From assembly GCA_030141605.1 (NCBI GenBank), contig JAQGDQ010000002.1, positions 868,001 to 932,000 on the forward strand: 64,000 nt of DNA, written 5' to 3'. Origin of the DNA: Tubiluchus corallicola (lineage: Eukaryota; Animalia; Priapulida). Shown piece by piece: positions 1 through 64,000 of the stretch. Each line of letters starts with the position of its first letter. Within the stretch, counting starts at the first letter, position 1. The notes beneath the pieces are model-generated. The model did no database searches. It saw nothing but the letters and a program-made list of their open reading frames with translations, and had not been told where the DNA came from. A program made the translations under genes and the position numbers.

Positions 1-210
1 GCGTGGCGTCGAGGTCACCACAGTTCATTTGAGGACACGGTGACATGAGCTGGACCAAGTAACACCTCGTTTAATCACTGTTTGTCTTCCATTTTGTACG
101 TCACCTTCTATTATATTTGCATGTTATTCTTGAGACTGACTGTTTTTTCCACCGAGTGTAAAAATAAGACGGGAATTCGGTTAACAAAAAGTGGAGGTCG
201 TTGACATCGA
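1..210 (+). mobile_element. Possible 3' end of an LTR followed by a primer-binding-site-like sequence (degenerate LTR retroelement remnant)
   Basis: AATAA-like signal at ~163, then ...TTAACA (181-186) followed within 5 nt by TGGAGG.., the LTR-end/PBS layout. No second LTR or intact gag/pol seen; weak. Confidence 0.25.
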
Positions 211-3200
211 ACAAAGAAAACAGCCGCGCCGTCGTCTCGACGAACCGGATCAATACCCGGCGACTGACGGATTTCAGGAAGTCTCCCAGTCGGGATGATG
301 GTGTTTGTGAAATAACTGATAGCCTGGCTCGTCAGGTGACACAGTCTGTATTGTTTTAAAAATTTTAGACGTGTCGTCTGATGAGTGAGGAGTCAGACGT
401 TTTCTCCAGACACAAGTGCTGCTTTCTAAAGTGGATAAAACTCGTAGTATCTAGTGGAATAGAGTATTCAACCGCCAGTTAAATTCTGTGGGCTTAAAGA
501 TTTTAAGTGATGACTGTGTGATAATTACTGTAGTTAAAATTTTTTCAAATGAAATTAAGTTTAACAGCGTTTGCATGCCCGGGACATTTTATTTCCTGAT
601 ATTATTATATATAAAACGTGTTTAATAATAGATAAATTTTGCATGTATAACTTGTGTACAGTGTATTTTGTTGTATGCACGGCTAATGCCTATATCGTTG
701 GTTTTCAAATCGGCCTCCAAGTCTTTTTAAAATTTGCTTGTTTTAAAAATTGACAATCGTAGTCAGTATAATATATCCGGGAGTTGTCATAAATCTTAAT
801 TTGTGTGTACGCTGACTTTAATGCTTTTTCAGTATAATATTTTATTTCTTCTCGAGTTCCTGTGGCACGCTGGCAGTTGCAGTAGTTCACGATGTAATAA
901 GGTGTAATAGTTATTCCTATTATAAGCCATTTCTTTTAATTACTCAATTTTTAAGTTGATGCATACGTTAAAGTGTTGAACATAAATTACTTCTTATTAC
1001 TAACAAAGCAGAGAAGCTGTCAATAGCTGTATAGTGTGGCAAGTTCATGACTGGGAACTTTATGATCTTATGATAAACATTTTAACAGTTATACCACAGC
1101 CGTGTAGCCGTCTAGTCAATGAACTTATAAGAATGCAGGGCTTGGATTAAATACATATAGGCAAAACGTACAATATCATTATCATTATTTCTTAGCATAC
1201 AGCGCCTGTCGGTGCTTATAGCGTATACACAATAATAACCAGAGGACTTTGGAACGAGGATAATCACGACCCAAGGAACGGGGATGAGCTAAGGTGATTG
1301 ACCCACTAAATAGTGAAGCCAATTGTTGGGTGTAGAACGTACAGCGTCCATGCATTGATTGTTACACAGATTAGCAGATTCAAATATTTGGGACGATCCC
1401 CTGTGCAACTGCAGCAGCTGCAAAAATAGAGCAGTTTTGTACTAAAGTACTTGAAGACAGTATTTAGAACATCCTAATTTTTAAATGCTTTTCACGGTCG
1501 GCATGGCTAAACAATTAGCTCTTTTAAGATATAATACGGTACAGCTATATTGCGTCCTCTGTTTATTAAGATGAAGGAAGCCGTCAATTTACTTATTAAA
1601 GTAAAGTCATCTCGATGGGCTCTACTCGAACAATTTTTTATTGACAAGCATTCCGATATTAAACTCATTAATTTTCAATTTTTGATTAATTAATTAATTG
1701 TTACTTTGATTAATTTGCTTCTTTAGTTTACAGCTTGTGTGTTTTAATTGATATTCAATTCAGGACATATCACTCACTCAGTCGTCTAAAAATTAAAAGT
1801 GCTCAGACCACTACTATTGAAATCTTCCTTTTCTTGTCAATGGAGGGCACTACATGCTTTGCATTATATGACAGGAATATGATTTGTCGCACAACCTGGT
1901 ACTTGCGAAAATTATTAGTCATCTATTAGAATCTCGAATCTTCAGAACTTGCTTTTAGCAGTATTAAAACATCTTTGGAGTAGAATATACTTGGATGAAA
2001 TTTTAGGAAACGGCTCCTGAGAAGATGAACATGCTTATACGGTAGCAGTGGTAATCCTGCCATTTTCGGTGATAAAGTTAGCAACGATATCTTTAGGTTT
2101 TATTCGACGATATTGTCACTGTAAAGGTACAAATTAATTTATTCCATAAAACCTTTGTAGTAATATGAGACAATTTCCCTATGTTAGAAGTAACCGTAAG
2201 TCACAACTTACATCTTAACGAGAAGTCTGAGATGCGGGATAGATAAAAAGGATGTAGCCGATATAGGATGTTATTATCGTCAAGACTTCATCAATTAATG
2301 GGGTGCTTTGGTTTGTTAACGATGTGGCTACGGCTAAAAGGAAGATTTAAAATATGTGATGTTAAAGATTGAAGCTACAACGATGAACGATCTAGAGTAG
2401 ATATGATGCTTTAAAAGTCGCCTGCGCCATCTGCAGTGCAATAAATAAATCATTGTTATTCCGGAGTTAACCTGCTATATGTACAAAGGACATGCCTGAG
2501 TATATTTCGACTAAAAATAATTGCGTAAGCTACCACCAAACAAAGCAGTAAAAACAGCACATAAACGGAGTCATCGGAGAGAAAATTGGACAAATATTAC
2601 TGATTCCCGAATACATTTTAAAAAAAGGATTTTTTAAATAACACTTAAATACTAAAGCATCAAAACAGCGCTTAAAATGTTCTTGTTCTCAAAAAGTCAA
2701 AACACATGGTTTATTGGCTTAACTAACTATTTGTTCGGTTGGTTAGCAGATACACTGACTGGCCAACTGATTAGCCAGTTTCTGAAATTACTTTTGAGTT
2801 GAGAGAGTTTTCGTAAGTCAAACTTTGGTAAGTCAAGTTTTAGTAAGGCTCATAGTAGGGCCTAGAGCAACTTGTATGTTAAGGCATTCAGAAATCGCTT
2901 GTGCACAAAACTGTCAGCAAAAGGCTATTGGTTTCTTGAAAAACGAAGAAAATTATAAATATTGCATCCATATCAATACTGCTGGACAAAAACTGCTTCA
3001 CAATAACTCCGAAAAAAAGATAAGACGGTTACGCTGTTTTGACCATTTGCACCAAATATCAAGACTGTTTTATTGGAAAACCTTGTGTTAAGCAAAGTAG
3101 TTAATTATATACTAAAATTACAATAATTGCAGTAAAAATTTAAAAAGAAGTTCACAATATAAGCAACTCCACAAACTGCAACACTTATGCAAACTTGAGG

Positions 3201-3562
3201 CACATTCACACATACATGGTGATAGTCTCAAAACAAAGTAAAAATTTCCTACGCAATATCGTTGTAAGGGGTGCTCTATTGTCTAATGTCTGTCTATTGA
3301 TTGATCTGCTGTGTGGATCGACAGTTTTTTCACCATGTAGACGCATGTGAACAGCATGCTGTCACCGGCGGTGAGTGAACGCACCTTTATTTATAGAAAC
3401 TTTAATATATGAGGCACATTATGCCCAGGTTTGTGGACAGGTCTACTGAGTTTCCTGTTCACACCGTCAACTTCACGCACACATTACCACGTAAAATTTG
3501 GACTTTGATACCAGTCACTAAAATCAGAGTTTCGAGTAAAATGCCGGGCGATTCGTACCCAT

Positions 3563-6500
3563 CTAATGACCGTACCCACCCCCGTAACCGCTTGGAAATC
3601 CTTTCAAGTTTGCAAGCCCACCAAGCCCTTTGATGTTGCCAAGACCTCCTATCATTCCCAAACTTCCAGATCCCCCACTGCCACCCCCACCATAACCACC
3701 TCCATAACCTCTCTTTGGCATATTTTCCATGGCTGCTTGTCGGTGAAATCCCATGAAATCACGGCTTCTGCCATATCCTCCACCTCCATGTGGATCACCT
3801 CCTCCTCCGTGCGGATCACCACGACCACTACTACTGCTACTGCTGCTATGTGAATAACTTTGGCCACCAGAAGGCGCACTAGGAGCTGCATGGCCACCAC
3901 TAGGAGGACCGTAGACCATTGCTTTCTGAGGCGCTTCTGGTGGAGATGGTGGAGCAGGTGGTGCTGGGGGCGCTTTTCCACCACCACCGCCGCCACCACC
4001 ACCACCATGGTCATCGTCAAATGAGAGCCCTTGATTACTTGAAGAGCTGCTATGCTTTGAATGATAATCATCTTTGTTGTGATAATCGCCTTGGCCGTCA
4101 AAAACACCCTTATCTCCGTGCCATTTCTTAAATCCATTGTCCTGGTATTTCTGTGAGCCGCCGCCATCTTTGTGCTGATTGTGAAACTTGTATTTGCCAT
4201 TACCTTTGCTGAATTGAAATATTCCTTCACCTTTATTTTTTGACACTTTTCCGTTGAGTTGGAGAAATCCTTTGCCACCATTGTCTTCCTTATCTCCTTT
4301 GCTACAAAATAATTATTTTGGGTTTATTTTGTACGTACACTTACCGAATGTTAATAGAAATTTACTAACATAAATTCACAATGAATCAATTGTTTATTTT
4401 TCGCTAAAGTGCCGTTTGTTAAAGTTTCCTGGAGCTTTTTGCTAGTTAACTCATCTTTAAAATGTGCTAGACTATTGGCATGGTGCTCTGGACAGTAAAC
4501 TGCATGGCTTCTTACTGACTAAGTTTGACTTTATTTTTATGTGTTTTTCTATGTGTATGGCAATGAACTCTAGCAGATAGAAACTCACATGCAAAACAGT
4601 TAGCACCATTAGATCTGATTTTTTTTAAACCGCGCGCACATGGTCGGAATTTTGTTGAAAAAATGCCCGGATGCTTCTGTTTAAAAGGAAATATTTATTT
4701 CATGAACCTCCAGTTTTTATAAAATCCAGAATTTGAACCAATAGAGTACCCAGCGCCTTGTGATCAAGAAGGTCCCCCTTTTTGTTAATACTCGTCGGTC
4801 AACCCAACTTCTCAAAACTATTTGCTTCGAATTTTGCGATAAAAAGATAGATAGTAAAGCTCGTTTCTGGTGCTAGCGCCTGATTTAGACCTAGCGGGCA
4901 GACATTTCACAGTTAGGGCACCTTATCATACAAACTAACATGCAAGAAACATACAAGACTAATTAAAAGTGAACTCAAGTGAACGGCAAACCTTATTGTT
5001 ATAATATACAAACAAACCCTTAAACGTAATTTTTTACTTTTTAATACAGCCATGAAACTAATAATTTTATTATTGTTACACTTTAGAAAGGTGTGGAACC
5101 TCTCTTAAGGGACGGGGCACTTGCCCTTTGACCCCTTAATTATAAATCCAACTTAGTGTCTCATGACTTTTGCCAATGTTAAGCTTTACCTGTCGTACGT
5201 CAACATGTGTGCGTATTTTTGCCAGTCATTGTCTGCGTGATACGCTCCCCATTGTGAAGAAGAAGACGGAGCTGAGCTCCCATATCCTTGAGAGAGCACT
5301 GCTGTCGCCTGAAATTGTCAAACATGTTTAAAAACAAAGCTACTTGATAATTAAGAATGAACTTTCAATATTAAACCAGCGTACAAAATATTCTAGTTTA
5401 TGATTTTGCACTTTGCCAATAGATGGAGCCACATCTTTTGCAGGTGACGGAAAAGTGCTGACAATTTTGGATAATGCTATCCACCAAACTAATGTTGAAC
5501 CAATAGAATTTGGTTCAACGAAGACCAACAATCAGTTTTAAGCATAGTCGACGGGAAGCAGTCTTGAGGATGAGAAAAAACTAAGTAATCGAGAAAAAAC
5601 AGGAAGATTCCTGATAAAGTGTTACAGCAGTCACAGAAAACGACCGATAGGGCCTGCTCTACCACTAGGCAAACTAGACAGTTGTTTAGTTAAAGTAACT
5701 CTTTAATTTATAAGTTCGTCTTAGATAATGACGTAGTTACAAAGTATTATATACGTGTAATTGCTTATGTGCACAACATTTTCTGAAGCGAACTTCTTGC
5801 GTAATTTTCACGCAAAAATGTGTGATTCATTCACGCTAACCAGGAACTGTCTTCCTGCAACAAAACACTCTTCTTTCGCTTTATTTTGCTTCTTATGATC
5901 AGTTACATCATTTCAGGCACTACTGGCACGTTACCGTACTTTTGGTAAAATATTTGTATTGTATGCATAAAGTAGCTGCTGAGTAATTTTTACTAGCAGC
6001 AGATCCTTCTGTTAGTAAAACAATTTTTCTTGCGTTAGCATTTATTTAATTGTCGCAGATAAGAAATCAAAGCATTCGAGAGCGTAATACGAGAAACGAA
6101 AGATAAAATAGCCATAAGACAACAAAAAAGTCACTAAGTAGTTGCACCTAGACCAGATGAATGAGAAGATGATGAAACAAGTGAAATGAATGTCGTGAAA
6201 AAGAGGAGTTAGGTTTTTAGGAAGAATAACCGACGGCAGTACGTAGCTGATGAAAACCAAGCAGAAACAGTTTTACAGATGTCCACCCATCCATTCAGTA
6301 TCCATGCTTGACGTGTTTTAATTTAGCCTTTAGTCTGTCCCCCTAATTCCAGATCTCAATTCTTCTGATGGGAAGCTCACAATTTTTTCTGTAATAACTG
6401 TGTACACTGTGCAGTCTCTGCAGTCCTATCCTGTTTGTGCCATAGGATACGCATTTGTTCTAACTACAATCAAAAATTTCCCTGTGAGATGAAAAAAGAA

Positions 6501-7020
6501 CTTCTGATACAAATGTATTATGATAAATTACACAGCCTATGAATTTCCAATTCAAATTCGTTTTTCAAGCATAATAAGTTGTCCAAGCGTTGTTACTTTC
6601 ATATACTGAGTATGACAACACAAACGCTGGTTCAGCCAAAAGCCTAGAATAATTATGATCGCAAGAAAGAAGTATGACGTACATTGAGCGCATAATGTAC
6701 CTCAGATGCAAGTTAAACAGCAAATAATAATTGAAGGTGCGCTTTTAAAAATAAGCTATTATTCGATAGTATAATATTGGTTGGTACTTATTACATCGAC
6801 AAATGTCATTTCAGCCTATTGCGCGGTTTTAAAGCTTAAGAACCTATATTATACTATATCATATTATTAAGTTCTACAAGCTTAAGCTATAAGTAAAAAT
6901 GTGAGCCTAGGTATTAAATAAGGTTGACTGTAAGTTACAAGTTTATTTAAGTGTGTAGCGCGAAATCAAAATACTCACCCAGCTAAACAAAACCGAAGAT
7001 ATCAAATACATCCGACTCAT
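3563..7020 (-). CDS. Secreted glycine/serine/histidine/tyrosine-rich low-complexity protein, 3 coding exons, 299 aa
   Basis: Exons 7020-6979 (MSRMYLISSVLFSW, donor GTGAGT), 5308-5190 (ATAVLSQGYGSS...LTYD, acceptor TTTCAG, donor GTAAAG, phase 2) and 4301-3563 (acceptor TTGTAG, in frame with ORF 3563..4246, TAG stop). Phases join correctly. Hydrophobic N-terminus resembles a signal peptide (...ATAVLS/QG). TATAAA on the minus strand at 7162-7157. Confidence 0.85.
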
Positions 7021-10000
7021 CTTTATATTTCACTGCTATTTTTCGGATCACTTTACCCAAAGATATTAATGTGATATCATTCTCAATAGACCATTATTAT
7101 AGGTATTCGCACGCCGCAGCACTATATGAAAAGGTGCATCATTTCCTCATCAAATCTTTATAAGAGTCATTCCTGGCCCCCTGACCTCCTTCAGACGATA
7201 GAACTTTTCCAAACAGACGCCATTGTTTAAATGACAAAATGGATTTTAATTTCGTATTTGTTTAAACTAAATCGGTGGCAAATTTCAAATGCTGTATTAT
7301 CGTTTCTGGTTCAAAACTTTTTGGCACGATAAATCGCTGTAAGACTGATACGAGTCTAGCACTTGATGTGGGAAACACCAGGTTCGACCGAATAAGTATT
7401 TATACCTTCATTCTAAACTTTAAACAGGAATACAGCAGCCTCTTAAGAGCAGCCATGCATTATTATTGTTAGAGCTATGCGATAATTTATAGCGCATGTA
7501 ATACAAGCGTTATAGGTTTGTTAGAGAATATATACCATATAAATTGTCTGTTCAAGTAGCAAAATTGTTAATGATGAGACCCACAATGAGAATTAAGTCT
7601 TAACCGTAAAAGAAGTCATGACCATGGTAAGTCTGAGAAGAGGACTATCTTATGCTTTCAAGAGAATTAAGCCTCTAAGATTTATTCTGATTTACTTTCT
7701 ATTTAATTTCAGAATCGTCTTTCGCCCGGCCTTCCTTTCTTTTTTTAAACATCACCATAATGGTGAGTGTAATAGTGACTGTTGAATTTACTTTTTAATT
7801 TAGTCCCAAACGTTAATTTTGCTGTTTGAGACAGACTGCTCGCCTCATTTACTTCACGTTGCGGAATGCATTCCAGTATTGATTGTCTGGAAAATTTTAC
7901 CATTTAACAGCATTTTACGACTTGTCTATTTCAGTTTTTATTGCTCAAAATCTTCTAAGTTCTTCAATTTTGTTATAACGCTGCAGTTAACCAAATTCGA
8001 CTAATTTCTGTGCAATGTGGAATCAGACTTTAGGGCTGTGTTTCGGATGACGACGTTATATACGGTGTGTGCGCCTTGCGGATCTCTTTAAATTGTGTTT
8101 CGGAATTTATACGCATGTAGTTTTTTTTATTCACAGAATAACTTATTTTTCTTTATTTACTGAAATTAATTGGCTCAAAACAAGGCGGTACCAACCACAG
8201 AAGAACCGTAACGTCGCCCATACAACTAACTATGCATCTAACAAAACCTGGCTTTCATTTGCTACTAAAAGTACCACAAGTACTTAATGTTTAATTACCC
8301 AACTCATTACAGTTTTTGATTTGAAAACTTCTTGCAGTGTTGCGTTGACTCATAGACTCACTCAGAAATAGACTCACATTACCATTGAGTAACTGCTGTG
8401 AAGCCTAACGTTTAGGAAAATATAAAACCATTTTGCCCTGCCAAAAAACTGAAAACGTGATCAGAATGAATATATTTAAGTTAGTAAAACGTCTAATTTG
8501 AAAATGCGCAACTTCTTTCTTCTTGTAAGAAGATAATAGGTCATACGTACTTTGCAATTTTTTTGTTGTTATGATAGTTTTGTTGTTGCAACAAAAATGG
8601 CTACTTCTGTGATAATAATTATTGAAATTATTGGGCCAGCAATATCTAGTGCAGCTTTAATGAGTTGAAAAATGTTTCCGAATTTTTACGAATATTTGTA
8701 AATTTACTGATAAAGCAACAATCGTCATTCTTACCCCTCGTGAATTTCTGTTATTTGTGATATGCAAGGATGCAAGATTTCGTAATTAGCTTACCTATTT
8801 AAACTCCAAGGTAATCTCTCTTTATAACAACCTAGGTTTAAAATCCTGCTCAATCAAAGTGTTTAAATTAGGTTGCGCTACTCATTACTTTAGTTGTTAA
8901 TGCGAGATTGATTAGACGTTAATTTTACATTCATTTGACCAGCAAAGAAAACGGAAAAGCAACCTGAAACAAATCAGTTTGCCCCACATAAGGACCACTA
9001 GATCCACACACTCATGCAAATCCTTCCCTATAACGAAATTACAAAATTAATTCTCCATTTTATGAAAGATGTTTTTCGAGGATAAAGTTGACAAACTAAT
9101 GTGAACTCACCCCATTCTAATATCCCCGTAGGTGTCGCCTTGGGCAGGCGGTTTTCTAAGAAAGCTATGCAAATTTGATAATTTCATTACATTTGCAGGT
9201 ACCTTTTACAACTATTATATTATATTATATATTATATATATTATTTTATACCCTATGCTCATATTATAGTTTTTTTCAAATGCGTATTATGTTATTATTA
9301 TGGTAGACGTCCTGGGACCCTTTGCCCGTTTTGAGAGGCCCATGTTTTACAAGATTCTCTAAATCTATAATTTCCTAGTCGTTTATCTTTGCCTCTCAGA
9401 CGTTTTTTCACTTTTTCAGAAAGTTTGATGTCTGTGGACGCAGGCGCCATGTTAGATTTGTCATAAACTTCAAAATATTTCGCAAAAAACTGACAATCAC
9501 ATGGAACAAATATTACATTTTTAAGTCTTAATAACTTGTGTAAATACAACAGTTAGCTGTGCTTTTATTAATTCGTTTTCATTAATGCACCCTACTCACT
9601 TTCAGTCAAAAATCAGTTGTGTAAATATTACTGGAAAATAATAATCATGAGTATATTACTACAAAACTGTGTCAAACACAAATAGACGTTTAGCTTTCGT
9701 TGGCACGACTTTACACTTGTGGGTGGCTTTCTTATTTTAATAATAATTATAAATTATCAATCATCATAATTAATTCCATTATAAACAATTATTCATAATT
9801 GATGAATGTGTAAAAATATGATGATCATTTTAATATTAATAATCAATAGTAATTTAAAAATTAGATCATATATACAGATTCGTCCATTATAGGTACGTAC
9901 TGTAGTAGTATTAATAATCAGTTCAGTTTGGGCCTACTCTAATTATGCCTCGTCGTAAGAAATAAAAGGAGAGCGTCTGTTTGTCTGCTTGTTCTTCAAA

Positions 10001-11440
10001 TCTCTTCAAACATTTCGTCTTATATCTCTGAGCCTGTAGAGCTCATGCAAATCAAATCTTACACGAAATTTCTATATGCGATCTATGAAATTTTCCAAAA
10101 TTGACCACAGGTGATTTTTTATCTCTGATCGCCAAATAATTTCACCCTCTCTCGTCCCTACCCCCCCCCCCTCTCTCTTTTTACTCACTCAGCATAGAGT
10201 TTTCGAATTTGGACTTCAATATTTAGCATCAGTGCGAGAATATGATACAGTCCATTTATGAAAATCATTGGGCGAATTATAATAAATAAAACAGTCACAG
10301 TTCTGCAGACATCCTATAGTTGTACAGTGATTAACCGTCTCGTTAGTTTGCGTTACTCACAGCATTCTGAGACTTACTCAAGCAGACACCTCATGGTGAC
10401 TTATTATCAATTTAACTGGAGCACAATATTAGAAGTCTACGATGGCTTCATATCATGCTGAACTTGCGCATACCTCAATGAAGCTGCTGACTCAACCTGT
10501 GTGGGAAGCTGGCATGTTTATTTACAAAGCCCCCAGATCGCTGATTCATCATGAATCAGCAATTGTTGATACTTGCCTGTATTTAAACAGTTGACTCGGC
10601 AGTTTATGTCATCATCAGATGAGGAAGTTAATGCATCTGATGATCAGTGCAGTCAGCCATTCACTGCCTTCCACCTGTGCCACACGACTATACAACTGGG
10701 TCTCCAAGCTAAGGTAAAGGTAAAGGCAGGGCTACTTTCAATTAAAACCTCGTTGCTAAAGTTTAGGAAGGTGTCATCTAGTAGAAAAGACGGTTAAAGA
10801 TTATAATATTTTTGTTATTCGATCTCGCAAACAAAAACAAATAATAAATACGGAGTGTTTCAGAAGTCCCCCGTTAACTTGACTTTCAATTTTCTTTGCA
10901 TCCACCCAATCGATCAACGGCGTTCATCTTGTGACTAACTTACTCACTACCACTGAGTTTTTAAGTCATTTTAAAGTTTTGCGCCGTTTTCTTCTGCTGC
11001 TTTGCTGATTAATAAAAATAGGATAGCAAAAATAGTATTAGTAGTAGCAAATCTCCAATAGTTATATATAAAGCAACCGTTACAATATTGTAGCAGTTCT
11101 ACTAGCTAGATTTATGTTGTTGTTATTTAATAAAAGAGGCAAAACTGTTTTATAATACTTACCAAAGTAGACACAACCTCCAAATAACTGAATCTCCGAT
11201 AATACAAATTACTTCCCGTTATCTCTGTTCATATTGTTTTTCATCGTGTAATGAAGTCAGCGTAATCAAATCTTATGAAAAATCGATTTGTCAACGTTTT
11301 CCTTTAAATGCTTAGAAGTGTTAGAGATCCAGATTTTACAAAATTACAGATTAGCAATGCACTGATATATTCCACGCAGTGTTTTGTTTACAAACTCTGA
11401 AACGCTAGTAACACCACAGAATAACTATATATAAAGAACA

Positions 11441-11692
11441 AGCGGTTACTCCAAGAAATTAGTGAAAAGAAGATCTGGACTCGATCTTAGAAAATATAGT
11501 TTCAGCCAAAAGGTTATTAGTACACGGGACCGGTTAAAAGAGAAAGATGCGAATTCTTTCAGTGTAAATTTTTTCAAGGAATACTTGAAGAAGACTGGGG
11601 GTGCAACACAAAATTGCCCACTCTTACAGGCCCACGCTGATATGTAGATGAAGTTGACAGTCATCAGCAAGTATCAGTAAATTTCAGTAAAT
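11441..11692 (+). mobile_element. CR1-type LINE 3' terminal fragment
   Basis: Translates as GYSKKLVKRRSGLDLRKYSFSQKVIST..L....SFSVNFFKEYL, resembling the CR1 ORF2 C-terminus (GH..KL.K.R.RLDLRK.FFSQRV...WN.L......SVN.FK..LD). Ends in a short duplicated tail (TCAGTAAAT x2, 11674-11692). Confidence 0.7.
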
Positions 11693-13065
11693 GATACGCG
11701 TATTGTTAAGCGTGACTTGGACTTGGTGAGGTGACAGTCACTGTAAAGTCTAATCATTTCACAGCAACAAATTAAAAAAACCATTTTAAATAAATTTGCA
11801 AGTACCGCAATATAGATGTATTTATAGTTATTTCGACCGAAATGCCCTGGCTTAATCTTACAAGTTTCAAAACATCAAAACAATGAAGAGTTAAGAACAA
11901 CATTAAAATATAAACAACTGACAAATTGCATTGCTGATAGATTGCATTGACAGTGCTAACAAGTAACCTGTTTACCTTTAAAATAATATTGGGGAAACTA
12001 AGATAAAATAAGATAATTAGAGCAAAAAATGTTATAGATACAGCTCTAACAGAAAATTGGTAACATGCGTTTGAGTTACACTTTTTACACAATGTCATTA
12101 AACAAATTCAGAAAAGTTATTGTCAGTGGTGCTAATTAAAAATATGTTGGTTAAAAGAGTAACAATACAAACTATTTTGCAGCAAGGTACTACAGGTACT
12201 TATCAAGTATCATTATTTTTTACAACTATCACTAATGTAGCTTACATGGAATGCATTCAGCCCGCATTGGACAACAGCTGTTAGATAAAGAGTTTCTGAA
12301 GTTGTTCACACTCAGAACTCTAGAACGTATTTTCAAAAATGCAAAGATTCTTGTCAATTTCAATGAAAATTTTGGACAAATGACTGGAATTTTTGACATT
12401 TGACTGTAGGAAAACTGCTTCACACAATTAATATGTTCTTAGCTAATTTTTATTAAATTCAGTTAAATCTGACCTGACAAAGTGTTATTAGAAATTCTGA
12501 TGCATTAGGCAAAACTATCACACATGTGCCCAGAACAACATAAATATAATATTTTATAATTCAGCTTAACAATGCTACTAAGCTAATCTTCGAGTTTTCA
12601 TAGTTAAGTCAATCACATTATTTTACTATGCAATGTGCAGTATTATTTGAAGCCTATGACACATTAAAAAAACTTTATTTATTAACTATGCACCTATTTA
12701 TTTCACATTTATTTGAGCAAAATAATTAAAAATATAACTTTATAATACATTGGAAAGCAATAACACTTTACATGTACTTGAAGCATGTACTTTAAATTTG
12801 GTCATGTACCTATTTTCGAAATTTGGTGTATCTAAGTAATCCACAATTTCTCACAATTTCTTGTTGCAGTATGCTTAATAACTTTTGTTTAGCACTAATT
12901 CGCAAAGGAAAAGACAACAATTCTTCCTAAAAAGAGCTAAGTACTCAGTACAGCATTCAAAAACAGACGTATTATCACAACAATAATGAATATGTCAGTA
13001 AAAAGCAGATTACTAAATGCAAGGCTTGAGATGTGGAATGTTGGGAATAAGCTGAGGTCTAACAT

Positions 13066-13282
13066 CAGGTAGCATCTGCCTAGTACAAGACAGTTCCAAA
13101 GTGGAATTTTAAAAAAATTACAAGTTACATTTACCTAGAACAGGGCAGTTTCAACATGGAATTCTAAAAGATTACAGGTAGAACCTACCTAGTACAAGGC
13201 AATTCTGAAGTGGAATTCTAAAAAAATACAAATAGCATCTACCTAATACAAGGTAGTTCTAAAGTGGAATTCTAAAAAATTA
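13066..13282. repeat. Minisatellite, 4 copies of a ~54-bp unit, downstream of the CPT1 stop (probable 3' UTR)
   Basis: Units start at 13066, 13121, 13175 and 13229; shared core CCTAGTACAAG..AGTTC.AAAGTGGAATTCTAAAAAATTA. Confidence 0.85.
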
Positions 13283-14236
13283 TATGCTCAAAGGTGAGCA
13301 AATTGAATTCGGAATACACAGCAAATCATCGAGTGTAAGTGCTAATCACAAAATTACTTTTTATCAACATTTTTGAAAATTAGTTCATTAATATGACAGC
13401 TAAGTTTTTCGAATACTTTTTAAATTACTTAGTTAAATATAATAAGATAAGCATTTAGTAGTAATACAAGTTATTAGTATACCCAAAGCTCATCAAATAT
13501 GCAAATAAATCTTAACAGCAGTGAGTGTCGAATGTTTACGTATAAGCATACACTATACCACACCAGTATAGAATTTTTTACCTCTTTTTGAAAGTTTGCA
13601 GTTTTTACTGTAGCATAACTAGTATATCATTTTCATTATGTAAAATATGATGCCATAAAGTTTTTGACTAAAATAATGTGTAAAGTTTTGTAAAGAAGTG
13701 CTGTGCTGAAAACATTCATACAAATGTGCCAAGTGCAGCTAAAACATAACACACTATTTCTAAATATTTAAAACGTTTCATCACAATACATCACAGCATG
13801 ACTATGTAAAGTAAACCTCTTCACTGTCCCTGCCATACTCCCTGACATATAAACAAACTGTGTGATTGTTCACAATAACTTATATATATTAAAAACATTA
13901 CTAGTGATGTGATATTAAAAGACAATCTATAAATGCAATCTTTTAAAATATGTGTGCAACAAAGTGCAACAAACCCTCAAATGAAGGAGCCCAACCCTAT
14001 AAGACAATCCAGCTTTTATACCAGTATCAGTTTAAATAAACCAGGCAATTAGTTCTTTGCATTTTGTGCCCTTTCTTAATTAGTGATAAGCTGAGAAATG
14101 GAGATCATTCGTTCTTGTGCACTGCCTGCTTAAAATTCTTGTAATTGTTTCCCATCGAGCCAGACTCATCCAGTGCAGTTACACTAATGGAGACAATGCC
14201 AAGGTGCAGATAACGGCAACAGTAGTAGCTACTTTG

Positions 14237-17200
14237 TTAAATTTTCGCTGATTCATGCAAGGTTCTCATATCGCGCATAGCTTTCTCGATACCAGCTCTG
14301 AAACGTGTTGCATCCTGAAAAGATAAAGTAAATAAATGAAAATATAAACAGTAAACATACAGATTACAGAGATTTGAGACTGCCTTGAGTGAGTGTAAGT
14401 TTCTAATTTTTTTTGAAGCCCACATAGTGACAAATGCACCTAATATTAGCAAAACCATAATCAATCATAAATAAATAATAAATTAACTTGAAATTATGAA
14501 CTATACAGCAGGATAATGGACAGGCAAATGAAAGTCCTCTGTAGAGAAACTAGTGTATGCTATAATTGTCTATGTTATCCGAAAAACAGTGATGCATCAA
14601 CATACAGGAAGAGTCGTTGCACAGTAATCAATGATATTTCGGTGAGATTAATGTAGGTACAATTGCTAGTTGCTATGTTTCTGCAGTGCACAGTACAAAT
14701 TATTTTTGGTACAAATTCTTGTACTCGCATTCTGATATGGAAAAATGTTGTTCTGTTAAAGACCATACTCATAAAGCACTGATTACTTACCGTAACAGAA
14801 GATGACTTCTTAGCAGACACATGAAAAAATATTGTTTCTTCACCAGCAATGATGTACGACACACCGTAGCCGTCATCAGCAACAGGGCCAAAACCACCGC
14901 CAGCACAAATGTACTCTGGATGTTTTTTAATATCCCACCGGTTTGTTTGTGAGTGAGGTGTCTATAAATAGTATAAAAAAATATGTGTATCATGATCTTC
15001 AATAAATCAGCAAAATATGAAGGACAACACTTTCTTATTACTTTATAACACTTAAAAAGTGGTATTTACATTTGCACAATCAAGAAATATGTAACAGTAG
15101 TTAAATAATCGTGATTATTAACAATAGATTAATCAAATCAATAACAATTACAAACATGTATAAATCCACATAATCGGCAATTGAACAGTAATTCGATTAA
15201 AAAATCGAGAGCAAAATATACGTGTTACACACTGACTAAAAGGCAGTGTTATAGCACAAATAAATGGAATCTTTGCATTTTTCTTTGTCTTTCTTACGCA
15301 AATTGTGAACCATGGAGTTGCAAACTGGGGGCTTCAAATTCATTGGCACATGAAGTATGTAATGACATAGTCACAGAGTAGTTAAAGAAAAAGCAAGCGT
15401 ATCTGTAAAAACAGTTTGCGAGGATGAAAATGGCAGACAGCAACAAAAGCCATGAAGAAATTTATATGCTTATTCACTGCAATCATTAAAAAATATGGCT
15501 AAAATGCTAAAAAATCGCAGCAAAAGATTAATCGTGATATCGAATTACAAGAACAATATTATAATCCAGTTACAAAATGTCAAAGTCGCCATCACTACCT
15601 ACTTAACAGAAAATTATTACTCTCATTTTAATAAAAATAAGCACCATACATTTTTATTTGAAAACTCTAAAACACTATAATATACATTCTTGAATTTCTT
15701 TTCTGAACAATTTTGATGGTAAAACTGGCATATGGATAACAGGTGTCATGTTTGAGTGGATAGATGCATACGCTTTTTGTGAGTGGCCACCATGAGTTCA
15801 ATACTCACAATGGGCAATATAATATCATCCATAAGCCTTGGCTATTTACCTCATAGAAAGATGATGATCATACACTCGAACCTGACTATAATACATCTAC
15901 TGGTTCTACTTATGTTATGTCCTTTATAATAAGCCAGGCTCCCATCATGCCATAAACAACTAGTTAAGAGGGCCGTGCTTTTGAACGCTGTGTGGCTTGC
16001 GCGTGCCAAAGTGAAAAATATATATATACTGGCTCTAGTCTGTAGTAACTGCCAAAACAAAGCTATATATTCTAAGTAAATGGAGTGTTAGTAATAAAAG
16101 CAGTTTTTAAGAAATTTTGTACATAAGTGAAACGCAAACTTACAAAAAATACCAGTTGTATTAACTGCCCGCAAAAAAATATGTTTCAAAAACATACTGT
16201 ACCTGACTGGTTGACAGTTTCCATGGCTCACTCAACACCTTCTCTAGGAATGGAGAATCTTCCTCCAAATATCGTGATACAACATAAAGGCAGAACAGAT
16301 GTCTATCAACACCTTTGCCTAACATAGCGTCCTTGTACCGATTCACGTGCGAATCACAGGCTATTCTTAGTAATCGAATTCTTTCCTCGTCCTACACATA
16401 AAGAGAAGAAATACTTAACTTATAAAACAAATGAGGTACAATTTCTCAGTTGTGACAAAGTTCAGAACAAAGTGAAAATCAAAATTACTTTTTTTAAAGC
16501 AGTTATATCAAGTTTTAACTATTGCCTTCTTTTGCAACAGCACCTTGCACAAATTCTTGATAACATAGCAGTCTTAAAACCTTTTGTTTTAATTGAAAGC
16601 TGCTTTGAAACAAGGCTAGTGAAAAAATGAACTTATCTGCTTACATTAGAATTTGGGTCTTCCATTGCACGCACAAAGGCACATGATTCAAAGCTTACAG
16701 GTCGTACTGTCTCTGTGCGACCTTCGCGGAACAATCGTGTCATTGAAGCTTCGTACGTCAGATCAAACCGTCCTGCGTCCTGGAAAAATACAGTCAGTAC
16801 TAACAGAACTTCATGGCTGTTTGCCTACAAAGTTCTTCGAAAGGTAATTACTAGATCTACAATTACAGGAATACTAGAAATAAATCAGGGCTCATATCCT
16901 CAAAATTGTTAAAGTCACAATCCTGTGCAAATTGCCTCAGAAAATAGTATCTTCACAAAGGTGCTTTAAAAATTTCGAAACAATAGCTTTCATCTAGGTG
17001 TTTTGAGAAAAGTTAAAGACCTAGAATCTTAATTACATGGAAATTATGTAATAAATAAGTTAAGATCGCAACTTTTTGAGAATAAAGGTGACACCCACAA
17101 TTTTGGTCCAATGTTGACATATCAGCAAAATGGTTAAATGTAGGTCAGTCTCAGTTATAAACAGCAAACAGAAAAGTGTTATGGAAGCAAATGCATAAAC

Positions 17201-20200
17201 ACTAAACATATTGGGAGGTAGATTAATCTTAGTTCCTCTCTAGTATGAGTCAAAATATGACAAGAATTCACACAATTTTTAGGATCTTGAAATAGAGCAA
17301 TCTTTAGTTAAATAATGTTACAAAAACAAGAATAACAAACAGGGGAATAAACAAACACTTAACCAGAAGTTTGTTAAATAACAGAAATAAATGGATTATT
17401 TTTATAATTATAATTCTCGAAATAATTATTAATGATGGAAGAAACCCACAATTATTGAATTTCTCTAAACATAATTACTCAAGAACAGAAAATGTGAAAA
17501 ATTCAGATTGTGTTCCCATTTTCCACATTTCCTGTCTTTTGAGCAAGTTTGATTTCAAAAAATACAACAACTATGGATTTGTTCAGAAATAAATGCACTT
17601 TTAGTTTTAATTTAGTTAGAAAACGGTCAGAGCAGTTTTATCAGATGAAATTATTACCCGATAATAAGCCAGCTGCAGCGACATCTGAAGATAAGCGTCA
17701 GGACTAACTTTGCACGTTTTAATGAAGCCCTTGCCATATTCGCGAAACACAGACAACCGCATGTCTACATCTGCTGCTAAACTCTGTCCAATAGCTAGCT
17801 GCTTGTGAATGACTTTAACGACCTGAAAAAATCGCTCATATAAAAAATGCATCATATAAAAAATGTAGTCAAATAAATCTGTTTATAATTGCAACAAACA
17901 AATTAAATATTAAATTCTGAAGAATCATCATAACCACTAAAGCCTAATGAACAGGTATCCTAGCTGATTCTACTATAAGTAAAATGCACTAAATCATGCA
18001 GTTTGTACAGTGAGTCAGTAACTTGAGTCAACGAAATAATCAAAATTCAATTCTGGCAGACGTTTAACTGTGCAATGATCTCAACCGTGACTTCATAAAA
18101 GTTCCTACACTTCCTACAATCGTTCTACTATAGTGTGCATAGCACAAGACATTTTTAAAAAGAAGCATCACATCTGCCAAAAATTCAATGCAGTATTAGT
18201 ACCTCAAAAGCTACTCTTCTTAAGCCAAAAAAAATCAACTCTTATATAACTATTAAATTGATATTGTTAGTAATATTGTATTTTGCAGGATCTTTTAAAC
18301 TACCTTTTGAGCTGGAATATGAGCCTTATATTAATTACACCAACAAACCAGTGAAAAACTCAAGAGATAAGATGAAACCATTCATTTTTTATAAACAGCT
18401 GTATTTTAACTTAAAAATTAATAGATGAATTGAAGTTCCAAGGTTCATTAATTAAGACTTTAAAGTTAGAATGTCACAAAATCACAATGTGAAAAAAGTA
18501 ACGAATTCGATTCCAGCTACATTTGGAAACCGCGACATCATGCCATAATGCAGAAACATAAAGTGGATTTTGCTTCTAATGAAATTCAAAATTTTAAGAA
18601 GCTTTTTAAAATGAGGTTGTAAACTCCAATTACTAAAATGAGAACAGTAAAAAACTACATACCTCATCATTGAGATCCCATTTGAGTCTCTGAATGGGAG
18701 GAAGGTCGGGGTTTACTTCTCCAAGACAGTGCCCATCTTCTTTATAACTAAAAAAATAAATATTAATCATTAGTATCCTTAGCTTTGATATTAGTATACA
18801 TGCACATATGCAAATAAATGAATTTTAATGTGATACTAAACAGAAATAAGTCACATTTCAGTTCAAAAGTTTCTGAATATTGAAATATCGCAACTTATTT
18901 TCAATATAATCTGTTTTTAATTAAAATAAGAAATCCATTAGAGATTGCAGCCAGAAAAGTAAAGTGTCAGCACTGCGGTAGCCATTGTATTACAGAAATA
19001 CCCATAATACCACTGTGACAATAAATGTGATTAAAAGCAAATTACAAATGAAGTGTTTCCAATTAAATTATGTAAAAATTGAATATTAGTTAACTAAGCT
19101 AACTGTACACATTTTTAGTATCAATGAAGAAACACAATTACACAAACCAGAAGTAGAAAAAAGCATAAAACATAACTTACATGACAAATAATGTGATCAA
19201 CATGCAACTTTTGCGAATATTTGGGAAACAACAGCCCACAACAGGTTAATACTTATAATGTTAGTATAATTACACAGGAAATAAAATAATTCATGCTAAT
19301 TTATGCACATAAAAAGTAACAAAAATGTAATGCTTTAGAACTCTGAGAAAAATCCTAATAATTTCATCAATAAGTCATAAAAAATTATTCATTTTTAAAA
19401 CATGTGCAAAACTAATAAGAAACTGAAACCAGGTAAAAGCTTTGAAATTACTGCTATCAACGTTAGAGATTTTGTTTTGTTCCTTAAAAGTCTAGCTTGC
19501 AAATCTTACAATCCAAAGCCCTTGACCATTTAAATTTTAAATTACCAGAAAGACAATTTTTCACACACAATGTGATGCACATATAGTCACAGAAAAATGG
19601 ATTTCACACTGCAACAGCTAGAGTTTAGGTATTTCAGAGAGTACAATCGTAATGAATGATTTTGGTGTTCCAGAGGTTAAAATAAAATGTAAAAGAAACC
19701 ACTCTGTTTAAAAGACAGAAACCTAGCTCCTAAAAACACAATTTAAAAAGAGAGCTGGAGAATACAGATCATTTCATTTAAACAAATGACAATAACTGTG
19801 ACGAAATTTACATAAATTTTTAATCTTACACACATCAGCATAACAGAATAATGAAAAACTCTTCTTGGCAAAGTAATTATTTGCACATGTGTCGGGCTAA
19901 CAGTAACATTTATCCCAAAGATCAATTTTCTTATTAGTTGTTACACATGTTTCAGAAAAACAAAATTATCTACAATGTGATGAAAGACTCTCCAAAACTG
20001 GAGACATTTAAGGTTTTAACCACAGTTCCTGTTGTGACTGCGAACCTGTATTTATTTGCCATTTCACTGAAATGAAAATGATGCCAAATAATTTTTTTTT
20101 GAATTCTGAGAAATATTCAATTAAACCATCTCCTATGTTAGCTACAAGCATCATCAAGATTAGCCAGACTATTAATCATTTTACGCAATAGAGTTAGTGA

Positions 20201-23200
20201 AATATTGCAGGGATCTTGTTATAGGCACACTGCATACACTTCTAACAGTATTTCTATACATGCATTCCAGCAAAATTTTATTACAAAAAGCTAGTCAATT
20301 TTGTAGCTTGAATCTTAACGTACAGTGCTTTACCGAACATTCAGAATAATAAGATAAGTACTGTTAGTGGCAATTACTGAAAAATGCCCATGACCACTTA
20401 AATTCCTACATGTACATAGTACTCTCAACAGTGCTTAACGACTCGTAACTGGTTAATGGATACAGACTTAACGTATGTTTCATTTACTTCACAACAAGTT
20501 CTTCTCATGCCAGCAACATGGAGCGTTGATTGTAGTGATCTTATTACTTACTCACGGAATGTTTATTGCAAATTTTATGTTGAGCAAATTATGTTGTGAT
20601 ATGCTATGTGTTAAGCAAAATACACAATCCAATGGTTCAAGATTAAAATTCCAATAATGACTTATGAATTGGAAACAAGTTTTCATTATGTTAGAACTAC
20701 ATACCATTGAAATCTCCAGATTGAGAAAGTCAGATTTCCATATAAACAATAAATATGTAAGGCCTTTTTCTTGACTGCAAAACGGATCATGGGTAAAGAA
20801 GATGAATTTGGGATTCTTAACGAGCTAACAAGAATCGTAAGAAAAACACTGCATAATTTCTAACAACTTTTTCACATGACTGCAACTGTTGCGGGAGTGT
20901 CAGTGATGCATGTAATGTTTATCAAAGTAATGAATGTCACTCACTCTTTCGGCATTTTCAACTCACAGTCCAAAAAACTCACAAAAAACTCCTAAAAAAT
21001 TTTTCCATGACAAAAGTTGACACTCTTGCAACTTCTATTAGACAATAAAATTACAGATAAATTTGCTAATGAGTCTGCAGTCTTGCTCATTTAATAAGTG
21101 TTCAACTAAAAGAAATCAGCAGCCTTACTCAACATCTGATACTGTTGTGGCAACAGTCAGATAAATAAGTGAATCTGATACACATTCTTGTAGCAAAGTG
21201 CGAATAGCCAGTAGCAAAACAAAATGCATGTATGTTAGCTTATGCAAGAAACTCACCACCTACCGCAATATATCATGGTCGCAAAACATCATTTCCTCCC
21301 ACAGGTAGCCCATGATTGGCGCGTCTGCCCTACAAGGTGAAAAGAGGCAGGAAAAAGATGGATAGGTTTAGTTGATGGCACACGGAAGTGAGGAAGGAAG
21401 TGAAGGAAACAAAAAGGGGTTGTTTTAGTGCATGCAAAATCAACAAGTGCAAAGGAAAAGGATATAAGTATTAGGTTGATAACCAAAGATTAAAAAGGAA
21501 ACAACGGAAATGTATTAAAGCATTAGCACCAATATCAAAAAGGAAGGACAAACAGTGTTGCAGACAAAAAGCACACAAACAAGAAATAAGACAAATAAAC
21601 AAAACAATCAACAGCAACAGTAGTGCAGCAGCCAAGTCCCAAAAGTTGAAGAGCAGTTTAAGGGTTTTGACATCATGCAGTCAAAAAATAGTGAAAACCA
21701 TTTAAACACAATACAGTACAGTTTTTTTGGTAAATGTGCAGAAAAATAATGAATTTTGTTAGTGTTGTTATTAAAAAACAATATAACCAATGAGCAAGTG
21801 GATAAAATGTGGTTTTAAAGCACAAGTTACATTTGATTGGAGAGGAAAGGAAATGAAAAAAAGAAAAACAAATTAATGAGACACATAAAGTCACATGATC
21901 TTTATGCAGTTAAACATATATGTATGTAAGCACCACACAAAAGTGTGACAAACCGTATCTCGAATCTGTCTGCACCAATAAAGTACTCTTCTGTGAACGC
22001 GATTATTGGCCCGTCACCCCTGCCAATGAACAACATACTGTCATAAAGGCAGTGTTGGCACTTCAGAAAAAAACACCCATGACAAGAATTGGCCAGGTAC
22101 CAAGCATTTTTGTATTTTTTTCTTCGATTCGTAATTCTTAGCATACATCTGTCTACTAAATCCACCAAATTTTTGTCTACTACATGAATATTCGAATTAC
22201 GTTAACTTGCCCAATTAAGATTAAATATTCTAAGAAAAGGGCTAAGGTTTGCATTTTGGAGGATGGCGTTTCTTCAAAGTATCACAACACTTTGAAGATT
22301 AAAAAATACTAAATTATTTTTGAGAGGGGGCTTGATCATGAACAAGGTAAGAAAAAGCCAAAACAGAAATGTTCTTCAACTTATCCAGGGCATGATGCAC
22401 AAATGAACCAATCCAAATAGTTGTGTTTGCAAATGATGAGAAAAATAGCAAACGCTTGGCCGTGGATGTACAAAAATCCCATGTTCATTACAGTAGCTTT
22501 TGGAACGCTAACTTTATTCTTGTAAATGGTGATTCTTTCATTTTGCAAGCTAACTGGGCAGACAGACAAAGCACTTTTAAAAAACTGACCGAACTGGACT
22601 ACCATCATCATGAAGGGTATAATATTCAGCGACCGTATTGAAAGTTGGTGCATCAGCCCTGTCAACAAATCAAACTGCAAAATTGCATGGTGCTGAAATA
22701 AAAATTTATTACCCAGGACACGTTAAAGTTGAGTTCCACACATCGCTACACTGACACAATCATTCCAAGCAAACCAAATACAGTTACACGACACACTACA
22801 AAACATTATACTTGTTAAAACAAATCTTCATTACTTGCAGTCAGAACATCTTTTTAATTTGTGGAGTTATAAAATTTAAGTTTCAACAGTTTGGAAACAA
22901 TGATAAAAATTTTTTCTGCTCGCTGTAATGAAATAAAAAATCCCTTGTTACTTCAAAAACACACACTGCACAAAGCATTAGCTGTTGGTGACCTATCACT
23001 TAAACCTTTTTCTAAAAAAATTTTATGTGTATGTGCGTGTGTTTGTACTAAAAAACAGTGAAAAAGCATACCACAAGGTAAGAAGTAAACAAAACAAGAA
23101 TTAGGGAGATCTGTGATCTCGAAACTGAGAGTCCTATTCAATAATGTGTGCTTTCTTCCCATCTTACTTAGACCATAACAAACTTAGAAAGCAGTTAATT

Positions 23201-26200
23201 TTTAAGAATATAATATAACGAAAAACAACCACATAGGCACACCCAAAATTTCCACACTTTCACTGATGTACACGAGTAAAATTTACTAACACAGAATCTA
23301 TTCAACTACCAGTGGCGGATTACCCACAATGCACACTAGGTGTGTGCGTAGGGGCCACCAAGCCTTGGGGGCCTCAGTTTGTAGGTCAAATAACTCAAAA
23401 ATTAAGTTTGTTAATTAATTGGGAATGAAAAATAATCATGTTGAGTTTTAGAAATGCTTGATTTAAATCATTACCTACAAAGTTTTGCAGTTGCTTTTAC
23501 AGTCCAGAAAATGTTTTATTTGACGCAGACTTCAAAACAAGTGTCTTAGTGAAGCCTGAATTTGCCATAGTAGAAATCACTTGAAGTACTTCACGCAGTT
23601 CTTAAATTTTAATGTGAAAAAGTAACCATGTTGACTAATGACTAAGTAATTATAAAAAATAAGATTTAGAATAGCACAAATTGCTAGACTTGTTTGCTAA
23701 TATAGGCCTCCAAAGACCTCTAAAATGCAGTTTATAGTTTACCTACTAGTATTAAATGACTAAGGCCTAGTGTAATAAAAATCACTGCACTGGTATTTAT
23801 GTCTACATATACTTCTAGGGGCCTCTGAAACAACTTGTAGTCTAATGCATCAAGATACAAGTAAATACTTTTTGTTTTGAAAGAAAAAATTAAAAAACAA
23901 TTACCAATTTTAACCTATTTAAACATCCAGAGTTCATCTGCTTTTATGGATAAAAAAGGCCTCAAAAAGTACTAAAATATAGGAAATGCATTGGTATCCT
24001 AGGACCCCACTGGGGAAGCTTACAAAACTACGAAGACCCCTTAGTGTTTTGCTTAGGGGCCCCTGTATTCGTTAATCCGTCACTGTCAACTACTATCACT
24101 AAACAACAAAATGCAGTCATAATTATCACTGCTCAAACATATTCATATACCACTCTTCATTTGCCTCATAAGCTAACTCCATCATCGAGCTTGGTATCGG
24201 AGCATCTAAACTGAACACAATGTTCAAAATTGCTCACGTTAAACCGAGTACACATGTAAAATGTAATACAATTTACTGGTGCACGAAATAAGAAGAATCA
24301 AGGAAAATGTAGTCTAGATCAAGTTACACTTCACTAAATGCAAAGTGGAAAAGCTTGAAATCGACAATTTTGACTTAACCGAGTAGCAGCATTAATTTTA
24401 AAGCGCTTATAAATAATTTAATCATTAATAGAAATTTGTAGTCTTCCTCGTGAAAATAACCATTAATAATTTGTCAGGAAGCAAGGAACAGTTGATTTCT
24501 TTGCATAAAAGTATTACTCTATTTTCTGAACATGTATTAATTTGACATATACAAAAAAGACTGCTTACCAGGAATGTTCAATATTCAGGCCCAAGTGGCC
24601 ATTCTTTAAAACGATGAAAGTAAAGCTTTTATCGAACCAGCGATTGTAACAATTTCCATGCAACATGGAAGCTGCCCAACCATCCATTTTAGATCTGTCA
24701 TCCTGTAAATAACCGATAAATGATAAGAAAGGTGATAGGTACATAAAAATTCGTCTATTCTTAACTTTCATAATTACCTATAAAGCAGTGATTTCCAGCT
24801 TCATGCCTAAACCATTACCACCAGTTTATCCCATAAATTCTGTTAATTCAGACATACAAGTCTACTGCTATGCTTATTAGCTCAACCCTGAATAGTGTAA
24901 AGCTTTAGCAATACGCATGTTGAAAAAGCATACATACTTCATTCAGTCACATCTTGTAAACTACTTTATTGATAGCCCTCAGTCGCAATGTTTTAAAATT
25001 ACACTAATTTCTAATATGCTATACTATTATGACTTACCGGATCATAGTAAAACTCATCATCATCAAGTGCCATGAAAAAAGCAGCTTTTTCAATCACGTC
25101 TAATGATGTCTTGTTCATGCCTTTGCGGAAATGTGTCATTCTGGCTTGTGCCCAGGTAGCACGTTCACCTGCAGTGAGAGCTGCCAAGTACTTTTCCCCT
25201 GGTGCTGGCTCACTCTCATCTGCTATAATTCTATTTACCAACCTGTTAAGGAGAAAAAATGGCATTAAATAATTATCATCAAAGACCAAGCTTTCTGAAT
25301 TTCCACAAGTTAATATGCCATTCTTATTCAGTGAAAAAGCACAACAGTTCTCCTTTAGTCATTCCATTTACACATGACTTATAACAACTATAATAATAAT
25401 AAAGTATAATGATGCAAATCAGAGTACAAATCAAAAGGCACATTTTCCCGAAGACTCATTCATATTTTCTAAAATTTATATGCACAAAATATTTCACCAT
25501 ATTCACACTAAACGTAGTGCTGCATCCATGTACTCATGCGGGGTTAGAGATATACCTGGATGGTTATAGTATGTGCTTGGCCACAAATATTATGCAGCAG
25601 CCCTGATCCTGGTTAGTAAATGGATGGGTAACACTGGATATTTCCATCATTGAGCGAGAATGTATACGCATCCAAAAGAGGCTTTTTTGATGGTTCAGCG
25701 TCGCATCTTACAGGTTTGTTCTTGATAATGAGTTAAGAACCAGTCTGATACGTTGAAAAGGCTCAGTAATTTTGGAAAAAAAGACTAAATAGTATTTTCA
25801 TTTCTGTAATTTAACCTCATTGGAATTTATAAACATATTGCAGGAAGTAGTGTATCAACAAGGGTATAGATTAAAACAGCCTGAAAATTATACCTGCAAT
25901 TTTATGCAATCTGTTTAGTCACTCCAATTCTATTACACTTACATTATTTCCTGTGAAAAAAATCATTTCCATTTCCCAGGAAAACATGTCATTATTTAAT
26001 GATGATACACTTCCAGCCTTCCATCCTTGATACAATGCAATGATTATTAAGCCAGAACTTATTGTTCATATCATCAAATCGTAAGGCACATATTGTTAAC
26101 ATTTTCAGAAATACCATAGAAGACACAGCACTCACACTTCTAGTTCTGCAGGATTTAGGAGGCGACCTTTCCGGTAACATGGGAGCTTGAAGAAACGACC

Positions 26201-29200
26201 TCTGTGATAAACTGCAACATGCGTGCTGTCATGCAAGTGCATTAGATGATCTGAAAATTTAAAACAGACAAATTAATATAATATATACTATTTCACTTCA
26301 TCTGAATGTGCTTCGGTGGTGCAATATTTAAGGCGCAATTTTTTAAATATAATTCTCATGCTCTACATTGATTTAAAGTGGCTCAACACCATGTCTGGTC
26401 GATTCTAAGAATGTTCTATGTCAAATACAGTAGCAAAAGATGAAGGGATTTTTGAACCCATGTTAAAATTCTTTCCATGCTCGTACTTCATTGAAGGATA
26501 TGCTACCGGATAATTGAAGAAACTAAATTTGTCCTAAAATACAAGCAAAAATACATGTAACATGTTTTGGATACACGTGCGAGTGCATGTAAGAAATGCA
26601 AAGTCACATTGAAAGCAGGTTAGTCGGTTGATCATAAATGCATTCCGACATCCTCCTATAATTTATGACGTAAGAACAAGAAGAACAACGAAACATACAT
26701 AACATGCAGACGTGTCTTTTCTGAGATCTAACAAGTACGTTTTTTAGAGTGGAGGCTAGCTAGCTTGTAAAGATAAATAATACTAAGAAAAATGACATAA
26801 AACATGCAATAGCTTCAAACATCAACTTTACATAAACCTATCAGATATTCTTTTAAAAAATGTACAGTGAAACAACATAATTGTAACATGTATTCAATCA
26901 TGCACATTTGAAATGCTTGCAAAGTCAGGAAAAATTCCTAGCTAGAAAATGTGAGGATGCACACAAAATTTTAAAAATCCAATAACAAAAGTTAATAAAA
27001 TTAAAGATTCTGAATATTTACCCGTATCTATTCCTGGTATACGCGTGGTGTTAAATATACGCTCGTTCTGTGCTGAGCACAGTGGTATGAGATTTTGCAC
27101 AACTATAGGTGGAATGAGCTGCCGATTCAGACGGCTGCGAAATCGCAGCATGGCGTTGATGCAGTTTGCTGCTCGTGCTGCCTGTATGTGGGTAGGTTTG
27201 ATGAGGATTGCATCCTGAAGTTTACACGAGAAAAATGACATAATATATTTGTGTGAAAATCAGCCACCAACATTGATTTCTATAAAAGTCAGAAATAGAA
27301 CTCTATTATACAGTTAATACAAATTAAGAATCTATTCATGTACCCAGCATTTCCAAACAGTGTCACGCATAACCAAAAATTTACTAGTCAAACAAATACA
27401 TTAATAATTTACTGTTAACTTAATATAGCAAATTAAAGACAAAATTATCACTAATTATTTGCTCAATGTTCTAGAATCTGGATACACTGTTACGATATGC
27501 AGTTCACTGGTTTATACTTAGTCTCAGGTAATCATATTTAAATTTACCAATAAATCGTTAAGAAAAAATAATATTAAATTAATCTAATTAATTACATTAT
27601 TTCAGCATATTAATGTGATGCAAAAAATCTAAGAGAATTGGACTTTCACTTTTAAAAACATACAAAAGTACCATTTGTTGCTGCATCACTAATGTCGGCA
27701 CCTATGAGGAAATAGCACATTATGCATATTGCAGGCATTGGGCAAACAAAAGCTAGGTTCTTAAGAGAAATTAAATTTAAAAATTTGAATTTTAAGACCA
27801 GAAGATTCAAATTCATAATTTCAGAACTATCTATGGCATTAGTTTTTGGATCAAGAAGGCAAATTTCTTTTGAAAATGTTAGGCATCTGCAAGCCCACAA
27901 TCTATAAAGATATATAAACTATAAAGTGATAGAGATGATACTCCTTGACAGAGGGGCGATGACTCTGCAATAATACTTTAAAATGGCTGCAAAACAAAAC
28001 TAACTGTGCTACACAAACCTTTAGAAAGCCATGAGCAGATACCAGGTTGAGTAAAATACCAAATTTATGTACACTGTGGGTACATGCAGTATCTAAGCAC
28101 CGAATTGTAATGACATACATTTTGTAATATAATTACACATATATTTACATATTTGCTTTAAAAACTTACAAAAGCACCATTCGATCTATAAGAAGAAATG
28201 TAGATTATTGCCACACAGTTTTAACAAATTAAGCCATGTTTACCAAACGTTCGGAATTGTGCAAGCGTTAGTGAGTGTGCGTATGCGATTTGTGGCACAG
28301 CGAAAAATCTCTCTACATTGCTTTTAATGCACAAGTTGCCAGGCCTTCGTTACTGTGTTTTGGACCCTGGGAATGGCAGAACGCCACTTTAACGATTTTT
28401 ATACAAGGATTAGCTAAAAAAAAATTATGTCACACTTAATACTTGGGAAGGAAATACTGCTGTGAAGCACAAGTGCCATTAAGCAGCAATGTTTAAACAA
28501 TAATTCCATTCCACATATTTTGTAAACCACTAGTTGTTCAGGAGTTATGTTGCAAGTGCTTATAAACACTTGGATAGGCAATAACACGTACGCAATTCCG
28601 GGCATCTGGCAAATGTAGTCTTACTGCATAATGCCAATAACTAGCTACAATAACCAGCTTACCAGCTTATGGTAGAAAAAATAACAGTAGTTAGCTTTAA
28701 AACTCACACAATAGGTAAGTCAAAGATCAAGCACAAAAAATAATAAGACAAGTTACATAGTTGAAGTTATCAAAAGAACACTACATGCAGAAATCTACCA
28801 TTTACGAAGTTCTAGTCAGAGAGACAACGTTTGTGCACCACACAGCTAAAACCGCCTTGTTTGAAGTTAAACTGCAACAACTGATTCACCCATGTGAGTT
28901 TAGAATAACTGATGTTTTCAAAGCATGGGTACTGATTTTGAATGGTTAAAAATGCTTGGTTTATTTGTCTGGCAGCATTAATTTTAGGTGAATATTAAAC
29001 TAATAATTTTAACCTGTTAGTACATAATCTAAACCTTTTCTCTCTCAACTGTTAAGTATGAAGGATAGGTGAACATCTTTGTCAAAACTTGATTCGTCCA
29101 AAAAAAGCCTCCAAGAACAAACAACTAATGTTAATATCAAAGGTAACTCAGAGTAAGTATCAAAATTTAATAAAATTATTCTATTCCATTTTGCCCAAAT

Positions 29201-32200
29201 TGAAATAAAATAACTGACAATAAAAAATTTCGGCTATGTGATTATAAAAAAATCTAATTAATTAAGTAAATAAAGCCTCACATTTAAATTTGTTATAACT
29301 TGTAAGAAACAATTTTAATGAAGCTTTTTCACCTCAACACCTTTCTTGGATGTTGTGAGACATCAAGTTTTAACAACATGAATCTTAGGTAGAAGTGCAA
29401 CTCATTCACCAAAGATAAACAGCTTCTTGATATGTAATTGTGTACAACATATTGCATGTAATTATATGCCACTGTGAATAAAAAATAACCTTTTCAGAAA
29501 ATGAAATCTCGGGTGCAGAATAATAGACATGCAAGAAATTAAACATGTTAGTTAACACAAACTCTTAAAAATATATGTATATCTGTGTGAGTTAAATCAA
29601 CTGTACTTTCAAGTACTTAAACAGCAAAAATTTTCAGGATACAATTTAACACATACAATGACGTGTACACAAGTACACATAAGATATCGTAATGAAAAGC
29701 AAAATTCTGAAATTGACCCAACAACAGTAAATTCAAGAGACAAATACTTCATAACTTACGAGACAGTAAAAATTTGAGTTGATCATAATTGGGTTGCGAC
29801 CTGCTAAGTACACAAACTTTTCCCACCAATCAGACACCTAGTAACAAAAACTTGTAATGTAAAAATGCTTAAAATCTGCATTAAAATACATACCAAACCA
29901 TAGTAGTTTGAATTGACAACAACAGGCGCACGCCCTTTGAGGTAAACCATCTCCTCCCACCAGTCAGAAACCTTTATGAAAAAGTCATAACATCTCATTT
30001 GATGGAAAAATTAGGCAGATTTAGAAAAAAGCTACTACCAAATCATATTACCTGCTGATATATGCCTTATTTTTCAAATAACTTTTTGGACAAGAAACTA
30101 CAAAGAATGTGTCAAGAAAATTTTATCATATGATAATGCTATTAGTGAACAAAGGAAACACTGTTTACACAAACAATGAGTTTATACTGCAAGCAACCAT
30201 CAACCCATCAAAAGCGAGTAATAAAGTACAATCACAAAATTACAAATAACTAATTACTTGCCACTTCTTCAAACAATGATAAACACATTTTGTGCAACAT
30301 CTCACATCTTCTGATGTCTTTTTAACTGCCCGTTGCACAAGCCATTTTAACTGTCAAGCCATTATCTATAATACATAGAATGATGCATATTATCCTATGT
30401 ATTGCACAAAAATACCACAGTATCCAGTCTACTACGAACAACCAAGTTAACACGCCAATCACTTACGTAATTTGTTGCCCACCAAGATTTCAGCCACAGA
30501 TACCTCTGAAGTCTTTTACCAAGGTTGTTTTTGAATTCTTCTGCCAAATGCTCCATATCTTCATATTCTGCATCACTGAGCAGCGGACGCACCGTTAACA
30601 GAAACTACATTACAAAAAAAGTAAATAATAATTTTAGAATAAACAATTATTGTGGAATGAGCACTACACACAAGATAATCGTTTCAAATGCAATGCAAAA
30701 ATGATAATTTTTCACACCAATGGCAGGATATTACAAAAAGTGGATGTATTATCAAGTAACAGGAATAACTGCCAGATGTTCTAAGTCAAGCACTCAAAAT
30801 TGCCCAATTACAATTTTTTGTTTCTTTTGGCTAAATAGTGGTAGTAACAGTAACAGTAACCGTACTAGCAATAGCAGACAAGCAGTATTGAGAGGCTTAC
30901 ATAACCTAAATGTTTTTCGATGAGTGCTTTAGCTAAAAATAAAATTACATAACAAATGCCTTGAGTCACGAAACATACCTTATAAGGAGATTGATTAGAA
31001 CAGTTTTAAGTTTTCTGATAAAAATGAATGTCTTACCCTCTGTAATGTGTCATTCAGTTTAGGAAGAGGCAACTTAGGAAGAGATCCTTGGTAACTGTAA
31101 AGATGTGGATTTCTACCTTTCAACAGTTTAACCAGCATCTGAAAATAAATCAGAAAATAATGCAAAATTTAGTTATTTTTTCTCAAAAAGTAAATTTTTA
31201 GTAATTACATCAGTAATCAGATCAAAACTTATTAATATTTTTAATATATTTGAATGCAATACTTGTGTAAAGTGCTTTATATCATCCACCACATTCTTCA
31301 GTTAACAATAACGTGTCTGCAAAAAAATATTTACCAAAAAAAATTTCTACTGGAAAGTTTTTTCAGAAATTCAATGACAACAACATGACTTGATATTAAT
31401 CTTGTTTTAACTTATAATCAACAGTAACAGCAATGAAAATTTGCTCTTCTGCAGATTTTCTGGATGACAGAGCGACAGATTTATTAGGGTCAAAATTCAT
31501 TAGATGGGTCAAAGTGACAGGTATGAGTGACAGATGTGAATGGCAGGGTGACAGACTTTGATAAGGACATTTTTTTATTTTTGAACTAATATTAATGTAG
31601 TGTACATAACAAAACAATCAATGTTTTATTTGAAGGAGTTTAGTTCTTTCTGTAGCTCATCTCACTACATTTCTTACTAGTGGATTTGTTTACTCTTCAG
31701 GATAGGCATACAGCTCAGCAGGTCATCTAGTGAGCTTTCGTGTCAGTCTCACATTAAGTTGCAATAGAATTTAGAACACGCACAGAAAAATTATTCCAAA
31801 ATAAAGAAGCTAAAAAACTTACAGCCCAGATCTTGGTCTTCAAGGACATTTTCCCTCGTGGTTCATTCATCCAACCTTGGTACATGAAGAGCAGTTTAAG
31901 AGCATACCGAATAAATAAGATTAGGCCAAACCAAGCTAGTATACCAAATGTTAACGTGCTCAAATAAAGAGCAAATGTGGGTGCCAGATATTCCCTAAAC
32001 AATAAAAAATAGTCACTTGAAATGCAGATTGAGATTTGTTAGTTACTGATCTGTTACTCTTAAATTTAGTAATCAAACAAAAATAAAATCTTTTATCAAT
32101 GTGCTGCATTTCAGAACAGCTGGTCAATATTTTTGAAACAAATAATTAAAAACAAAAACGATTAACAAAAATGAAAGTTTGGCAGAAAGAACAGTCGAGC

Positions 32201-33438
32201 ATTGAGAACCTGTTCAAGACTGGAGTACAGTCTTGTGATGTACACACTGCACAAAAGTGCACATGCCTTATTGTTTGCACTTACCAGCCCACGTAGCACA
32301 TAACATGTCTACATAGATTTTTTTCTCAGTAGCAACAAAACCTTACTGCATTACTTAGAAGTGAGAGATGTTTTTACTGTGATTAACAACACAAAGTTAA
32401 CTAACAAAGCTTAGACACCTTACTTTAGCCAAACTTAATAGTATTGGTACTTGATAGCAAGTTATATAAAAACAAGATGGACAACAGAAAACAAAATTGC
32501 AGTTTAAAAGATGTGAAAAAATGTGCTTTTCAGAGAATTTATCAGTATTTAATCTACTTTTGTCTTTAATTAGTCAGACAGTCTCATGGACCTTGCAAAT
32601 AGCAAAAGGCAATTGCCCAACTTTAATTGTCAGATTTTGACAAATAGCTATTACCATGTGCAACATGCAGTTATTCCTCCCAATTTATCATTTAATTTGA
32701 CAATTGACTTACCATGGAATATGATGTTCAAATGCATCAATGTATCCAAAAGATGGATCGATGCCAACACCAAACCGCAATGTAAACACAATGCCTATAG
32801 CTAGTGCCAAGGTGTGAGGTTCCAAAGGATAAAGTCCAGCTCTAAGGTCATGCTGTGAACGATACGTTATAAACGATTAACAGGGGTTAAATAAATATGA
32901 AGGCTGAAGAACACTGCAACATCAAACACTAATAAAAGTAATAAATATTACATAACGCAAATATAAAATTGACCCTATTCTTTCAATAACTGTTATGCAT
33001 TAAACTTGATTCTTACACATGATGATAATAATTTTGACAATAATTTTCATAAAATTATACAATAGAAGAATTAGTACAAAATGCAATATAAATGTGAAGA
33101 CAAAAATATGAACTATTGCATAATAACAAATGCAATAAAAATGAAAATTTTGAACTGGTTAACTTCAACTCATTAATATAAAATGCTGAAAGGATAATTT
33201 TGATCACTGTGATAAAGACGATTAAAACAGCATTTAACTATAACTTCGGCTTGATATCAAAAGAATTTAAATAAATTAGCATGCTTTTTCAATTTACCCA
33301 ATGTCTTTGAGCATGTTTGTAAAAGGAACGTATGCCACTGATCCAGATGGATGACAGAACCTCACGATTAAAGTCCACCTCTAAACCTTCATGGGTAATT
33401 TGGAAAGAAAATGCAACTGCTTGATGGGCCTCCGCCAT
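14237..33438 (-). CDS. CPT1: Carnitine O-palmitoyltransferase 1 (CPT1-type), 17 coding exons, ~768 aa with the canonical-like exon 11D
   Basis: Exons (minus): 33438-33298 ([12 protein letters not shown]), 32852-32713, 31994-31823, 31138-31037 (SLPKLPLP), 30604-30467 (KSWWATNY), 29971-29894 (VSDWWEE), 27214-27022, 26250-26136, 25242-25038, 24702-24569 (NRWFDKS...EHSW, catalytic His at about residue 471), 21329-21264 (or an alternative), 18747-18663, 17822-17658, 16779-16645 ([19 protein letters not shown]), 16391-16203 (GVDRHLF), 14961-14791 ([16 protein letters not shown]), 14314-14237. All introns GT-AG with consistent phases; total 2307 nt. An acceptor upstream of 33532 implies a non-coding first exon. 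Confidence 0.97.
21264..21329 (-). CDS. CPT1: CPT1 exon 11D (closest to vertebrate CPT1): (W)[21 protein letters not shown](R)
   Basis: Acceptor TTGTAG, donor GTAGGT, 66 nt, phase 2/2; resembles vertebrate HSWADAPIVAHLWE. Confidence 0.93.
21332..21914 (-). promoter_or_regulatory. AG-exclusion zone with candidate distant branch point and polypyrimidine tract for CPT1 exon 11D
   Basis: No AG on the transcribed strand (no CT on plus) from 21899 to 21332. Branch-point-like TTTAAC (21914-21909) and CTCATTAAT (~21880-21872) lie just before a ~33-nt pyrimidine tract (21872-21840). Confidence 0.75.
21954..22019 (-). CDS. CPT1: CPT1 alternative exon 11C: (W)[21 protein letters not shown](R)
   Basis: Acceptor TGGCAG, donor GTTTGT, 66 nt, phase 2/2, no stop, same length as 11D, D-G-P-x6-E-x5-D. 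Confidence 0.85.
22590..22658 (-). CDS. CPT1: CPT1 alternative exon 11B: (W)[22 protein letters not shown](R)
   Basis: Acceptor TGACAG, donor GTCAGT, 69 nt, phase 2/2, no stop, WADAP plus E and D at the same offsets as 11D. Confidence 0.85.
23310..24085. mobile_element. Non-autonomous hAT-type MITE between CPT1 exons 11A and 11B
   Basis: TIRs CAGTGGCGGATTA / TAATCCGTCACTG; perfect 8-bp TSD TCAACTAC (23302-23309 and 24086-24093); subterminal GGGGCC motifs. Confidence 0.9.
24151..24210 (-). CDS. CPT1: CPT1 alternative exon 11A: (C)[19 protein letters not shown](C)
   Basis: Acceptor GTTCAG, donor GTATAT, 60 nt, phase 2/2, no stop, D-A-P-x6-E motif aligned with exon 11D. Confidence 0.75.
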
Positions 33439-36400
33439 TCTTAATGTTGAAAAAAGTTCACAGATTCAAAGTCAAGGATACTCTTATGCTTAAATTTCAG
33501 CAGCAAAAACTCTGACACCAGACCTTCCACGTCTAAAAAAATAATTATATTAAAACACTGTCCCACCACCTCGCGCTAACTTGGACTATATAAAATGTAG
33601 AGTTGAAAGAATTTCTGTGAATTTCTAACGAAAACTAGTTTGAAGTGAAAGTAGCTTTGCGCTTGTAGCCTGTGATAAATACAGCAGAATTTATAGCAGT
33701 GTAGCAATAAACAAGATCTATAAACTTATATAATTTATTATTACTAAGAAACCCTAAAATGTTTCTGACATTTAGCAGCAAAAAGGTTACTTCTATTAAA
33801 AGAGTCATGATACAGAAAGTTGCAGTTATAAAAATACCTGTTGCTAAAGTGACATCTACCAAATACTTGACAAAGAACAACTTTTCAGTAAAAGTATATG
33901 AAAATAATACAAATATAATATAATGGCTTGTGAAACTATTTTAAATGAATAAATTAATAATAACATATACACATTTCTTTTTTGCAAATGAACTGTCTGT
34001 TTGCAATAACATTACATATAAAAAATCAGCAATAAAATTAGTCCATGCACCTTTGTAAAACTCAATAACACAGTGGCAAAACGATGACCTCAAAATTCAG
34101 TGTACACTGATATTTATAATATCATTTAAGTAGGCACAGATATGCTGCACCTAGCTGATTAAGCTTTTCGTGCACAAGTTTTGGTTTATAGGTTCGTCAC
34201 GAGTACACTTTGCCCTGGGCAAAGGTCACGCCCACTGCACTTAACAATCAGAAGCACAGGAGCTGTTTAGTGTTTATTGCAGAGCTTACGACAAAAAAGA
34301 AAAACCACTGAAACTGTAAAACAGGTTTTGTCATACATTTACAGAAAACACAAAAGTGCTTTATAATTAAATTAAGAATTTACCGATAGTTAATGTAGAT
34401 CATCAAATACATAAAACAATATTTAATGCAAATTAGTAAAAAAAATAAGTTAATATTTACAAACTTATAATCTTGTCAATGATGTTATGAAATGTGAGAT
34501 GGAAAATCAGGAAAAATAAAAGAGATTTTTAAAAAGTTAGCATAACACAAAAGAATTGGCAAGGTACTAAAGTGCTAATATTAACTGTGTCGGGAAAATT
34601 GGAATGCGAGCAACTGAACAATGATTAGAATATAGGAAACAGATTGTTTTCATAATTTGATTACTTCAGAAACTTGAAAAGGTATTACGGGAATAATATT
34701 AACTATGTGAGAAATAGCATCTCAAAAAGTTGAACTGAGAAAGTTATCAAAGGTGAAAAAATGTCTGAAGGTTGGAAATTAAAGAAAGAAAAGAATTAAA
34801 AAATGAAAATGGAAGAATAACCTCATGAAAACATGCATAACCAAAAATACTCATGAAAGCAAGTAAAATGATAGAATAAAAAGCAAAATTGGATTTCTAA
34901 CTTGTAACTTTATAAGCTAAAGCAATGCATTAAAAATGATATCTCAAGTAAAAAAAGTATTGGTATTGGTAAAGAAGATTTTTTTGCACCATTTCCTTAT
35001 AAAGAACAAGAACTGGTCATTTTTAAAGCATAAAATAACTCAAACAGTATTGCTAGAATAACAGATCAAGCGTAAGCTGATGACGTAGATGTATTAGAAA
35101 CACACGGCACAATAGAAAATACAATGGTAAAGCAAAACTACACTAGTGAGGTACGGTTAGACTGCTATGACAGATGCTTTATGTGAGAGCATTTGCCCCA
35201 TGTTTACACATAAAAATGTTTTTAAAAATATTTAACAGCATCTAAATATTATTTATTATATTAAAGCAAGTTGTGCTTGACATTAACAGTTTCAATGAAA
35301 TCGGAACTTATTACTTTGTGATCAGCGACCAGCGGGTCAAGGATCAATCAATTGCAAGTCAATGTACACCATTCAATTCGTCTCATAGAGTCCTTTCAGT
35401 GAATGTCAAATGTTGATAGTATCAAACTGAATCTAGTGATTGCACATTATACTAGTCATGATCACAGTTTAAGTTAATGAGAAAACCTTTTAAAAGAATA
35501 ATGTGCACTATTATTTATTAGAAGTAATTAGGTCCATTATATTATAATTACTGAATTCAATGTAATAAACATAATTTTTCAATAGCTATAAAAATGGTTT
35601 TTTAATCATTAGTGTTACACATTTCTCTTGCTAAATTTAACTTTGTCGCAGTGCTGCCAAATATTTTTCTACAAACAGTTCCGAAATACTTTTCTCAATA
35701 AGTGCATGTTTTGCAAACTAAAGCAGTAGATAAATAGTGAAGGTGCAACATGTGATTTGATGTGAACACTGTCAACAAACATAGCTCTACACTTCGAGAA
35801 AACAGCGATGTTCGAAATGTGCTTATGCTCTAAATAAAAAGAAATACCCTTGATATGACTAAAACTTTCAGATATGTACAGAATTGGAAAACAGGTAGGG
35901 TCCTGTTAAATGTATAAAGTATGTATATATGTATAACCCGGAAAAGTAATTGCATAGACCCAAATAAGTCTGTACATGCCTGGCACTTCTCCCTAAAAAA
36001 ATACATGTGTATCACGGTTAGTCGGAATGTGAGCACAGATGTAAAATTTGATTTTTTATTATTTTATATTATAACAGTGCATACTGCATAGTGATACTCA
36101 AAAACGAAATAACATTAAATTGAATTAAACTTTAAATTTGTTTAATTTGAAAACAATAATCATTCTATAATAAAACCTATGACTGTTGCGGAAATAGTGT
36201 AGAGTTGTAGGTCACACTACATTATGCAAATGCAGCGGAATGTACATTCAACTCACCCTAGCAGTAGTTGGTATCTGTTGCTTGGTGTAAGGATCGACAT
36301 ATTAAGAGTCATTCCGTGAGAAAATCAGCAAAATAGTGGAAGGTGACAAATCACCGATTTTGTTCATATTCACAGCGTTTGATGGTCCCCTCAGATGTAC

Positions 36401-36861
36401 CCCACAGCCAAAATATTAGATTTCAGAAATGAGCCGTTTCTGAGAAAAGCCGCCATTTTGATTTTTTTCGGATTTTGGCCATTTTGGCGTAAAAAATTGC
36501 CCATTATTTCTCACGTTATTACAGACAGTAAATGAGCGATCTAGCACTAGTTAATTGGTGATATATATAGTAGGGGTCTTACCCTACCGTACCATTATCG
36601 TTGCCAAATTGAACCTCCTTTTCAGTTGGTGTCATCAGATTGCAAAAGATACGTGTCTGCTGCTGCTGAATTTAGACGCCATTTTGAAATCCCCGTAACT
36701 CCACTGGGGCGGGTATTGGGGGACTAATCAATATATTTTTATTTGCAGCTTGACTAGTCCTACAAATGCATGAAATAAAATTTTGGCCAGCGATCTCCCA
36801 AGTGTCCAGAATTTTTAGCCAAAGTTGCTCTTTTTTGCCATTTTCACAACCTTGACCTATA

Positions 36862-37388
36862 TTTAGCTATTCGCCTTTGGATGACGGTGTTGCCATTAGA
36901 ATCGATACAAAGTGCAGCAACGTCAATGTTTATAGTAGTAATGGACTGGCTTTAGATGTCTGGGCACTCCTAGCAACCAGGCCCCTCATCAGGGGGCCGC
37001 ATTCCCTTCGAAGGGCCCCTGTGACGATTATAACATAGTGATTTTTATAATCTGTATAAAACACGGAATAGTTTCATGTACATAATAACAGTTTCGTGTA
37101 CAAGTGCTCGGGCTATATACCTATGGCCCGTGGATCAATACGGGGGCCTCTGGAGGGCCCCACTGTCTTGACTGCAAAATAAACTTCAGTCAAAAAGGTT
37201 TAGTGTCGCTTTGCTAAACAAGATTCTAAAGTAAGGCGGACAAGGCGAGGCAAGGCACTATTTGTGAAATTGTGTTGAAACCGCCGCGAGCATCGAATAT
37301 AACATGTTGCGAGCCTATTTTTAAAACGCGCACAGCTTTGTGTGGTCTTGTATTCAACAGGCGAATAGCTGTCAGTCCCTGATATTTT
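36862..37388 (+). mobile_element. Helentron-associated (HINE/DINE-1-like) non-autonomous element, tentative
   Basis: Starts in a T run; 12-bp inverted repeat AGCTATTCGCCT (36865-36876) / AGGCGAATAGCT (37359-37370), followed by a small hairpin TGTCAG-TCC-CTGATA and a T run. Confidence 0.45.
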
Positions 37389-37882
37389 TCCTCAAATCAA
37401 TTCGAGTTAATAGTTAGTTAGTTACTAATACCTTGGTGTGGCAACTTTGGCAGCTTCGACAACCAGACTTCTGCTTACTAACAACGGGCATTAACAAAAA
37501 AACTGGTTAAGAAACGCAGCAAAGGACAGTACGACCCTGCCTCGGCCGTTACATACTAATTCCGACTCTGTGCAACGTATGTTTCAAGCCATTCGCTCAT
37601 ATTGTATTTAACCGCCAGGTTTCCACCGTCTCGTAAAGATATACGCATATACACCGACTACCATATTCAACTAAACTCTCACGAGAATCAGAGCGCTGAC
37701 GCCTATAATCGCAAATTTTCAAAATAACAAAAAGATAACAACAAATTCTTTACGTCCACGACTATTTTTTATTCGCCAATATTCAATGAAAAGTCGCACT
37801 GTAGTAAATGATAATAAGCTAATAATTGATAATACATATAGTAAGATGCTACTATGTGTTGCTATGGTAACCTCCTTATCAA

Positions 37883-41544
<3,662 letters not shown>

Positions 41545-41606
<62 letters not shown>

Positions 41607-42527
41607 GGAGAGAGGGAGAGAGGGAGAGAGGGAGAGAGGGAGAGGGAGAGGGAGAGGGAGAGGGAGAGACACAGAGAGACAGAGACACAGAGAGAGACAC
41701 AGAGAGACAGAGAGAGAGAAAGACGCAGAGAGATAGAGAAAGACATAGAGAGACAGAGAGAGACACAGAGAGACAAAGACAGAGAGACAGAGAGAGACAC
41801 AGACAGACAGGGAGAGACACAGAGAGACAGAAAGAGAGGCAGAGAGAGAGACAGAGAGAGAGACAGAGACACAGAGAGACAGAGAGAGACACAGAGAGAT
41901 AGAGAGAGACAGAGAGAGAAAGTGTGAGACACAGAGAGACAGAGAGAGAGACACGGAGAGGCACAGAGAGCAGGCGAGAGACACAGAGAGACAGAGAGAG
42001 ACACAGAGAGACAGAGACACAGAGACAGGGAGAGACAGAGAGAGACAAAGAGAGAGACACAGAGAGACAGAGAGACAGAGAGAGAGAGACACAGAGAGAC
42101 AGAGAGAGACACAGAGAGACAGAGAGAGAGAAAGACGCAGAGAGATAGAGAGACATAGAGAGACAGAGAGAGACACAGAGAGACAGAGACAGAGAGAGAC
42201 AAAGAGAGACAGAGAGTGACAGAGAGACAGAGACAGAGAGACACAGACAGACAGGGAGAGACACAGAGAGAGAGACAGAGAGAGACACAGAGAGACAGAG
42301 AGAGAGACACAGAGAGATAGAGAGAGACACAGAGAGACAGAGAGAGACAGAGAGACAGAGAGAGAGAGACACAGAGAGACAGAGAGTGAGACACAGAGAG
42401 ACAGAGAGAGAGACACGGAGAGACACAGAGAGCAGGCGAGAGACACAGAGAGACAGAGAGAGACACAGAGAGACAGAGACAGGGAGAGACAAAGAGAGAG
42501 ACACAGAGAGACAGAGAGAGACAGAAA
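41545..42527. repeat. GA/GACA compound microsatellite (right half) starting with a pure (AG)n run
   Basis: Pure (AG)n 41545-~41598, GAGAGG variants to ~41667, then degenerate GAGACA/CAGA units with an internal ~0.45-kb duplication. Confidence 0.97.
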
Positions 42528-44220
42528 CGGTAATTTATCGTTTCTTTTTGAAATTTTCATTTTTTTTATTCAGAATTATGAATAATTCGTACTAATTTTT
42601 TTCCGATTTAGGTCACATTCAAGATCGAATCTCGTCAATTTATGGACGAGCTGGCCAAAATTTCATTAATGATCTAAGTATGCCTGGTCAAGCTGTAAAT
42701 AAACATATATTAATTATACTTCAAATACCCGCCCCAGTGGAGTTATGAGAATTTTAAAACAGGGTGTCATTCAGACTGTAGCAGACACGCATCTTTCATG
42801 AGCTCATGATACCTACTGAAAGAGAATCTCAATTCATCAAACTCAATGTGGCAATAGGGCAAGACCCCTACTATATATACCACCCAGCAACTAGTCCTGG
42901 ATCATTCATTTACTGCCTGTAATGATGTGACAAATATAGGTCATTTTTTTACGTCAAAATGGCCAAAATCCGAAAAAAATCAAAATGGCGGCCTATCTCC
43001 GAAACGGCTCATTTTTGATATCTAACATTTTGGCTGTGGGGTACATCTGAGGGGATCATCCAACCCTGTGAATATGAACAAAATCGGTGATTTGTCACCT
43101 TCCACTATTTTTTGACTTTTGCATGGTTTTCTCGCGGAATGACTCTCAAGGGGTAGGTAATTAGGCTGATTGCTAGAGAGTAGGATGCTTTCTACATTAA
43201 AGCACTGTTACCTCAGTACATAGACTTATATAAGTATAAACAGGCATATATTAGTATATAAGCAGTACTGGAATTACGGAAATTACTGAAACTTCAAAAT
43301 GTGCTGTACGCATAAATGATTCAACATGAAGCTTGTTAATTTTTGATAACTTAATGTGCTTGTGCATAATAAACATTCTGCCATGTTTAGATTAATTTTT
43401 CAAAATGTTCTAATACCAAAATCCTTAAATTAATACTTTTCTATCATATGGTGATAAAGATGGCAGATTGTTGACAATAAAGTTGGGTCACTGCCAAGGT
43501 ATTTTGCTGCAGGCAAAATGAGCTGGTAGCAATCAGCATGTGGTCAATACAGTGTCTAAAGGGTAATGGAATGGTATTTCATTCAAAGCTGCGATTATTC
43601 GTGCACATCCCTAATATAAAATACTCAATCTTGTCAACAAGATTAATAACATATGTAATAGCGAGCCAGTGGCATTTTTTGGTGTACACTTGAATAGTAA
43701 AACAGTGATGTTTTCGTTTTCAGTTATGTATGTCTTTGAAATAGGTCCGCGAAATGCTATTTAACATAACTTTGTATGGAAAGTTTTTTATGAACTAATT
43801 CAAGATTCCCTTTCTTCTCCTTTAAAATGTGTTTTACGGGTTTCAGTTATGCCTAATGCATTAATTTACTATCCACATAGCTCGCTGTAATCTGGTGATT
43901 TCAGCATAATTAAAAACAAGACTAAATTATCGTCATTGCACCTTCATCTTCATGATAATTTCAAGTGCTTTATTAATGAATTTAATCTAGCTATGGAAAT
44001 ATACAATTTGATTCTCATCTTAACTTTTCCTCTATACAACTTTAACGGATACCACAGTTACCAAGTACAATCTGGGCTGTTCTTTACACTAGCTGCTTTA
44101 TTAATTGACAACACACTTCATCTTTGAAAGGCTTATCTCCAGGCGAAACAGTCGTGTCATTACAATGGTCACTGAAAATGTTTACAGTGCAGAAAATGAA
44201 ATCGTTTTACAGGTTTATAG

Positions 44221-44899
44221 CAAGGATGTCACCGAAACGAAAATTTCGTTTCGGTTTGCCAATAATCACACTCTCGGTGCAGTTTCACTTGTGGAAAATT
44301 ATTAAGTTTTGTAGCCGAAACTTTCGATAATTTTTGGTACCATTTTTCCAAGATTTTAGTACTATTTATCCTAACCTTTTATCTCCTAGATGTTAAAAAT
44401 CGCTGAAAACTTTTGGCTAAAATAGTTCAAATAATCTCTAAATATCGTTTATTTTACCTTTTGCACCATTTGTAGCATGCCTTTTACCTCAATGAGGCAT
44501 ACCTTACCTGTTGACGACTGTGAAGCATTAAGGTATCCAGGCACAATCAACCGAAATATTAAAGTGTTATTTGAATAAAACCAAGTTTATTTGATAATTT
44601 ATGAAATATAGGCAACAATGATTTACAAAATAATATTTGTCAATTTTTTGAAGCATCATGATCCCTAACCATAAACATTGTTCTACATTTTTGGTTAAGA
44701 TTTTACCCTTAGCTACTTCATGAAACTTGTATCAGAGCAAATAAAAGCAAAGAAGCAAGAACAAAGTATTTTATAAATCTTTTTCAGTTCTGGTAGTAGT
44801 CTGTCTTGCAAAAATGATTTCAGTTCGGTTTCATTTCGGTATCGGTTTCCTATGTTTCGCAAGTTCCGGTTTTTAATTTCAGTTTTGGTAACGTCCCTG
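44221..44899. mobile_element. Older hAT-type MITE
   Basis: Degenerate TIRs CAAGGATGTCACCGAAAC / GTTTTGGTAACGTCCCTG; 8-bp TSD GTTTATAG vs CCTTATAG (6/8); subterminal TTTCGGT repeats. Confidence 0.7.
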
Positions 44900-45183
44900 C
44901 CTTATAGGCAGCCAGGTCAGAATAGCAAACCTAACAGTCCATTCCCCATAAACATTTACATAACCAGACACACCCATCCAGGGCATATCTACCAATATGC
45001 TAACTAGGCTATATACTAGGGTTCCAAATTTTTATCACCAGATTTTTGGAGCCCAGTGTTAAAAAGTTCTTTATGCAGCTTCAAAAATAGGTATCTTTCC
45101 ATATTCAAGTAACACATCAGAAGTCGTTAGTCCCCGCTTTACACGACATATAACAAATAAGTAGAATTATTTCATAAAAAGTA

Positions 45184-46151
45184 CTGTTGGGAGCCGTTTG
45201 GACCACTGCGCCAAGTAGACCACTTGATGCGCTAAAAGTAGTGTCCTACATGGGCAGCCCAAGTAGGACACTAGCGAGCTTTGTCGAGAAATTTGCTCTG
45301 GCAAAACTTGTTTCCAGTTTATATTACCATTGTTTATAAGTATTGTTATGACATAATAAAGCATAAAACAAAATTTCTTTTAGAAATGGATATTCCTTGG
45401 CAATTTACAAATGCATTTCTTACAATAATTTCATCATTATGATTAACTCCATTAATATATCATAACATTAAACCTAGTATCTAATGCTTTAAAGAGAGAA
45501 ATTCTGCACACAGTTATTACAGAAATAATTGCAAATTTAAAAATGAGACAGATGCTGCTAAGCCTTCACAACACCAAAAAGTAATTTTTAACATTTAAGA
45601 AAAGCAAGGATAATTAGTTTTAATATTATCAGTAGTATTGTAACATGTAGGGCACTGTCCTACATGGCTCGCTAGCCCATGTAGGACACATAGATCGCTA
45701 GAACGTTTACTTATAAGAAAACAATTATTTGCCCAAGAGGTAGTGAAACGGATCACCTGTTTGTGAAGTGAGACAAAATCAAAAATGATATACCTTAAAC
45801 AAATGTTGAATTCGCAAAAAAGTGAGGTTTTTTCACTTCAACAACATTAATATCGAAACCAAATTTAATATTGTCCGTTCTACCAGCTCAGAATAAAATT
45901 CTTTTATTTTATTAGATGTATAATAAATTATTCAACGTGTATTAACGTTTTTAATTATTATTATTACATAAACAAGCACAACGGACGGTGTCAGTACACT
46001 TAACGACTGAATTCACGACCTGTCTCTAGTGTCCTACTTGGGCTAGCCCAAGTAGACCAATTGGTAGCCCATGTAGACCGCGGTCTACTTAGGCTAGCCC
46101 AAGTAGACCAATTGGTCTACTTGGCGCAGTGGTCCAAACGGCTCCCAACAG
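45184..46151. mobile_element. MITE with perfect 39-bp TIRs and TA TSD (Tc1/mariner-type)
   Basis: CTGTTGGGAGCCGTTTGGACCACTGCGCCAAGTAGACCA at 45184-45222 and its exact reverse complement at 46113-46151; TA on both flanks; internal palindromic repeats. Confidence 0.9.
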
Positions 46152-46337
46152 TACTACACCACAAGCAGTTGCACAATTGTAACCTACAGCCGGTAATTAT
46201 TATCGGCTTGAAATTAAAGGTAAAATTACAACTTCCATATTTCTTCGGAATACTTTCGTGCGTCTTGTCAAAAACTAAATTATAGTGCCCGTAGTATTAG
46301 TGAGCCGCACAACTAAACAAACGTAAAAATAAAATAC

Positions 46338-46720
46338 CTAGTTGTAGCTAAGTAAAGTAAAGCAGGGTGAAACAAATTCATAACATGACAATTCTAGCTT
46401 TGCTTTTTACAGCCATTTTTCTTACGCGATGGTGAGCAAAACTTGTTAAACAGATAAAATGCGTATGTTATTTAAATAAAATAAGAACGATGATAATTAA
46501 TGACAAAACATCAGCAATACAACTTCAACAATAACAGAAATCCTCAATTATCCTTGAGTCGACTCACGTCAGTCGCTATTTATGAGATTTCTATTACCTT
46601 TCACGCCCATTTTGTTTTGATAAAGTTACAAATTAAAAGCGTTATCTCTAAATTAGAGACATACGAAATAGGTGGCATTTTATGGACACTCAGGCATGTG
46701 ATCCAGGAGATATTGGACAG
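46338..46720. promoter_or_regulatory. Candidate bidirectional promoter and non-coding first exons of CPT1 (minus) and RAB3IP (plus)
   Basis: YY1-like GCCATTTT (~46412) and CCCATTTT (~46606) flank a TGAGTCGACTCA palindrome with CACGTCA (46555-46571). Minus-strand donor AG/GTATTT at 46337; plus-strand AG/GTTAAC at 46721. Both genes need an upstream non-coding exon. Confidence 0.3.
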
Positions 46721-49700
46721 GTTAACATAAAGTTGGAGTATTATAAGAACAATTAAGCTACTTATGTGTGAAATGCATGAACTTCGGTGTTATCATTACA
46801 AATTAAATTTATCCTATCGTAGAATGTGTTTCGAACTCCCAGTCGCGAATTTGTGCATTATTTTTTTTAAACTGTTAAACTATTTGAAGAGTTCAACATC
46901 ATTGAAATTTAAACATCCAGAATGAATTAATTAGGAAGTTAGAATTATTGATTAGGAATTAGATGTCTACGAACTCTAGCAACATGCAGTTAGAGTACAC
47001 TTTATTGTGCTAGCTAGCTCATCTAATACAAGCATTCGAAAATATAATGAAAATTGACAGTATGCTCAGCCTCGGGGATGCTTTTCTTAACTCCAAAGGT
47101 GACAGTTATTTAGATTATTTAGATTATATAATTATTTAGATTAACTGTGTAAAATCTTAAATTCAAAATTATTTATTATTGATTAACAATGGAATCAATT
47201 TACAATTACTTCAATTTTACTTGATTACCTTGAAATCAAACTTGGTTGAAAAAAACGAGTGTGCATCAAAACCGAATCTGGATTTAGCAAATGGTATTTG
47301 TCTCTACAGTGCATGCTGATCGATGGCTGTTCATACAAGTTTGATTAAAGTTGAAACCATTGTATGGGTTCAAGTGCAATAGTCCTGCATTTTATTCTAG
47401 TCTTGCTTTAAATGACACCATTTGGTTGGAATTGTTGTCAAAAATTTCAAGCCACCTCCACGTGGCCACGCCATGACACATGTCTTCCTATTGCAACAAT
47501 CCTAACCAGTAGCCCAGCATCGAGACGTGTTTCCATTAAATGAAGTGATGCCCCAAAAACAGGACTCTAGACTTACTAAGTGTGCTCGTCGGTCCGAATG
47601 GTTCAACCTAGGTCTATGCTCCCAAACACCGAGATTCATATTTGACAAGTTTTCCTTTCAATGATGCAATTAAATAAAATCTGTAAAATTTTGAACGACA
47701 CTAATTGTGATGATAATTTACACGTCGCAAATAAACAAACTATCATTTAAACAATGGGTACACAAACCATATTCAAGACTGCACTTTTTGTCATCAGATT
47801 AGTTAGTTAGCAAGGCACTTAAGCTAGCCAATTAGTCAGGCAGTCAGTTCATTATTCTGACACAGTAATAGCTTACATTTCCTGTGAAATTGTATGAACA
47901 TTAGCATATCTGTGGAATCATAGACTTGCACATTTTAAAAATATGTAAAAAATCTACTTTTTAATTATTTTTACATGTTGTTGCAAAAAATTGCCCCACA
48001 TATCACACAATATTTAATTACACGTAGAGAAATGTTGAGTTGGATGCGAAAGCAAATGCATGTTAATTAAATATTTCCCAATATTGAACACAGATATTGA
48101 ATATGAACTGGAAATTCTTAAACAAATTTCCACATACATTTATACATTTCTTGATAAAATCTTTCTCTATATATGCGGAAGAAAATGAAAAATAACATTT
48201 TTATCAGAAGATCCGTTTTGCTTGTCAGCCAATTTGTCTGTCTCTCAATCAATCTAGCTTGACATTCTTGGCGTTATTGTCAGTGTGGCATTCTTGGTGA
48301 CTTGGCTCTAATACAAAAAGGATTTAGACATACTTATTATACTGTGCACATTGGTCATCCGCCGTAATGACCAAAGGAGCAACATAGTGATTGTCAGCGC
48401 TATGTGACTCCTGGCTAGCTAGGCTTTTGGCACAGAAAATTATTATATATATAGATCTACGAAGGAAGCCTCATTCAGCTAATTATGTGACAAAGTGCAT
48501 GACGCCAGTTATTTATTATATTATATACTATAGACTTAAATGACAGTTACTTGGGTAATTGATTACGATACAAATTTAACAGTACGCTTACATTCAAGAA
48601 CTAGTTAGACCCATGCAAACAGCGTTTTAAAAACACTTTAACTCGAGATATGCCATAATGGCGTTGTTCTCTACAGTGGGCCCGTTGGCAAAATAAATAA
48701 AATTCTTTAAAGTAAACTTTTGCTTCAACTTCGGCCATCGCTTATTGTTAGCGGATGACGAATTAACAATAATAGGTTTATTGGATGCTTCGACTGGGTT
48801 AATTAAAATTTAAACGATAATGTAACGGCTTCGGGTAAAGTTAAATAGGCTAATCCACTATCAAGGTACTGAAGAAGTAGGGTAGTGCTTGCATTTCTTG
48901 CTATTGTAACTTGTTTCAAAATCGGTGTTTAAAAATAATTCGTGGACCCGATACAAGTGCTTCGTCAATTTCACACCTTATACCGCAACAATTGGGAAAG
49001 GGTAAAAAGCACTTTACTATTGTCACTGTTTTTCCTGATTTGCCAACAGACAGAAAAACTGTTTGAATGCTTGATTGCGAGTTAGCACTTTCGTCAGTTA
49101 AATAAAGGATAAGGATATTAGTATCAACAGACGAACAAAAAAATGTGTGAAACTCGAATAACAGACGAGCAAAAATTTGTTTAGCTAAGAATTATTTTAT
49201 TACAACAGTATTACATATATTTAATTGCATGTAACACCTTAATGAATGTTTTTTTATTTCTCAGTAATAATTATGTCATGACTGATACTGCTAAAAAAGT
49301 GCTATTATGTATTAATAATAATAATAATATGTATGATACTAACAACATTGTACTTATATAGGCTTATTTCCAGCAAACATTACAATAAAATGATATTTTC
49401 AGCACTATTGAAAAACAACTTGTTACATTTACCTGTAGGATGATAATCTTTCAAGATTTTTGAAACTCTAGGCAGCTATAAAAAAATTATGCTGCTAAAC
49501 AGCTAAAGATGTAAAACTGTTTCTTGCCTTTGGAAACTGCTGCACAGTGGCACAAAAATAGGAACTTTTAACTTAGTACCAGCATAATGTGATCGGCACC
49601 TCTTGGTTTAAACAGTATTTTATTAGCAAACAAATCTGGTATGCAACATACATAAATTTGTCATATATTGATATGTGTGCTTGCATATATATATATATAT

Positions 49701-49756
49701 GCAAACACACACACACACATATATTTATATAAATACATATATGCGTTTTTGCTAGG

Positions 49757-50393
49757 AAAATCGCCCATAAGTCGGCAATTAGGCTTTTCTAGTTATTCAC
49801 ATATCCCTGAATCTCAATTTCATGAGGATTATTTTGATACCAAGCTCATCGCTCTATGTTATTTCTAAGCTGAGATAATCCACGTTGAAGTTGAAGTTTA
49901 CGCTATATACTGAAAAATGTAATCTTGAGAAAAACAGTGTTAAAGTCAGCCATTGTTTCTTGTTACATTTCTACAAAAACAGTTAGCAACTGTACGAAAG
50001 TGTGGTTACTATGGGCTCAAGAGCAAATTGAAGTTACGTTTAAATTCAGTAGATGGTTCTTCCTGGCGAAGATCTGGTCTTGTCAACAGAAAAAACCCGA
50101 AGTAAAATGGCTGCTTCCAGGAGCTACATTCGGAATATACGTTCATAATACAAGTTTTTTTACAATTGCAGTACTAGTTTCTAGACAGAAAAGTGGATAA
50201 GGAATTATAAAATTAGATTTTTAGTATTTTTTGGACATTTTCCTGATGATTTGACGCTAGAATATAAAAGTCTGATATCTTTACCATTTGTTTTCATAAA
50301 AAATAAAAAATCAGCATTTGACCAAATTTTTGATGCTTTCTACTTTGAAGCATCGTAACGTAGTTTTAACTATGCCGACTTACATACGGTTTT
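49757..50393. mobile_element. Degenerate MITE-like element flanked by (TA)n/(CA)n
   Basis: Imperfect inverted repeat AAAATCGCCCATAAGTCGGCA vs TGCCGACTTACATACGGTTTT; exact ends and TSD unclear. Confidence 0.4.
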
Positions 50394-50945
50394 GGTTTGG
50401 AAGCACATACACACACACATATATATATATATATATGTGTGCACAAGCTTAGGTCAAAATTAATAAGTTATTATGTGTAATTTTTGGACATGCATATATA
50501 AATGATGCCCAAAAATTATATGTAGGTAAAAATAAATTGATGCATGTTATTTTAGCCCAAGCCTGTGTTTACGTATGGACGATAACAGTATTTTAACAGT
50601 AGGAACTCTATGTTTTATGCATGTGTATATGTATATAAACATACACACACACACATATATATATTAGTGTTTAATATATGTGTATGTATATATACACTTG
50701 TTGAGTAGTTTGTGTGAGGCAAAGATAAAAATTGCATTAAAATCATCCACTGAAACATCAAAAAATTTCACTGAGCTCATTTTTTGGCAAGGGCTTTCTA
50801 TAAACATATTTGCCTGTTTGCATCTCAATTACATGCTCAATGTCAAAAACTGTAATTTTTATAGGTGTCATTGTTGCTGCTATAATGCGTCACTGACTGG
50901 ATTGCTATACCACGACAAATCGATCAAATAACTTTTTCATTCTCC

Positions 50946-53900
50946 ATGGCAGACCATACTTATTTGCATGCTAAACTCCAGGATGATTTAAAAAAGGCGC
51001 ATGAGGTACATGCTGAATGCATTTCATTTGTTTTTACATGTAAAAATTGTGAATGTGTGCACAGTAGGGATGGCAGGAAGCTCTGATAGAACCGGAGCTT
51101 CGAAACCAAATCCGAATCGGAGCTTTGATCCGATTTGACTCGCTGACGTTCTAAGTTACCTTAGATCTGACCGGATTTGGCAAAGACTTCTGAAAAAAAA
51201 TCCAGTTTAGCTTTGGCTACAGAGGCAATTTGGTAGCGCTTTATTAGAAAAGCATTATACACTCAATTACCTTTAAAATTTTTGGCAAATCCTGAAGTCG
51301 CTTCCTTTTTTGATAATTTCGCCCTACTTGAAATACTTTGACATCACCATATTCAGTTTCAGCATGTGTCGAACTCATGAAATGCTAAGATTTCTTGTAT
51401 TACTTTGACAGAACGTGGTTTCGCGTTCAATGCAAAATGTGGCTTAAACGGCCATGGTTTTTTTTGTCATCCACATTTCACCGTTTCATGGAATGTAGGT
51501 GAAGGCATCCCAAGGCATTTTTTGAGTAATAGATGATTTTATGTTGATAGTCATCGGGAGAAAAAAATCTGTCACAAAATAATTAGATCATCTATAGTCT
51601 TTATTATTGCAAAATTACTGCCATCTGTGCTTCTGTGATGGGTCATCTGTAATCTTCGTGAAAAACACTGCTGTCTTTCCAATCTGCTATAATTTTGCTG
51701 AAAACTCATAGATGTGAAAAAGATTATGGTTGAAAGAACAGTCTGAAAAATTGAGATTCGCATTCGATCTGGATGCGAAAATTATTTTAAACTGAGATTC
51801 GAATTCAATCTGGATTCGAAAATTATTATGAAAATGAGAATCGGTGTAGATTCGGATTCGTGACATCCCTAGTGCACAGGAAAATTCATCATAAGTAGTG
51901 GTACCTAATTTTATTGCTGTGTAAACATCCCAGTATAGAAGGTGTGTGCTACTTTTTCTGTCAATTGATTATGTTGTTATTTGGTCTTATCAGGCCTGTC
52001 CTCTTGTGCTGACAGATAAAGTATGGTGAAATCTAAGTAGATATACTAGAAATCGATATTTATATCAATGGTCATGACTTTATAGGAACTGAAGGAAAAA
52101 CAGCAGGAAGTCTTAAACTTGTCAAAAGTTCGCGACAGAGTAGGTGTTGAGCTGGAGGAATTAACTGCATGTTTATTCACAGTAAGTAGTCATGTACATA
52201 CGTAGATATATATACAGTAAACTCGATTATACAGTTATATATATGCATAAACTCGACCCATTGTAACTCGAATAATAGCTTGAACAGATCTAGTGAACAG
52301 ATTTTCTATTTCATTTTTATCTTTACCAACATTGCGTAACTAAACCGAATTCCTGATACAATTTATAAGAATCTAACTAAAATTACCCTACCTCACTTGA
52401 ACAACCTCCCAAGCGAGAAATCCTACGCGAAAGTGTGCAGTGTGCACCACATTACAATTTTAACTGCTAGTTTCAATATGGAAAAATGCTAAGGTTTCTT
52501 GTATTACTTTGACATGCTGTACACAACATGGCTTAATGAATATGGTCTAGTAACTAGATCACAATATTATTTTTGCCGAATACTATTAACCATGCTGTTC
52601 AGACTACAATAGAGGTGGATTAGTCATTTTGTTTTTGATTATTCATAAAAACTGTTGTTTGGTATCTGATTAAAGGCTCACTTTGTCATTTTCACAGGTT
52701 GTAGTGTACTGTCCGACTTTGATGAGTGACTCAATCTTGTTTTCTTACAAACGTTGTCTAACTTGTACTCTCACATAACTCAAACAAATTTTACTGTCTC
52801 GAAGTGTTCGAGTTTTAACTATCGTAGTTTATTGTATATATAAACTTTTATTTATCATAATGATGTTTTGTTTAATTTAATTTGACACAGTAATTGCTGA
52901 ATGAAATCCTTCTATTTGGCCTAACTGGCTACATAAGGTCCAGCTTATTTGATATCTTTTGAAAATTTGACACCAGTTGATTTATTTACATATTAAGGTT
53001 TTGTAAATTCTTGCAGTGTGCCACCAAAAGATGTAATGTACAGTCATTGCAGTTATATTGAAATGGATAGGAATATAGAACATTGCCTAAACTTTGCCAC
53101 CATTTTGTTTTAATGGCAAATTTAAATGTAAATTCCCAATATTAAATTTGCGCTACGGGTGTTGGTTTTGTTTTTTCTATGTTAAATATTTTAATTTAAG
53201 TACTATTTATTCAGGAAGCACACAAAATGGTCAAAGACGCAAATGAAGAAAAAGCGGCTGCCGAAAAGCGAGAGAAAGAATCACAATGTCGGGTAATGAA
53301 TCTGGTCTTAACATTTTTATGCCTGATATTGACTTAACAAGGATGTGATGTGATCCTAACTGCTTTATGCTAGTTAATGACCCAGTTGACTGCTCCCTTT
53401 ATTGCCAGTCAGCTTACAGCTTTGGTTGCTAGCTTTTTTGGCTGGGATAAAATATGTCTTCAAGAAATGAAAGACTTCGAACTTGTTTTAAAGCCGTCAT
53501 TTTTGCCAGATCAATTAATTCCAGAGGTTTAGTTAAATTCTAGTTCCTTTTTAGTTTGGCTAATTAAAAAGTCCAAAGGGATTTTTCAGCTGCGTTCTGG
53601 AGGTAGAAATTGATGCTGTCTCAGTTGTTGACAGTTTGAGTAAACTGCAATTATTTTTGCAAGTAAAACTTAGTATTTGGCTTTTATAGATGAATAAACG
53701 CTAGAAAATATTTGTGTACAAAAACATTGACTAAATATTAAGAGTGCCAAATTTGGTTCACTTAGGTGTCTTACAGAAGTAAGTAGCTTGCAATAAAAGA
53801 ACAATGGTCGAGTGACACATCAAGTGCACCAAACAAACCAAATCTTTTCGTACATTATTAGGTTATTAAGGTTTTATATCTAAAATTCAGAATAAGCAAA

Positions 53901-56540
53901 GTAAGCTATCTCATTTTTATAGCAAAAGTTATTACTTACCTATACAATTGAATATATTCTGTAAAGTGTATGTAAAGTTAATGATTAAAACAGCCAAGTA
54001 TTTTTTAACACCACTGTATTATTTTGGTATTCATCAGTTGGAAATTGTTTCGTCATACATTTACTAAGCTGTTCTGGGGTTTCTATACCTGGAATCTGGA
54101 ACCATCCTGTTACTGCTAAGAACACTAGCATTTTCAGCATGCCACAAATGTAAGTGTCATTCTAGGAACACAATCCATAGTGTCACCCCTCTGTTGGCTA
54201 ACCAGGCCCAGGTTTGCATAGCTTTGTTCGAGAATTATTATTCTTGCACACATTTGTATCATATAGCCCAATCATATTCTTGTAAATATGATTTCATTAC
54301 TGACGTATGCCAGCTTCTTTTTCTAGTATTGAAGGAAAACATGTTTTTGTTTTTTTGTTCTGAAATTATGATTTTTGCATAGATCGAGGCATTGGAAGTG
54401 GAAGTGGCAGCATTAAAAAAATTACTTACTGCCAATGCAGTGTTACCAAAACCCGATTCTGGACAATTTAGTGCAATGCAGAAACTTCTGAAGAGTACCA
54501 AAGGTCATAAACGTTCTGGAAGCCACAGTGATGTGATGGGAAAGAAAAGCGAATTGAACAGTACGTCTTTGTTTAGCGAAAACAATCCTGTCGATACTGA
54601 AGGGTTTGAGGTATTTGGTTTAGATGCTCTAAGTTGCATTAATTTTTAGTGTCAATTTTCTTACTTTAAACTTGAAGAAAATGTTTTGATACTAGTTACT
54701 GAACTGAAGCAATTTTGAGTATGTGCTGCATTAATTACTTAATTTCTGCATTATGTTGCGAAACATGTGATAATTCGGTACTCATTTTGATAGTTCAGTT
54801 TCTATAGTATTTTTTAGGGGAACACTGTTTTGAATTTGTGCTGAAGTATTGAAGTTGTTTAGCTAATATATGTGTTACCAGTTTTTTCCCGAAGTGTGCA
54901 TTTAATGGCAAACAAATCATGATATATTAGATTTTGTTTGTGTCATTTGGAGCTTGAAGTTTATCTCTTTAACAATATTTCTTGTCGTAACCATAGCCAT
55001 TATTTAATGAATATTCACACTGATTGTTCACTTTTTGTGTAGATTGATCCTGTGCTGTATGATGAATTTCGCTTCTGGCGTGCTGTGCCATCAATTGAAG
55101 CTCCAACCAGCAATTTTTTGTCTCGAATTTACGATGAAGAAATAACACCTTGCCTTACTTATAAAAATACTCAGGTGAGGGCAAGAACACTCTTGATTTA
55201 TGTAGTAATAAATTAAACAAAGTCTTCATTTTATTGACTATAACTATTGAACAATCCTAATTTCTGCTTTTGATTACTGAAAATTCTCAGGAAATAATTG
55301 TCATGATCATAGTTTTTCTACAGCCCATTTAATTAAAAAAATAATTCAGATGTTTTTGCGATGTCACACCATCAGGAGTTTAAGGTATCAATACTGAATA
55401 GTTATGGACTTACAGTTAAGGTATGTAGCAGTTCATCATATCTAACCTATGGACGTTGATGATAACAATACGTATCGATAATTATTGGCATTATTCTAAA
55501 ACATTGTCATCATATCGAGTTTGGCACGTGTCGTTTCTTATCACTTACATTTATAAAATCGCTTCACTTTTTTATTTATTTACAGTCATTACGCCAAGAA
55601 GTGGATAAAAAGAATGATTTAAAATGATAAGGTTGTCAGGTGCCTAATTATAAGGTTGTAATAGGTTTATCTGTCGCAACTTACGTATTTATAAATCAAT
55701 ATGACAACAAACTTTTATAGCTAGCGGCCTGTAAATATACAGCACTGAATGCATTGAAGCACTTTTAGTTATTAATGATACTTTTCTGTTGTTGTACAAA
55801 TTGCTTAACCTCGGTATCATTTTTTATCATTTGAAATCATTTATCATATTGTATCACCTAAAAATAGTTTATCGTTATTGTATCATAGGAAAAATGTATC
55901 GTAGCACCAAATTTTTGTATTGTTGAATATCCCTAGTTCAGCCAGCTTTTTTTGCAAACTAAAATTACGCAGGTCGAATGCAGATAGATACGGTGTAACT
56001 GTAATTCAAAACACCTTATTTTGATGGACCACTTCTGAATCAGAACAAAGTTTTCTAGATTGTAAAGAAAGTCATTGGGACCACATTGTTTCCAGGAGTG
56101 GCACAAAAGTTGTCCAAAAAACCTGCAAACAATTTTTGAATTTAGCTGATTTTTGGCTTGCCATTGCTTCATTAAAGGCATAATTTAGTAGTAATTTTTA
56201 TTGATTTTAGTTATCTAAAGAACTTCAGCAATGTGTAGAAGATAACACTGTTACGTTAGAATCTGTCATTGGCAGATCTGATTGTGAGCAACACTGCACA
56301 CTCATGCAGACAAAGTCACCTTGTACGTATCGCATGAACTTGGGCGAATCTTCTGTTTGGTATCCGATTTCACGATTGGCACGTGACCGGATTGCATCCG
56401 TATGCGATTTCTTAACGTATGTTCGTTACGTGCAGAAAGGTTTGGTTAAACAAGAGGATAAGGTTGTGTTCTCTGAAATTGTTCGATTGCGCAGAAACAT
56501 GAGCTTAGCGAAGCTGGGATTTTTGAGCTGTTGCAATTGA
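50946..56540 (+). CDS. RAB3IP: RAB3A-interacting protein / Rabin8-like (Sec2-domain Rab GEF), 6 coding exons, 307 aa
   Basis: Exons 50946-51005, 52086-52181 (SKVRDRVGVELEELTACLF), 53215-53292 (EAHKMVKDAN), 54383-54610 (IEALEVEVAALKKL), 55043-55174 (FLSRIYDEEITPCL), 56211-56540 (ISRLARDRIASVCDFLTYVRYVQKGLVK...LRRNMSLAKLG). All GT-AG, phase 0, total 924 nt. Confidence 0.93.
51065..51871. mobile_element. hAT-type MITE in a RAB3IP intron
   Basis: TIRs TAGGGATGGCA / TGACATCCCTA; perfect 8-bp TSD GTGCACAG (51057-51064, 51872-51879); subterminal GATTCG repeats. Confidence 0.9.
52215..52834. mobile_element. pogo/Tigger-like MITE (TA TSD) in a RAB3IP intron
   Basis: TA|CAGTAAACTCGAT ... ATCGTAGTTTATTG|TA degenerate TIRs with subterminal AACTCGA/TCGAGTT repeats. 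Confidence 0.55.
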
Positions 56541-59500
56541 TGTAATACATTTTATTGATTACAAGTTTCAGGTTAATGTTATGGATATGTGTAATTGCTA
56601 GAACGTCTTTCATTTGAAACATAATGGACATAAAACGAGGTTTTAGTATTCTTCACTGACTTGTCTTTAGTGAGAAGAGGTAGCTATGTAACAATTTTAA
56701 TGGAAAGCAAACATTTATAGAAAAACAGTTTTGACATCTGTATTTAAAATATACAGACACTTTGTTGGATTATTTTCAATTTACATTTTCTACTGTATTC
56801 TAAACAGATGCGAAGTGCAATATTAATGCAATTTGAGTGCTAGTGCTGCCAATCTATAGAGCCAAGATGATGTTTGTCAACACAAGCATGGCTGGTTTGT
56901 ACTTGGCTGTTCAATGCTCAGCAAGATTTTTTAAAAGATAAAAGTATGACAGTATTAAAGTAAAAGAAAACACTCTACTTATATAAAGCTTAAAAAAATT
57001 CATCTTGAAATTTTATACCACGTGGGGCCTTTTTGCACATACAGGGATTGCCTTGTATAAAATTTGTAAATTTAAACTCCCGCGATGACCGCTAGATGAT
57101 GCTATTTTGATGATAAGTCACTTGAAACAAGTTTAGATAAAACTGAGTAAAATTTGAAAAAATAATCAGAACATTCGTAGCACACACATCATCAACTAAG
57201 TAAAATTTTAAATTACTGTATCTTGTCAATAAGATTAAAAATATGTTTTTTGGTTAGTGGTGCACCCTGGAGGTGCGTCAACTACATTTTACCAATTGGT
57301 GAAAACATTTTAAACTATTAATAATTTTCTTTTCTAGTTACACAAGCCTTTCAAACAGTTAGGTGAAATGCTAAGTAATAAAATTTGGCATGGAAAGTTT
57401 CTTGGGACATAGGTGAACATTTTCTTTTCTTCCCGATTTACGTTGCGCGTATATGACGTAAAGTAATGGCGCTGTCGGAACAGTATTGTGGGAGATGTAA
57501 AATGAAAACAAAAAATCCTTTCAACACGAGTACGATATACGTATAAAATTGCTATAAAGCAATATAATTTTTTAAAGCAATTTTTCTTATACCAATGTCA
57601 GGTACCCCTTTTCTTGTCCTTTAAGTCATTAGCACCTATATCTGTGAAAAAAGCAAAGTCGATCTGTTCAGGTATATGACATGCAAGTTTCTACTTTTTA
57701 AAGCCTTATTAAACTTTTACATTTGCAAGCCTACTGCTGTTGGATTTTCTACTACCTAGCAAATTATCTTTTCAGAGTAATTTGTTGCACTATGATGATG
57801 TGTAATGCTCTACCATTTTTCCGTCGATGCTTATTTAACCTATGTCCGTCCCATATCGGGTACGTTTGCAATAGTAACAGCTGACTGTTATGTGTGTGAT
57901 AATGGTTATTTTGTAATTTGATGCAAAACATTGATATTTAATGCCTCATGTCTTGAAAAAACGAGGTATCATGATGGACACGTATTTGTTGGTGTCAAAA
58001 CACCCTGAATTTTGCCGTAACAGATTTTTGTGTATGTGCTGAATCTAAATCCTGATTTAGGTGGTACAAAACCACAAATACCATTCGATAGAACAGGAAA
58101 AACTGAGAAAAAAGCATGTGAAGAATTTAACTGACCTGCAAATATCACCAACTTATCACTGATTGTAAATTGATGTCAGGTTTTGTGCTGTCAAGTAATT
58201 GCAAAGTTGTCTGTGCAAAAAAGTGTGTGAAATTGAAAGTAAATAAGAACATGTTAGGTTTATCAAAATTGCCATCAATGAAAAGACCAGCCAATTCACG
58301 TTCAATACTGTACAATGTAAAAATTACAAAAAACTCAAAAGGCACTTTTTCAAATACTGTGATTAATTTTGCAATAGAATTTTGATGAAGCTGCCAGTTA
58401 TAATAAATAAAGGCGGATATGCATCACATTGACTCAAGACAAGAAATAGTTAGTTGATGAGCTGATGAAAATGGTTAAACTAAAAAATATTGACAGCCAT
58501 TTCTTGTTATAACCACATCATGAGCATCAAACTGACATTCTTTTTTTTACAAATTAGCCGCAATCAATAATAAATTAATTTCTATACCTTGAGAACAAGA
58601 CAATTTCAGATGCGGCAATCTCGTAATTCTCATAGAGGAAAAAACGAGTTGATCAGTGGCAAAAATTTCCATGTGATCAGCAACAGGCACCAGGGAATGC
58701 CCAAACATTTACTTAATAACGTATTATAAAAGGGTATGATATGTGGTTTTCTAATGGTTATTTTATTTTATTATTCAAATAAGATACTGTAATTGATTTT
58801 GTATGACCTATGATCTGATATAGTATATTTTATTATAGGATTATAGGATTGTATTTCTATTATTTGTATATTTAGTATAATATTATATTTACATGTTAAT
58901 AAATGTGATTTTTAAATTTTGCTATAATTATTGAAAGATGTCCAATGCAATTTCGATTACAGTTTAGGAATTCTTCCAAGATGTCTTCCTTTTAAAATGA
59001 TAGAATATATGTTTAACTTCAGTGAACATATTGCAGCATTCATTGTTTTCATATGTCTTAGATCATTTTTTGTCAGCCCGTGAAGATTTTACGCAGAAGT
59101 TGATAGCAAGGGATGACCTTAAAGGAAATTGAAAAGAAACTAAGGCATAAATAGCCTGGGCTTTTTCTCCGACACAGCAAGAATTTAGACCCAATACATA
59201 TAATAATCACTTACAATGTCATCCCACGATTCACACTCAATTGTGTATCGTTGTTAGTGTAGTGTTATAATGTTGAATGCAAAAATGAAAATTCTGGTCA
59301 GGTGATTATGTAATTATTATAGCAGGAGTATTCATAGAGTTTGTGGTTTTATAATAAGAAATTGAGATTATGTGTGTAATAAGTAATTGTTGAATTATTG
59401 TTCTATGACATCTTTTTAAGATAGCCAATGTTTTATTAACTACAGTTGTTGTTTCATGATGCGTCACAACATTTTCGAGGAATACTTTCAAGTGACTAGC

Positions 59501-61263
59501 TGATCAGCACTAATCTTTACATTTACTCATGTACCATGTATAATTTGTGTAATCCACGATGTTGAAAAATTGATCATTATACTCCACGTTCGTTGTTCAT
59601 TAATACTCATTTTAGAATATTATCATTATAACTGCTTCATACAATTGTTTTATTGTGAAACTTAACTAAATTATAACATTTATTACATCACTTATGTAGT
59701 CGAGTTATATATCCATTTGGGCTAAACTAAAGAAATTTTTTGCTGTTACTGCTGCCACATGTAGTATTATGTCATTGCACTGTATTAAAATAATTATGTT
59801 ATTCAATTTAAAGAAAATCTTTTGATACTGCAATTCATTCAAAGTGCCGTAAAAACAAAATGATTTTGTTGTGGTGGTAGTTTGTAGTATTGCTATAATG
59901 AACACTCAGACGGTCTGAAATGGCTGTGAAGGCCTCAAAGTGGATCAGTTGCACGCATTATACGTTTACTCAGTAACATTTATAAAAGCTTACTCTTACC
60001 AGTCCCCGTTACACATTACAGTGTTGTTTTGCCATGGCTTACGACTGAATCATATTTCCATATTTTACTTGGGTTGGAAGCTAAACAAGATTTTTTTGAA
60101 TACGGCAGCGATTTTTTGGCCATATCATTTTTATTTTTGCACAATATTTACTTGTGCATTTTTAGTTTTATTTTTATTCGCAGATGTTTTTTTTTCTTTT
60201 AAATAAAACTACTGTTCTAAAAGGTGCTTCAATAAGACAAAAAGCTAGAGAACCAAATTTTGCAACTGTACCATCAGTTTAATATACTTACATTAAATTA
60301 CTGTTATGTCAGGCTTTTTAAACACATGACGGTGGCTAAAAGGAAATGACTGTTGTTGTGAAACTAGTATTACAATTTCCTAAAGAAAACAAAAAAATGC
60401 ATGGCATATGGAGCATCACAAGTGTGTACAACAAACATTCAAAACTTGCATATAGCTTGGTTACACAAAAAAGTTAGTCTGTGTACCTGCAATACAGATT
60501 TATACAAAAAATAGCTAATGGTACCAACTTCATTTTAATGCTTTTGAATAGCAGTAGACATGCAAGTTAAAATCCATATCGTGAGAAGACAATTACGAAA
60601 TACTGAAGTAATAGCGTAAGAAAGCTGAATGGCAGAACAAGAACTATACAAGACAGCATTCACATAGCTCGAACATGTCATACGAACAATGGTGAACATC
60701 ACAACCGATATTGCAAAAATGTCTAATAAGCCCGCTGTATGCATTTCACGTGGACAAAATAAATAATAAATAACGCAATATAATGTGCTAATATAAATAC
60801 AACAGCGATAAATGTGGGCACGTTGCATACTGGGGTCGAGCATTGGAACAATGTAGGCCTTTATGCAATTATATACATTATAATATAATACATATCTCAC
60901 ATGTGTTTAATAATAAATGCATAAATTCATCTTGCTCTATAATTTTTGCAGTTACATGCATGTTTTTAACACCTTGAATATAGAAAAAAACGATGTGCTA
61001 TGCAAGCACTTTGCATTTTTACAGTGCTGAATTGCAGGACCAACACCTGCATCATAGAGAGATTCTCTATTGTCTTTGTCCAGAGTTCGAGTCACATTAC
61101 TAGTTTCACGCAAGCTTCTTCTGATGTGATACCTTATGTCAAATGGTTTGCACAACAGCAGTGATACAGACTGACACCATCAGTTAAGTATCGTACCAAT
61201 AATTTGTTGCTACATTTAACAACACAAACATCATAACAATCTGGAAGAGGACTGAAGCTACTT

Positions 61264-63640
61264 TCAAGAGGCATTGGCAACTGATCGTTGGTCAAGATGA
61301 AGTTCGTGTAGGCAGTTTGAAATTGCCGTTGAAGACTCCAGGCCACTCATTGCCAACTGGCACAATCGTTTTTCATGAGATTTTAACTTGCTGCATTAAA
61401 ATATTCAAAAATTATGTTAAACAGAAAAAATGAATGACAATTAACGTAATTGATCTGCTCAAATATTAAGAAACAGAGTTGTTTTCTCAAATGCTAACAA
61501 TAGTGCTGTAAGTGGCTGTCAGACAGGATTCAGCTACATTAGTACATTAAATTAAATATTAATGTATTTAATACCATGTATCTGACAAAGTAAATAAATT
61601 TATTGCATCTGTTACGTACACAAAAATAAAACAAAAATCGTGGGATAATTACCTTCGTCCTAAGCTTGAATATCTTGCTATGTTACGCAGTATTAGACTG
61701 GATGTTAAGCGGATATGTTTAGTCACTGGTCCTTCCTTTTCATCCTGCTTCAAGATAAAACTGTCTCAATACATTATAGACAATGCAACTAAATTCACAT
61801 GCTTAGAAAAATTTTTAATATCAAGCATAATAAAACAAACACCATACAAGTGCCTAAATGTTTTTCATGGTGTCCTTGAGAACAGATGATTTTGTTTGAT
61901 TATTAATATCGATTATTTTAAACAAAAAAAATTCTCTTTTGATATCTTCAAATTACGCTAGCAGTATGTCATGTTAGTATCACTTCTCAGCATCGATTTT
62001 AAATTCAAACTGGTGCAAAGAACAAAATGGACATCATATATGCAGTGAAACAAAATTTCTTTTTTCACATTGCCAAGTTTCAGTGTAAAGTAATGCAGAA
62101 AAGTGCAATATAAAAATTGTGCAATTACAGCTGTTATAATAACAAATATTCACTGTGCTTTGTGAATGCATGACGAGTGCTCATTTTTTGGAAATTGTTA
62201 CAAAAAGCTATTCGTATACAGAGGATATCGCACTAATAAAAACCCGCAATTGTATTTGACCGCCAGGAAAAGCTGAAAACGAAATAAATGATATATATTA
62301 CATTACATTTCACATTTGTGTGCAAGCAGTAATTTTAGTACATTGCGAAATTATCTATAGAAGATGAAATATTTCCTATAAAACATACCAAGAAACTAGA
62401 TTAAGCATTCGTCACACAGCATTTTACTTTTACTTCAAACAGCCCATCTTTAAACATATTTAAAAAAAGTGATCCACTTACACTAAACACAGTAGCAGGA
62501 GGTACTGCATGACGGCGAATAGCAAGAATAGCAGCATTTGGATGAAAACCTGGATGAGCTTGCGGAGGCGGAGGTGGAGGTATGGGACTGGCACCAAGCT
62601 TCTGAATATGGAAACGTCGTACTGCATACATGCGTAGAATCTTCTCAACACAATGAATATCCTGCAGAATAAATGCAAATTCACGAAATGTTAGTTACCT
62701 AGAGTAACCTAAGTGAGTGCAAAAAGGGAGCCGTGTGCAGGTTGCACAATGTGTACGCTACTATCCTTTGCCCCTACCTGACATCAATATGAAGTCACAA
62801 CATCATAGGCTACTTACTATAATTAAGTAAACAATCTATTGAATACAGTTCGCATAGCCCTGCACGGAAGCTTTAGCGGCAGTCCTTGCTTTAATCAGGG
62901 ATCTGCTACGCATAACCACCCTATACCGTGAAGTGCTAGGATTAGTCATTAGCCACTCGGATGATGATTGATCATTGATGGCAAAGGTAGGCAATTTTTA
63001 TACAGAGTCAGAAGCCACTGATCTATAATGCAGTGTAATGAACCATGACAACATACCGTCAAGAACCACAGCATAATTATGGTAACGATGAAAGATGTTA
63101 TTCGTAAAAGTATGAGTCACGCACAGGTTTCACTTTATTTCAAGCACATTATATAAATAAGGCAGTACTCAGTACTCATTTTACAAGATTTAGCAATATT
63201 TCTTAGAAGCCAGAATGGAATAGATAACATACCTGCATGTGAGTCGCAAGTGACCAACGCTTGCGTACAAGGCTGTCACACTGTTCCCACAAGCAAGGGC
63301 CATCGCTCTGACAGTGCACTTCCATACAGTGCCGAAACATATGTGACGCCTTTGGACATTGACTGAAATGTAAAGTATAGTTAAGCAATAACAAAGTTAC
63401 AGAAAAGCTACAAAACACTAGAAAATAAAGAACCAATAAATGAACATACAGAGCAAATTAATACTCACTAGCCACAGTTCTTCCACATGCACATTAGTTG
63501 AAGATCAGCAGGAATTTGTAACTTAGCAGCCTTCTTCTGAAGTTCTTGAGTTGCTTTCTGAGCGGCCTGTTGCTGTTGCTGTTGCTGTTGCTGCTGTTGT
63601 TGTTCTTGCTGTTGCTGTGGCACTTGCGCTCCTGCTGGAA
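61264..63640 (-). CDS. ARID2: ARID2/BAF200 (PBAF subunit), last five coding exons; gene continues beyond the window
   Basis: Exons 63640-63469 (poly[10 protein letters not shown]), 63362-63233 (HCMEVH...CLWEQC...[11 protein letters not shown]), 62661-62482 (DIHC...AAILAIRRH), 61744(or 61747)-61653 ([26 protein letters not shown]), 61390-61264 ([28 protein letters not shown]). Two zinc fingers and the EGPxTKHIRLT motif match the ARID2 C-terminus. Confidence 0.92.
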
Positions 63641-64000
63641 CTAAAACAATTTAAAATGAAAAATCCTTTGAATATAATCTGTACAAAATATTAAGTGGAG
63701 TTGTATATCAAATCTATGCATGTATTAACTTAGCGCTAAAATTTACAATAATATTGTATTTGTTTTGTGTCATTATTTCCAATTGTCGTGTAGTGTGGTA
63801 CAGTACACATTAACCATTGAAAAGGCACAGAGAATCAACAAAAGGTTAAAATCTTGGAGTAATTATGAATGAACATGAAAGAAAAATTATAGATGTAAAA
63901 TATTTCTTGCTTTTTAATTGACTTTTCTAAACTGTTTGACCTTAAGTCAATTTCGGATAAAGACAAGATTTCACGTAGTAATTTCACAGATAAAACAATT

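Follow-up and report, generated by a model that had tools for sequence, protein, structure and literature searches.

The closest described system is Drosophila's one CPT1 gene (withered), which carries the duplicated alternative exons 6A and 6B (Price et al., 2010, as cited in PMC10879661, PMC3793950 and PMC10352773); of the two, 6A yields the enzyme of higher activity, and switching between them tracks starvation (PMC10879661). Clusters of several exon copies are known from Dscam and from exon 11 of the Na+/K+-ATPase, with two to four copies (PMC3793950, PMC4691838). The locus described here lies in a window of 64,000 nucleotides from Tubiluchus corallicola (the whole stretch of DNA that was analysed) and resembles the Drosophila gene as a single CPT1 gene with duplicated, putatively alternative exons, the duplicated exon again encoding about 22 residues after the catalytic histidine. 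It differs in having four copies (cassettes A–D) instead of exactly two similar ones, in the far greater divergence of these copies and in the presence of a second duplicated exon. As in Dscam and exon 11, the duplicates stand in tandem and preserve the frame, A–D being homologous, of the same phase and each with its own splice sites; unlike in those clusters, no significant docking–selector pairing was found, and the part exchanged would be a helix beside a catalytic residue.

The original prediction had regarded the two-exon system as one of insects. The system is real and concerns the same segment, but it extends further, as database isoforms or gene models show a two-copy post-His exon in crabs, a springtail, a nemertean, a snail and a brachiopod. 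Isoform pairs in six named species (hoverfly, bumblebee, springtail, crabs and nemertean) differ only in the post-His segment, which in the hoverfly pair would presumably be that of 6A/6B. The crustacean, springtail, nemertean, gastropod and brachiopod pairs correspond to the Tubiluchus cassettes in the segment concerned and in their length class of about 22 residues, and D resembles their Pro-type copy; the Ala-type copy, common in mandibulates, is unmatched in this gene. Known pairs share 8–15 of 19 residues and keep Trp-Glu, whereas A–C share 4–6 of 19–21 residues and have lost the Trp. The other animals checked have at most two copies of the post-His exon and one of the second exon, and no duplicated second exon was seen in 180 homologues. 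What is new here is the four copies, the divergence of A–C and the second duplicated pair.

Vertebrate CPT1A, CPT1B and CPT1C, together with diverged invertebrate CPT1-like proteins (for example Allacma fusca P0038 and P0146), vary at the same two segments. Cassette C shares with this set a Gly-Asp-Gly following a Trp, and copy b of the second pair shares with it an Ala in place of Arg and the same five closing residues; there, however, the variation is between whole proteins, presumably the products of separate genes, whereas here exons would be exchanged within one gene.

The CPT1 gene and its duplicated exons

The gene is intact (Table 1), and all eight combinations of a cassette with a copy of the second pair give an open frame with GT–AG sites and an isoform of 766–769 amino acids. 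Its closest relatives are CPT1 (carnitine O-palmitoyltransferase 1) proteins, with identities of up to 59–60% to arthropod CPT1. Searches aimed at close relatives were unsuccessful, with two matches among three candidates and identities of at most 65% among 150 representatives listed; in trees built without CPT2 or CrAT rows the product nests among the CPT1 rows. The CPT_N segment (PF16484) is present with an E value of 8.8e-22, and Carn_acyltransf (PF00755) was matched in all nine catalytic-domain exons scanned, cassettes apart. A PF00755 scan of three of the short cassettes gave no match, nor did a comparison by sequence of the catalytic domain with solved structures. In X2, one run of a relative (guessed to be RNA, 14 million letters), contigs show introns of 718, 432 and around 840 nt spliced out. 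The four stop-free phase-2 cassettes of the original prediction were all recovered on the minus strand, with the positions, lengths and peptides it had given, in a host intron of 5,821 nt.

Table 1. Features of the CPT1 locus, numbered along the window
Feature	Position	Strand	Length	Remarks
CPT1 gene, coding span	14237..33438	−		17 exon positions, 21 exons including alternatives; intact
Second duplicated exon, copy a	29894..29971	−	78 nt	phase 0/0; PF00755, E 2e-6
Intron between copies a and b	29838..29893	−	56 nt	all other introns at least 253 nt
Second duplicated exon, copy b	29760..29837	−	78 nt	phase 0/0; two conserved columns hold Lys and Ala
Constitutive exon with the catalytic His motif at its end	24569..24702	−		phase-2 donor; spliced to D in X2
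Cassette A	24151..24210	−	60 nt	most deviant: near-invariant Trp replaced by Cys; two residues short
Cassette B	22590..22658	−	69 nt	
Cassette C	21954..22019	−	66 nt	motif Asp followed by Gly, a feature of CPT2, CrAT and ChAT too
Cassette D	21264..21329	−	66 nt	canonical CPT1 type; profile score within the natural range
Candidate docking site, weak	20772..20795	−		potential pairing with the introns that follow A, B and C; below significance
Constitutive exon downstream of the cassette cluster	18663..18747	−		

The second pair (29971–29760) had been overlooked by the original prediction. Its copies have 17 of 26 residues in common, and 12 of those 17 codons differ silently. The intron between them is likely too short to be spliced, so that the choice of one copy would be forced. 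The tblastn scan that recovered this pair missed A–C, and it therefore leaves room for other diverged duplicates.

Coding constraint and position of the cassettes

An origin of the array by chance is excluded. The host intron holds 58 stop-free AG..GT candidates of 45–99 nt, and only four acceptors, those of the four cassettes, give candidates with Asp as the third residue, while none of 500 order-3 Markov simulations produced any acceptor reading xxD[AG]P. By a matrix built from just 14 of the gene's own splice sites, the cassette donors lie in the 87th–96th percentile of the 393 GT sites of that intron and the acceptors in the 77th–98th percentile of its 273 AG sites. When neutral decay to the observed 38–47% identity was simulated, the features of A–C (AG, GT, frame and D/P/E) survived in 5, 4 and 19 of 200,000 runs, a test that reveals past constraint, not current use, and that scores the same features that had served to find the cassettes. 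All six duplicate copies score highest in their true frame and lie above at least 98.8% of intron windows, the intron model having been trained on the same windows that it scored; among the four cassettes, A scores lowest as coding sequence. The GC content of the six copies is 40–52%, against 31% in the intron and 44% in coding sequence, and the residues in common between copies are mostly encoded by different codons. All four cassettes thus look coding, and the view that A–D are old duplicates held under coding constraint, as had been proposed, is supported by these sequence-based tests.

The motif D-[AG]-P-x6-E occurs in four of four cassettes and the further Asp six residues on in three of four, as predicted, and every cassette completes HxxxD (His 471 with Asp four residues on), which also bears out the earlier reading. 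In a structure model of a shrimp CPT1 homologue (pLDDT 87.6, 101 sequences) the cassette corresponds to residues 479–500 and a helix to residues 482–500, which supports the assignment of the cassettes to the modelled helix directly after the catalytic His. The positions equivalent to CPT1A Ala478 and His483 are presumably tied to malonyl-CoA inhibition and substrate binding; the residue at the latter is Ser, Thr, Phe or Tyr in the cassettes and His in none of the four. Among 117 homologous segments, a Trp is kept in 94% and a His in 84%, and A–C, which are more than mild variants, have lost both; A also lacks a Trp that is present in 173 of 174 long homologues. Diverged CPT1-like proteins elsewhere in animals are also without the His and/or Trp columns. 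The 3' end of A is a best guess, because other in-frame donors would give 57, 72 or 81 nt; for C there is one giving 81 nt.

No convincing inverted repeats were found at the cassettes, and in the upstream docking search 19 of 30 shuffles were equally good. A downstream docking lead, equalled by none of 12 shuffles, was not significant against real introns, 7.9% of 5000 random intron triples matching it. An atlas search with the Gly-rich neighbour returned no usable match.

Splicing and competing readings

A single X2 contig leads from 24568 into D and from D to 18740, with two differences in 65 nt; it carries D alone and continues unbroken through the next exon. The junctions called for by the original prediction are thus observed for D in a relative; those to A–C and to either copy of the second pair were unseen, X2 having no cover on A–C or on the second pair, which is not evidence of absence. 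A contig of X1, a data set of unknown kind, covers cassette B without differences; as X1 may be the very source of the window, its cover of B–D does not count as independent.

The reading we favour, with a probability of about 0.62, is that the gene contains the post-His exon in four diverged copies and an upstream exon in two, and that likely one copy is spliced per cluster; the resulting enzymes are predicted to vary in the substrates they use or in their inhibition. D, with its canonical helix, would be the default. A–C retain the motif Asp, the helix-starting Pro and the Glu, by which the fold may be held, and their changes between those residues would reshape the pocket beside the catalytic His. 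We infer that A–D are mutually exclusive, that A–C are used and that the isoforms differ in kinetics. The choice among A–D would likely depend on splicing factors, as it does in the fly for 6A/6B, perhaps assisted by RNA pairing, and that between a and b is likely forced by the 56-nt intron. The cluster likely expanded by tandem duplication from a protostome two-exon cluster. Of the "expanded or independently evolved" origins first proposed, comparison of the sequences makes expansion of an old system more likely, because the same segment differs between isoforms in a hoverfly, a bumblebee, a springtail, crabs and a nemertean; independent origin is less likely. Several points speak against the favoured reading. 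Joins to A–C and to the second pair were unseen, no docking site reached significance, and inclusion in tandem would preserve the frame. Among the proteins fetched A–C had no relative: none of their six-residue words occurs there, the 115 matches from a profile search with A–C in its input being no exception. A–C also score lower by profile than 115 of 117 natural segments and so may be weak or dead enzymes.

More tentatively, the active site may be combinatorial: one of two exons for a wall of the substrate site, times one of four for the helix next to the catalytic His, would give up to eight acyltransferases differing in chain-length, acceptor or malonyl-CoA behaviour, with C predicted to be inhibitor-insensitive and CPT2-like, and splicing would do here the work of a gene family in other animals.

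That only D, perhaps with one more cassette, is in use now, A–C being formerly functional copies that are rarely spliced or decaying, A first, is unlikely. D is the sole cassette seen spliced, in an unbroken contig, and A, with its Trp-to-Cys change, missing residues and low coding score, fits such decay; against this, all of A–C retain D/P/E, splice sites and an open frame and resemble coding sequence in composition, so any loss would need to be recent in all three.

Rather improbable, too, is that A–C are spliced and serve as low-activity or non-catalytic regulators, sensors or an off-switch, without new specificity. The lost His and Trp columns of A–C speak for it, as do P479L and L484P in this helix of human CPT1A, single changes that lower activity or stability (PMC10076611). 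However, HxxxD is complete in all four cassettes, and CPT2, ChAT and CrAT, relatives that are active, are strongly different over the same stretch. That several cassettes or none enter a transcript is very improbable: every such combination stays in frame and 24 database models carry two copies in tandem (probably gene-prediction artefacts), but the lone spliced contig has one cassette, the named isoform pairs have one copy each and the segment is modelled as one helix next to the catalytic His.

Implications for CPT1

The two-copy exon, described for Drosophila only in the literature found, is here extended to crustaceans, a springtail, a nemertean, a snail and a brachiopod, and this wide taxonomic spread suggests that fat oxidation has an old control point here, shared by protostomes. 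Annotation would overlook diverged additional copies like A–C, and other genomes may therefore conceal larger arrays. If A–C are used, the gene would amount to a helix swap made by nature in a CPT1 that is otherwise unchanged, which could reveal the residues beside the catalytic His that set acyl-chain preference and malonyl-CoA sensitivity.

Two clusters of duplicated exons in the CPT1 gene

The first exon of the CPT1 gene contains the CPT_N match (E = 8.8e-22 in the Pfam scan) and PF00755 is matched by all nine of the catalytic-domain exons scanned; no Pfam match came from two adjoining ORFs or from the short cassettes, of which three were scanned. The intron on the 3' side of the catalytic-His exon is 5,821 nt long and contains all four cassettes, A–D; a re-scan of this intron recovered them where the original prediction had placed its mutually exclusive array. 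Among 58 stop-free AG..GT candidates in the intron, selecting for Asp at residue 3 leaves only the acceptors of A–D, and even one acceptor reading xxD[AG]P was found in 0 of 500 Markov simulations of the intron. Alternative in-frame donors exist for A (three) and C (one). The A–D cluster is a real feature of the gene.

A second duplicated exon pair in the same gene had been overlooked in the original prediction. Its two copies have 17 of 26 residues in common, with silent differences in 12 of those 17 codons, and are spaced by 56 nt, the next shortest intron in the gene being 253 nt. Branch-point-like adenines lie 34–39 nt from the donor in this 56-nt intron, across which the copies may exclude one another sterically.

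Features of the window, with positions within it
Feature	Position	Strand	Remarks
CPT1 gene, intact	33438 to 14237	minus	exon anatomy and Pfam matches
Second duplicated exon pair, 78 nt each, phase 0	29971-29894 and 29837-29760	minus	encode the same segment
Cassette A	24210-24151	minus	stop-free AG..GT, Asp at residue 3
Cassette B	22658-22590	minus	stop-free AG..GT, Asp at residue 3
Cassette C	22019-21954	minus	stop-free AG..GT, Asp at residue 3
Cassette D	21329-21264	minus	stop-free AG..GT, Asp at residue 3
Repeats in CPT1 introns	~15170-15580 and 25569-26520		marked by high-depth contigs (sums >100) of public sequencing run X1
Rabin8/RAB3IP-like gene exons	~54383-56540	plus	final exon PF25555, E 5e-37
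LINE-type retroelement frame	38572-42534	minus	endonuclease and reverse transcriptase domains, amid long GA-rich simple repeats
249-codon open frame	3563-4312	minus	rich in Gly/His/Ser, composition like cuticle or structural protein; no match in Pfam and Atlas searches

Transcript evidence and constraint on the copies

Contigs of public sequencing run X2, a single study presumed to be of RNA, jump predicted CPT1 introns of 718, 432 and ~840 nt. A contig of 216 nt joins the upstream exon to D and continues into the two exons that follow, leaving out A–C, and the shorter side of its first join is 33 letters long; D is therefore a real exon and the sole cassette used in this contig. X2 differs from the window at 35 of 495 letters in five constitutive pieces and at 2 of 65 in D, and the contig comes from a relative. 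An intronic stretch behind D (19615-19744) matches an X2 contig of depth 18 at ~85%; it may be a conserved intronic element, a retained intron or a repeat.

We favour, with a probability of about 0.62, a mechanism in which splicing would select a single copy from each of the two clusters, with D as the default cassette, and inclusion of A, B or C would yield an enzyme with a reshaped pocket. That A–C are instead fading copies is improbable, though the best placed of the alternatives. Any two of the cassettes have only 4–6 of 19–21 residues in common. When D was allowed to decay neutrally to the observed 38–47% nucleotide identity (200,000 runs, indels excluded), AG, GT, the open frame and D/P/E were retained together 5 times for A, 4 times for B and 19 times for C, a test that scores features used to find the cassettes and informs on past selection. 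Evidence independent of the D/P/E motif comes from a three-periodic coding model, under which the true frame scores highest in all six copies (A–D and the second pair) and, when 1,401 intron windows are scored in the same way, exceeds at least 98.8% of their frame scores, the model having been trained on constitutive exons and its intron component having included the windows scored. Coding exons have a GC content of 44% and introns one of 31%; the six copies lie at 40–52%.

The encoded segments and the choice among copies

A shrimp CPT1 (P0174) was modelled with AlphaFold from a 101-row alignment (pLDDT 87.6). In the model, which resembles COT, CrAT, ChAT and CPT2 structures, a strand (471–476) precedes His477, the cassette spans 479–500 and a helix occupies 482–500. 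The second pair corresponds to residues 238–263, which form a helix, then a short one and then a strand; we take this segment to line the carnitine site (CrAT Trp102, Tyr107).

In 117 distinct homologous segments, with columns counted from His473 of CPT1A and with Trp475, the following residue and Asp477 fixed by the search pattern, Glu486 is present in 99%, Trp485 in 94%, His483 in 84% and Pro479 in 65%. Trp475, counted separately in 174 long proteins, is present in 173. The profile score of D lies within the natural range, exceeding 25 of the 117 segments, and those of A, B and C exceed only two. These three cassettes retain Asp, Pro and Glu and have lost His483 and Trp485; in A, Cys replaces Trp475. 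In C, Gly follows Asp, as it does in CPT2, ChAT and CrAT and in 2 of the 117 CPT1 segments; Gly at this position would lower malonyl-CoA sensitivity. The human CPT1A substitutions P479L and L484P reduce activity or stability (PMC10076611). A role of A–C as low-activity regulators, to be set beside these losses and the retained residues, is less probable still than decay.

All 2 × 4 combinations of the second pair with A–D give open frames of 766–769 amino acids. The frame also stays open with every cassette skipped or several taken, and therefore no choice is imposed by the reading frame; non-exclusive use of the cassettes is very improbable. Selection of one copy per cluster might extend to a combinatorial active site within one gene, a tentative and rather unlikely proposal. 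In the fly, CPT1 exon choice involves SR proteins and PKA and changes under starvation (PMC10879661), and a docking-site model of exon choice is outlined in PMC4691838. Here, a weak candidate docking site lies at 20795-20772; its pairing with the intron that follows each of A, B and C reaches -16.4 kcal/mol or better, a value equalled by 7.9% of 5,000 random intron triples.

Copies of the post-His segment in other animals

All differences (10–12 of 10–12 in each) fall in the post-His segment in isoform pairs of Eupeodes, Bombus terrestris, Folsomia, Portunus, Eriocheir and the nemertean Lineus, as do 8 of 10 in a bivalve-cluster pair; one of the nine isoform pairs tested showed no swap, nor did the spider, scorpion, horseshoe-crab and tick proteins examined. 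Among 291 retrieved proteins with the His motif, 261 have one post-His copy, 24 have two, six have none by the search pattern and none has more than two. Two copies of the second segment occur in 0 of 180 of the retrieved proteins. The homologue set is skewed to arthropods close to a crab query, for which 120 of 2,653 matches were listed, and protein records are blind to unannotated diverged exon copies. Diverged CPT1-like proteins of Allacma (P0038, P0146) and Echinostoma (P0039), together with P0036 and P0073, vary similarly at the same two segments.

The spliced CPT1 protein is at most 59–60% identical to any of the homologues retrieved. In two quick trees its long branch joins the arthropods but falls within neither the chelicerates nor the mandibulates (SH-aLRT 90), and the animal is probably an ecdysozoan. 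Full-text literature searches turned up no CPT1 whose alternative exons number more than two and no second duplicated CPT1 exon pair; this gene could be listed in papers behind a subscription or in supplementary tables of mutually exclusive exons, both outside the scope of these searches. As far as searched, four copies, divergence of this depth and a second cluster are all new.

Gene models with two tandem post-His copies include Lymnaea and Lingula, and in 22 of 23 such pairs 8–15 of 19 residues are common to both copies, the remaining pair being identical (19/19) and set aside. CPT1 records from a snail, a brachiopod and a nemertean (P0194, P0275 and P0231/P0404) contain two post-His exon versions, and these records carry the fly 6A/6B system into the lophotrochozoans.

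Follow-up and report, generated by a model that had tools for sequence, protein, structure and literature searches.

An AG-free zone of 568 nt in the four-copy exon 11 cluster of a CPT1 gene points to a probable distant branch point for exon 11D

The window, the whole 64,000-nt stretch of DNA that we analysed, carries on its minus strand a gene for carnitine O-palmitoyltransferase 1 (CPT1). The coding sequence occupies 17 exon positions from 33438 to 14237, which join into one frame with any single exon 11 variant and give 767-770 codons, the exact length being set by that variant. Searches with exons 9 and 7 returned CPT1-family proteins (PF00755) with local identity up to 72%, and the top match of the exon 7 search was a Priapulus CPT1. 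A tree of 17 rows, for which 16 homologues were chosen from the 42 hits of the exon 9 search, grouped the protein with a different CPT1, from Priapulus caudatus, at 100/100. This pairing hints that the animal is probably related to priapulids, as a lead tempered by long branches. Exon 10 ends with the residues EHS, of which we take the His to be the catalytic residue of the CPT1 family. Exons 11A to 11D are four in-frame copies of the segment that lies 3' of this His. The coding features are as follows.

14237..33438, minus strand: CPT1 coding sequence from ATG to stop, in a single open frame whichever exon 11 variant is used
24569..24702, minus strand: exon 10, ending in EHS plus two bases of the following codon, joined to 11D in a contig from run X6
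24151..24210, minus strand: exon 11A candidate, 60 nt, (C)+19 residues, in frame, profile rank 4/7955
22590..22658, minus strand: exon 11B candidate, 69 nt, (W)+22 residues, in frame, profile rank 3/7955
21954..22019, minus strand: exon 11C candidate, 66 nt, (W)+21 residues, weak donor ACG/GTTTGT, in frame, profile rank 2/7955
21264..21329, minus strand: exon 11D, 66 nt, (W)+21 residues, ancestral-type variant, present in the spliced 10-11D contig from X6, profile rank 1/7955
18663..18747, minus strand: exon 12, the common downstream exon, placed by joined coordinates and by the loose end of the X6 contig

For the profile ranks, 66 distinct homologous 14-mers were made into a profile, and every stop-free 14-mer of the gene, 7955 in all, was scored with it. 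All four copies retain both residues that are invariant across those 66 sequences, and three of the four are strongly diverged. Exon 11C reads WGDG, the same as CPT2. The first-pass annotation had treated the AG-free zone described below as independent support that 11C is a real exon. The rank of 2/7955 and the two invariant residues do support 11C as a probable real exon; the zone itself is weak support, because zones of this kind are also seen ahead of plain cassette exons. The same annotation stated that all cassettes are multiples of three and that nonsense-mediated decay (NMD) cannot remove double-inclusion products. Both statements agree with the exon lengths of 60, 69, 66 and 66 nt: double inclusion of A and B, of B and C or of C and D keeps the frame and so lies beyond the reach of NMD, and skipping of all four copies preserves the frame as well.

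RNA evidence for the cluster comes from contigs of six runs, none of which is on record as RNA; the RNA status of X6 is a tool's guess, but its contig is spliced. One X6 contig joins exon 10 to 11D and skips 21328-24568 with GT-AG ends. It spans exon D, and its loose end resembles the start of exon 12. This splice indicates that the AG closing the zone serves as an acceptor for the exon 10 donor. Among the four copies, inclusion was observed for 11D alone, one spliced contig being available. Contigs of four runs (20400-25400) and three runs (21570-22300) held no A, B or C splice, no C-D junction and no lariat joint, which is uninformative given how little RNA they represent. Contig depth over the C-D region was 22 in X4, against about 1-11 elsewhere, and 12.5 in X5, against mostly 0-4 outside a repeat. 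We set contig depth aside as evidence, as it cannot rank parts of a gene.

The intron between 11C and 11D contains the features below. Positions marked with a plus sign are counted from the 11C donor, and those with a minus sign from the 11D acceptor.

21330..21953, minus strand: intron 11C-11D, 624 nt, GT..AG, 66% pyrimidine, placed by joined coordinates
21332..21899, minus strand: AG-exclusion zone, 568 nt, defined by dinucleotide count, with no AG gained in X5
21900..21901, minus strand: the one AG inside the intron (+53/+54), 9 nt 3' of the +44 A, no X5 difference listed

Between the AG at 21901-21900 on its 5' side and the 11D acceptor at 21331-21330 on its 3' side, the minus strand from 21899 to 21332 holds no AG over 568 nt, just as the first-pass annotation reported. 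From the zone's own composition (A118, G66), 13.7 AGs are expected. None of 20,000 base shuffles and none of 20,000 shuffles of 30-nt blocks reached zero, and at the intronic P(G after A) of CPT1, 0.158, the chance of zero is about 1.5e-9. AG is the sole dinucleotide with a zero count in the zone. The absence of AG is thus confirmed as a real observation. That annotation had also described AG as frequent elsewhere and close to the A, B and C acceptors, and the counts agree: AG density per 100 nt is 0.32 in this intron and 3.7-7.5 in the remaining 19 of CPT1's 20 introns, where the longest AG-free gap is 179 nt. The AG-free zones at the other 20 of its 21 acceptors measure 10-63 nt, those of 11A, 11B and 11C being 20, 14 and 16 nt. 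Across the whole window, the sole longer gap (1001 nt, 41541-42544) lies in a TC simple repeat, as does the next-ranking one (336 nt). AG is scarce in each third of the intron (+55..+195, P 0.002; +196..+400, P 0.0005; +401..+580, P 0.005), and the depletion includes stretches of ordinary pyrimidine content (50-57% in several 30-nt bins). The intron's repeats amount to four two-copy families at 70-79%, none of note. A search of Rfam gave one sub-threshold match (E 0.13), which lies outside the intron.

A diverged copy of the region allowed us to examine AG avoidance through natural variation. This copy, X5, is one 877-nt unspliced contig over 21211-22060 that bears the same species label and is about 8% diverged. 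The contig begins at an adapter-like loose end and stops beside a plus-strand A run, which fits one amplified molecule. It differs from the window by 67 other letters and 12 gap letters, of which 60 and 11, respectively, are listed in our tables; the remainder probably lie near the contig ends, and up to five unlisted changes could fall in the 3' half of the zone. The tables place 52 substitutions and six indels inside the zone. Although 29 of these substitutions are of the AG-creating type, none made an AG, indels and adjacent pairs included. When the same classes of change were placed at random zone sites, 6.0 new AGs were expected (P 9e-4); without three CpG-type changes the test gave P ~0.003, and split by thirds it was weaker (P 0.40, 0.014 and 0.12). 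The mirror control behaved as expected by chance, with 5 GA created against 5.8 expected (two adjacent pairs corrected by eye). Two stretches of the intron were quiet: +25 to +111 has three substitutions in 87 nt (P 0.04), and the final 53 nt are free of listed differences (P 0.007). Exon 11C carries three listed differences in X5, and its frame stays open.

The first-pass annotation had proposed checking related introns for AG depletion, and on the one copy at hand the depletion is upheld. These comparisons argue that the zone is real and under selection against AG. We also scanned metagenomes for orthologous introns. The 235 candidates gave three loci: in one the exon 11 region is intronless at 48% identity, and the other two are 16-residue matches.

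We compared candidate branch points for exon 11D along the intron.

21909..21915, minus strand: branch-like GTTTAAC, A at 21910 (+44 from the C donor, -580), no adjacent pyrimidine tract, unchanged in X5
21872..21878, minus strand: branch-like CATTAAT, A at 21873 (+81, -543), the preferred candidate on motif plus tract
21839..21872, minus strand: pyrimidine tract of 34 nt that adjoins the +81 motif on its 3' side; the 40 nt after the motif are 82% pyrimidine
21758..21764, minus strand: branch-like CACTAAC, A at 21759 (+195, -429), best U2 match, weak tract, predicted open, TACTAAC in X5
21330..21382, minus strand: final 53 nt of the intron, invariant in X5, with CTAAA at -39 and a strong pyrimidine tract close to the acceptor

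It had been claimed that the zone starts at TTTAAC and that a pyrimidine tract follows. The motif is present, with its A at 21910, yet it lies outside the zone, and the sole internal AG falls downstream of it. The tract likewise exists, 34 nt long from 21872 to 21839, but adjoins the +81 motif and not the +44 motif, whose 3' side is 55% pyrimidine with a longest run of 4. Among the 14 branch-like motifs listed in the intron, +81 has the most pyrimidine-rich downstream 40 nt. Motif and tract sit 27 nt inside the zone, near its 5' end, and AG is normal upstream. In X5 the +81 motif has two changes that turn it into CACTGAT and retain YNYTRAY, which is suggestive only; in its tract, two U are added and one C is replaced by U. 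At the other end of the intron, the proximal tract before 11D is 84% pyrimidine. There is no YTRAY at -15 to -48, as is also the case for 7 of the other 20 acceptors, and the acceptors of exons 4 and 5 likewise have a CTAAA, at -31 and -30, respectively. Because the last 53 nt are invariant, CTAAA lies at -39 and those 7 of 20 acceptors manage without YTRAY, a proximal branch is conceivable.

Under the scanning rule, the depletion of AG in all three thirds implies that the 5'-most functional branch lies well upstream of +195. The locus also has the sequence features of the distant-branch-point class (Gooding 2006): an AG-free zone that, as the class demands, covers at least 150 nt directly upstream of the acceptor, a motif with its tract, upkeep of the zone in X5, and use of the first AG. 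The distant-branch-point layout put forward by the first-pass annotation is therefore supported by the intron-wide AG depletion, by X5, by the motif and tract at the 5' end of the zone and by the used acceptor. We conclude, taking all distant-branch models together, that exon 11D is very probably branched far upstream and that its acceptor is taken as the first AG.

A predicted hairpin over the 11C donor is a feature that the first-pass annotation did not contain.

21866..21971, minus strand: predicted hairpin from -18 in exon C to +88 in the intron, from fold prediction

Its predicted energy is -36.1 kcal/mol (z -5.7; 0 of 200 shuffles as low), for a window that was picked after the fold was seen; in the same register the other 19 donors gave z from -1.9 to +2.2. 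In 1920 sliding windows it was the second-lowest non-overlapping site, the sole other site as strong lying in mid-intron 13 (17550-17441). The structure would pair positions -8..-1 and +5..+10 of the donor, along with +80/+81, the lone AG and the +44 A; almost all of these positions have a pairing probability >0.9. Opening the 11C donor is predicted to cost 12.9 kcal/mol, the highest of 20 donors, with 11.2 for the donor of the constitutive exon 12. When +67 to +116 were held open, the inner stems persisted and 7.1 kcal/mol remained. The +44 motif is predicted to be paired, with an opening cost of 8.3 kcal/mol and one of 13.7 kcal/mol for the 20 nt that follow it; the +81 A itself is likewise predicted to be paired. 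The fold of exon C, intron and exon D as a whole gave z -0.67, which speaks against a global structure bridging branch and acceptor. X5 has seven listed changes in the hairpin, which by eye comprise three pairs kept as wobbles, two broken pairs and two unpaired positions. None of the five changes at paired positions in this one copy was doubly compensated, and the rate of change was alike at paired (5/76) and unpaired (2/30) positions. We read these changes as neutral towards the hairpin, because 61% of transitions at paired sites keep pairing anyway. On this fold prediction, the hairpin may help to prevent 11C-11D joining.

The first-pass annotation had attributed the exclusion of 11C from 11D to a branch point too close to the 11C donor. 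Published limits for this distance are similar. The available text of PMC6692369 gives a minimum of about 50 nt and describes loss of in vitro splicing at 46 nt, that of PMC5740500 uses <50 nt as a criterion, which covers 57 human clusters, or 9%, and the Drosophila study PMC13762713, as far as its text is accessible, applies a 60-nt cut-off. The +44 motif falls under the limit of about 50 nt but is tract-less, and the motif linked to a tract, +81, lies beyond it, which leaves the steric claim weaker than that of a distant branch. Sterics could in any event separate C from D at most, and not the other five pairs of the four-exon cluster. We also searched for pairing of the docking-site/selector type. 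The count of 38 ungapped helices compares with 33-53 in eight shuffles, in a search that would miss short or bulged pairings, and no docking site shared beside the variants appeared among the top 25 helices.

We tentatively favor, at a little under even confidence, a model in which the zone is the scanning lane of a distant branch for 11D, most likely at 21873, and the predicted hairpin hampers 11C-11D joining. U2AF and U2 would bind the tract from +82 to +116 and the +81 motif, with +195 as a possible second site. The exon 10 donor would be used in step 1, and step 2 would take the first downstream AG, 543 nt off. Any new AG in the lane would serve as an acceptor and would thus be purged, and the pyrimidine-rich lane could double as a platform for splicing regulators. 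We offer the remaining steps with more reserve. Occupation of +67 to +116 might leave the inner stems (+5 to +64) folded and the 11C donor half buried, and the folded stems might leave little free RNA between this donor and the branch. Exclusion of C from D might then come from structure plus proximity and not from a bare distance of <50 nt. The exclusion of A and B is outside the reach of this model.

The evidence from the zone fits equally well with a second possible, though less probable, reading, in which one or more distant branches at +81 and/or +195 slow or regulate 11D in the manner of PTB exon 11, C-D exclusion is either leaky or the work of regulators specific to single exons, and the hairpin does no more than weaken 11C, if it has a role at all. 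Distances of 81 and 195 nt both exceed the limit of about 50 nt, +195 is the best U2 match and is predicted to be open, and gene models with double inclusion occur in relatives (beetles and bivalves). There are also two TGCATG against 0.4 expected and 11 YGCY against 5.3 expected, motifs that we take to belong to RBFOX and MBNL, respectively. Distal branch points are moreover described in the accessible part of PMC5378181 as mainly delaying splicing. This regulatory account leaves unexplained why the zone extends to within 54 nt of the 11C donor and why this donor should carry a hairpin whose strength is matched at just one other site in 19 kb. A branch at A 21910, too near the 11C donor as in Tpm1 exons 2/3 and with the +53 AG bypassed, was the model of the first-pass annotation and now seems improbable. 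Its 44 nt fall short of the distance at which splicing was abolished in vitro (46 nt, PMC6692369), AGs less than 12-15 nt from a branch can be bypassed according to the text available from PMC1431707, and the heptamer is the same in X5. The site nevertheless has no adjacent tract and is predicted to be paired at a cost of 8.3 kcal/mol, and the better motif and tract at +81 would, barring a structural block, still permit C-D splicing.

An ordinary branch near -39, with AGs purged as a cryptic-acceptor risk from an intron studded with motifs and tracts, would account for the invariant last 53 nt, the 84% pyrimidine tract and CTAAA at -39, and the 14 branch-like motifs spread along the intron suit it too. 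We nonetheless judge it quite improbable: the other 19 introns tolerate a normal AG density, and AG is depleted here even in stretches of ordinary pyrimidine content. That composition, repeats or chance produced the zone is extremely improbable and largely refuted. The intron is indeed 66% pyrimidine and G-poor, yet composition-preserving shuffles never reached zero, the repeats are not of note, and X5 avoids AG but not GA. Returning to the scanning-lane model with its hairpin, we consider one extension of it unlikely but worth stating, namely that a single hairpin acts as an RNA switch that holds the 11C donor on one side and the 11D branch on the other. U2 at +81 would peel away the outer helices and leave the 11C donor locked, and opening on the donor side would select 11C and shut the branch. 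If this were so, the 540-nt AG-free lane would let the branch sit at the switch rather than at exon 11D, and the switch would govern a choice among four versions of the CPT1 active site, one of them CPT2-like, in a priapulid-related animal.

Should the branch map near +81, its distance from the acceptor would be among the longest in a duplicated-exon cluster, and outside vertebrates. The locus bears on whether step-2 scanning can span 500 nt and on the way in which duplicated exons that keep the frame escape double inclusion without NMD, and X5 supplies a natural-variation test of AG avoidance. The four variants could tune fatty-acid oxidation, since the exon encodes the residues directly after the catalytic His. 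The layout likely belongs, on its sequence features, to the distant-branch-point class already known from vertebrate genes, and this limits the surprise of the mechanism class itself.

We compared the CPT1 cluster with other genes in which branch position or structure separates exons. The donor-to-branch distance in Tpm1 is about 42 nt. Work by Yue et al. in 2013 on Drosophila Dscam exons 17.1/17.2 reportedly concerns steric hindrance plus RNA secondary structure, to go by its title, and thus likewise an invertebrate exon pair in a different gene. Gooding et al. (2006; PMC1431707) list as distant-branch exons, in the text available, PTB exon 11, nPTB, GABBR1 exon 23, Tpm1 exon 3 and alpha-actinin. 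The scanning distance had been called unusually long in the first-pass annotation, but it has a precedent: the zone of Fugu PTB exon 11 spans 590 nt with a predicted branch at -566 (PMC1431707). The CPT1 intron shares with that class, as characterized there, a long zone, a motif and tract at its 5' end, normal AG upstream and an alternative exon. It differs in being from an invertebrate and in having a second, conserved tract that adjoins the acceptor.

Of the known systems, OGDH exons 4a/4b (Kralovicova et al. 2021, PMC7969005) come nearest: in the portion of the paper available, branch points were mapped at +25 to +41 within a hairpin near the upstream donor. In both genes the duplicated exons belong to a mitochondrial enzyme and are separated by an intron that is AG-free, rich in pyrimidines and under purifying selection; candidate branch points lie close to the donor of the upstream exon, with a hairpin around them. 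They differ in that the best CPT1 candidate lies at +81 and comes from sequence alone, and in scale, the OGDH zone reaching about 280 nt (in the fish case discussed) with two exons and that of CPT1 568 nt with four. The predicted CPT1 hairpin also takes in the donor and the exon tail. As far as the source describes it, OGDH prefers unpaired branch points (PMC7969005), whereas the +81 A of CPT1 is predicted to be paired. Among the literature matches listed, from searches that reached a minority of subscription journals, no paper on CPT1 dealt with an AG-exclusion zone or with a cluster of four exons.

Other CPT1 genes carry duplicates of the same segment. The exon 11 counterpart after EHSW has two variants with the same boundaries in Tribolium, Diabrotica, Cylas, the mayfly Neocloeon, oysters and scallops; among the entries listed, those from Tenebrio and from spider and both isoforms of Priapulus show one variant each. 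Several beetle and bivalve gene models include both exon copies. Drosophila exons 6A/6B are presumably the same exon as exon 11 here, judging from the beetle isoforms. Insects and bivalves thus have two variants, and the present gene has four copies. In Drosophila CPT1 (whd), the 6A enzyme is described as more active and rises on starvation (PMC10879661, in the text available). Because the 6A/6B choice alters activity and follows feeding state, the variants of the four-copy cluster may offer comparable tuning.

Besides the candidate copies of exon 11 (11A-11D), CPT1 contains another duplicated exon pair.

29971-29894, minus strand: exon 6a, 78 nt (VSDWWEEMV..)
29837-29760, minus strand: exon 6b, 78 nt (VSDWWEKFV..)

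Only 56 nt separate the two copies, and branch-like motifs lie at +13 and +25 of this intron. By sequence, 6a and 6b qualify as a putative short-intron steric pair of the textbook type. Variation of the 6a/6b type within a species was absent from the 46 homologous isoforms listed, and the duplication may therefore be lineage-specific. The intron between exons 6 and 7 holds two micro-exon-like segments, each with AG..GT(A) flanks.

28185-28170, minus strand: micro-exon-like segment, 16 nt
27701-27664, minus strand: micro-exon-like segment, 38 nt

Their 3' ends are nearly identical. Either segment alone would shift the frame; joined, they would form a stop-free 54 nt.

The 568-nt AG-free zone between 11C and 11D (21332..21899, minus strand) contains the hexamer TGCATG twice, against 0.4 occurrences expected.

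21679-21674, minus strand: TGCATG
21436-21431, minus strand: TGCATG

Both motifs are free of the differences listed for X5, a sequencing run with one contig that carries a diverged copy of the 11C-11D region. The predicted hairpin at the 11C donor (21866..21971, minus strand) is equaled in predicted strength by one in intron 13, and the latter may represent a small inverted-repeat element.

17550-17441, minus strand: predicted hairpin, mid-intron 13 of CPT1 (-35.9 kcal/mol, z -6.4)

Other features in the window include repeats and additional reading frames.

23400-24100: dispersed repeat in the CPT1 intron between 11A and 11B
38572-42534, minus strand: open frame of 1320 codons
3459-4312, minus strand: GGYGGG-repeat coding frames, glycine/tyrosine-rich and low-complexity

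Numerous contigs match the dispersed repeat in part, and its depth is elevated in X5 and a further run, X1. Inspected by eye, the 1320-codon frame reads like a LINE-type endonuclease/reverse transcriptase, and the 3459-4312 frames appear cuticle-protein-like. Long TC-rich simple repeats flank the 1320-codon frame and contain the remaining AG-free runs of the window.

Among the exon 11 copies, 11A gives EHSCLDAP. 11C (22019-21954, minus strand) gives EHSWGDGP, which resembles EHSWGDGV of CPT2 and is unlike the CPT1 consensus EHSWADAP. Public gene models from beetles and bivalves include both exon-11-type copies in tandem, which may reflect either genuine leakage or an artefact of annotation (P0084, P0138, P0189, P0191, P0194, P0162, P0178 and P0068).
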